Assembly (NCBI GenBank): GCA_004284765.1
Contig: NQJD01000029.1
Span: forward strand, 1 to 32,000
Direction: 5' to 3'
DNA length: 32,000 bases
Source of the DNA: Candidatus Electronema aureum
GTDB lineage: Bacteria; Desulfobacterota; Desulfobulbia; Desulfobulbales; Desulfobulbaceae
Part shown: piece by piece, positions 1 through 32,000 of the stretch
How positions within the stretch are numbered: the first letter of the stretch is position 1
How the letters are laid out: each line of letters starts with the position of its first letter
Position numbers and translations under genes: made by a program
Notes under the pieces: generated by a model
Database searches by the model: none
Seen by the model: the letters and a program-made list of their open reading frames with translations, nothing else
Told to the model about the DNA's origin: nothing

Positions 1-59
1 ATGTCTAACTTGGCTTTGGCAACGTCGATTCCGAGAATGCGCATCTGACTGACACTCAT
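1..59 (-). CDS. IS110-family transposase, first 19 codons only (gene runs off the left edge)
   Basis: Minus-strand translation from the ATG at 59..57 reads MSVSQMRILGIDVAKAKLD. This is the (I/L)GIDxxK N-terminal signature typical of IS110/DEDD transposases. A perfect AGGAGG (plus-strand cctcct, 67..72) lies 7 nt upstream of that ATG. The fragment is too short for certainty. Confidence 0.5.
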   Translation of the reverse strand, partial: MSVSQMRILGIDVAKAKLD

Positions 60-262
60 GATAAAACCTCCTGCAAACTTAACCTTGCGAATGCGGGCTT
101 CCGACTCAGTCGGGCCATTGATACTGTCCAAGTTCCAGCAGGAAAAACAGGAGATGCCGGTGCGTTATCTACGTCACGAACTTTTTGGTTCAAGGGGCGA
201 AACGGCATCCGGCTCTCCTTCCATCGGGATGGATCATGCTAATCCATCTCAATCTCATAATA

Positions 263-290
263 CAAGGGGCGAAAAATCTTTCGCCCCTAC
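263..290 (-). repeat. REP-like hairpin, GGCGAAA/TTTCGCC family, GTAG head on the minus strand
   Basis: The arms aggggcgaaa (265..274) and tttcgcccct (279..288) are perfectly complementary around a 4-nt loop. The minus strand reads GTAGGGGCGAAAGATTTTTCGCCCCTTG. The element lies 11 nt downstream of the stop of the minus-strand binding-protein gene. A half copy, caaggggcgaaa, recurs at 191..202. Confidence 0.6.
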
Positions 291-300
291 CGTAACTTCC

Positions 301-1410
301 CTACTTCACCTGCTCAAATTTGCCTTCCTTGACCGTGTACATCGTGTAGCCCACGCCGGTGGCATCGCCACGCTCGTCAAACATGATTTCGCCAAAGGGC
401 GTGACCGCGATCTTCGTGCGCAGGGCCTCCTTCAGCTCCTTGACATCGAGCTTCGCCGCCTTTTCCACCGCATTGGTCAGAGCAATAGTCGCCGTCACCG
501 CGTTGTCGAAGAATGCGCCCGGATTGTCACCGTATTTGTCTGCATACGCCTTGCGAAATTGCTGCGTCACTGCATTACTGGAAACATCTGCCGGGCCAGT
601 GGCGTACACACCTTCCGCGTATTTACCAGCAACTTTGACGAAAGTCTCGTCTTTCACGCCGTCATCGGAGAAAAACAGTGTCTTCATCTGCTTTTTCCGC
701 ATTTGAGTGACAATCTTCGATGCTTCCGGGTGATACCCGCCGAAAATCACTGCATCAGCACGGGCCATCTTAATTTTTTGCACCACAGCTGAATAATCTA
801 CCGCGCCTGGCGTGATACCTTCAAACAGCACCACCTCAGCTTTGGCATCTTTGCGAATCAAATCCTGCGCATCCTCAGCCAGACCTTTGCCGTAGTCACC
901 CTTATCGTGAATAATCGCGATCTTCTTCGCCTCCAATGCGCCTGTTGCAAACTCAGCAATTGACTTTGCTTGAGCGTTGTTCGGGGCAATAGTACGGTAA
1001 AAAGTCGGATATTTGCCGCTTGTGGTCATATCTGTGTCCGTGGCTGAAGGCGACATGACAATTACGTCCGCATCGGTGTAAATAGGCAAAGCCGCTTTGG
1101 TCGCGCCAGAGCAAATGTGACCTATCACTAACTTCACCCCAGCGGAAACAAACTTGGCTGCTATGTTTGCCGCTGTTTCTGGCTTGCAAGCATCATCCTC
1201 AATCAGCAGCTCGACCTTTGCCCCGTTGATGCCGCCTTTGGCGTTAATGTTCTCCGCCACCAACTCCGCCGCCCGCATGGTTGGAATGCCGTAGGAAGCC
1301 AGATCGCCGCTGTGCGAACCAACCACGCCAATTTTAATCGAATCAGCGGCAAAAGCATTACCTGTCAGTGCGACAGAAAACAACAAAAGCAACGTTTTGG
1401 AAAAATGCAC
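301..1410 (-). CDS. Branched-chain amino acid ABC transporter periplasmic substrate-binding protein (LivJ/LivK family)
   Basis: 369 aa with a signal peptide (MHFSKTLLLLFSVALTGNAFA). IKIGVVGSHSGDLASYGIPTMRAAELVAENINAKGGINGAKVELLIEDDACKP is the classic type-I PBP Leu/Ile/Val-binding pattern. GTG start with AGGAGG 6 nt upstream. Confidence 0.9.
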   Translation of the reverse strand: MHFSKTLLLLFSVALTGNAFAADSIKIGVVGSHSGDLASYGIPTMRAAELVAENINAKGGINGAKVELLIEDDACKPETAANIAAKFVSAGVKLVIGHICSGATKAALPIYTDADVIVMSPSATDTDMTTSGKYPTFYRTIAPNNAQAKSIAEFATGALEAKKIAIIHDKGDYGKGLAEDAQDLIRKDAKAEVVLFEGITPGAVDYSAVVQKIKMARADAVIFGGYHPEASKIVTQMRKKQMKTLFFSDDGVKDETFVKVAGKYAEGVYATGPADVSSNAVTQQFRKAYADKYGDNPGAFFDNAVTATIALTNAVEKAAKLDVKELKEALRTKIAVTPFGEIMFDERGDATGVGYTMYTVKEGKFEQVK

Positions 1411-1546
1411 AGTGTTCCTCCTTTAATAGGGTTTCATTTTGAGTTCGTCCACCAGCCCGCATTGCAAAGCGAGCCACAATCGGCTATCTTTTCACACCCA
1501 CAGAAAAAATGCACCAAAAAATTGAAAAGACAGGTGAAGAGAATAA

Positions 1547-2632
1547 ATGGATCGGAATTTTTATTATGCTCTCGGCAGGCCGCTGTCGCCGCTCTACAGC
1601 TTGATCATGCGGCTGCGGGAGCAGTTTTATCTGAACGGGGTGCTGGCCTCAACCGCGCTTGACGTGCCGGTGATCAGCATCGGCAATCTGACCTTGGGCG
1701 GCACCGGCAAGACCCCGCTGGTGCAGCATCTCGCCCGCCTGCTTCAGCGCAACGGTTTCCGGCCCGCGATCATCAGTCGGGGTTATGGCGGCGCGACCAA
1801 GGAGCGGGTCAATATTGTCTCAGACGGCAACAAGGTGCTGTTGGCTGCTTCTTATGTCGGCGATGAACCGCGTATGTTAGCCGAAACTCTGCCCGGTGTA
1901 CCAGTGCTGACCGGCGTGGTACGCAAGCTACCTGCGGCCAAGGCAATAGAAATGGGCGCGGATGTCCTGCTCCTCGATGATGGCTTTCAGCATCTTGCTA
2001 TCCACCGTGATCTTGATTTGGTGCTGTTTAGTGCGGATGAATTAGCAGGTAACTCGCGAGTTTTTCCTGGCGGCGATCTACGTGAACCGGTGCGTGCTTT
2101 GTATCGTGCTCATGCTTTTGTTCTCACCGGCACGGATGAGAGCAATATTGCGCGCGCGGTTGGTTTTAAAACGCTGCTTCAGAAAAAATTTCCCGACAGA
2201 CCGATCTTTTTCAGCGGCAGCCGAGCAGTTGGGCTGGTGCGGCAGGAGACAGACGGTAGCCGAACACAGGTGCAGCAAAACGAACTGGCAGGCCGCCGCT
2301 GTTTAGCTTTTTGCGGTATTGCCCGACCTGACGGTTTCAGAAAAACCCTGACCCAGCTGGCAATCGAACCTACCTCCTTTAAAGCTCTACCCGATCATCA
2401 TGCGTACAAAGAGCAGACTGTGCGCCAGCTTGTCCAAACAGCAGAGCAGACTCATGCCGATTGCCTACTTTGCACAGAAAAAGATTTGGTCAAACTGCGC
2501 GGGGTTGCGCTTAAACTACCGCTCTACGGAGTCATCATGCAGGCCGCGCCAGAATCGGGCTTAGATCAATTGGTACTGCATTGTGCTGCCAGGAAAAATC
2601 AGCGGTTGCCGCTGCCGGAGCAGTGTGTCTAA
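1547..2632 (+). CDS. lpxK: Tetraacyldisaccharide 4'-kinase (lipid A biosynthesis)
   Basis: 361 aa. LpxK-type P-loop context VPVISIGNLTLGGTGKTPLVQHLARLL, followed by IISRGYGG and LLDDGFQH. Confidence 0.9.
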   Translation: MDRNFYYALGRPLSPLYSLIMRLREQFYLNGVLASTALDVPVISIGNLTLGGTGKTPLVQHLARLLQRNGFRPAIISRGYGGATKERVNIVSDGNKVLLAASYVGDEPRMLAETLPGVPVLTGVVRKLPAAKAIEMGADVLLLDDGFQHLAIHRDLDLVLFSADELAGNSRVFPGGDLREPVRALYRAHAFVLTGTDESNIARAVGFKTLLQKKFPDRPIFFSGSRAVGLVRQETDGSRTQVQQNELAGRRCLAFCGIARPDGFRKTLTQLAIEPTSFKALPDHHAYKEQTVRQLVQTAEQTHADCLLCTEKDLVKLRGVALKLPLYGVIMQAAPESGLDQLVLHCAARKNQRLPLPEQCV

Positions 2633-2788
2633 AATCCCACAGATATCGGTACAATTATTTAGTGTGTCTTTTTTGCCACGATTTTTTACAAAGGAGCATT
2701 CTATACTCTGCGTATGCCATCTTTTCTTATCCTCCTGAATCATACTAAAAGTTTTCTTCTTTTTGGTTGAATGCAAAAAACAATTTTT

Positions 2789-2805
2789 TGGCCAGATTTT
2801 TGCAT
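2789..2805 (+). promoter_or_regulatory. Candidate sigma-54 (-24/-12) promoter upstream of lpxC
   Basis: TGGCCAGATTTTTGCAT matches the TGGCAC-N5-TTGCW consensus. GG (2790..2791) and GC (2802..2803) are separated by exactly 10 nt. It is intergenic, correctly oriented and about 80 nt upstream of the lpxC start. It lies in an AT-rich spacer, so a chance match is possible. Confidence 0.3.
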
Positions 2806-2883
2806 AAGAAAGTGGTACAAAGAAAGGAAAGAATAAATCCACAAAAGGGCATCATCAGGATGAACCGGCACTCGGTGAAGAAC

Positions 2884-3873
2884 ATGACAATCAACCTTGA
2901 CCCGCATCAGCACACGCTTGAGCGTACTGTCAGCTGCTGCGGTATCGGTCTGCATTCCGGCAAACCTGTAAACTTAACCATCAGGCCAGCAGAAGAACAC
3001 AGCGGCATCAGTTTCCGCCGCTCTGATCTGGGTAAAAAAAACGCTATTCCCGCACGGATGGAGCAGATTGTTGACACCACCTTAGCTACTACTCTTGGCA
3101 GCGGCAGTGAGCGTATCTCCACCACCGAACACCTGATGGCTGCCCTACACAGCGCGGGTATCGACAACGCTGAAATTGAATTAGACGGCCTTGAAGTTCC
3201 GATTATGGACGGCAGCGCAGACCCTTTTGTCCAGCTTCTCAGCAGCGGCGGCAAAAAGAAACAACGCGCTCTGCGTAAAGTTATTCGCATCATCAAGCCG
3301 GTTTCCTGTATCTCCGGTGATAAATTTATCCGCATTGAGCCGCACAACGGCTTTAAAATCACCGGCAGCATCAGTTTCGGCACTGAATTGATCAATGAGC
3401 AAAGCTACACTATTGATCTTAGCCAAGAGCGTTTTGCCCGTGAAATCGCTGGAGCACGCACCTTTGGCTTTGTCGAGCAGGTTGAGGAGCTGTGGCGCAA
3501 CGGCCTCGCTCTTGGCTGCACCCTTGAAAATGTCATTGCCATTCACTGGAATCGCCGCAGCGTCCTTAATGAGGAAGGGCTGCGTTTCGAGGATGAGTTC
3601 GTCCGTCACAAAGTGTTGGATTTAATCGGTGACTTAGCCCTGTTGGGTAGTCCGATTCTTGGCCATGTAATCGCCAGCCGCTCCGGTCATGCCCTGCATC
3701 ACAGCCTGATGAAAGCCATTGCCGATTCTCCAGACTGCTGGGAATACGTCGAATTTCGCAAGCCGGGTCAGCCCCACGTTATCGCCCCGGCAAAACCCCG
3801 GAAGAAGAGATTGTCTGTTTCTCTTCCGGGTATGTTGTTCCCCGCCGCTGCTCCTGCGCCCTGTCCGGCCTGA
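2884..3873 (+). CDS. lpxC: UDP-3-O-acyl-N-acetylglucosamine deacetylase
   Basis: QHTLERTVSCCGIGLHSGKPVNLTIRPA aligns with the E. coli LpxC N-terminus ([28 protein letters not shown]). TTEHLMAAL, FVRHKVLDLIGDL and SGHALH motifs are present. I chose the ATG at 2884; ATG 2860 is an alternative. The ORF-track start at 2767 adds an implausible basic extension. Confidence 0.9.
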   Translation: MTINLDPHQHTLERTVSCCGIGLHSGKPVNLTIRPAEEHSGISFRRSDLGKKNAIPARMEQIVDTTLATTLGSGSERISTTEHLMAALHSAGIDNAEIELDGLEVPIMDGSADPFVQLLSSGGKKKQRALRKVIRIIKPVSCISGDKFIRIEPHNGFKITGSISFGTELINEQSYTIDLSQERFAREIAGARTFGFVEQVEELWRNGLALGCTLENVIAIHWNRRSVLNEEGLRFEDEFVRHKVLDLIGDLALLGSPILGHVIASRSGHALHHSLMKAIADSPDCWEYVEFRKPGQPHVIAPAKPRKKRLSVSLPGMLFPAAAPAPCPA

Positions 3874-3915
3874 GCAGTTCCTGTTCTGTTGCCACGCTGT
3901 TTTTTTCTCTCCTGC

Positions 3916-3950
3916 CCGCTGGCCTTCCGCAGCCAGCGGGTTTCTTTTTA
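3916..3950 (+). terminator. Rho-independent terminator of lpxC
   Basis: cccgctggc (3916..3924) pairs perfectly with gccagcggg (3933..3941) around an 8-nt loop. TTTCTTTTT (3942..3950) follows. There is no T-tract in the minus-strand sense, so it is unidirectional. Confidence 0.7.
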
Positions 3951-3957
3951 CCTTTCT

Positions 3958-4713
3958 TCAGGTATTCTCCGTAGTCACCTTGATAAACCGCTGCAAAGCC
4001 GCCTGAGCCTGCGTCTTCCCAGTTTCAGTCAGCATCAACGCAGATAAGCGGTTTAACTGCTCCTGAGTTGGTGGTTTTTCCTGATATTCCTCAGCCATGT
4101 TGACGATCAAGTCAGCATCATATAGCACCTTAAAATTGATCGTCTCCTCAGCTCGTGGGGTGTGATGATGGCCAATAATGTCGCAAACTTCATCAATCAG
4201 CTCTGGCTTGGCTCGGAGTGAATTGAGCAATTCTCGCGCCACTGGCGGCCCCTCGCTGTGCTGATAGCGGGCTGCTGAGGAATTAAACTTGCGCTCGGCC
4301 TCACGGATGCCGATATCATGGAGATAGGCACAGGCCATGATCACCGACATGTCACCACCCGGCTCTTTTCTGCCGATCTGCTCGGCTTGCTCGGCCACAG
4401 CTTCAGCGTGATGAATACGCCTGCTGTCTTTGCCGAAATACTGGCGCATGGCGGCTGCAACTTTATCTTTGAACATCTCACGTTGCGCGGCAAGCAGTTC
4501 TGGCGAGAGCGAACCCAAGCACTGAGCCGCATGAGGGCAATAGGCAGCGCAGCCAAAATCCATCTTCGGATTAAAAACCTGATTACCACAGCTCCGGCAC
4601 CGCTGGCGACTGTCGTCTTTAAAGAATTCTACTGGCTGGCCACAGCTGGGGCAGCGGCTCTCAAAAACATCATCGCCGCTCCAGTAGCGGCTGTCTTGTC
4701 CAGGACATTGCAT
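3958..4713 (-). CDS. Cys-rich (zinc-ribbon-like) N-terminal domain fused to an HD-domain metal-dependent phosphohydrolase
   Basis: 251 aa. The N-terminus carries CPGQ...CPSCG...CRSCG...CAAYCPHAAQC, eight Cys in the first 65 aa. HD-domain signatures follow: HHAEAV...YLHDIGI...IIGHHH. AGGAGG lies 6 nt upstream of the ATG. The gene is divergent from hcp. Confidence 0.8.
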   Translation of the reverse strand: MQCPGQDSRYWSGDDVFESRCPSCGQPVEFFKDDSRQRCRSCGNQVFNPKMDFGCAAYCPHAAQCLGSLSPELLAAQREMFKDKVAAAMRQYFGKDSRRIHHAEAVAEQAEQIGRKEPGGDMSVIMACAYLHDIGIREAERKFNSSAARYQHSEGPPVARELLNSLRAKPELIDEVCDIIGHHHTPRAEETINFKVLYDADLIVNMAEEYQEKPPTQEQLNRLSALMLTETGKTQAQAALQRFIKVTTENT

Positions 4714-4822
4714 GATATCCTCCTTTGGTATATATAAATTTTCACATCACGGCAAACTTATAACAGGGCAAACACGAGGGGCTTCCTTTTATTTACCCGC
4801 CGTCTTCAATATTTAAAATTAC

Positions 4823-4836
4823 TTGACATAGATCAA
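4823..4836. promoter_or_regulatory. FNR/CRP-family (HcpR-type) binding box TTGACATAGATCAA
   Basis: The half-sites TTGAC / ATCAA are separated by 4 nt, differing by one position from the FNR consensus TTGAT-N4-ATCAA. A -10-like TACAGT lies at 4859..4864. That would centre the box near -41.5, a class II geometry. The box lies 84 nt upstream of the hcp ATG, in the hcp/HD-protein divergent region. Confidence 0.5.
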
Positions 4837-4919
4837 GGGAAAGAGGTCTTATTACGGGTACAGTATCGCTATACTCGTGAACCGATACACGCTGCAACTA
4901 AAAAATTCAGGGAGGAAAA

Positions 4920-6539
4920 ATGTATTGTAACCAATGCGAACAAACCGCCAAGGGCATCGCCTGTACCACTGCTGGAGTTTGCGGCAAAAACGGTGAGCTG
5001 GCCAATATTGAGGACGTATTAATTTACGCTCTCTGCGGCCTGTCGCTTTTTGCTGATGAAGCCCGAAAGCGCAAAATCGTTGACGCAGAGTTAGATCGTT
5101 TCACCATGAAAGCGGTGTTTTCCACGCTGACCAACGTCAATTTTGATCCAGAACGCTTTGCTGTCTTGATCAGCAAAAGTGTAGAACTGCGGGAGGGTTT
5201 GAAGGCCAAGCTCGGCAAGATCGACTTTGCTCATCCGGCAGCGTCCTTCACCCCGGCAGACACGGTTGCTGGTCTTGCCGAGCAAGGCGCGGCCCTCAAG
5301 TTCATTGAGAATTTAGATGAGGACGTGAATATCCGTTCACTCAAGCAAACCTTGCTTTATGGTCTGAAAGGTATTGCTGCGTATGCTGATCACGCTGCCA
5401 TTCTTGGTCAAGAAGACCCAGCTATTGCGGGCTTCATGTACGAAGCAATGGCTGCATTGCTGGCAGAAGGATTAACCATTACTGACTGTGTGCCTGTGGC
5501 GATGAAGGCCGGTCAGATCAATCTGCGGGCGATGGAGCTTTTAGACGCAGGCAACACCGGCACGTATGGTCATCCGGTGCCAACTTCGGTGCCGCTGGGT
5601 CACAGGAAAAACAAGTGCATCCTGATCACCGGTCATGATCTGCGCGACCTTGATCTGCTGCTTCAGCAGACTGCTGGCAAAGGCATTGACATCTACACCC
5701 ACGGCGAGATGCTGCCCACGCACGGCTACCCAGAACTGAAGAAACATCCTCACTTCTATGGTCACTTTGGTACGGCTTGGCAGAATCAGCACAAGGAGTT
5801 CCCGGAATTCCCCGGCCCGGTGCTGTTCACCACCAACTGTATTCAAAAGCCGCGTGAAGACTATAAAGAGCGTATCTTCACCACTGGCTTAGTTGGCTGG
5901 CCCGGCGTAACCCATCTTGAGGGTAAAGATTTCAGCCCGGTGATTGCCAAAGCTTTGGCGATGGACGGCTGGCAGGATGACGCGGACAAAGGCAGCGTAC
6001 TGGTGGGTTTTGCCCGCAACGCCGTGCTCGGTGTGGCAGACAAGGTGATTGAGGCGGTGAAGAACAAACAGATTCGCCACTTTTTCTTAGTCGGTGGTTG
6101 CGACGGAGCCAAGCCGGGCCGTGACTACTTCACCCGCTTTGTTGAGCAGGTGCCTTCAGACTGCGTGGTGCTGACCTTAGCTTGCGGCAAGTTTCGTTTC
6201 TTTGACAAAGACCTCGGCAACATTGGCGGCATTCCGCGCCTCTTGGACGTGGGCCAGTGCAACGATGCTTACTCGGCAATTCAGATCGCAACAGCCTTGG
6301 CCGGAGCCTTCAACTGCGGCGTGAACGAGCTGCCGCTGTCGATGATTATCTCTTGGTACGAGCAGAAGGCGGCGGCCATCCTCCTCACCTTGTTGTATCT
6401 TGGCATCAAAGATATTCGCCTTGGGCCGTCTCTGCCAGCCTTTATCAGCCCGGCAGTGCTTGCTTTCTTGGTTGCCACCTTCAATATCAAACCAATTGCA
6501 GCCACGCCGGAAGAAGACCTGAAAGCGATATTGGGATAG
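4920..6539 (+). CDS. hcp: Hybrid cluster protein / hydroxylamine reductase
   Basis: 539 aa. The N-terminal cubane-cluster motif MYCNQCEQTAKGIACTTAGVCGK is diagnostic. The length fits and the tail contains GGCDGA...CGKFRF...GQCNDAYS. Strong GGGAGG RBS. Confidence 0.95.
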   Translation: MYCNQCEQTAKGIACTTAGVCGKNGELANIEDVLIYALCGLSLFADEARKRKIVDAELDRFTMKAVFSTLTNVNFDPERFAVLISKSVELREGLKAKLGKIDFAHPAASFTPADTVAGLAEQGAALKFIENLDEDVNIRSLKQTLLYGLKGIAAYADHAAILGQEDPAIAGFMYEAMAALLAEGLTITDCVPVAMKAGQINLRAMELLDAGNTGTYGHPVPTSVPLGHRKNKCILITGHDLRDLDLLLQQTAGKGIDIYTHGEMLPTHGYPELKKHPHFYGHFGTAWQNQHKEFPEFPGPVLFTTNCIQKPREDYKERIFTTGLVGWPGVTHLEGKDFSPVIAKALAMDGWQDDADKGSVLVGFARNAVLGVADKVIEAVKNKQIRHFFLVGGCDGAKPGRDYFTRFVEQVPSDCVVLTLACGKFRFFDKDLGNIGGIPRLLDVGQCNDAYSAIQIATALAGAFNCGVNELPLSMIISWYEQKAAAILLTLLYLGIKDIRLGPSLPAFISPAVLAFLVATFNIKPIAATPEEDLKAILG

Positions 6540-6552
6540 AAGCCCTATCGTG

Positions 6553-6576
6553 AGGGCGAACTACGATGTTCGCCCT
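6553..6576. repeat. REP-like hairpin (GGCGAAC/GTTCGCC variant) between convergent hcp and the grpE-like gene
   Basis: agggcgaac (6553..6561) pairs perfectly with gttcgccct (6568..6576) around a 6-nt loop. Only a weak T run follows, so this is more a REP-type or stabiliser hairpin than a canonical terminator. Confidence 0.5.
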
Positions 6577-6577
6577 T

Positions 6578-7054
6578 TCAGTCCTTATTCCGAACCGTTA
6601 TCACCTCGGCCTTACGAAGAACCGTGTTCCGCGCTGCGTCAAAGTAGCCGCGTTTCAGCACTGCAAGGATTTCTTCGTTCTCCTGCTCAGGGACGCTTTG
6701 CGTGTCCACTACCACACATTGTTCAACCTTGGCTCGGCGATCAGGGAAATGTAACGGCTCAATTTGGCGAGAACCGAGCAAACGGAGCAGCTTGCGTTGC
6801 ACGGCTCTCATGCTGTTGAGCAGACCTTGGCTTGTTTTGTCTAATGCCTCCTGTTTGCGGCGGATATTTTTTTCAATGTTGTCAAAAACATCCAGCACCT
6901 CAAATAACTCGACGAACAGCTCGTGCTCCCGATGCAGACAAAGTTCCTCTTGCTCCTTCACTGACTGCTTCAACTCGACGATTTCTCGCTGAAAAGACAC
7001 TAACTTTTCCCGCAGCAGATCACCGGGACTACTTGTCTTCTCTCCTGTTTTCAT
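6578..7054 (-). CDS. Short GrpE-like nucleotide exchange factor
   Basis: An N-terminal coiled coil is followed by FVELFEVLDVFDNIEK (compare E. coli FINELLPVIDSLDRA). Next come GLLNSMRAVQRKLLRLLGSRQIEPL and a C-terminal ILAVLKRGYFDAARNTVLRKAEVITV (compare [21 protein letters not shown]). I chose the ATG at 7054; a TTG at 7063 would overlap the upstream stop. Confidence 0.65.
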   Translation of the reverse strand: MKTGEKTSSPGDLLREKLVSFQREIVELKQSVKEQEELCLHREHELFVELFEVLDVFDNIEKNIRRKQEALDKTSQGLLNSMRAVQRKLLRLLGSRQIEPLHFPDRRAKVEQCVVVDTQSVPEQENEEILAVLKRGYFDAARNTVLRKAEVITVRNKD

Positions 7055-7059
7055 TATGC

Positions 7060-7320
7060 TCAATCAAAAATCTCCAGCCGCTTGAGAGCATCAGCACTCA
7101 GCGGTTTCTCTCCCCTAACCGGCTGTCGCAGCAGTGGTTCAAGATCGGCAAAATAAATGAACGCCAGCACGGGCCGAGCTGATGGGTCCATCAGCTGTCG
7201 CCGAGCTTCGGCAATTTCGTATGCTGAATGCTGCTTTTCCCGTAACGCTAAGGCAGCGGCCTGCATGATTTCTTGTGCCGATGCTTCTGGGCCGATATTT
7301 AGTATTTTAAAGGGATTCAT
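7060..7320 (-). CDS. Small J-like domain protein lacking the HPD motif
   Basis: 86 aa. NPFKILNIGPEASAQEIMQAAALALREK resembles J-domain helices I-II (DxYxxLGV...AS..EIkkAYrkLA). IAEARRQLMDPSAR resembles helix III-IV (INEAYEVLSDPEKR). No His-Pro-Asp lies between them. GAGG sits 8 nt upstream of the ATG. The gene overlaps the upstream gene by 14 nt. Confidence 0.45.
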   Translation of the reverse strand: MNPFKILNIGPEASAQEIMQAAALALREKQHSAYEIAEARRQLMDPSARPVLAFIYFADLEPLLRQPVRGEKPLSADALKRLEIFD

Positions 7321-8998
7321 GCCGCGCCTCTATCCGCAATCCATCAAGAACGCGCCTGATCCGCCGTACCGCGCCGTGACTGGAGTCAACCGAGCTAACG
7401 CTGTCTAATAGCTCATTTAGCGTGAAAACCGCTGCTTCCTGATCCGCATAATCGCCCCGCTCAATCCGTGCCGCTACCTGCCGGGCAGTTTCAAAAAATT
7501 GCTCAACTGCCTGTGGAAAACGGCTGGCTGTGGCGATGCGGGCTGCTTCGGCAAAGCAGTCCCGGTCAAAGGCTTCGCCTATCTCAGTCAGCGCAAGGTC
7601 GCGGCGTACTTGGTCAAAAATCATTTGGGCAAAGTCATCGTTGGGATTCAGCGCAACCGCCTTTCTCATTGCAGCGTCGAGCAGTTTTGGCGATGCTTCC
7701 TCGCTGCTGCGCAACCGCACGACCTGATTGGTTAGGGTTGAGCAAAACACAGCACCCGTCTCTGCATTTTCCGGCAGAGTCAGAATACCTAAGCAAGCGG
7801 CTAATGCGGTACCGTCCTGATTGTCATCTCGCTCTATTGCCGCGAGTAGCTGTTTCTCCAGCTCTGCTGTCCAATGTGCTGGGCCATTAATCAGAATTTG
7901 CTCCGCTTTCCGGCACTGACCTCTGTACAGATAATGCAGCCCGCAGGCTGTTCTCACCTGCGCCGCACCCCAAGCGACAAAGGGATCATCGATTTCTTCT
8001 AATTCCACCAGCGTGTCCATCGCACCGTCGTAATCACCCTCTCTGACCAGCAGGAGAGCCTGTGCCGCTGATGAATAGACTGCGCCAGCGGCCATCCATT
8101 TGCTGCTATCAGCAAAAGCATCCCGGCTCTTTTGAATCAAGATGAAAAGCTGATCAGCAATCTTGGCCTGCAACGCCAGTGCCGGTGTAAAGATCGGCAT
8201 TGCGGATAATCGGCTCATCCGTCGCAGCAAGGCAAGTTCCTCCTCCCACTGCCAGAGCAAAGAACCACCGTTGTTTAGTTGCCGTGCTGCTTGCCTGCGC
8301 AGCACGTCCACGCCAAAATCAAGCAGGGCCTGCCGCTGCGGCTCAGACTGTGGCCCAACCTCTGGGTGAAAAAGCAGCGATAGACAGCAGTTGATGAAAT
8401 GCCGCGCTTGCGCCGTCGGAATCGTTATGTCTGCTTCCATCATGAGCTGGCAAGCGGCCTTGGCCTGCACGGCCAGCGCGGTAGGCTGAAGCCAGTCGGT
8501 CTCATCAGCCGAAGCAAAGATTTCTTCTATCTGTTCTTCCTGCCAAAGCCGAGCCAAACGCAGGCTGCGACAGCGAGTCAGCAGCCCGCCACCACTCGGC
8601 AGATAAGCCAAGGAAAATTCCTCCAACAGCTGGCGAACTTCAGCTTCCTGTTTCAGTGGATTTTCATCAAGGCGGCAATGCAGTTCCTCAATCAGCAACA
8701 AGCTGACCTGTTCTTTTTGAACAATAAAATCAGGATGAGTGCAGTCAAGCTGCCGCCAGAGCCGCAGGCAAGCAATAGCATCGCCCAGCTTCACCTGAGC
8801 AAAACCGGCATGATAGAGATCAGCGGGAGCGGATAGGTTTGCCTCGGTATAGGCATCTGCCGCCTGCTGCCACTGTCCGGCCAGCAGAGCATAGCGGGCT
8901 ATCTGGAGGAATTGGGTCGGATCAGGATAAACCGTGACCTTAGTTCTGCAAAATTTCCTAACCCATGATAGAACAACAGCAAAAACCTTGCCTCTCAT
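7307..8998 (-). CDS. Large all-helical (TPR-like) repeat protein of unknown function
   Basis: 563 aa, Ala/Leu/Gln-rich. It shows repeated helix-pair patterns (for example YALLAGQWQQAADAYTEA, LLLVREGDYDGAMDTLVE, HYLYRGQCRKAEQIL). I recognise no catalytic motif. The coding call rests on length, composition and coupling to the downstream J-like gene. Confidence 0.6.
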   Translation of the reverse strand: MRGKVFAVVLSWVRKFCRTKVTVYPDPTQFLQIARYALLAGQWQQAADAYTEANLSAPADLYHAGFAQVKLGDAIACLRLWRQLDCTHPDFIVQKEQVSLLLIEELHCRLDENPLKQEAEVRQLLEEFSLAYLPSGGGLLTRCRSLRLARLWQEEQIEEIFASADETDWLQPTALAVQAKAACQLMMEADITIPTAQARHFINCCLSLLFHPEVGPQSEPQRQALLDFGVDVLRRQAARQLNNGGSLLWQWEEELALLRRMSRLSAMPIFTPALALQAKIADQLFILIQKSRDAFADSSKWMAAGAVYSSAAQALLLVREGDYDGAMDTLVELEEIDDPFVAWGAAQVRTACGLHYLYRGQCRKAEQILINGPAHWTAELEKQLLAAIERDDNQDGTALAACLGILTLPENAETGAVFCSTLTNQVVRLRSSEEASPKLLDAAMRKAVALNPNDDFAQMIFDQVRRDLALTEIGEAFDRDCFAEAARIATASRFPQAVEQFFETARQVAARIERGDYADQEAAVFTLNELLDSVSSVDSSHGAVRRIRRVLDGLRIEARHESL

Positions 8999-9097
8999 TG
9001 GGTTGCTTCCATTTGACAGAACGAGATTTTCCTGTCACTATCTTTATACGGTTTAGCCATTTTTCAACATATTCTATCAAACTTCACGGAGGATTTT

Positions 9098-9424
9098 ATG
9101 CGTAAAACAAAGAAAGCAGCACTCTTAGCCATGCTGCTGTTGTTATCGATAGTTGTCGTGACAGGTGTTCAAGCCGCAGAAAAAGAGATTAAAAAAGACG
9201 AAAAGGTAGATATGGCTACCTACACCTGCGCTGATCTTCTGGCTGAAAACGAAGACGAGGTTGGCATGATTCTATTGTGGGTTGATGGCTATTTGAGCGG
9301 TAAAACCAACGACACGGTCATCAACATGACCTTTATCGGCGAATTAGCTGAAAACGTCGGGAAAAAATGCGGCGAAAACGGAAAAGCCAAATTACTCGAC
9401 GTGGTTAAAGAACTAACGGAATAG
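9098..9424 (+). CDS. Secreted HdeA/HdeB-like small periplasmic protein
   Basis: 108 aa with a signal peptide ending VQA-AE. The motif TYTCADLL is followed by a second Cys 47 residues later (KKCGENG). E. coli HdeA has a comparable disulfide pair, Cys18-Cys66. GGAGG RBS. Confidence 0.55.
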   Translation: MRKTKKAALLAMLLLLSIVVVTGVQAAEKEIKKDEKVDMATYTCADLLAENEDEVGMILLWVDGYLSGKTNDTVINMTFIGELAENVGKKCGENGKAKLLDVVKELTE

Positions 9425-9439
9425 CCCCGAATCGCTAGT

Positions 9440-10777
9440 TCAGCGGAGAATAATTTTGACCGTCTTGCCCGGTATGACCTCCTGATTGCCGTAAAAAATC
9501 ATGCTTGAATATCTGGGCAGAAAAAATCGAGCATAGATGGAACGCCACGTCTCGTCGGACCGCACTTGGTATTTCCAGAGTATGAGGCCCTCGCGCTGTT
9601 CAATCTTGCGTTGATAAAAGGCGGCAGCCTCGCGGCGGTCAGTAAAAAGTCGCACCGAGCTGCCCTTTCTGATGAAGCCGAGGAAAATGTGGGGGTTCTG
9701 CTCCATTACCACCGGATAATATTTGCGGTTGCCGTAGAACCGCTCGGCAATGTCCCAAGCATTTTCTCCGTCCTTGACTAAATAAGAGAACGTTCCTCCG
9801 CGCTGTATTGGCGCGAAATTCTGCACCTGTTCAGCAGCAGGAGTACCGACTGTTTCCATCGCTATCGACTTCACCCGGTGCTTCCTGTACTTAGGCGTAA
9901 GAACTACAGGCGGCGTTTCCGGTAGAACGGCCAGTTCAGCATTGTTTTCCGATGGAATAGCCTGCGCTACGGCTAAAGCCTGTGGTTCAGCTACTACCAC
10001 AGCCGCTTCTACTTCTGCCGGATTTGCTGATTTTTCCTCCGCTGGTGCCAATGGCACTGCTTGCTCCGTTGTTTTTTCAACAGGAACTGGTGGTGGCATC
10101 TTACTGCCTAACAACTCTACCTCGGCTGTGTCCGGGAGTACCTCCTCTCGAACAACTTTTACAAGTTTTGTCGCCTCGTTCTCAGCTTCTACCGTTTTTT
10201 TCTGATCTACAGGAAGCTCATCCGGCACAAGGGCACGCTCGCTTTTTTCCTTGGCGACAACAGGCACAGCATTCTCCTCTGTATTCTTGCTGGAAGTCTG
10301 CTCGTGGTTTTCGCCTACAAGTTCCTGCTTTGCTGCGACAGTTTCCGTCTCTCGCTCATCCAAGATGCGCACCTGAGCATCAATATGAATTTTGCTTTCA
10401 GGAGGCAGCACCGGTTCGACAACGTTTTTATTTTCTGGCGCGGATGACAATGACTCTTCGTGCTTTTTCTTCATTGCCGCCCGCTGTTCCGCCGCCTTGA
10501 GTTCGGCTAACTGGTGGTCTAATTCAGACAAACGACTTTTCATGCTCACTGATAGACCAGCAAGGAGCAACAGGACAGCAGTCACAATGATCGCGATAGC
10601 AACCCAAGGAAAACGACGTTTGGGTAGCAGAGCTGCTGCTGTTTTGGCCGCTGCTGGGTCAGAGAGCGAATCTAAGGCTTGAAAACAGGTCAGGTCTGCA
10701 TCGCACTGAGGGCAGCTGCCGCAGTTCGGCGGTAAGCCGTGCCGTCCACAAACCGGACAGGTGTGCGTCTGACTCAT
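9440..10777 (-). CDS. Bitopic envelope protein: N-terminal zinc ribbon, one TM helix, coiled coil, long E/P/A/V-rich linker, two C-terminal LysM-like repeats
   Basis: 445 aa. CPVCGRHGLPPNCGSCPQCDADL is followed by the TM segment FPWVAIAIIVTAVLLLLAGLSV. A low-complexity spacer of about 200 aa follows. The C-terminus has YLVKDGENAWDIAERFYGN...VRLF and YQVRSDETWRSIYARFF...GKTVKIIL (LysM-like). The ATG overlaps the Hsp70 stop (ATGA). Confidence 0.75.
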   Translation of the reverse strand: MSQTHTCPVCGRHGLPPNCGSCPQCDADLTCFQALDSLSDPAAAKTAAALLPKRRFPWVAIAIIVTAVLLLLAGLSVSMKSRLSELDHQLAELKAAEQRAAMKKKHEESLSSAPENKNVVEPVLPPESKIHIDAQVRILDERETETVAAKQELVGENHEQTSSKNTEENAVPVVAKEKSERALVPDELPVDQKKTVEAENEATKLVKVVREEVLPDTAEVELLGSKMPPPVPVEKTTEQAVPLAPAEEKSANPAEVEAAVVVAEPQALAVAQAIPSENNAELAVLPETPPVVLTPKYRKHRVKSIAMETVGTPAAEQVQNFAPIQRGGTFSYLVKDGENAWDIAERFYGNRKYYPVVMEQNPHIFLGFIRKGSSVRLFTDRREAAAFYQRKIEQREGLILWKYQVRSDETWRSIYARFFLPRYSSMIFYGNQEVIPGKTVKIILR

Positions 10778-13089
10778 TTGCGAATATCTCGGTGAATTTT
10801 CTGAATGCTGCGACCGTGCTGGTCCAGCACCTCTTCGACTTCTGGCATCACTGCCAGCACCTGTTCAAAACGCAGCTCCTCGCCCGCCTCAGCCGAGGCC
10901 AGCACCTCTGCTGCCGCCCGCATAAAACGCTTGGCCTTATCTGGCTCAGTTTGGTGGCAAATTTCGCAAGCATTCTCAATCTGCGTCAAGGCGTGTACCA
11001 CCTCCAGTCCCGGATTCTCTAAAACATTGGACAGCTCATCCATTGCCTGCATGGTTTCCTCATAGCTTCCTTCTTCATCGGTCTCGCGCAGCTGCTGGAT
11101 TTTTCTCAAAATGCGTTCCTGTAAGGCTGGCGCGATCAGCATTCCATAATCCGCCAACATGCTTTCTGCGTAATAAATCTGGGTTAGCGGAGCTTCCTCG
11201 GCTTCGGAGATGCGCACCGCCTTGTTGATCTTTTCCTCCACCCGACGGCAAGCAGCTCCATCAACCTCACCGGTTTGCGCATCAACCACTTTATGGAGCG
11301 CGCGAATAATACCTTTAGCCCGACAGAGCAAATCGGCCACCGTATAGGTAGAGCAGCCTTTGCGGTCAGCCTCATTAATGATCTGCTCAAGGCGCAGAAA
11401 GAGTCGCTCATCCGCCTTGCCGCGCGAGAGCGTACCTTCCACCTTCCCCTTGAGTTGGCCGACTAAGGCCGCCTGCACTGAAACCAAATTATTTTCATCG
11501 ATGTTCAAAGTGACAGCAAGACGCGGCAATTCTTCCGTCTGCGGCGCGGTTGTGCTATCTCGATCGATGCCTAACCAAAGGTCGCCGATGCGTTCCTCTT
11601 TGTTATTGACCACATTATAAAATTGCATATGCACCAGCTCTTGTTCGGCATCAACAAGCTGAAAAATCTCCGTGCTGGAGCAGGGTAATACACTGTTTTT
11701 TTTCACCAAGAGAAAACGCTGATCATTCTCCAAGCGGATGAAGTAGTCATGGGCCGCTGCATGAACGATATCGACCAGACCATGCTTGGTTGTGTAGGTT
11801 GCGAGATTAAATTGGCAATGCGGGCAGTTGGCGTTATGCTGGGATGTTTCCCCACCGCAGCTCGGACATTCCAGCGTATCTGCTAATCGATGGCTGAGAA
11901 TAGCTGCACCTTCGGCCACTGCCAACATAGGCCGCTCATGGAGTAACACTTTGTCTGCACCAAATTCCTGCCGCAGCGTCTTGATTACACAGGGAATACG
12001 CGAACTACCGCCGACTAAAAGCACATGGTCAATCAAATCCGGGCTGAAATACGCCTCGGCCAGTAAATTTCGCAGCAATCGGAGCATGGTTGTCAGCAAA
12101 GGAGCCAGCATCTCCTCTAACTGTTCTTGGCTCAATTCTGCTTCAATATGAATCGGATCGCCGTCCTCGTCCGTGAGCAAACCAAGCACAGCAATGCAGG
12201 CTTCGGGGCTGTCGCTGAGGGCAATTTTAGCCTTTTCTGCCGCCGTTTTTAGTTCGGCAAGCAAACGATTGCGCTGACTTGGCTCCAGCCGTCCGAGCAG
12301 AGCGCGGAGGCGAACATCATCCATGCCTTCCTTGGCCGCTGTTTCTCGCAGGGCATGGCTAATGATCAGGTTGTCGATGTCCTCGCCACCTAACCACATG
12401 TCGCCGCCTTTGGCCATTTCAATGATCTGGCCGCCGCTGATCGCCAGCAGCGAGAGGTCGAGAGTGCCGCCGCCGAAATCAAAAACCAGCACGGTTTTGC
12501 CTTCGTCACTAGATATCTGATCCACGCCAAAGGAAATGGCTGCTGCTGTCGGCTCGGACAAAAGACGGCTGACTTTGAGACCAGCCAAAGCAGCAGCGGT
12601 GCGGGTGGCGTGCTTTTGTTTATCGTTGAAATAGGCAGGCACGGTGATCACTGCTGTCTCTACCTCATCACCGAGGATACGTTCGGCATCAGCCTTGATT
12701 TTAATGAGAATCTGGGCTGAAATTTCTTCTGGGCTGAACTCTCGTCCTCCGGCAGCAATCGCCAAACTGTTCTGAGAACCGCTGGAATAGGGCGAGAGCG
12801 GACAGCGAAATCTGCCGTTTTTAATCAGTTCTTGCACTTCTGGATCGTGAAAATTGCGTCCAATTAGCCGCTTGACCGCTGTGATAGTGTTCTCCGGTTC
12901 CTGCCGCAGCCATTCCAAAGCGTGGCGACCGACGATGAACTCTGGTTTGCGTATCAGCCGTTTACGAACAGTGACGCAAGAAGGAGTGATGAAGTCACCT
13001 TCTGCATTTTTCAGCACCTCAACCCGCACTTTTTTAATCGCGGCAGCGGAATTGGTAGTTCCCAGATCAATGCCGATGGATTTTTTCAT
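10774..13089 (-). CDS. Atypical Hsp70/DnaK-family ATPase with a zinc ribbon inserted between NBD and SBD and a long helical C-terminal extension
   Basis: NBD motifs are intact: IGIDLGTTNSAAA, VITVPAYFNDKQKHATRTAAALAGL, LSEPTAAAISFG, VLVFDFGGGTLDLSLL, VLLVGGSSRIPCV. CPSCGG-x8-NCPHC (CxxC-x10-CxxC) follows. Then comes a beta-rich SBD-like segment (LVHMQFYN...LAVTLNIDENNLVSVQA) and about 230 aa of helices. I set the start at the ATG at 13089 (MKKSIGIDLG). The ORF-track extension to 13149 overlaps the upstream kinase gene. Confidence 0.9.
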   Translation of the reverse strand: MKKSIGIDLGTTNSAAAIKKVRVEVLKNAEGDFITPSCVTVRKRLIRKPEFIVGRHALEWLRQEPENTITAVKRLIGRNFHDPEVQELIKNGRFRCPLSPYSSGSQNSLAIAAGGREFSPEEISAQILIKIKADAERILGDEVETAVITVPAYFNDKQKHATRTAAALAGLKVSRLLSEPTAAAISFGVDQISSDEGKTVLVFDFGGGTLDLSLLAISGGQIIEMAKGGDMWLGGEDIDNLIISHALRETAAKEGMDDVRLRALLGRLEPSQRNRLLAELKTAAEKAKIALSDSPEACIAVLGLLTDEDGDPIHIEAELSQEQLEEMLAPLLTTMLRLLRNLLAEAYFSPDLIDHVLLVGGSSRIPCVIKTLRQEFGADKVLLHERPMLAVAEGAAILSHRLADTLECPSCGGETSQHNANCPHCQFNLATYTTKHGLVDIVHAAAHDYFIRLENDQRFLLVKKNSVLPCSSTEIFQLVDAEQELVHMQFYNVVNNKEERIGDLWLGIDRDSTTAPQTEELPRLAVTLNIDENNLVSVQAALVGQLKGKVEGTLSRGKADERLFLRLEQIINEADRKGCSTYTVADLLCRAKGIIRALHKVVDAQTGEVDGAACRRVEEKINKAVRISEAEEAPLTQIYYAESMLADYGMLIAPALQERILRKIQQLRETDEEGSYEETMQAMDELSNVLENPGLEVVHALTQIENACEICHQTEPDKAKRFMRAAAEVLASAEAGEELRFEQVLAVMPEVEEVLDQHGRSIQKIHRDIRK

Positions 13090-13115
13090 ACCGTGTCTGT
13101 TCGGAGCAGAGGGGA

Positions 13116-14192
13116 TCAGAGGGCAGAAAGGGTAAAGCTGAAGACGCACCCTCTTTCAGCTTGATTTTCAGCTCGAAGAACACCACCATGTAGCTCAATG
13201 ATTTTTTTCACCACGGCCCAGCCGAGACGGCTATCTTTTCTACTGTCCGCCGGACCTGCTGGATCAGCAAACAAGTGTTCCAGCTCTTTTTCGCTCAAGC
13301 CCGGCCCTTGATCAGCAACCGCCACGCGGACTGCGCTGCCTGCCTGCTCCGCGCTCAAGACAACAACTGAGCCAGCCGGAGAATGCTTAACCGCGTTGCT
13401 CAAGAGATTATCTACCGCTTGTCGAATGCGGCTTGGATCAAGATTGAAAATCGGCAGCGTAGTCAGACGCTCAACAATGACGATTTGTTTCTTTGCTGCT
13501 GCTTGTTGCTGTAGTTGCGCTGCCTGCCGAAGAACTTCTGTGAGCGAGGCAGGCTGCCTGTTGATCTTAAAGGTACCATCACCAACGGCGGAAACATCGA
13601 GCAAGTCGTTGATTAGGCGCTGCATGGCTGTGGCCGTCTCGTTAATGGCCAGCAGGTGCGTATCTATATTACTGCGCATTTCAAAAAAACTGCTATCCAT
13701 CAGCATTTCGGTCATGGTGATAATGTAGCCGAGCGGATTGCGCAAATCATGGGCAGCAATGCGCAAAAAACGATCTTTAATCTTATCTAATTCTAACAAG
13801 CGGTCGTGTGCCTCAACGAGCCGCCTGCCCACAGAAATTCGGCTGTGCAGTTCACCAATATGCACCGGTTTGCTGAGAAAATCATGCGCCCCATGATCTA
13901 AAGCATGAACCACATCCTCCTTGTCGCTTCTACCAGTGAGTAGAATGGTGTAGATCAGCGGCACAGCACCTTTTTCCTGCGCATTGAGCCGAGAGCAGAT
14001 TTCTACCCCATCTAAGCCGGGCATCATCCAGTCTAACACCGCGATTCGGGGTGGTTCTGGGCTGCGCAGGATGGTCATGGCCTCCAGTCCATCCGCAGCC
14101 TCAATCACCTCATAGCCCCAGCGGGCCGCGCAATGCCGGAGCAAAATTCGGGTAGAAAGTTCATCGTCGGCGATCAGTAGTTTCATGGACAT
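13116..14192 (-). CDS. Hybrid receiver (REC) - histidine kinase (HisKA + HATPase_c) without a recognisable sensor domain
   Basis: 358 aa. REC: MKLLIADDE...IAVLDWMMPGLDG...K. H-box FLRIAAHDLRNPL. ATPase boxes NLLSNAVKH, VADQGPGLS, GWAVVKKIIELHGG. No TM segment is visible. Confidence 0.9.
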   Translation of the reverse strand: MSMKLLIADDELSTRILLRHCAARWGYEVIEAADGLEAMTILRSPEPPRIAVLDWMMPGLDGVEICSRLNAQEKGAVPLIYTILLTGRSDKEDVVHALDHGAHDFLSKPVHIGELHSRISVGRRLVEAHDRLLELDKIKDRFLRIAAHDLRNPLGYIITMTEMLMDSSFFEMRSNIDTHLLAINETATAMQRLINDLLDVSAVGDGTFKINRQPASLTEVLRQAAQLQQQAAAKKQIVIVERLTTLPIFNLDPSRIRQAVDNLLSNAVKHSPAGSVVVLSAEQAGSAVRVAVADQGPGLSEKELEHLFADPAGPADSRKDSRLGWAVVKKIIELHGGVLRAENQAERGCVFSFTLSAL

Positions 14193-14479
14193 GGTGCGTT
14201 TTTTTTCAAAAGACGGGGAAAAGGTGACGTGTCAACGTAAAGTAAAAACACAATGAAGTCAACACGAACAGCCAGTAACTGCGAGCATCTTCCGCAGATA
14301 TTTTTCCTGCCAGCAAGTTGCCTGTTGCTCATTTTCAGAGGTATCATATATGATGGCAGCCTAATTTTGGTGTATTATACTCAGACAGCGGCGGATTGTA
14401 TATATTTTGGAAAAAATGAGCCAGCAGCGGCGCATCTTGCGCAGTTATTCAGCCTTTGTTTTTTGGCAAGAACAAAATC

Positions 14480-15076
14480 ATGACCACTGATACCGGATTT
14501 TTGCTCTACGCCGCTCTGTACCGATTGGCTGTGCTGGCAGTTGGTGCGTTGTCTATTTGGCTGGGCTTTCGTTTGTTCAGCAATGCCAAGCAAGAGAACA
14601 GCTCGGCTGATGGCTCCGTCAGCGCGGAAGGCGGTGGTTTCAAGCTGGCCTTCACCAATTTGCTGCCCGGAACTTATTTCGCGTTGTTCGGCACGGTGAT
14701 CATCAGCGTAATGCTATGGAAAGGCGAGCCGCAATTCTTTCAGCAGGAACTCAAGGAGCTGACCAAAGGCGAGAAGACAGTCACGACAACAGAATTGCGC
14801 ACCAGCATAGAACTGGAATGGAAAAAGCTGGATAAGTCCGGCATCACGCTGGCGGAAGCAGCCGAGACTATGGAAACCATTGCCAAGCTGCTGCGGCAGG
14901 AAAACCGCATCGGCGAAGCAGTGGCGATGGCAAAGCTGGCGGCTTTGTACGGCAAAGAAGAAGGCAGGGCGGAGCGTCTTGATTTGCTGGCTGAACTGCT
15001 GCGGGCAAATGGCAATGAGGAGGAGGCAGTGCAAACCGAGCAGGCCGCCGAATCCTTGCGGAGGCCAGAGAAATGA
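14480..15076 (+). CDS. Two-TM membrane protein with a helical, E/A/K-rich C-terminal domain
   Basis: TM1 FLLYAALYRLAVLAVGALSIWLGF and TM2 LLPGTYFALFGTVIISVMLW. The tail is helical (AEAAETMETIAKLLRQENRIGEAVAMAKLAALYGKEEG...). The stop overlaps the caspase-gene ATG (ATGA). I preferred the ATG at 14480 over the TTG at 14456. There is no clear SD. Confidence 0.55.
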   Translation: MTTDTGFLLYAALYRLAVLAVGALSIWLGFRLFSNAKQENSSADGSVSAEGGGFKLAFTNLLPGTYFALFGTVIISVMLWKGEPQFFQQELKELTKGEKTVTTTELRTSIELEWKKLDKSGITLAEAAETMETIAKLLRQENRIGEAVAMAKLAALYGKEEGRAERLDLLAELLRANGNEEEAVQTEQAAESLRRPEK

Positions 15077-16476
15077 AGCTGCGCGGAAGACGCTTGCTGC
15101 TGCTGATCGCGCTGATCGCGCTGGCCGTGCTGCCTGCGGCGGCGCAGGCGCAGACAGCTTCCGGCTTTGGCCGTTGTTTTCATGCCGTGGTGATTGGGTG
15201 TCAGAATTACAAGCATCTCAGGACGCTGAAAACGCCGCTGGCTGATGCTAAAGCGGTCGCTAAGGTGCTGAAAGAGCAGTATGGCTTCACGGTGAACTTG
15301 CTGTTGGACAAAAACAGGGACGAAATTATGCTGGCCCTGTCCGAGCTGCGCAAAACCATGACTGCGGAAGAGGACAGCCTGCTGATCTACTACGCCGGAC
15401 ACGGCTATTTGGACGAGGCGAGCGGAGCGGGGTACTGGCAGCCCGTGGATGCGGAGAAGGACAACATTGTTTATTGGCTTCCGACCTCAGAAATCAGCAA
15501 TTTGCTCAGAGCAATCCGCGTTCGGCACGTGCTGGTGGTGGCAGATTCTTGCTATTCAGGGGAAATCGTCATGCGCAAATCAGAGGCGCAGCTTCCCGCC
15601 GCCGTCAGCAATGACGAATGGCTGCGGCGGATGCAGGCGAAACGGTCGCGCCAAGCCTTGACTTCCGGCCTGAAAGAGCCTGTAATGGACGGCGGGGGCG
15701 GCGGCCATTCGATCTTCGCCAAGGCGTTGCTGGAGGCATTGCGGGAAAACCGGCAGATACTGGACGGAACAAGACTGTTCAGCCTCATCAAAGATCCGGT
15801 CTCGAACAACGCCCTGCAACAGCCCGTGTATGACTCCATCCCGATGACCGGGCATGAGATGGGAGATTTTCTGCTGGTGCCGAAGGAGTTGCAGAAGGGA
15901 GGAATTCAGGCGCAGCCGGAGCACAAGGCGGATTTGAGTTTTCTGCAACGCAGCGGCGGTAACAGCGCAGCCACGCTGCCAGAAAAACCGCGCCAGAATG
16001 CCGACCTACAGAAAGGCAGAACTATTGGGCAATATATTGATTATGGCGACGGCACGATAACTGACACGAAAAGCGGCTTGATGTGGAAACGCTGTCCAGA
16101 AGGTTTATTCGGCGTGAACTGCGAAGAGGGCAAGATTGAAACCTATAAATGGGATGATGTGTTTCAGCGTTTCAAGAATATCGAATACGCAGGCTATTCT
16201 GACTGGCGGCTGCCGACCATTGCTGAACTGAAAACTTTGGTATATTGCAGCAATGGAGTTAAAGACAAAGATTACGGTCGCTGCAACGAGGGGTCTGAAG
16301 AACCGACGATCAATCAACAGGCTTTTCCGAATACTGAGGCAAATTACTTTTGGTCCGGGTCGCCGCATGCCGACAATTCGGACCTTGCGTGGTACGTCCA
16401 TTTTGCCTATGGCAGTTCCTCCATCAGCAACCGCGTCAACAGCGATGCGGTACGTCTGGTGCGCGGCGGATGGTAG
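15073..16476 (+). CDS. Secreted caspase-like (peptidase C14) protease fused to a DUF1566/Lcl-C-terminal-like domain
   Basis: 467 aa with signal peptide MKLRGRRLLLLIALIALAVLPAAAQA. The caspase His/Cys dyad contexts are LLIYYAGHGY and VLVVADSCYSGE. The C-terminal part has GLMWKRCPEG...YSDWRLPTIAELKTLVYC...FWSGSP...AWYVHFAYGS...VRLVRGG, typical of DUF1566. Confidence 0.85.
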   Translation: MKLRGRRLLLLIALIALAVLPAAAQAQTASGFGRCFHAVVIGCQNYKHLRTLKTPLADAKAVAKVLKEQYGFTVNLLLDKNRDEIMLALSELRKTMTAEEDSLLIYYAGHGYLDEASGAGYWQPVDAEKDNIVYWLPTSEISNLLRAIRVRHVLVVADSCYSGEIVMRKSEAQLPAAVSNDEWLRRMQAKRSRQALTSGLKEPVMDGGGGGHSIFAKALLEALRENRQILDGTRLFSLIKDPVSNNALQQPVYDSIPMTGHEMGDFLLVPKELQKGGIQAQPEHKADLSFLQRSGGNSAATLPEKPRQNADLQKGRTIGQYIDYGDGTITDTKSGLMWKRCPEGLFGVNCEEGKIETYKWDDVFQRFKNIEYAGYSDWRLPTIAELKTLVYCSNGVKDKDYGRCNEGSEEPTINQQAFPNTEANYFWSGSPHADNSDLAWYVHFAYGSSSISNRVNSDAVRLVRGGW

Positions 16477-16500
16477 GGACACGGCATGCCGTGTCCCTAC
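16473..16500. repeat. REP, 28-bp perfect palindrome GTAGGGACACGGCATGCCGTGTCCCTAC (copy 1)
   Basis: The sequence is self-complementary over all 28 nt. Its GTAG head contains the TAG stop (16474..16476) of the caspase-like gene. An identical 28-mer recurs at 16805..16832. Confidence 0.85.
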
Positions 16501-16530
16501 GGAATATGGTAATTATCACAGCACGATGTC

Positions 16531-17079
16531 ATGATATTCAACCCGGAAATCTACCGCCGCCGCTCCATCCGTCTGCCCGGTTACGATTACACCAGAGCGG
16601 GCGCGTATTTCATCACCGTATGCGCCAGCGGCAAGGAATGCCTGTTCGGTGCGGTGGAAAACGGGCAAATGCGGCTGAATGATGCCGGTCGGATTGCCGA
16701 TCAATGCTGGCACGACATTCCATTGCATTTTCATCATGCGATATTGGACGAATGGGTGGTAATGCCGAATCATGTGCATGGGATTGTTGTTCTTGACCAT
16801 TGTCGTAGGGACACGGCATGCCGTGTCCCTACGACAATGGCGACAGCGGAACAATTTGGCCGTCCAGTTGCTGGCTCGATTTCAACCATTGTCCGTTCAT
16901 TCAAATCCGCTGTCACCCATCATCTCAACAAATTGCATGGTGCCGTCGGCGAAAAAATCTGGCAGCGCAATTTCTACGAACACATCATCCGCAATGAAAC
17001 AGAATTGCACGGCATCCGCGAATACATCCAGAACAATCCCGCCAAATGGGAATTGGATGAACTGCATGTCGCAGTGTAG
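16531..17079 (+). CDS. REP-associated tyrosine transposase (RAYT; IS200/IS605-like Y1 HUH enzyme)
   Basis: 182 aa. YDYTRAGAYFITVCASGKECLFG is followed by the HUH motif in VVMPNHVHGIVVL. The Tyr region is IWQRNFYEHIIRNETELHGIREYIQNNPAKWELD. The ORF contains a 14-codon palindrome-encoded segment (HCRRDTACRVPTTM). Confidence 0.85.
   Translation: MIFNPEIYRRRSIRLPGYDYTRAGAYFITVCASGKECLFGAVENGQMRLNDAGRIADQCWHDIPLHFHHAILDEWVVMPNHVHGIVVLDHCRRDTACRVPTTMATAEQFGRPVAGSISTIVRSFKSAVTHHLNKLHGAVGEKIWQRNFYEHIIRNETELHGIREYIQNNPAKWELDELHVAV
16798..16839. repeat. 42-bp perfect palindrome (REP copy 2 plus 7-bp extended arms) inside the RAYT coding sequence
   Basis: CATTGTCGTAGGGACACGGCATGCCGTGTCCCTACGACAATG equals its own reverse complement. 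Its core is identical to 16473..16500. 42 nt equals 14 codons, and the RAYT frame is maintained. Confidence 0.9.
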
Positions 17080-17100
17080 AGGCGAAAAATTTTTCGCCCC
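17076..17100 (+). repeat. REP-like hairpin, GGCGAAAAA/TTTTTCGCC family, GTAG head on the plus strand
   Basis: The element reads GTAGAGGCGAAAAATTTTTCGCCCC. An 18-bp perfect palindrome spans 17081..17098. The TAG of the GTAG head (17077..17079) is the RAYT stop codon. Confidence 0.6.
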
Positions 17101-17133
17101 GGCTTGTTTTCCGCAACTTAATTCCCTCCAACC

Positions 17134-18867
17134 ATGACCAACCGAGCCATACTGCTCCGGCTGCGCGACGTGCTGCGGCCTTACAGCGGCAAGCTGCTCA
17201 TCGCCATGGCCGCGATGATCGTAGTCGCCCTGTTCAACGCCGCCCAAGCCTACATGGTGCAACCGCTGCTGGACAAGATTTTTTATGAAAAGAACGCTGC
17301 TTGGCTGACCGCGCTGCCGCTGGCCCTGCTGGCGATTTTTTTCGTCAAAGGGGTGTTTTATTTCTTCTATTCCTACCTGCTCGAATGGGTTGGGCAGTCG
17401 GTGATCAAAGACCTGCGCAACAGCCTCTACGGCCATCTCCATGAGCTGTCGATGGGCTTTTTTTACAAGAATTCCACCGGCGAACTGATCTCGCGGATTA
17501 TGAACGACGTGGCCATGCTCCAAGGCACGGTCTCGCACGCCCTGATCTACGTCCTGCGCGATTTTTTCAGCGTGGCCGGGCTGCTGGTGGTGATTTTTTA
17601 CATGGACTGGCGGCTGGCCTTGGTCTCGCTTGTTTTCATTCCGATGGCCGCAGTGCCGATTGTGGTTTTCGGCAAGAAATTCCGCCGCATCAGCACCCGC
17701 TACCAGCAGGGCATGGGCGAGGCGAGCAATTTCCTCAACGAGACCATCCGGGGTGTCCGCATCGTCAAGGCCTTTTGCGCCGAGGAGCAAGAAAAACACC
17801 GCTTTGCGGCCAAGATGCAGCAGCTTTTCGACACCCTGATGAGCGAGACCCGCTACCGCAGCCTTGCCCATCCACTGATTGAATTTCTCGGCGGCATCGG
17901 CATGGCCCTGATCATCTGGTTTGGCGGCAGCGAGGTGCTGAAGGGCAACGCCACGCCCGGCACCTTCATGTCTTTTCTCACCGCTTTGGTCATGCTCTAT
18001 GAGCCGATCAAGGGCGTGAGCAAGATCAATTCAACGGTGCAGTCGGGCATGGCTGGCGCGGCCCGCATCTTCGCGCTCTTGGACACCGAGCCGGAAATCC
18101 GCGAGAAAGCGCAGCCGGTCGAGCTGCCGCCCTTCAGCCGCCAGATTGAATTCCGCAAGGTCAGCTTCGCCTATCAGCCCGGCGAGCTGGTGCTGCGCGA
18201 TGTCAGCCTGACAATTGCGCGGGGCGAGGTGGTGGCCTTGGTCGGGCCGTCGGGCGGCGGCAAAAGCTCCTTGGCCAGCCTGCTGCCGCGCTTTCACGAG
18301 GTCACTGACGGCGCAGTCCTGCTCGACGGCCACGATCTGCGCGACCTCAGCCTGCGTTCGCTGCGCAGCCAGATTGCCATTGTCACCCAGCAGACGATCC
18401 TGTTTAATGACACCGTGCGCAGCAACATCGCCTACGGCAGCCCGGATTGCACTGAGGAAGAGATCCGCCGGGCCGCCGCCGCTGCCTTTGCCTTGGATTT
18501 CATCGAAGCCTTTCCGCAGGGCTTTGACACCGTGATCGGCGAGTCTGGCGTGCGACTCTCCGGCGGCCAGCAGCAGCGGCTGTCCATTGCCAGAGCGATC
18601 CTCAAGAACGCGCCGATCCTTATTTTAGATGAAGCCACGTCCGCGCTCGACACCGAATCTGAGCGCAAGGTGCAGCAGGCCCTCGACAATCTGATGAAAA
18701 ACCGCACCACCTTGGTCATTGCCCACCGCCTTTCGACCATCAAGAACGCCGACCGCATCGTGGTCATGCAGGACGGACGCATTGCCGAGGAAGGCGACCA
18801 CGACAGCCTGCTCCGGCGCGGCGGCATCTACGAGGGGCTGCACAGCTTGCAGCACGCCGCCCGATGA
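17134..18867 (+). CDS. msbA: ABC transporter permease/ATPase, MsbA-like lipid A flippase
   Basis: 577 aa. A six-helix ABC-exporter TMD (FFYKNSTGELISRIMNDVAML resembles E. coli MsbA FFDKQSTGTLLSRITYDSEQV) is followed by an NBD. The NBD has Walker A GPSGGGKSS, signature LSGGQQQR and Walker B ILILDEATSALD. The LPS gene context supports MsbA over a generic exporter. Confidence 0.8.
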   Translation: MTNRAILLRLRDVLRPYSGKLLIAMAAMIVVALFNAAQAYMVQPLLDKIFYEKNAAWLTALPLALLAIFFVKGVFYFFYSYLLEWVGQSVIKDLRNSLYGHLHELSMGFFYKNSTGELISRIMNDVAMLQGTVSHALIYVLRDFFSVAGLLVVIFYMDWRLALVSLVFIPMAAVPIVVFGKKFRRISTRYQQGMGEASNFLNETIRGVRIVKAFCAEEQEKHRFAAKMQQLFDTLMSETRYRSLAHPLIEFLGGIGMALIIWFGGSEVLKGNATPGTFMSFLTALVMLYEPIKGVSKINSTVQSGMAGAARIFALLDTEPEIREKAQPVELPPFSRQIEFRKVSFAYQPGELVLRDVSLTIARGEVVALVGPSGGGKSSLASLLPRFHEVTDGAVLLDGHDLRDLSLRSLRSQIAIVTQQTILFNDTVRSNIAYGSPDCTEEEIRRAAAAAFALDFIEAFPQGFDTVIGESGVRLSGGQQQRLSIARAILKNAPILILDEATSALDTESERKVQQALDNLMKNRTTLVIAHRLSTIKNADRIVVMQDGRIAEEGDHDSLLRRGGIYEGLHSLQHAAR

Positions 18868-21332
18868 GCAGGCTCCGCAGCGGCGCAGGCCGGGCCAATG
18901 TCTGGCTGCCGGGCCTGCTCGCCTTTGCCCTGCCGCTTTCCACCTCGGCAGTGTCGGCAGTCGCCCTGCTAATCCTCCTGCTCTGGCTGATCGAAGGGAA
19001 TTTCCTGCTCAAGCTGGCCGAGACCCTCTTCACGCCAGTCGCGGCGACAGTGCTGGGATACTTGGCCCTGCTCTGCCTCGGCCTGCTCTGGACAGCAAAC
19101 CCGGCGGACGGCCTCAGCGTCCTGCAAAGCCACTGGAAGATTGCCCTGCTGCCGGTCTTCCTCACCGCTGTCCGCCACGAACGGCGCGCCTTCTACCTGA
19201 GCTGCTTCATCGCCGGGATGAGCGCGGCCATGCTCCTCACCTTCTTGGTCTGGCTCGGCCTTGTCCAGTACGCCGATGTCAGCCCGGCGCATCTCACGCC
19301 CAAGACCTTTCACGTCGTCTACAACCCTCTGCTGGCCTTCGCCATCTACCTGACCTTGCACAAGGCAGTCTGGGAGGAGCCAAGGCGGCGGGCGCGGGCG
19401 GGCCTCTTCGCGCTGGCCGGGCTGATGAGCGTCAACATGTTTATGACCGAGGGCCGCACCGGGCAGGCCGCCTTCTTCGTCCTCCTCAGCCTCTTTCTCC
19501 TGCAAGTCTTTGGCCGGAAGCGCGTGCGGGCGGTACTCCTCCTCTGTCTGCTGCTGCCTGCGGGCATCGCTGCCGGCTATGTAGCCAGCCCGGTCTTTCA
19601 GCAGCGGGTTGACTTAGCCCTGAGCGAAGCCTCCGGCTTTCACGACAACCCCAACACCTCAGTGGGTCTGCGCCTTCAGTTCTGCCAGAACGCGCTTGCC
19701 CTCATCCGCCAGCAGCCCTGCCTCGGCGTGGGCACCGGCGATTTCAAAGCCGCCTACGGTCTGGTCAACCAGCAGCGCAGCCCGCACTGCGTCAGCACCG
19801 ACAACCCGCACAACCAGTACCTCTTGAGCGCGGCGCTGCTCGGCCTGCCCGGCCTGCTCATCCTGCTGCTGGTCTTCTTCCTCATGCTGCGGCAGGCCCG
19901 CTCTGAGCAGGAGGACAGCCTCTGCCGTGCGCGTTTCGCCTTCCCGCTCTTCTTCGCAGTCATCATGCTGGCGGAGTCCTATCTCAAGGTCTATCAGACC
20001 GCCTTCCTCTTCGCCCTGATGACCGCTGTGCTGTACAAAAAAAAGCCACTGCCGCAGGCCGAGGGCCGCAGCTGGCTGATTCTCTCCTACCGGGCCAACA
20101 TCCCCGGTTCAGCCTGCTCGCAGCATCTGGACGACCGGCTGCCGCACTTGCAGGCCCAAGGCATTGAACCGGTGCTGCTCACCGGCCCGGCTGGTCTTGC
20201 CCACCCGACATGGCGGCACTTCCGCACTGTCAGCCTCGCGCCCTCCGGCCTCCGCTTCGAGCTGCGCCATTACCTCCGACGCCGACTGCGCCACCGCTGG
20301 CAGTTCAAGCTGGTTGAGACCCTGCTCCTCCTGCCGGTGCTGCCCTTCTACCTGCTGGAGAAGATCGTCGTCAATCTGGAGAGCGAATGGTCCTGGGGCC
20401 TGCTTGCCTCGCTGCGCGGCCTGCTGCTCTGCCGCCAGCTCAGGCCGGAGCTGGTTTACTCGACCGGCGGCTCGGCCTCGGCCCATGTCGCGGGCCTGCT
20501 GATCAAGCGCTGGACTGGCATCCGCTGGATCGCTGAGACCCAAGACCCGCTCGTGCACGACCAAGGCTGGCGACGCAGCCGTCTCGCTCTGCTGCTGTAT
20601 ACGAATCTGGAGCGGCGCATCTGCCAGCAAGCCGACCTCTTCGTCTTTCTCGTCGGCGCGGCGCTGGAGCACTGCCGCCAGCGCACGGGCGGCGGCAGGC
20701 TGGCTGTAGTCTATCCCGGCGCGGAGCCGTCCTGGTTCGGGCAGCAGGAGCTATACAGCAAAGGCGGCCGCTGCTCCTTCGCGCACTTCGGCTCGCTCTC
20801 CGGCACGCGCAACCTGGCAGTCTTCTTCCAGGCACTGGAGCAGGTGGTCAGCGGCAGGCCGGAGCTGCGCGGCAGGGCGCAGGTGGACGTGTACGGCTCC
20901 TTTGACAGCCTGTCGGAGCGGGAGATGCAACGCCTGCGCCTGCACGACCTCGTCAGGGTGCATGGGCCGGTGCCGCGAGAGGAGGCCATAGCCCGAATGC
21001 AGCAGGCAGACTGCCTGCTCTTAGTGCAGAACATCATCTACTTCTCCTGCGAGACCATCCCGTCCAAGGTCTATGAGTACCTGCTCACAGGCCGCCCGAT
21101 CCTCGGCCTGCTGCATAATAATAAGGAGCTGGCCGCTATGCTGCGGGACAGCGGCCATCGCGCCACGCCTGCCGATGACGTGCAGGCCACAGCCGCAGCC
21201 ATCGCCGCGATCTTGGACGACTGGGCTGCGGATAAGCTGACAGCCGCTATGGCGGTGGACAGGCCCTGGACTGTCGAGGCGGCGGTGCGCAAGCTGATCT
21301 GCCTGAGCGAGGGCTGTAGCTCCTGCGCATGA
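18864..21332 (+). CDS. Fusion protein: O-antigen ligase (WaaL/Wzy_C-like) polytopic membrane domain + C-terminal GT-B glycosyltransferase domain
   Basis: 822 aa. The N-terminal ~400 aa has about 10 or more hydrophobic helices, with MTEGRTGQAAFFVLL and STDNPHNQYLLSAALLG (O-antigen-ligase-type motifs). The C-terminal ~400 aa is soluble with a GT-B-like end (HGPVPREEAIARMQQADCLLLVQ...ETIPSKVYEYLLTGRPILG). ATGA overlaps occur at both gene ends. Confidence 0.7.
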   Translation: MSRLRSGAGRANVWLPGLLAFALPLSTSAVSAVALLILLLWLIEGNFLLKLAETLFTPVAATVLGYLALLCLGLLWTANPADGLSVLQSHWKIALLPVFLTAVRHERRAFYLSCFIAGMSAAMLLTFLVWLGLVQYADVSPAHLTPKTFHVVYNPLLAFAIYLTLHKAVWEEPRRRARAGLFALAGLMSVNMFMTEGRTGQAAFFVLLSLFLLQVFGRKRVRAVLLLCLLLPAGIAAGYVASPVFQQRVDLALSEASGFHDNPNTSVGLRLQFCQNALALIRQQPCLGVGTGDFKAAYGLVNQQRSPHCVSTDNPHNQYLLSAALLGLPGLLILLLVFFLMLRQARSEQEDSLCRARFAFPLFFAVIMLAESYLKVYQTAFLFALMTAVLYKKKPLPQAEGRSWLILSYRANIPGSACSQHLDDRLPHLQAQGIEPVLLTGPAGLAHPTWRHFRTVSLAPSGLRFELRHYLRRRLRHRWQFKLVETLLLLPVLPFYLLEKIVVNLESEWSWGLLASLRGLLLCRQLRPELVYSTGGSASAHVAGLLIKRWTGIRWIAETQDPLVHDQGWRRSRLALLLYTNLERRICQQADLFVFLVGAALEHCRQRTGGGRLAVVYPGAEPSWFGQQELYSKGGRCSFAHFGSLSGTRNLAVFFQALEQVVSGRPELRGRAQVDVYGSFDSLSEREMQRLRLHDLVRVHGPVPREEAIARMQQADCLLLVQNIIYFSCETIPSKVYEYLLTGRPILGLLHNNKELAAMLRDSGHRATPADDVQATAAAIAAILDDWAADKLTAAMAVDRPWTVEAAVRKLICLSEGCSSCA

Positions 21333-22396
21333 AGCACCGCCGCATTCTCATTGTCAAGCCCAGCTCGCTCGGCGACATCGTCCACACGCTGCCGCTGGCA
21401 CACGCGCTCAAACGCTGCTGGCCGGACTGCCGCATCGGCTGGATCGTCCAGCAGGTCTTCGCGCCTTTGCTGGCGGCGGACGCGAGCATAGACCGCATCT
21501 ACCCCATCCACATCCCCTCGACCAGCGAGCCGCAAGCGGGCCGCTCCGCCTGGCTGACCGCCTTCAGCGCGACCCTGAAGACCCTGCGCGGCCTGCGCCG
21601 CCAGTTGCAGGCGGAGCCGTATGACCTCATCCTTGACCTCCACGCCTCGCTGCGCAGCGGGCTGCTGGGCCGCTGCAATCCGGGCGGCCTGCGCCTTGGT
21701 TTCGCCGATGCCAAAGAGCTGAACACGCTCTTTCAGCAGCAGCTTGTCGCTGTCCCGGCAGACGTGCGGCACGCGCAGGATAAGAACCTGCTTTTCTGCC
21801 AGCAGCTTGGTCTCAGTGTGACCGCAGCGGATTTCCACCTCCGCTGCGGCGCGGCAGACCGCGAGGCGGCGCAGGCCTTCTTGCGCGAGACGGACGCGGC
21901 TGGGAAGAGGGTCGTTCACGCCAACCCGGCGGCCCGCTGGCAGACCAAATTCTGGCCGCAGGAACGCTGGGCCGAGCTGGCCGACCGCCTGCAAGGCCAA
22001 GGGCTGGCCGTGGTCTTCGGCGGCAGCGGGCAGGACGCGGCCTATTTAGACGGCATTGTCCGCCTGATGCGCAGCCCGACTGTCATCGCCGCTGGCAGGC
22101 TCAGTCTGCCGCAGGCCGCAGCCCTGATCGCCCAATCCGCCCTGCACATCGGCTTGGATTCCGGCCCAATGCACATCGCCGCCCTGGCTGGCGTGCCGGT
22201 CGCCGCGCTCTTCGGCCCGACGCACCCGGAACGCGTTGGCCCCTACGGCGTGCAGCACCGCATCATCCGCGCCGAAAGCCTGTCCTGCTTGGAGTGCCGC
22301 AAACGCAGCTGCTCCCATCTTTCCTGCATGAGAGGCATTTCTGTGCCAATGGTCTATGAAGCCGCGCTGTCTTTGCTTGAATTATCTGAGTCATGA
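21329..22396 (+). CDS. waaC: ADP-heptose:LPS heptosyltransferase (GT9), WaaC-like
   Basis: 355 aa. RILIVKPSSLGDIVHTLPLAHALK closely parallels the E. coli WaaC N-terminus (RVLIVKTSSMGDVLHTLPALTDA). The C-terminal GLDSGPMHIAAALGVP-type motif is present as GLDSGPMHIAALAGVP. The heptosyltransferase I versus II assignment is tentative. Confidence 0.8.
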   Translation: MKHRRILIVKPSSLGDIVHTLPLAHALKRCWPDCRIGWIVQQVFAPLLAADASIDRIYPIHIPSTSEPQAGRSAWLTAFSATLKTLRGLRRQLQAEPYDLILDLHASLRSGLLGRCNPGGLRLGFADAKELNTLFQQQLVAVPADVRHAQDKNLLFCQQLGLSVTAADFHLRCGAADREAAQAFLRETDAAGKRVVHANPAARWQTKFWPQERWAELADRLQGQGLAVVFGGSGQDAAYLDGIVRLMRSPTVIAAGRLSLPQAAALIAQSALHIGLDSGPMHIAALAGVPVAALFGPTHPERVGPYGVQHRIIRAESLSCLECRKRSCSHLSCMRGISVPMVYEAALSLLELSES

Positions 22397-23184
22397 AAAT
22401 CAGTCTAATCATAACTACCTACAACTGGAAAGAGGCCCTGGAGCTGGTACTGAACAGTGCCCTTCACCAGAAGAAAAAGCCGATCGAGATCATCATTGCT
22501 GATGACGGTTCTAGACCCGACACCGCTGAGGTCATTGGTAGGATTGCTGCTACTGCACCGATTCCGGTAATTCATTCGTGGCAAGAGGACAAGGGCTTCC
22601 GGCTAGCGGCTAGCCGCAACAAGGCCATTGCTAAAACGCGGGGCGACTACATCGTCTTGATCGACGGCGACATCATTCTGGAGCGGCATTTTATCGCCGA
22701 TCATGCTCGCTTCGCCCGCCCCGGCTGTTTTGTCCAAGGTACACGGGTACTCCTCGGTGAGCAGCTGTCTCAGAAAATCCTTTTCAATAAAAAAATGCCC
22801 AGCGACCCCATTTGTTGCGGCGATGTGGAAAATCGGAAAAATTGCCTGCGCTCAGATATCTTGTCCTGCATGTTTTCCTATCGCGACCGAGGTATGTACG
22901 GCGTGAGAACGTGCAACTTCGCCTTTTGGCGCAAAGATGCTCTGGCGGTAAATGGCTTTAACGAAGATTTTGTCGGCTGGGGGCGGGAAGATTCAGAATT
23001 CACTGCCCGATTACTCAATTGCGGTTTAGTACGGAGAAATCTTAAATTTAGTGCTATCGCCTACCACCTCTACCATCCACTCAGTGACCGCGCTCATTTA
23101 GAGGCTAATGATCAGCTCCTCAAAATTACGGTTGAGCAAAAGCTAACCTGGTGCGCAAAAGGGGTACGTAGTTATCTAGGGTAG
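22393..23184 (+). CDS. Family 2 glycosyltransferase (LPS core/O-chain type, with a galactosyltransferase-like C-terminal segment)
   Basis: 263 aa. KISLIITTYNWKEALELVL...IIIADDGS...LIDGD is the GT-A DxD architecture. FNEDFVGWGREDSEF is present. ATGA overlap with waaC. Confidence 0.85.
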   Translation: MKISLIITTYNWKEALELVLNSALHQKKKPIEIIIADDGSRPDTAEVIGRIAATAPIPVIHSWQEDKGFRLAASRNKAIAKTRGDYIVLIDGDIILERHFIADHARFARPGCFVQGTRVLLGEQLSQKILFNKKMPSDPICCGDVENRKNCLRSDILSCMFSYRDRGMYGVRTCNFAFWRKDALAVNGFNEDFVGWGREDSEFTARLLNCGLVRRNLKFSAIAYHLYHPLSDRAHLEANDQLLKITVEQKLTWCAKGVRSYLG

Positions 23185-23284
23185 AGCTGTACAAAGCCGT
23201 TTTTAGGCAGTATCATGAATACTGATAAAGTTCATCTGGCATGGCTGGAATCGAAAGCATTCATCAGCACGGGAGGCTGAAATC

Positions 23285-23542
23285 ATGAGCAGTGTGATGT
23301 GGATACTTTTTTTGGCCCTACTGGCCCTGCTGGTGTTGTCGCTGCTTTGGCTGATCTGGAAGCTGAGAAATTTTTCCCAGTCCCAAAATCAGACCGTGCT
23401 GGACGACCGGCTTTTACAAGCCATGCTCGGCGATGAGGTGCTGTCGAAAAAGGTGAAAAAGGCTTTGGTCAAAAAATCCGGGCGGATCGCTGATACTGAC
23501 GAAGAGGACGACGGGCAAGAGCAACCTCAAAAAAGCGATTAA
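23285..23542 (+). CDS. Small single-pass membrane protein with an acidic C-terminus (hypothetical)
   Basis: 85 aa. TM segment WILFLALLALLVLSLLWLIW, then a K-rich segment and a DTDEEDDGQEQ tail. GGGAGG lies 9 nt upstream of the ATG. I recognise no family. Confidence 0.5.
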   Translation: MSSVMWILFLALLALLVLSLLWLIWKLRNFSQSQNQTVLDDRLLQAMLGDEVLSKKVKKALVKKSGRIADTDEEDDGQEQPQKSD

Positions 23543-23550
23543 TCTCATCT

Positions 23551-25674
23551 TTAGGCTCCCAGTGCGACTCGAAAGCCAGCTCGAATAATCCGCAGGCCCG
23601 GCGAGAGGCAGAAGCGAAAATAGGAGCTGGCGAATTTGGCACTACTGTCCCATGAGCCGCCCCGTAGGACGCGGCCTGCACCCTGTTCTGCTCCGGCGGG
23701 ATTTCGCACTGGATAGACGGTGTAACTGTCCTTGATATACCAATCTGCACACCATTCCCAAACATTACCGTGCATGTCATATAAACCCCACGCATTGGGC
23801 TGCTTACCACCTACGGGCTGGGTTTTCCGCTCGGCATTGGTAACGTGCCAAGCATAACGGTCGAGCTGCTCGTCATCATCGCCAAAGCAATAGGCCGCAC
23901 TACTTCCGGCTCGGCAGGCGTATTCCCACTCAGCCTCGGTGGGTAAATGATAATTTTTGCCAGTTTGCCGGGTTAGCCATTCACAATAATCAGCGGCATC
24001 CTGCCAGCTCACGTTGATTACCGGTCGCTGGTCGCGGCCCCAGCCCTCGTCTCTGGGTCTCGCCCGACCTGTGGACATACAGAATTCGTCAAATTCAGCA
24101 AACGTGATCAGAAAACGGCTGATACCAAAGCTGTCCAATTCCACTTCATGGGCAGGATGCGTGTTATCCGGCCCTTGGCCTTGAATGTCGCCCATGCGGA
24201 AACGTCCGCCCGGCAACATAATCATCTCTGGCCCTATCTGCTGCTTGCTACTTTTGCGGATGAAAGTATCCTGCCAAGAAAATAGAGTGCCGTAGCAATC
24301 AACATAACGATGGAGATTGAAGCCGGAAAAATCTAATCTGCCGAGATATGGGCTTATGCCATCAGCCAATTCAAGAAAGCGCAAGAGCATGTCCGTGGCC
24401 CGTACTAAGAAGGGCAGTGGCTGGCGGTCGTTGACCAAGGCATAGGCGAGCAAAAATTCTCGAAACGTGGCATGGCTGAAGCGGAAAGCCCGCTCCGAGG
24501 TTTTGCTGAGAAGGGAACACTGATCAGGTTCAAATCGATCCAACCAGCAGGTGTTGGCATCCTCACAGAGCAGCTCCCACAAATCTTTTTCTGCGATTTC
24601 CTGCCGATTATGTTGCTCCATCCAACGGGCCACCCGCACACAGGCACTGAACATTTCCACCCGCTCCGGCAGTCGGGCGCAACCAGAATGTTGCTCTTGG
24701 AGAATGCGTAGTTTGCGATCTAACCAGCGTTGCAGCAGCGTTTCATAGATGGTGTAGAGATTCCAATATCGCCGCTCGTCCGCTGCTTCCAGTAAGATTT
24801 CAATTTGCTGAATCAGCAAAGGGCAATGCTGTAGGTCATCGATTTGATCAAGGAGCTGAAATGCCCGCGTTCGCTGCCGGGCTGCGCCAAAGCTCTGTAA
24901 GCCCAGATAGCTGCTACCGCTCCAAGACAACTTTTTGCGAATCAGTGCATGTACTTGCCGACCGTCAAGAGGTGAGAGATGCAAAACCGGGCAGTTGTAA
25001 CCGGCTAGCCCCCGAATGAGTAATTGTCCGGCAGGGCTGGACAGCACGTCAGGAAAAAAATGGCTGCGGCAGGTGATGATTACCCTGCGGAAACCCCAGC
25101 TCGCATCGAGTAGGTCGAGCAACCGGGCATGAACTCGGCCTCGTGCAACGCGGTCTTCGTTGAGGCCGTCGAGGAGCAGTACGGTATCGGACTTTCCGTC
25201 AATAGCTGCAATTTGGGCCAGCGTGTCCCCGCCGCCGAGGCGGAACAGTTCGCAGCGGCAGCCAGGTGGCCAAAATCCGGCTAACTGCATCAGCTTGATC
25301 ATAAACAAAAGGGAACTCTTGCCCATGCCTGCGTCTGCGAGCAGGAACATCTGATGGCTACCATCACGATTCCGAGGCTGACCGCCGTCCAAAAAACAGT
25401 TGAGCAGTGAGAAGGCCGACTGCCGAGGTACCGGAGCATGAAGCCCGCGCCGCCGATCTGCCGGACTGCGCTCCTGAAGATGTGGCTCGGCGTAAAATTT
25501 GACTAATTCTTCAGGATCACCGAATTCATCTCGGAGCAAATTCAGTTCTTGCGCCCGGTCTCCGGCAAGGCGGCATAGCCGCTTGAGCAGCTGCCCGGCC
25601 AGCGCGGAGCTGACAAAGGATAAGGGTTCCATCCCCAGTCTCACGGTTGCCTCCTTATGGATTTCGCTTTCCAT
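23551..25674 (-). CDS. STAND NTPase: short N-terminal helical region + NACHT domain + helical arm + C-terminal FGE-sulfatase (SUMF1-like) domain
   Basis: 707 aa. Walker A LLADAGMGKSSLL, Walker B VLLLDGLNED and sensor-like VIITCRSHFF are present. The C-terminal ~250 aa reads MIMLPGGRFRMGD...VINVSWQDAADYCEWL...YHLPTEAEWEYACRAGS...WGLYDMHGNVWEWCADW...RVLRGGSW...GFRVA. The start codon is uncertain: ATG 25674 has no SD, and ATG 25632 is an alternative. Confidence 0.85.
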   Translation of the reverse strand: MESEIHKEATVRLGMEPLSFVSSALAGQLLKRLCRLAGDRAQELNLLRDEFGDPEELVKFYAEPHLQERSPADRRRGLHAPVPRQSAFSLLNCFLDGGQPRNRDGSHQMFLLADAGMGKSSLLFMIKLMQLAGFWPPGCRCELFRLGGGDTLAQIAAIDGKSDTVLLLDGLNEDRVARGRVHARLLDLLDASWGFRRVIITCRSHFFPDVLSSPAGQLLIRGLAGYNCPVLHLSPLDGRQVHALIRKKLSWSGSSYLGLQSFGAARQRTRAFQLLDQIDDLQHCPLLIQQIEILLEAADERRYWNLYTIYETLLQRWLDRKLRILQEQHSGCARLPERVEMFSACVRVARWMEQHNRQEIAEKDLWELLCEDANTCWLDRFEPDQCSLLSKTSERAFRFSHATFREFLLAYALVNDRQPLPFLVRATDMLLRFLELADGISPYLGRLDFSGFNLHRYVDCYGTLFSWQDTFIRKSSKQQIGPEMIMLPGGRFRMGDIQGQGPDNTHPAHEVELDSFGISRFLITFAEFDEFCMSTGRARPRDEGWGRDQRPVINVSWQDAADYCEWLTRQTGKNYHLPTEAEWEYACRAGSSAAYCFGDDDEQLDRYAWHVTNAERKTQPVGGKQPNAWGLYDMHGNVWEWCADWYIKDSYTVYPVRNPAGAEQGAGRVLRGGSWDSSAKFASSYFRFCLSPGLRIIRAGFRVALGA

Positions 25675-25819
25675 GCGGTTGAAAAAGAGCGGGCGGGAAA
25701 AGCAGCCAAGGTGTTTTTTTCCGCTCGTTGCGGATACTCAGATTAGCCTAAAACAAGAACCAGTTAAACTTTTTTTTCACTGACAGGTACATCTATAGGC
25801 GGAAAAAGATGTATTGAGA

Positions 25820-25849
25820 TTGAAAAAGAAAGACCGCATGGGGTATAAT
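25820..25849 (+). promoter_or_regulatory. Sigma-70-type promoter candidate (TTGAAA-18 nt-TATAAT)
   Basis: -35 TTGAAA at 25820..25825, an 18-nt spacer, and a perfect -10 TATAAT at 25844..25849. It points toward the lipoprotein gene that starts at 25965. Confidence 0.4.
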
Positions 25850-25874
25850 CCTGCCAATCGCCAGCAAATTTCCG

Positions 25875-25904
25875 CAGTCGGCGGAAAAGCGGCGGCTGTT
25901 TTTT
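25875..25904 (+). terminator. Terminator-like hairpin plus T6 inside the 5' leader of the lipoprotein gene
   Basis: cagtcggcgg...gcggcggctg (25875..25898) folds with about 8 pairs, including one G-U and one internal mismatch. TTTTTT follows at 25899..25904. It lies about 20 nt downstream of the predicted transcription start and 60 nt upstream of the ATG. Confidence 0.3.
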
Positions 25905-25964
25905 AGCCTACATGCTAGATGCGGCTCCGCACTTGTGCAATAATTTAACACTTTGGAGATTTTC

Positions 25965-26411
25965 ATGAAAAAGACACATCTTATGGGTGCTGCTCTCACC
26001 GTACTTCTGTTTTCGTCGTGCGTTGGTGCCAACAAGGCACAGATGGGCGGCGTAGGCGGAGCGGCCGCAGGTGCTATTGCTGGCCAAGCCATCGGCAAAA
26101 ACACTGGTGCCACCCTGATCGGCGCGGCTGTCGGCGGTACGCTGGGCTATATTATCGGCAACGAGATGGATAAATACGACCAGCAGCAATTGAGCAGAGC
26201 ATACGAGACCGCACCTTCTGGCCAAACCACTTCTTGGGTGAATCCAGACAAAGGCAATCAGTATCAGGTTACGCCACAGCCCGCCTACACCGCCCCTAAT
26301 AACCAAATTTGCCGCAAGGCTGAGATCGTGGCAGTTATCGACGGCAGAACCGAACGCACCTACAGCACCGCTTGTCGCGATGGCTACGGCAGCTGGCAGC
26401 TGCAAAATTAA
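25965..26411 (+). CDS. Outer-membrane lipoprotein with a glycine-zipper (17-kDa surface antigen-like) segment and a C-terminal surface-antigen-like domain
   Basis: Lipobox LLFSS-C. Glycine zipper GGVGGAAAGAIAGQAIGKNTGATLIGAAVGGTLGYIIG. C-terminal W..P.....Y.V.P......CR........G......ACR..DGSW pattern. GGAG lies 7 nt upstream of the ATG at 25965. Confidence 0.8.
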   Translation: MKKTHLMGAALTVLLFSSCVGANKAQMGGVGGAAAGAIAGQAIGKNTGATLIGAAVGGTLGYIIGNEMDKYDQQQLSRAYETAPSGQTTSWVNPDKGNQYQVTPQPAYTAPNNQICRKAEIVAVIDGRTERTYSTACRDGYGSWQLQN

Positions 26412-26812
26412 TGAGTTCAGGTTTCTTCATGATGTCCACGAATTCCACTGCGGAGTTCGTGGACATCACCGAGCAGGCCCGGAAAGTAGTTAAGGTAGCG
26501 GAAATTGACGAAGGCATTCTTTACCTCTTCAACCCGCACACCACTGCTGGGCTAACCATCAACGAGGGCTGCGATCCAGCGGTGCGGCACGACCTGCTCG
26601 GCCTCTTCCAGCTGCTCATCTCCACCTCCTATCCCTGCTGTCACGCCGAGGGCAATTCGCCCGCCCACGCGCTGGCCACACTGACCGGCAGCTCTGTCAC
26701 GGTGATCATTACCAAAGGCGAGCTGCAACTCGGTACGTGGCAGCACATTTTTTTTTGCGAATACGACGGCCCCAGAAACCGCAAGGTGTTCTGGAAGGTG
26801 CTGGCCGGATGA
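26411..26812 (+). CDS. YjbQ/UPF0047-family protein (secondary thiamine-phosphate synthase-like)
   Basis: EFVDITEQ...GILYLFNPHTTAGLTINEGCDPAVRHDL...HAEGNSPAHALATLTGSSVTVIITKGELQLGTWQHIFFCEYDGPRNRKV is the typical UPF0047 pattern. The ATG at 26411 (TAATG overlap with the upstream stop) gives the expected N-terminal length. Confidence 0.85.
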   Translation: MSSGFFMMSTNSTAEFVDITEQARKVVKVAEIDEGILYLFNPHTTAGLTINEGCDPAVRHDLLGLFQLLISTSYPCCHAEGNSPAHALATLTGSSVTVIITKGELQLGTWQHIFFCEYDGPRNRKVFWKVLAG

Positions 26813-27063
26813 GCGCACAGCCGCCGGACACCGGCTTTTCCCAAATTTGCTTCGGCCTAAACCGGGAGCTTGACGAGTGCTCGCTTGCTCTCTTTCTCCG
26901 CTTGTTCAGCCGCGAGGAGCTGATGCACGCGCTAATTCCCCGCCTTGCTGATGAAGAAATCAGCAGCTTGGTTGATAATCTCACCGGCATTTTGCATAAA
27001 CATTTGGAGGAAAAGGAATATCACGAACTTTTCCTCGGTGATTATGAGCATCATCATTCATAA
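26809..27063 (+). CDS. Small cytoplasmic hypothetical protein (84 aa, helical, His-rich C-terminus)
   Basis: ATGA overlap with the YjbQ-family gene stop. The translation MSAQPPDTGFSQICFGLNRELDECSLALFLRLFSREELMHALIPRLADEEISSLVDNL...EHHHS has ordinary composition. I recognise no family. Confidence 0.5.
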   Translation: MSAQPPDTGFSQICFGLNRELDECSLALFLRLFSREELMHALIPRLADEEISSLVDNLTGILHKHLEEKEYHELFLGDYEHHHS

Positions 27064-27090
27064 TCTACGCCACGTAATTAATAATTATTG

Positions 27091-28233
27091 ATGAAAAAAA
27101 CATTTATACCTTTTAACTGGCCTTACATGACAGGGAAGGAACTTTCTTGGATTGCAGAGGCGCACTTAAATGGAATTCTTGCTGGAGATGGTCCGTTCAC
27201 TCAACGATGTAACGCTTGGTTAGAAAACCATACAGGCTGCTACAAAGCTTTATTGACTCATTCGTGTACAGCAGCTTTGGAAATGGCCGCGTTGTTGATA
27301 GATACTAAGCCTGGCGATGAAATTATTATGCCGTCATACACTTTTGTATCGACAGCAAATGCTTTTGTGTTGCGAGGAGGTATCCCTGTCTTTGTTGATA
27401 TTCGTGAAGACACATTGAATATAAATGAAAGTTTGATCGAATCAGCTATCACAGATCGAACGAGGGCAATTGTACCTGTCCATTACGCAGGAGTATCTTG
27501 TGAAATGGATACTATCATGTCGCTTGCTCAATATCATCAATTGAAAGTTATTGAGGATGCTGCTCAGGGCGTGATGGCTACATACAAAGGAAAAACACTC
27601 GGCACAATTGGAGATTTTGGTGCATATAGCTTTCATGAAACAAAAAATGTAATTTCTGGAGAAGGCGGAGCATTGTTAGTAAACGATAAAAATTTATCTT
27701 TACGCGCTGAGATCATCAGAGAAAAAGGAACTGACCGTAGCCGCTTTTTTCGGGGAGAAGTTGATAAATACACATGGCAGGAAGCAGGTTCTTCTTTTTT
27801 GCCAGGTGAACTGACTGCCGCTTTTTTGTGGGCTCAATTAGAAGAAGCAGCTGTCATTACGGCAAGAAGGTTATCTCTTTGGGATAAATATCATGCTACA
27901 TTTGCATCTATAGAGCGCGCTGGTCATGTACGTCGTCCAGTCGTTCCTGAAGAATGTGGTCATAATGCGCACATGTATTATCTCCTGTTGCGAGATATTC
28001 ATGAAAGGACTTCCTTTATTGAGGCGATGAAACAAGATGGCGTTAATTGCGTCTTTCATTATGTACCTCTGCATTCTGCACCAATGGGATTAGCTTCTGG
28101 ACGTACTGATGGTCTTTTGACTGTAACAAATGCAATATCAGAACGGCTCGTCAGGCTTCCGTTATGGCTTGGGTTAGAACAGCAACAGGAACGTGTCATT
28201 GAAGCTGTAGAACGTTTTTTTATAGGTCGTTGA
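27091..28233 (+). CDS. wecE: dTDP-4-amino-4,6-dideoxygalactose (TDP-4-keto-6-deoxyglucose) transaminase, DegT/DnrJ/EryC1 family
   Basis: There is near-colinear similarity to E. coli WecE as I recall it. Examples are LLTHSCTAALEMAALLIDTKPGDEIIMPSYTFVSTANAFVLRGGIPVFVDIREDTLNINE, PVHYAGVSCEMDTIMSLA, FSFHETKN, EIIREKGTDRSRFFRGEVDKYTW and HMYYLLL. The gene is markedly AT-rich relative to its neighbours. Confidence 0.9.
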   Translation: MKKTFIPFNWPYMTGKELSWIAEAHLNGILAGDGPFTQRCNAWLENHTGCYKALLTHSCTAALEMAALLIDTKPGDEIIMPSYTFVSTANAFVLRGGIPVFVDIREDTLNINESLIESAITDRTRAIVPVHYAGVSCEMDTIMSLAQYHQLKVIEDAAQGVMATYKGKTLGTIGDFGAYSFHETKNVISGEGGALLVNDKNLSLRAEIIREKGTDRSRFFRGEVDKYTWQEAGSSFLPGELTAAFLWAQLEEAAVITARRLSLWDKYHATFASIERAGHVRRPVVPEECGHNAHMYYLLLRDIHERTSFIEAMKQDGVNCVFHYVPLHSAPMGLASGRTDGLLTVTNAISERLVRLPLWLGLEQQQERVIEAVERFFIGR

Positions 28234-28320
28234 TACAAAATAAATGGAGTGTTGGATAGAGCTTTAACTTGCGTCATTTCTGTTTGATTATTTTTGTTCT
28301 GTTCTGCATTTGAGAAAAAC

Positions 28321-29211
28321 ATGTGCGTCGATCTCCACACTCATTCCGTTTATTCCGACGGTACTGCCACTCCGTCCCAACTGATCAGCATGGCTGTAGC
28401 AGGCGGCCTGACCGGTTTTGCTTTAACTGATCACGACACGGTAGAGGGCGTGCAGGAGGCGATGGTGCTGGGTGAGGAACAGGGAATTGCTGTCATCAGC
28501 GGACTGGAACTCAGTGCCCGCCACGGCGAGGGCTGTATTCACATCCTTGGTTACGGCGTAGATGTAGAAAATTTACAATTAGCCGAAGGATTGGCCCAAC
28601 TCCAAGAAGGTCGCACCGAGCGCAATTTGAAAATTCTGGCCAAACTGAACGGTTTGGGCATCGCCATTACCTCTGAGGAAACCGAACGACTTTCCGGTTG
28701 CGGTCAGACCGGTAGGCCACACATCGCCCGTCTGCTGCTGGCTAAGGGCTATGTGCAGACGTTGAACCAAGCGTTCACGCTCTACCTTGGCAGAAACAAA
28801 GCGGCTTGGTGCGACCGATTTGCCTATTCAGCAGCGGAAACTATTGCTATAATACACGAAGCTGGCGGCGTGGCAGTGTTAGCTCATCCCGGCATCATTG
28901 ATCCAGAACTGAAAGCGCAGCCGCAGTTGATCCGTGAATTAGCCGAGCGGCATTTAGACGGAGTAGAAATTTACTACCCCGGCCATAATTTCAAAATGAT
29001 TCAGCTTTTCAGCGGGCTGGCCAAGCAGCACCGTCTGCTGGTCACTGGCGGCAGCGATTATCATGGCGACAGCCGGATCAAGGGATTAGCTGGCAAGGCA
29101 ACCGGCTTTTTTCCGCCTGATTCAATTATGGAACAAATCCGCGACCGCCTGCGCGTTTCTCGAACCCCGACCCCGGAAGTATTACACCATGCAGACCATA
29201 CTTGTTGTTGA
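28321..29211 (+). CDS. PHP-domain metal-dependent phosphoesterase (TrpH/YciV-like)
   Basis: MCVDLHTHSVYSDGTATPSQLI...ALTDHDTVEG...GLELS...HILGY...GRPHIA...LAHP...GSDYHG are the PHP His/Asp motifs. I preferred the ATG at 28321 over the TTG at 28294. Confidence 0.85.
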   Translation: MCVDLHTHSVYSDGTATPSQLISMAVAGGLTGFALTDHDTVEGVQEAMVLGEEQGIAVISGLELSARHGEGCIHILGYGVDVENLQLAEGLAQLQEGRTERNLKILAKLNGLGIAITSEETERLSGCGQTGRPHIARLLLAKGYVQTLNQAFTLYLGRNKAAWCDRFAYSAAETIAIIHEAGGVAVLAHPGIIDPELKAQPQLIRELAERHLDGVEIYYPGHNFKMIQLFSGLAKQHRLLVTGGSDYHGDSRIKGLAGKATGFFPPDSIMEQIRDRLRVSRTPTPEVLHHADHTCC

Positions 29212-30580
29212 CGATGAGCCGAATTATCTGATTGTTCTTTCTGAATTGCTGCGCGATGAGGACTACGAGGTCTTCACTGCCGATTGCGGTCCAGCAGCTC
29301 TGAAAATCGCCCGCGAGACCGATCTCGATCTGGTGCTGACGGACATGAAGATGCCGGGCATGGACGGCATTGAACTCTTAGCCCGGTTGAAGGAGTTTAA
29401 CCGTCACTTGCCAGTGATCTTGGTCACGGCCTACGCCGAAGTGGGGAAAGCGGTCGAGGCTATGCACCTTGGTGCTTTCACGTACTTGGCCAAGCCTTTT
29501 TCCAATGAGGCTTTGGTCGCCTCGGTACGCAAGGCGGTAGAACATTACGGCCTCATCCGAGAAATCCACCGGTTACGCAGCGAAGCCGCACCTAAGTCTG
29601 GCTTTGGCGGCATGATTGGTAAAAATCCGAACATGCTGGCCGTTTATCGGCTGATTGAAAAAGTTGCTCCAGCCTTATCCTCAGTCTTGATTACCGGCGA
29701 ATCTGGCACGGGCAAAGAGTTAGTGGCTCGCGCTGTTCACAATCTCAGCCCGCGCAAGGAAGCACCTTTTATTTCAGTCAACTGCGCCGCTTTGTCTGAG
29801 CATTTACTGGAAAGCGAGCTGTTCGGCCACGAGAAAGGCTCGTTCACCGATGCCTCGTTCATGCGCAAAGGCCGTTTTGAGCTGGCTGACACCGGTACCC
29901 TTTTCCTCGATGAAATCGGTGAGATGGCTCTGCCGCTTCAGACCAAGCTCCTCCGCGTTCTTCAAGAGCGAGCCTTTGAGCGGGTGGGCGGCAGCAAAAC
30001 CATTCAGGTTGATGTCCGCATTTTGGCAGCCACGAACAAGGATTTGAAAGACGAAGTTGATAAGGGTAATTTCCGCGAAGACCTGTATTATCGCCTCAAT
30101 GTCATCCGCATTCAAATGCCGCCGTTGCGAGATCGGCAGGATGATATCCCGGCTTTGGTCCATCATTTCGTGGAGAAAAATTGTCGGCGGTTATCCAAAG
30201 AAAAACTTGAGATTACGCCAGAGGCTATGCGCTTGTTGGTCAGTCTGCCGTGGGAAGGCAACATTCGCGAGTTAGAAAACACCATCGAGCGAGCCGCAAT
30301 TCTCTGTAATAACAACCGAATTGAAGCTGAGGATGTGCAACCGGATTCCAGTCAGCTGCCTACCCCTCAAGAGTGGAGTTCCGGCGTACAGCTGGAGCAG
30401 TTTGTGCCTGCTGGATTACCCTTAGCTGATATTCTCAACGGCATCGAGGAAAAGTTAGTGCGGCAGGCCTTGGAAGACTCAGAGCAAGTGCAGGCACGGG
30501 CGGCAGAAAAGCTCGGCATTACCAAGAGTTTGCTTCAATATAAAATGAAGAAATTCAATCTCCAGCGCAAGAAGAAATAG
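29189..30580 (+). CDS. Sigma-54-dependent response regulator (NtrC family: REC + AAA+ + Fis-type HTH)
   Basis: REC ILVVDDE...LVLTDMKMPGMDG...K. AAA+ Walker A GESGTGKELVARAVH and Walker B LFLDEIGE. GAFTGA-loop position reads GSFTDA. RVLQER...VDVRILAATN is present. C-terminal HTH AAEKLGITKSLLQYKMKKF. The gene overlaps the PHP gene by 23 nt. Confidence 0.9.
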   Translation: MQTILVVDDEPNYLIVLSELLRDEDYEVFTADCGPAALKIARETDLDLVLTDMKMPGMDGIELLARLKEFNRHLPVILVTAYAEVGKAVEAMHLGAFTYLAKPFSNEALVASVRKAVEHYGLIREIHRLRSEAAPKSGFGGMIGKNPNMLAVYRLIEKVAPALSSVLITGESGTGKELVARAVHNLSPRKEAPFISVNCAALSEHLLESELFGHEKGSFTDASFMRKGRFELADTGTLFLDEIGEMALPLQTKLLRVLQERAFERVGGSKTIQVDVRILAATNKDLKDEVDKGNFREDLYYRLNVIRIQMPPLRDRQDDIPALVHHFVEKNCRRLSKEKLEITPEAMRLLVSLPWEGNIRELENTIERAAILCNNNRIEAEDVQPDSSQLPTPQEWSSGVQLEQFVPAGLPLADILNGIEEKLVRQALEDSEQVQARAAEKLGITKSLLQYKMKKFNLQRKKK

Positions 30581-31445
30581 GCCTGTGCTGGGCGGTGCGG
30601 ATGCAGTCTGGTAGGGGTTTGCCACAGTCGCAACTGGCCCAGTTGAGTTTGCTACGGAGAATGGCAAAGTAGCCCTTGTGCGGTGAGCTGATCAGCCGCA
30701 GAGGTTTACTTGCTGCCACTACGGTCAAAAAGCTATTTTTCTGGATAACCCCAACCGGCATACCGTCTGCTACCACCTTAACTTTACTGGCAGGCTGGGC
30801 CAGACTGGTTGTCACTTGGGTCTGCGGCGGCAGCAATACGGGCCGCGATTCGAGCATGAAAGGGCAGATCGGTGTGAGGAGAAGAGCCTGCAATCCAGCA
30901 TGAGCGATAGGGCCGCCTGCGGAAAGATTGTAGGCGGTGGAGCCGGTGGGCGTAGAGATAATCAGGCCGTCGGCTTTGTACGTGGCCACGTATTCCTCGT
31001 CAGCCCAGCAACAGAGGCGCAGCAACGGCTCAGTGCTGCCCTTGAGGAGTACCACCTCATTGAGCGCAAACCAAGGCTTACCGACCGGTACTCCATTCCC
31101 ATCCAGTAGCTGCGCCTTGAGCATCAGCCGTTCTTCAATGGTAATTCTACCGCAAAGTATCTCTTCTAAGGCTGGATACATTTCCTCTGCTGCCACCTCG
31201 GTGAGGAAACCGAGATAGCCAAGATTCACGCCAACCACCGGAATGCCGAGCCGAGCCGCCTGATCCGCGACGTGAAGCAGGGTACCGTCGCCGCCGAGGA
31301 TAGTCAGCATATCCATATCCGGCTCAATCTGGTCTAAATCTGCCTTGATCGAGCGCTGCCTGAACCAAGCGGCCAGCTCTTCACCGATCCGCTGCACCGG
31401 CGGCGAGTCTTTGCGAGTGATGATACCAACGCGGCGGATGCGCAT
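30555..31445 (-). CDS. nadK: NAD+ kinase
   Basis: 296 aa. DMLTILGGDGTLLH, GVNLGYLGFLTE, NEVVL, ADGLIISTPTGSTAYNLSAGGPI. A C-terminal tail of about 27 aa extends past the usual KLNW end and overlaps the convergent NtrC-type gene by 26 nt. Confidence 0.9.
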   Translation of the reverse strand: MRIRRVGIITRKDSPPVQRIGEELAAWFRQRSIKADLDQIEPDMDMLTILGGDGTLLHVADQAARLGIPVVGVNLGYLGFLTEVAAEEMYPALEEILCGRITIEERLMLKAQLLDGNGVPVGKPWFALNEVVLLKGSTEPLLRLCCWADEEYVATYKADGLIISTPTGSTAYNLSAGGPIAHAGLQALLLTPICPFMLESRPVLLPPQTQVTTSLAQPASKVKVVADGMPVGVIQKNSFLTVVAASKPLRLISSPHKGYFAILRSKLNWASCDCGKPLPDCIRTAQHRPISSCAGD

Positions 31446-31450
31446 CGCGT

Positions 31451-32000
31451 TTATTTACCCAGCTCTTTCGAGCGGTCGGTTGCTGCTTTAACCGCTGCCA
31501 TGACCGTGCCGCGCAGACCGTCCCGCTCCATCACCTGTAGCCCAGCAATGGTAGTGCCTCCGGGCGACGTGACTCGGCCTTTCAACACTGCTGCTGGCTC
31601 GCCAGTTTCCATCGCCAGCTTGGCCGAGCCAAAGAGGGTTTGTAAAGCTAACTGCTCGGCCAACGGTCGCGGGATGCCTGCCAAAACTCCGCCGTCAATC
31701 AGTGCCTCTAAGAAAGTGAAGACATAGCCCGGCCCGGAACCACTGAGGCCAGTGACGGCATCGAGCAAATTTTCCGGCACTTCCACGCAGGTACCGACAG
31801 CGGAAAATATCTGGCCGCACAGTGCCATGTCCTCGCGACTGGCGTTTTTGTTGCCGCTCATCGCCGAAGCACCAGCCAGCACTAAGGCGGGCGTATTGGG
31901 CATCACTCGGATGATGCGCATTTTCTCGCCGAGGCAGCGTTCCATCTGGCTGATCGTCACGCCAGCAGCGATGGAGATAAGCAGATGCCTCGCGTTCAGA
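31451..32000 (-). CDS. proC: Pyrroline-5-carboxylate reductase (5' part lies beyond the right edge)
   Basis: The reading frame is open to the window edge. Translation reads ...LLISIAAGVTISQMERCLG...RVMPNTPALV...GSGPGYVFTFLEALIDGGVLAGIPR...VTSPGGTTIAGL, the classic ProC motifs. The ORF-track Met at 31960 is an internal GTG (Val). Confidence 0.85.
   Translation of the reverse strand, partial: LNARHLLISIAAGVTISQMERCLGEKMRIIRVMPNTPALVLAGASAMSGNKNASREDMALCGQIFSAVGTCVEVPENLLDAVTGLSGSGPGYVFTFLEALIDGGVLAGIPRPLAEQLALQTLFGSAKLAMETGEPAAVLKGRVTSPGGTTIAGLQVMERDGLRGTVMAAVKAATDRSKELGK

Follow-up and report, generated by a model that had tools for sequence, protein, structure and literature searches.

Do the Hsp70, J-like, and GrpE-like genes that lie together in Candidatus Electronema aureum encode the housekeeping chaperones of this organism, or do they form a dedicated system, and in that case, which of the neighboring genes belong to it? 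We analyzed a window of 32,000 nucleotides, by which we mean the whole stretch of DNA under study. The initial annotation had proposed that this window encodes a second, self-contained Hsp70 cycle, clustered with a kinase, a membrane anchor, a helical-repeat protein, and an HdeA-like secreted protein. All seven of these open reading frames are present where it had placed them, and every domain call was reproduced by profiles or by predicted structures. The features, in the coordinates of the window, are:

6578..7063, minus strand: GrpE-like nucleotide exchange factor, 158 amino acids (ATG at 7054) or 161 amino acids (TTG at 7063)
7060..7320, minus strand: J-like protein, 86 amino acids, J-domain fold with the HPD loop deleted
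7307..8998, minus strand: Hel, a TPR-like alpha-solenoid, 563 amino acids here and ~690 in most relatives
9098..9424, plus strand: HdeA-like secreted protein, 108 amino acids, between the anchor and Hel genes
9440..10777, minus strand: membrane anchor, 445 amino acids, with an N-terminal zinc ribbon, one transmembrane helix, a low-complexity linker, and two LysM-like repeats
9443..9790, minus strand: the two tandem LysM-like repeats of the anchor, predicted to be periplasmic (residues ~330-379 and ~401-445)
10547..10606, minus strand: predicted transmembrane helix of the anchor (residues ~58-77, WVAIAIIVTAVLLLLAGLSV), read from the sequence
10703..10759, minus strand: zinc ribbon of the anchor (C7, C10, C22, C25)
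10774..13089, minus strand: Hsp70 paralog, 771 amino acids (Pfam HSP70, E = 9e-104)
11815..11868, minus strand: zinc ribbon in the Hsp70 (C408, C411, C422, C425)
13116..14192, minus strand: soluble REC-HisKA-HATPase_c hybrid kinase, 26 nt upstream of the Hsp70 gene
14374..14402, minus strand: best match to a sigma-70-like promoter (TATACA-17-TATAAT), upstream of the kinase gene

The window also contains a caspase-like gene and an IS200 fragment.

The Hsp70 consists of a nucleotide-binding domain (NBD, residues 1-402), an inserted zinc ribbon, a linker-like GLVDIV, a beta substrate-binding domain (SBD-beta, residues ~430-560), and a long helical lid and tail. It is a member of the Hsp70 superfamily (PF00012) by both its actin-fold NBD and its SBD-beta with helical lid. 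The Pfam HSP70 match is confined to the NBD (residues 5-402), and if the C-terminal 376 residues are used as a profile (alignment A1), they match solved Hsp70 substrate-binding domains from beta-strand 3 to lid helix B (mortalin, E = 7.8e-5). By BLASTP against E. coli DnaK, the protein is 33% identical over 552 residues, including SBD-beta. In this alignment, the equivalents of DnaK's D8, K70, R167, and E171 and the GGGTxD motif are retained. The phosphate-binding and catalytic residues (D8, K70, E171, and D194-T199-D201 of DnaK) are also conserved in the orthologs, of which we found 120 at full length (50-99% identity). The loop at DnaK 285-295 (the GrpE signature) has kept its length, and the J-contact loop at D211 is shortened (the functional roles of these sites are from PMC8215388).

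The zinc ribbon (CxxC-x10-CxxC) sits between the last helix of the NBD and the interdomain linker, as judged by the BLASTP alignment to the VLLLDV of DnaK, and its four cysteines are invariant in the orthologs (alignment A1). GLVDIV (consensus GV.DIV) aligns to the LLLDV of this linker, with the ~25-residue ribbon insert between it and the NBD. The Hsp70 also carries an additional helical tail of ~100 residues. Its extreme C-terminus is a conserved IHRDIRK (in the family, I(H/Y)(R/K)DI(R/T)K), and D373-I374 of alignment A1, which are C-terminal, are invariant.

The GrpE-like protein exceeds the Pfam cut-off for GrpE (PF01025, 32.5 bits vs. 25.8), as do all 28 of its orthologs, and the profile of its family matches a solved GrpE (4ANI, E = 3.7e-6, residues 95-209). 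It scores 21 bits vs. a cut-off of 137 for the NCBIfam GrpE equivalog, so we consider it a diverged GrpE subfamily.

Could a divergent organism simply be using these genes as its housekeeping dnaK and grpE? In favor of this, the 32-kb window contains no canonical dnaK, dnaJ, or grpE. However, the Hsp70 is far below the cut-offs of both DnaK equivalogs (340 bits vs. 648 for NF001413 and 334 bits vs. 822 for TIGR02350), and the GrpE equivalog score is similarly low. The cut-offs for HscA were missed as well (263 and 261 bits vs. 620 and 709), and no HscC-specific model was among the profile matches of the Hsp70. One relative (L017) has, on the same contig and at a distance of 1 kb from its zinc-ribbon Hsp70, a canonical DnaK that scores 1057 bits against the cut-off of 648. 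Also, we confirmed only 87 relatives among 185,579 species genomes, while PMC11019930 puts dnaK in 98.9% of bacteria. Finally, the 32-kb window has no CIRCE element, and the cluster has no J-protein with an HPD. A housekeeping role is extremely improbable, and the proposal of a dedicated, non-housekeeping Hsp70 system stands.

The J-like protein (CDV28_1297) and Hel (CDV28_1298) are both 100% identical to annotated proteins of Ca. Electronema aureum, and the start of the J-like gene overlaps the stop of the Hel gene by 14 nt. The J-like protein scores below the gathering threshold of Pfam's DnaJ model (PF00226, 14.4 bits vs. 27.8), with a match at residues 3-21 only. When compared to a J-domain alignment with hhalign (83% probability), its helices I-III were aligned and a 10-residue gap removed the HPD loop. 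An AlphaFold2 (AF2) model (pLDDT 81.5) has helices at residues 3-7, 15-28, 33-44, and 49-57. The top Foldseek matches to the PDB are nearly all J-domains (probability ~1, TM-score up to 0.6 on the target), with weak E-values (0.08-1) and with a model that was built on 12 close sequences. Overall, the protein has the four-helix J fold. HPD is absent from all 63 orthologs, and we found no conserved HPD in any of the five families described below. As the initial annotation had claimed, the cluster has its own diverged nucleotide exchange factor and a J-like protein that lacks HPD.

Hel is predicted to be all-alpha, with 29 helices (AF2 model, pLDDT 90.8). Foldseek matched it to TPR subunits of the APC/C, P58IPK, Tom70/71, and SPY (E = 6e-5 to 3e-3), with low global TM-scores vs. 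TPR structures (0.1-0.2). At the sequence level, it is below the cut-off for Pfam's TPR_2 (14.4 bits vs. 27), and we classify it as a TPR-like solenoid from its AF2 helices and the TPR matches from Foldseek.

The start of the anchor gene overlaps the stop of the Hsp70 gene by 4 nt. The four cysteines of the anchor's ribbon are invariant columns in alignment A4, and the ribbon's consensus is CPxCG-x11-CPQCDADLxCF. All of the anchor orthologs have a hydrophobic segment at a place equivalent to the predicted transmembrane helix. The window's anchor is below the Pfam threshold for LysM by itself, with a weak match to NF008399 (LysM) at residues 331-362. Pfam's LysM (PF01476) matched 24 of the 31 aligned orthologs (best E = 6e-14), and the repeats in the window's anchor align in register with these, so we assign them to LysM. 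We infer from these features that the anchor is probably bitopic, with the ribbon facing the cytoplasm and the LysM repeats binding peptidoglycan in the periplasm.

This plan of a cytoplasmic domain, one transmembrane helix, and a periplasmic peptidoglycan-binding domain recalls RodZ and FtsN. Together with secondary Pfam and NCBIfam matches of the Hsp70 to MreB, MamK, ParM, and EutJ, this could point to an actin-like role in the cytoskeleton or in positioning, with the NBD as a polymerizing or scaffolding ATPase that is tethered to the wall. But the MreB-type matches are weak cross-hits within the superfamily (57 bits vs. 348 for HSP70). Also, the conservation of a complete SBD-beta and lid, of a GrpE homolog, and of a protein with a J fold is only sensible in an Hsp70 cycle. 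We regard an actin-like role as very improbable.

Which genes belong to the system? Conserved linkage across genomes had been set beforehand as a test that could refute the proposal. A genome scan with the C-terminal profile of the Hsp70 gave 80 loci. Using our own ORF calling and iterated HMMs, we found the anchor after the Hsp70 gene at 71 of 72 informative loci, Hel at 61/63, the J-like gene at 58/60, and the GrpE-like gene at 46/50. The conserved unit is thus five genes on one strand, in the order Hsp70, anchor, Hel, J-like, and GrpE-like; for the individual genes, between 46 and 71 out of 50-72 informative loci preserve this order, and most of these loci are from Desulfobacterota, along with a few metagenome-assembled genomes that carry other phylum labels. 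Such recurrence in dozens of genomes (about 50-70 besides this one) puts the clustering far outside what chance would produce. In particular, the predicted linkage of the anchor and the helical-repeat gene to the Hsp70 was borne out. The median gaps before the anchor, Hel, J-like, and GrpE-like genes are 0, 7, -4, and -4 nt, where the overlaps may be overestimated as we used the longest possible ORFs. Two Electronema genomes (L005 and L007) have no GrpE-like gene downstream of the J-like gene. No flanking family beyond the five is conserved, and the largest spans 8 loci. The functional unit is a five-gene cassette, which is smaller than the seven-gene set that was originally proposed.

The two genes that drop out are the kinase and the HdeA-like gene. 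The kinase has REC, HisKA, and HATPase_c domains (82, 45, and 75 bits, all above Pfam's cut-offs), and we saw no transmembrane helix or sensor domain in it. Adjacent orthologs of the kinase (68-74% identity) were found only in the window and at six loci from the Electronema clade (L004-L009). The HdeA-like protein matches Pfam's HdeA (PF06411, E = 7e-17, 62 bits vs. 22), misses the HdeA equivalog (21.5 bits vs. 85), and begins with a signal peptide (a hydrophobic leader ending in AAE). Besides the window, its gene is linked to the cassette only at L009 (78% identity), where the operon is broken directly after it. It looks like an insertion between two genes of the operon.

The initial annotation had made both proteins integral to the Hsp70 cycle of a phospho-regulated machine at the envelope. 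The position of the kinase gene fits this idea, as it is on the same strand, 26 nt upstream of the Hsp70 gene, and is kept at the six Electronema-clade loci. Also, the best promoter-like site, which is possibly the promoter of the operon, lies upstream of this gene (it was identified by its consensus alone, and 8 promoter-like sites were found vs. 6.0 expected in shuffles). In E. coli, DnaK and the membrane-bound DjlA modulate the RcsC/B phosphorelay. However, the kinase is absent from the loci of Electrothrix and Desulfonema and from about 65 others, and the HdeA-like gene is at just two loci, on the opposite strand. An integral role for these proteins is improbable: neither is a general partner of the cassette, phospho-regulation is at most a clade-specific add-on, and both genes are later local additions. 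We also note that Ser/Thr kinases (kinase-FHA or kinase-TPR genes) adjoin two distant versions of the cassette (L088 and L091), so kinases may have been recruited repeatedly.

Eight distant relatives retain the cassette's components. L088 and L091 have their genes in a permuted order, and in L086, Hel is fused to a J-like domain (residues 15-313 match the Hel HMM and residues 414-475 match the J-like HMM). In L087 and L090, the anchor has its ribbon but the Hsp70 does not, so the two ribbons do not strictly co-occur, and a contact between them is only hypothetical. The anchor's LysM is replaced by TPR in L085 and is absent in L084 and L087, so peptidoglycan binding is not essential in the wider family. 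Predicted peptidoglycan binding is common among the anchors but is not shared by all of them.

Could the cassette instead be a biological-conflict or anti-phage system, in which the Hsp70 together with its co-chaperones and the TPR protein would act as an NTP-dependent sensor or threshold device? The GAP1-N2 GTPase conflict systems of Actinobacteria and Firmicutes that were described by Kaur et al. (PMC7159879) are also dedicated neighborhoods that join Hsp70 and GrpE with J and TPR modules, the latter as DnaJ- or TPR-fused FNIII proteins. The cassette's patchy distribution and its changing contexts, at times near mobile or defense-type genes, would fit such a role. These neighbors include RAMP genes (Desulfonema); PDDEXK_2, Uma2, and transposases (Electrothrix); the Ser/Thr kinase genes beside L088 and L091; and the caspase-like gene and IS200 fragment within the window. 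But these defense-like neighbors are not conserved, and none of the seven proteins has a meaningful match to any model in PADLOC-DB 2.0. The GAP1-N2 systems are centered on a GTPase and have true DnaJ domains, while the conserved set has no GTPase, FNIII, tubulin, nuclease, TIR, protease, or other effector. Its conserved output-like part is the LysM anchor, which points to the envelope. We consider a conflict system quite unlikely.

We found no system in the literature we searched that matches the cassette, and no function has been described for it, which agrees with the initial view that this gene set is not a characterized system. It resembles DnaK-DnaJ-GrpE in its homologous NBD, SBD-beta, and lid, its catalytic residues, and the accompanying GrpE homolog and J-fold protein. 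In contrast to DnaK, its Hsp70 has the zinc ribbon before the linker and a helical tail that is ~100 residues longer and has its own terminal motif. The J-like protein lacks not only the HPD loop of DnaJ but also the G/F region and the client-binding domains. And unlike the canonical system, the cassette is rare and patchy, lacks CIRCE, and includes an obligate membrane anchor and a TPR-like solenoid.

Among accessory systems, DjlB and DjlC, the partners of HscC, are membrane-anchored at their C-termini. Like the cassette, HscC and HscA-HscB are accessory systems in which the Hsp70 has co-evolved with dedicated co-chaperones of its own and presumably serves few clients (PMC8215388; a membrane-localized function for HscC is only inferred in that review). 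HscC also has a shortened J-contact loop at D211. However, the GrpE signature is absent from HscA and HscC, which use no exchange factor, while the cassette's Hsp70 has kept that loop and its GrpE-like gene. HscB, DjlB, and DjlC have the HPD that the J-like protein lacks, and HscA and HscC are shorter (550-620 amino acids vs. 771). Another comparison is with MxDnaK2 (SglK) and GrpS of Myxococcus xanthus (MXAN_6671/6672), where a second DnaK is co-transcribed with its own GrpE homolog. MxDnaK2 is required for a trait other than proteostasis, and its interactors are biased towards membrane-associated proteins (PMC11019930). But it is of the DnaK type, with no zinc ribbon or long tail, and it lies in a two-gene operon with the exchange factor upstream and no anchor, TPR, or J-like genes.

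The adjacent and overlapping Hel and J-like genes, and their fusion in L086, resemble the TPR and J arrangement of P58IPK/DNAJC3 and DNAJC7. Hel also matches the structures of P58IPK and of Tom71 with the Ssa1 tail, which recalls the TPR clamps of Tom70/71, Hop, and CHIP. The Hsp70 partners of these clamps end in EEVD instead of I(H/Y)(R/K)DI(R/T)K. By analogy, we hypothesize that the tail of the cassette's Hsp70 contacts the TPR-like solenoid of Hel.

On balance, we propose that the five co-transcribed genes probably encode an accessory, self-contained, membrane-tethered Hsp70 machine that is specific to a client and has a two-part TPR and J-like co-chaperone. The anchor would hold the machine against the cytoplasmic membrane, on its inner face. 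The two-part co-chaperone would consist of Hel and the J-like protein, as in P58IPK/DNAJC3 without the HPD loop, and would select or present one specific client or complex at the membrane. ATP-driven binding and release by the Hsp70 would remodel this client, and the GrpE-like factor would reset the nucleotide state. The near-invariant SBD-beta suggests that the Hsp70 has a single co-evolving client, as HscA does with IscU, and this client may itself be encoded in the operon. In the absence of HPD, ATP hydrolysis might be triggered in trans by the housekeeping DnaJ, by the J-like/TPR pair through a contact that is non-canonical, or by the inserted ribbon.

A bolder version is that the cassette encodes a bacterial membrane-tethered Hsp70 motor for pulling or remodeling, in parallel with the mitochondrial PAM and with Sec63-BiP. 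The PAM motor (mtHsp70, Tim44, Pam18, Pam16, and Mge1) has mtHsp70 held by a membrane tether and a GrpE-type exchange factor, and the cassette shares this functional parts list by analogy only. PAM also includes a J-like subunit without HPD, Pam16/Magmas (PMC8605242). In such a motor, the anchor would hold the Hsp70 at positions on the inner membrane that the wall defines, and the ATPase would be gated by Hel together with the HPD-less J-like subunit. A specific client that spans the envelope, possibly the anchor itself, would be extracted, unfolded, or assembled by the motor, which would transmit force or information between the cytoplasm and the peptidoglycan. But the anchor is unrelated to Tim44, the cassette has neither a Pam18-like partner with HPD nor a linked translocon, and its Hsp70 would sit in cis, on the side of the membrane that faces the cytoplasm. 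We think that a motor is unlikely. If it were true, it would be a fourth functional class of prokaryotic Hsp70, beside DnaK, HscA, and HscC, with a co-chaperone logic (a TPR partner, a C-terminal tail motif, and a J-like regulator) that has so far been considered eukaryotic.

Reviews recognize three types of prokaryotic Hsp70, namely DnaK, HscA, and HscC (PMC8215388), and other derivatives of DnaK have been termed unexplored "dark matter" (PMC13580251). The cassette precisely defines one of these derivatives, with a fixed parts list of five genes and about 80 loci to compare. It also offers natural variants (permuted genes, the fusion of Hel to the J-like domain, and the presence or absence of zinc ribbons and LysM) and concrete binding hypotheses. 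As read from its predicted domains, it would connect a cytoplasmic chaperone with the cell wall. The assembly of the envelope is of special interest in cable bacteria, as their conductive fibers are housed in the periplasm, though any link between the cassette and the fibers is hypothetical. More broadly, the cassette offers a natural setting in which to test what can drive an Hsp70 when no HPD J-domain is present, and whether TPR-type co-chaperone logic exists in bacteria.

Within 6578-14192, the minus strand of the window carries six genes arranged head to tail, and the plus strand carries a single small one.

Genes of the window between 6578 and 14192
13116..14192, minus strand: soluble REC-HisKA-HATPase_c protein (Pfam)
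10774..13089, minus strand: Hsp70, 771 residues
9440..10777, minus strand: bitopic anchor, 445 residues; its start and the Hsp70 stop overlap by 4 nt
9098..9424, plus strand: HdeA-family protein with a signal peptide (Pfam, E 7e-17)
7307..8998, minus strand: Hel, a helical protein of 563 residues
7060..7320, minus strand: J-like protein, 86 residues; its start overlaps the Hel stop
6578..7054/7063, minus strand: GrpE-like protein

Hel and the J-like protein are 100% identical to CDV28_1298 and CDV28_1297, respectively, of Candidatus Electronema aureum, a freshwater cable bacterium. Envelope genes in the flanks comprise lpxK and lpxC, an ABC exporter resembling msbA, a fusion of an O-antigen ligase with a glycosyltransferase, GT9, and GT2; hcp, a gene for a caspase-like protein, and an IS200 fragment are also present there. 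Searches of the window for Rfam families and tRNAs found none.

We also note several features of the flanks. The stretch at ~18000..22000 is GC-rich (0.64-0.67, versus ~0.52 elsewhere) and spans the end of the msbA-like ABC gene, the 822-aa O-antigen-ligase/glycosyltransferase fusion, and the GT9 heptosyltransferase; it may be an LPS-core block that was gained horizontally. At 14456..16476 (+), divergent from the kinase-Hsp70 operon, a 206-aa unannotated ORF overlaps the start of the 467-aa caspase-like protein (Peptidase_C14 + Lcl_C), and the IS200-type transposase fragment follows at 16531..17079. The 707-aa protein encoded at 23551..25674 (-) has an FGE-sulfatase domain (formylglycine-generating enzyme-like) at its C-terminus, and its ~480 N-terminal residues are without annotation.

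Five of the minus-strand genes (Hsp70, anchor, Hel, J-like, and GrpE-like) form a cassette that recurs in other genomes. Searching 185,579 species genomes with a profile of the Hsp70 C-terminus yielded 87 confirmed relatives, and we kept 80 loci. The majority are from Desulfobacterota (Electronema, Electrothrix, Desulfocapsa, Desulfonema magnum, Desulfobacter latus, Desulfatirhabdium, and SEEP-SRB2), and a few are from MAGs labelled Spirochaetaceae, Elusimicrobia, Nitrosomonas, Thiotrichales, or Sandaracinaceae. We called ORFs, searched them with iterated HMMs for each window protein, required the same strand and order, and considered a locus informative if its contig was long enough. The anchor gene lies downstream of the Hsp70 gene in 71 of 72 informative loci, followed in cassette order by Hel (61/63), J-like (58/60), and GrpE-like (46/50), so the linkage of these genes to the Hsp70 that the initial annotation had proposed holds across genomes. 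The median gaps to the previous gene are 0, 7, -4, and -4 nt, respectively; each ORF was given its longest possible start, which may inflate the overlaps. The five-gene cassette is the unit under selection.

There are a few exceptions. In Electronema sp. JC (L005) and E. halotolerans (L007), no GrpE-like gene follows the J-like gene, so a dedicated NEF may be dispensable or encoded elsewhere. (The J-like gene adjoins an opposite-strand membrane-protein ORF in L005, which looks tatC-like by eye, and is followed by a 1460-aa ORF in L007.) In L009, from a close MAG, the cassette ends after an HdeA-like gene, and Hel, J-like, and GrpE-like were not found downstream. One locus (L082) has the Hsp70 gene alone.

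The Hsp70 itself is diverged. Its Pfam HSP70 match is confined to residues 5-402 (E 9e-104), and the equivalog models for DnaK and HscA cover the same part with scores far under their cut-offs (for example, 340 versus 648 bits). By BLASTP it is 33% identical to E. coli DnaK over 552 residues, with the alignment continuing through SBD-beta. Equivalents of D8, K70, R167, E171, and the GGGTxD motif of DnaK are all present. The loop that matches DnaK 285-295, the GrpE signature that was lost in HscA and HscC (PMC8215388), retains its length, and the D211 J-contact loop is shortened (ISGGQIIEM). A zinc ribbon with invariant cysteines (C408, C411, C422, and C425) lies between the final NBD helix and GLVDIV, which aligns to the DnaK linker LLLDV. 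A profile built from the last 376 residues matches the substrate-binding domains of solved Hsp70 structures, across SBD-beta and into the lid (mortalin, E 7.8e-5). Across orthologues, SBD-beta is unusually invariant, and I(H/Y)(R/K)DI(R/T)K is conserved at the very C-terminus.

Could these simply be the housekeeping dnaK and grpE? In a Desulfobulbaceae MAG (L017), a canonical dnaK (5887..7827, minus strand; 1057 bits) and the zinc-ribbon Hsp70 (8822..11140, plus strand) are divergent and ~1 kb apart. From sequence, the window cassette appears to be a second Hsp70 system that is distinct from the housekeeping one. Given the true DnaK beside the paralogue in L017, the equivalog scores, and the rarity of the family, we reject the housekeeping reading, in agreement with the original suggestion of a dedicated Hsp70 rather than general proteostasis. 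We considered heat-shock control as well, which a scan for CIRCE elements does not support: no CIRCE-like site was found in the window with up to 3 mismatches allowed.

Profile searches support the GrpE-like assignment. The protein exceeds the Pfam cut-off (32.5 versus 25.8 bits), as do 28/28 orthologues, and the orthologue profile aligns with the solved GrpE 4ANI (E 3.7e-6). The relationship is visible to profiles only: the single sequence had no matches to E. coli GrpE or the PDB by BLASTP or phmmer.

The J-like protein scores under the Pfam DnaJ threshold. A 30-sequence profile aligned to an alignment of J-domains with 83% probability, with helices I, II, and III aligned and a 10-residue gap that removes the HPD loop. 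The AF2 model has four helices (pLDDT 81.5), and its Foldseek matches in the PDB are nearly all J-domains, with weak E-values (0.08-1). Comparing the profile to PDB sequences gave only coiled-coil noise and a weak match to DNAJC3. HPD is present in none of 63 orthologues, and we found no conserved HPD column in any of the five cassette protein families. The description of this protein as a J-domain relative without HPD therefore stands. Beyond the J fold, where pLDDT falls to ~55-65, the hydrophobic sequence L-x-R-L-x-(I/L/V)-F-D is conserved at the C-terminus (window 7060..7100) of the J-like proteins; it may serve as a short linear motif that is recognised by the Hsp70 SBD or by the TPR protein.

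Hel is modelled as a 29-helix solenoid (AF2, pLDDT 90.8) with matches to TPR superhelices; among these are P58IPK, a co-chaperone, and Tom71 with a bound Hsp70 tail. Cable-bacterial Hel proteins have 483-641 aa and lack ~100 N-terminal residues; others have ~690 aa.

An exhaustive profile search widened the family to 214 clusters at 50% identity. We inspected eight distant members, which have the same components, with changes. The anchor has TPR instead of LysM in L085 and is short and without LysM in L087 and L084; in L086 it has LysM and no ribbon, and the L086 Hsp70 likewise lacks the zinc ribbon. The order is permuted in L088 and L091 (Hel, J-like, GrpE-like, Hsp70, anchor). L086 also encodes a natural Hel::J-like fusion (11497..13008; 503 residues), with HMM matches to Hel at 15-313 and to J-like at 414-475. 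This fusion argues that Hel and the J-like protein act as one co-chaperone. The architecture recalls TPR+J proteins, except that the cassette pair lacks the catalytic HPD.

In the alignment of anchors, an N-terminal ribbon (CPxCG-x11-CPQCDADLxCF) is followed by a single hydrophobic helix, a low-complexity linker that varies among orthologues, and two C-terminal LysM-like repeats; 24/31 orthologues match Pfam LysM. We infer that the ribbon is probably cytoplasmic and the LysM repeats periplasmic. Such an anchor argues that the cassette acts at the cytoplasmic membrane and is usually tied to peptidoglycan. In cable bacteria the anchor has 368-518 aa, with a periplasmic linker rich in Pro/Glu/Lys/Ala, against 237-340 aa in most other orthologues. 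As a sign of contact, we looked at whether the two ribbons strictly co-occur, and they do so only in part: four of the eight distant relatives have the Hsp70 ribbon, each time with the anchor ribbon, and two have the anchor ribbon alone.

The initial annotation had also included the REC-histidine kinase and the HdeA-like protein in the machine, and on neighbourhood statistics we reject both as core partners. Besides the window, only L004-L009 have the kinase next to the cassette. The HdeA-like gene is confined to the window and L009 (6425..6799), as an antisense insertion between anchor and Hel. We speculate that a periplasmic acid-stress chaperone might suit the acidification that cable bacteria cause. 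Ser/Thr protein kinases adjoin the system in L088 (8234..9802) and L091 (10058..11233), one as a fusion with FHA and TPR, the other as a fusion with TPR. An M48 peptidase is also encoded in L088. These kinases and the histidine kinase of Electronema hint at repeated kinase recruitment.

No other conserved flanking family was found across the loci (the largest, the REC-kinase, is in 8). The main rival explanation, that the cassette is a conflict or defence system, has little support: there is no conserved defence neighbour, no PADLOC match, and no effector among the cassette genes. We retain it as a minor possibility.

Three types of prokaryotic Hsp70 are recognised (PMC8215388), and other DnaK derivatives are described as unexplored (PMC13580251). 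Neither the two-gene MxDnaK2-GrpS pair (PMC11019930) nor the GTPase-centred systems with Hsp70-GrpE (PMC7159879) match the five-gene cassette. Our literature search, with incomplete coverage, found no description of it; searching the cable-bacteria literature for Hsp70, DnaK, or LysM gave nothing relevant, and the papers checked do not mention the cassette.

Based on the five-gene unit, the Hel::J-like fusion, and the anchor, we propose that the cassette encodes a membrane-tethered, client-specific Hsp70 machine. Hypothetically, the Hsp70 tail would contact the TPR protein, the ribbons would mediate the tether, and the client might be encoded by the operon.

Follow-up and report, generated by a model that had tools for sequence, protein, structure and literature searches.

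Bacterial Hsp70s were summarised as three types, DnaK, HscA and HscC, in a 2021 review (PMC8215388). HscA with HscB, and HscC with DjlB and DjlC, are paralogous Hsp70s that are encoded beside dedicated co-chaperones and are presumed to have few clients, and HscC works with membrane-anchored J-proteins, with the plasma membrane as its proposed site of action (PMC8215388). HscA and HscC are 550–620 aa long, contain no zinc-ribbon (ZnR) insert, are thought not to use GrpE and have partners with true HPD J-domains. Further afield, the mitochondrial presequence-translocase motor comprises mtHsp70, Tim44, Pam16/Pam18, Mge1 and Zim17/Hep1; Zim17/Hep1 is a zinc-ribbon factor acting on the NBD-linker region of Hsp70, and Pam16 is an HPD-less J-like subunit. 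FimV/HubP-type organisers are single polypeptides with LysM at the N-terminal end and TPR at the C-terminal end, and are not known to work with an Hsp70, a GrpE or a J-like protein. Lastly, the GAP1-N2 DO-GTPase conflict systems can combine an extra Hsp70, its own GrpE, and J-/TPR-bearing and membrane-associated parts in one neighbourhood (Kaur, Burroughs, Iyer, Aravind, 2020; PMC7159879).

The locus described here encodes a conserved unit of five genes in fixed order on one strand: an Hsp70 (with a ZnR insert), a ZnR-TM-spacer-LysM protein, a large TPR protein, a J-like protein of ~90 aa without HPD and a short GrpE. We found it at ~80 loci spread over at least six phyla, with sources in Desulfobacterota, Spirochaetales, Elusimicrobia, Gammaproteobacteria, Nitrosomonas and Verrucomicrobia. 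As in the HscA and HscC systems, its Hsp70 is a paralogue encoded beside dedicated co-chaperones, but this Hsp70 is 771 aa long with an enlarged C-terminal domain, and its companions include a dedicated GrpE and a J-like protein that lacks HPD, together with a TPR protein and a membrane protein bearing LysM. By analogy only, it recalls the mitochondrial import motor in a putatively membrane-held Hsp70, an exchange factor of the GrpE type and a J-like subunit without HPD (as Pam16), whereas it has no translocon and no HPD J-protein equivalent to Pam18, carries its ribbon in cis and has a membrane protein that faces the peptidoglycan. FimV/HubP can be likened to it by description only, in that a peptidoglycan-binding LysM module in the periplasm connects through the membrane with a TPR scaffold in the cytoplasm; in the cassette, however, LysM and TPR are on separate proteins, with the opposite topology and with Hsp70, GrpE and J-like proteins alongside. 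Unlike the GAP1-N2 DO-GTPase systems, the cassette stands alone with a constant composition, without DO-GTPase, GAP1, FNIII, tubulin or variable effectors, and LysM is nowhere mentioned in the description of those systems (Kaur et al, 2020; PMC7159879). A literature search of incomplete coverage returned no description of the five-gene cassette, which is apparently undescribed.

Composition, distribution and local layout of the cassette

The window, that is, the whole 32,000-nucleotide stretch of Candidatus Electronema aureum DNA that was analysed, carries all cassette genes on the minus strand. The initial annotation had proposed a three-gene operon of a histidine kinase (13116..14192), Hsp70 (10774..13089) and the LysM-bearing partner (9440..10777). 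The three genes are indeed co-directional on the minus strand, and the 26-nt gap between kinase and Hsp70 and the ATGA overlap between Hsp70 and partner are both exact. As the unit, however, this operon did not survive comparison, as the kinase lies upstream only in six Electronema-type loci (L001–L006), while the TPR, J-like and GrpE genes belong to the core and had been overlooked. For Hsp70, a GTG at 13149 suggested by the ORF lister was rejected in favour of the start at 13089, as the homologues all begin M-[SK]-K-S-I-G-I-D-L-G.

When the homologue loci were tabulated for downstream genes, the ZnR-TM-LysM gene lay directly downstream of Hsp70 in 70/71 loci with room for it, with an estimated median gap of 0 nt. 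This adjacency is far beyond chance, and the two proteins are apparently an obligate pair with translational coupling. All four partner genes were found in order in at least 34/41 loci by tblastn, and ORF clustering added more. The exceptions include L002 and L005, where GrpE was undetected, and L004, where the TPR, J-like and GrpE genes were not found nearby. Remote variants share the cassette plan, with partners of 149–320 aa. No further recurrent neighbour emerged from 144 flanking ORFs, which matched 227 Pfam families, each in at most 3 proteins, and the flanks are heterogeneous and mostly housekeeping. The distribution is patchy over phyla, at ~45–55% identity, and the five genes are co-inherited in a single order in these phyla. 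Two cultivable strains, Desulfonema magnum 4be13 and Desulfobacter latus AcRS2, carry the cassette.

In the window, the genes for the TPR protein (7307..8998), the J-like protein (7060..7320) and the GrpE-like protein (6578..7063) form a second minus-strand group spanning 8998..6578, with overlaps between the TPR and J-like ORFs and between the J-like and GrpE ORFs. This group is cut off from Hsp70 and its partner by a gene for an HdeA/HdeB-family periplasmic chaperone on the plus strand (9098..9424; Pfam HdeA, 7e-17), so that the five genes cannot form one transcript there. The HdeA gene occupies the same cassette position in L004, is absent from the other loci and is not a cassette member.

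The kinase has 358 aa and consists of REC, HisKA and HATPase_c domains (Pfam Response_reg, 4e-23; HisKA, 1e-11; HATPase_c, 7e-21), without a sensor or TM domain, as originally noted. With an H-box (AAHDLRNPL) in HisKA and the receiver Asp in VLDWMMPG, it has the features of a two-component hybrid histidine kinase. It is probably co-transcribed with Hsp70. The best sigma-70-like promoter match (TATACA-17-TATAAT, 14374..14402, minus strand) lies upstream of the kinase and, as a 10/12 consensus match alone, marks a possible start of the kinase/Hsp70/partner transcript; the promoter and terminator scan of the window gave this weak promoter-like site and nothing else, and the Rfam and tRNA scans of the window were empty. 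The kinase was rejected as a core component, as it is missing outside L001–L006, and it may be an Electronema-specific regulatory add-on. In Electrothrix, the genes upstream of Hsp70 are unrelated ones, for fumarate-reductase-like subunits, a PDDEXK transposase and an AAA_21 ATPase.

The Hsp70 paralogue and its four partners

The Hsp70 belongs to the Hsp70 superfamily by its NBD (Pfam HSP70, PF00012, 9e-104 across residues 5–402). The NBD (1–402) is followed by the ZnR insert, a linker-like segment, SBD-beta (about 438–545) and an enlarged nine-helix C-terminal domain (559–760). The motifs GIDLGTTNS, KRLxGR, EPTAAA, DxGGGTxD and GGSSRIP are kept in 72–74 of 74 homologues, and by these signatures the paralogue is ATPase-competent. 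The SBD is strongly conserved among the homologues, and its sequence match to known structures is weak (mortalin, 11 bits, by phmmer against PDB chains). In the AlphaFold2 model (pLDDT 85.6), strands at 440–542 and helices at 559–760 give a beta-sandwich SBD with a helical lid after the linker, an arrangement also indicated by Foldseek and by the conserved linker-like DIVH. Foldseek matched the model to full-length Hsp70s (TM 0.73–0.86), and it superposes on domain-docked ATP-state Hsp70 structures.

Source annotations call the protein “molecular chaperone DnaK” or “Hsp70 family protein”. It did not reach the NCBIfam cut-offs for DnaK (NF001413, 340 vs 648 bits; TIGR02350, 334 vs 823 bits) or for HscA (TIGR01991, 261 vs 709 bits; NF003520, 263 vs 620 bits), and its C-terminal half, used as a query, retrieved only 108 representatives among 1.84 billion proteins. 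The Hsp70 is a distinct subfamily with a family-specific C-terminal half. The Myxococcus SglK/GrpS pair was considered as a relative and rejected, as SglK is of the canonical DnaK type and complements E. coli dnaK.

With the E. coli DnaK sequence as the reference, BLASTP aligned the Hsp70 through DnaK residue 488, gave 33% identity over the NBD and showed a single 31-residue insertion between DnaK L390 and L391; phmmer against PDB chains gave the same picture. The insertion contains the CPSC-x10-CPHC motif (C408, C411, C422 and C425), and the ribbon as a whole covers residues 405–437 (11779..11877, minus strand) at the NBD-linker junction. The initial annotation had placed this ribbon at the NBD-SBD junction, where the interdomain linker normally sits. 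This placement holds with one refinement: the linker is not replaced, as a highly conserved linker/beta1-like G-V-x-DIVHSAAHDYY comes after the ribbon. The insert may alter NBD-SBD coupling, as the initial annotation expected, yet it leaves the linker-like segment in place, and the model superposes on domain-docked structures as noted above. The insert is predicted to be folded (AlphaFold2 pLDDT 74–88) and, by this model, is a real folded insert. Its four Cys are kept in 73/74 homologues, and the insert is present in only 11/48 full-length relatives. It would be a later, subclade-specific addition that may stabilise the NBD-linker region or offer an extra contact with the similar ribbon of the partner.

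The partner (445 aa) begins with its own zinc ribbon at residues 7–25 (10703..10759, minus strand). The sequence noted initially (CPVC-x8-CGSCPQC) is present, but the invariant ligands are C7, C10, C22 and C25 (CPVC-x11-CPQC), and C19 of “CGSC” is not conserved. The residues invariant among homologues are C7, C10, C22, P23, Q24, C25, F32 and L35, and the motif CPQCDADLxCF lies at this N-terminal ribbon. A single TM helix begins near residue 59 and is followed by the E/A/V/P/K-rich spacer, which measures about 240–250 aa vs the about 200 aa reported earlier. Two LysM-like repeats end the protein, within a region of residues about 329–445 (9440..9793, minus strand). LysM (PF01476) was detected in 43/54 aligned homologues (best E 8e-14); the window copy has no Pfam LysM match and an NCBIfam LysM match at E 0.003, and its sequence follows the homologue consensus. 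The partner is bitopic, and because its ribbon is in the cytoplasm and its LysM domains are in the periplasm, the trans-envelope arrangement suggested at the outset, from cytoplasm to peptidoglycan, is plausible.

The conserved third gene encodes a large helical/TPR protein, of 563 aa in the window and about 690 aa in most other lineages. The window copy is identical to CDV28_1298 and has no Pfam match, and TPR families were matched in 32/48 of its homologues. The J-like protein (86 aa in the window) was compared with J domains in several ways. Its score against Pfam DnaJ (PF00226) is 14.4 bits vs a threshold of 27.8, weak PF00226 matches occur in 21/46 homologues (best E 0.003), and hhalign relates it to J domains at 57% (E 1e-4) in an alignment that deletes the HPD loop. 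An AlphaFold2 model, built on 12 close sequences, has four helices (3–7, 15–28, 33–44 and 49–57) with pLDDT >88 over residues 1–50, and almost all of its top 50 Foldseek matches are J domains (E 0.08–1). The family profile searched against PDB sequences matched designed coiled coils only, with no J domain. A J fold is thus predicted with moderate support. None of the 46 homologues has the HPD tripeptide, the window loop being K-Q-H-S and the family loop R-K-Y-[SP]-x-R, and the C-terminal tail L-x-x-L-x-I-F-D is conserved. A hidden HPD elsewhere in the cassette was also considered; the candidate, the conserved C-terminal “VDxxHPxL” of the TPR protein, was rejected, as it is not an HPD J motif. 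In L084, a TPR-like protein carries a J-like domain as a C-terminal fusion (hhalign 95%, E 2e-8). The GrpE-like protein (161 aa) scores 32.5 bits vs the Pfam PF01025 cut-off of 25.8 (8.7e-8) and falls below the NCBIfam equivalog cut-offs; its family profile matches residues 96–209 of the GrpE chain 4ani (E 5e-7).

Proposed mechanism and alternative readings

We consider the cassette to be a conserved, self-contained Hsp70 machine at the inner face of the cytoplasmic membrane, with a probability of about one half. The proposed contacts are drawn from gene linkage and a single fusion. The TPR and J-like proteins may act as a split J-protein-like targeting factor, given that they are one polypeptide in L084, with the TPR protein as its scaffold or client-binding half. 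GrpE would be the dedicated exchange factor that resets the ATP hydrolysis cycles, and the LysM membrane protein would be either the anchor that recruits the machine or its client, through the CPQCDADLxCF segment and the invariant ribbon at its N-terminus. Repeated rounds of ATP hydrolysis could then remodel a membrane-proximal assembly, and this remodelling would connect a module attached to peptidoglycan in the periplasm with a scaffold in the cytoplasm; the candidate roles are in sensing the envelope, in assembling a scaffold at defined sites of the wall, and in defence. Known J-domains need HPD to stimulate the Hsp70 ATPase, and it counts against this reading that the J-like protein lacks it and that the cassette has no HPD J-protein to trigger hydrolysis. 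The moderate support for the J fold, the split of the cassette in the window and the genes missing at L002, L004 and L005 also weigh against it. In a bolder version, which we regard as improbable, the Hsp70 would be a motor kept at the membrane, loosely similar to the mitochondrial import motor and served by a dedicated exchange factor and a degenerate J subunit, and it would tug at or remodel the cytoplasmic end of the bitopic protein bound to peptidoglycan. Such a trans-envelope energy coupler, if real, would turn cytoplasmic ATP hydrolysis into a change, mechanical or conformational, in the cell wall region, or else report the status of the wall back to the cytoplasm.

The original proposal, that in a kinase/Hsp70/LysM operon the two ribbons bring about docking of the ATPase at the cytoplasmic end of the protein tethered to peptidoglycan, now appears quite unlikely. 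The nearly universal adjacency of Hsp70 and partner fits it, and the profiles of the two ribbons agree in type (hhalign 95.8%, E 7e-9), although scores of short Cys-rich profiles are inflated and the ribbon type is generic. The kinase is, however, confined to L001–L006, the insert to a minority of full-length relatives (11/48), and an obligate docking pair is not supported by L080, L081, L083 and L091, where the partner ribbon persists beside a ribbon-less Hsp70, nor fully by L088, where half a partner ribbon is left beside such an Hsp70. In L084, the ribbon is absent from both proteins. The reverse combination, a ribbon-bearing Hsp70 beside a ribbon-less partner, was never found among the loci compared, and as the ribbons are of the same type, the two may make an accessory homotypic contact. 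That the cassette is just a duplicated stress chaperone (a second DnaK/GrpE set) among coincidental neighbours, we regard as highly improbable: the 33% NBD identity to E. coli DnaK and the source annotations would suit it, yet the DnaK (340 vs 648 bits) and HscA (263 vs 620) scores, the family-specific C-terminal half, the ZnR insert, the lack of a DnaJ gene, the HPD-less J-like protein and the LysM and TPR linkage fixed across phyla all argue against it.

A biological-conflict role (anti-phage or containment) of the kind described by Kaur et al (2020), in which LysM senses wall damage and Hsp70/TPR form an NTP-dependent threshold switch or assembly, is unlikely. The patchy cross-phylum distribution at ~45–55% identity suggests horizontal transfer, and HSP70, GrpE and DnaJ/TPR themes are described for the GTPase-centred systems (PMC7159879). 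There are also scattered associations: a remote relative of the cassette Hsp70 in L082 adjoins a DO-GTPase2 gene and an Hsp70-vWA fusion, a caspase pair lies in the window, L081 has Fic, RelA_SpoT and HTH genes, L092 has DarT, and L008 and L084 have AAA_15/21 genes. Against this, the cassette is constant in composition, with no effector enzyme or variable module, and its largely housekeeping flanks hold no recurrent defence family. No GTPase, and no GAP1, tubulin or FNIII gene, was present among the scanned window ORFs, and no GTPase was recurrent in the 144 flanking ORFs of the related loci, DO-GTPase2 occurring only at L082. Hsp70, partner, TPR and J-like proteins had no match in PADLOC-DB 2.0, and GrpE had one at chance level only (E 0.0014); with these results and the flanking-gene scan, a known defence system was rejected.

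“DnaK derivates” whose function is unknown are named among the open problems in a 2026 review (PMC13580251). The cassette Hsp70 would be one such derivative with fixed partners (an exchange factor, an HPD-less J-fold protein, a TPR scaffold and a wall-binding membrane protein), and may represent a further class of bacterial Hsp70. The cassette offers a concrete, testable system for an Hsp70 cycle without a canonical J-domain, and the unusual insertion site gives a way to probe the role of a zinc ribbon at the allosteric junction of NBD and linker.

A five-gene cassette and its setting in the window

A locus scan, limited to one genome per species, yielded 80 loci, hosted by cable bacteria and many Desulfobacterales (including Desulfonema magnum and Desulfobacter latus), by Spirochaetales, Elusimicrobia, Thiotrichales, Achromatium, Methylococcales and Nitrosomonas, and by Victivallales and Verrucomicrobia. 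Gene order and strand were identical everywhere, both by tblastn with the window proteins and by independent ORF clustering: an Hsp70, a zinc-ribbon (ZnR)-TM-LysM protein (the partner), a ~690-aa TPR protein, a ~90-aa J-like protein and a GrpE-like protein of ~150–160 aa. Among loci with enough downstream sequence, tblastn detected the partner in 70/71, the TPR protein in 52/62, the J-like protein in 42/44 and GrpE in 37/41, with all four in order in at least 34/41; divergent TPR copies that it overlooked were recovered by ORF clustering. No further family recurred in the flanks (144 flanking ORFs; 227 Pfam families, each in at most 3 proteins). The initial annotation had described a three-gene kinase/Hsp70/LysM operon, but the kinase lies upstream of Hsp70 only in six Electronema-type loci (L001–L006), and the real conserved unit is five genes.

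In two Electronema genomes, GrpE was not detected after the J-like gene (L002, 15044–15829; L005, downstream of 15487), and the L002 J-like ORF is extended to 261 aa; loss, fusion or frameshift of the exchange factor could account for the absence. A 2.6-kb low-coverage contig binned as Promethearchaeota (L014, an Asgard archaeon MAG) carries a copy of the bacterial ZnR-Hsp70 at 54% identity, most likely a binning contaminant rather than an archaeal gene.

Candidatus Electronema aureum is a freshwater cable bacterium, and two window proteins are 100% identical to its CDV28_1297 and CDV28_1298. On the minus strand, the window carries the REC-HisKA-HATPase_c kinase (14192..13116), Hsp70 (13089..10774), the 445-aa partner (10777..9440) and the third to fifth cassette genes, encoding the TPR protein (8998..7307), the 86-aa J-like protein (7320..7060) and the 161-aa GrpE-like protein (7063..6578). 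Hsp70 was taken to start at the ATG at 13089, which is common to all homologues, rather than at the ORF lister's GTG at 13149; the kinase/Hsp70 gap is thus 26 nt, as originally reported, and the Hsp70 stop and partner start indeed share an ATGA. An HdeA/HdeB-family gene (periplasmic acid-stress chaperone; 9098..9424, plus strand) splits the window cassette into two transcription units, and occupies this internal position only here and in one close relative (L004, 6428–6700). Its separation of the TPR, J-like and GrpE genes from the partner is probably why these three were initially overlooked.

Elsewhere in the window, two plus-strand genes that overlap by 4 nt form a divergently transcribed pair (14456–16476). 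The product of the first is a 206-aa protein whose N-terminal part has hydrophobic helices; that of the second is a caspase (Peptidase_C14) bearing an Lcl_C/DUF1566 domain at its C-terminus. In layout, the pair recalls a two-gene conflict system, EACC1-caspase, described by Kaur et al. 2020 (PMC7159879); the caspase has a sub-threshold match to the NCBIfam model "caspase, EACC1-associated type" (80 bits vs 140), and the 206-aa protein matches no EACC1 model. A 28-nt palindrome, GTAGGGACACGGCATGCCGTGTCCCTAC, occurs in two perfect copies (16473–16500 and 16805–16832; none expected by chance), one a little upstream of the gene for a REP-associated tyrosine transposase (RAYT; 16531–17079) and the other within that ORF. 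Given this internal copy and a Y1_Tnp match limited to the C-terminal part of the ORF, the RAYT gene may have been disrupted by its own REP element. Positions 18000–22000 have a GC content of 0.64–0.67, against ~0.51 for the rest of the window, and cover the 3' portion of a gene for an MsbA-like ABC transporter, a fusion of O-antigen ligase and glycosyltransferase (822 aa) and the 5' portion of a heptosyltransferase gene; this composition suggests horizontally acquired LPS genes.

The Hsp70, its partner and their zinc ribbons

Residues 1–402 of the window Hsp70 form a good Hsp70 ATPase domain (NBD; Pfam 9e-104), with catalytic and phosphate-binding motifs kept in 72–74 of 74 homologues, and its score reaches neither the curated DnaK nor the HscA cut-off. 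BLASTP against E. coli DnaK gave 33% identity over 552 columns and placed a single 31-residue insertion within the linker region (388-DVLLLD-393), after L390 and before L391 of DnaK; phmmer against PDB chains also implied ~30 residues at this site. Directly after the insert stands a strongly conserved DIVHSAAHDYY segment. Since it aligns with the end of the DnaK linker and the first strand of the SBD, the linker has been shifted rather than removed. The ribbon does sit at the NBD-SBD junction, as had been proposed, without replacing the linker. An AlphaFold2 model (pLDDT 85.6, pTM 0.78; 52-sequence alignment) predicts a folded ribbon (pLDDT 74–88), in keeping with the earlier view of the Cys motif as a folded insert, as well as a beta-sandwich (residues 440–542) and a nine-helix C-terminal domain (559–760). 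Its Foldseek matches are full-length, ATP-bound, domain-docked Hsp70s (e.g., 6eob, rmsd 3.6 Å, 569 columns).

The insert cysteines (C408, C411, C422, C425) are kept in 73/74 homologues, a figure possibly slightly inflated because, of the six peptide patterns with which loci were retrieved, one derived from the ribbon; the exception, the Verrucomicrobia copy L080, has a Ser-rich spacer instead. This bias was corrected by an unbiased search with the C-terminal half (residues 401–771) against 1.84 billion representative proteins. It gave only 108 matches in all, which marks the cassette Hsp70 as a distinct subfamily (full-length members ~720–790 aa), and the ribbon was present in only 11/48 full-length matches.

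For the partner, alignment of 54 homologues showed invariant C7, C10, C22, P23, Q24, C25, F32 and L35, so the N-terminal ribbon, first read as CPVC-x8-CGSCPQC, is present with the ligand pattern CPVC-x11-CPQC, followed by D-A-D-L-x-C-F. The single TM helix and the long spacer also held up: every homologue has a single strongly hydrophobic segment starting near residue 59. Spacer length varies between 12 and 321 aa; the window copy has ~250 aa, with E, A, V, P and K abundant. LysM was matched by Pfam in 43/54 homologues (best E 8e-14); the window copy falls below the Pfam LysM threshold and agrees with the homologues' two-repeat LysM consensus. By prediction, the ribbon is cytoplasmic and the LysM region periplasmic.

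The two ribbons had been proposed to dock the ATPase onto the membrane protein. Their profiles are alike (hhalign 95.8%, E 7e-9, 31 columns), although short Cys-rich profiles score easily and the ribbon type is generic. Gene context was compared for several loci from the C-terminal-half search. Beside Hsp70s lacking the ribbon, the partner has ribbon, TM and LysM-like regions (L081), ribbon, TM and coiled coil (L083, L091), half a ribbon (L088) or none (L084); in L080, the Hsp70 ribbon is lost and the partner's retained. Where Hsp70 has the ribbon (L086, L089, L092), the partner has ribbon and LysM, and no Hsp70 ribbon was found beside a ribbon-less partner among the loci inspected. As the partner ribbon persists beside ribbon-less Hsp70s (L080, L081, L083, L091), it is older than and independent of the Hsp70 ribbon. 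The downstream linkage stands (70/71 loci), but the ribbons are not co-dependent and obligate docking is not supported; an accessory contact between them could still occur.

TPR, J-like and GrpE proteins

TPR repeats were found in 32/48 homologues of the large protein, the Electronema copies being ~125 aa shorter N-terminally. The 161-aa protein is a divergent GrpE, scoring above the Pfam gathering threshold; its family profile matches the GrpE chain 4ani (E 5e-7). The 86-aa protein is predicted to adopt a J-domain fold, with four helices in the AlphaFold2 model (pLDDT >88 over residues 1–50). J domains account for almost all of the 50 best Foldseek matches in the PDB (E only 0.08–1), hhalign against J domains gave 57% (E 1e-4), and 21/46 homologues have weak Pfam DnaJ matches. 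The protein has no HPD motif; the helix II-III loop is shortened, with R-K-Y-[SP]-x-R in the family. A conserved C-terminal L-x-x-L-x-I-F-D tail could be a docking peptide. In L084, the large helical protein carries the J-like domain as a C-terminal fusion (hhalign 95%, E 2e-8), which supports the TPR and J-like proteins working as one J-protein-like unit.

Alternative readings and proposed role

Scores below the curated cut-offs, a C-terminal half specific to the family and fixed linkage together rule out a plain second DnaK. A biological-conflict system has some support: the cassette's distribution is patchy, some neighbours are conflict-type genes, and an HSP70 + GrpE + DnaJ/TPR theme has been described (Kaur et al. 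2020, PMC7159879). In addition, a remote ribbon-less relative of the cassette Hsp70 shares its L082 neighbourhood (1–3009 and 7476–9686) with DO-GTPase2, with a fusion of Hsp70 to vWA and with proteins carrying Big_2 repeats; the same study describes this neighbourhood among its GTPase-centred conflict systems. The evidence against is stronger, however, as the cassette carries no effector, has no PADLOC match and shows no recurrent defence-type family among its flanking ORFs.

Full-text literature searches found no description of the cassette, and databases name its proteins only "Hsp70 family protein", "tetratricopeptide repeat protein" or "hypothetical protein". Three bacterial Hsp70 types are recognized in a 2021 review (PMC8215388), and a 2026 review (PMC13580251) lists uncharacterised DnaK derivatives as an open question. 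The cassette resembles specialised Hsp70 systems in giving its Hsp70 dedicated partners; what sets it apart is a ribbon at the allosteric junction, an HPD-less J-fold protein and a LysM anchor.

Several loci have kinases close to the cassette that are not homologous to one another: a histidine kinase in Electronema, Ser/Thr kinases in L090 and L092 that also bear FHA or AAA domains, and a kinase-like fragment in L087. These are anecdotal hints that the cassette may be regulated by phosphorylation. In L090 (363–11555), the cassette order is permuted, and a Ser/Thr kinase-FHA-TPR protein and an M48 peptidase come next. The third protein of L092 (1787–13032) has 1468 aa, and this cassette is flanked downstream by a Pkinase-AAA protein and upstream by one with a DarT domain; in L087 a kinase-like N-lobe (2505–2780) directly follows Hsp70.

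Inherited as a single block, the cassette is a complete private Hsp70 set of ATPase, exchange factor and J-fold protein, together with a putative TPR scaffold and a predicted wall-binding bitopic protein. We propose that it would run a chaperone cycle close to the membrane, in which the TPR and J-like proteins would act as the targeting factor, GrpE would reset Hsp70, and the partner's invariant cytoplasmic tip would serve as receptor or client.
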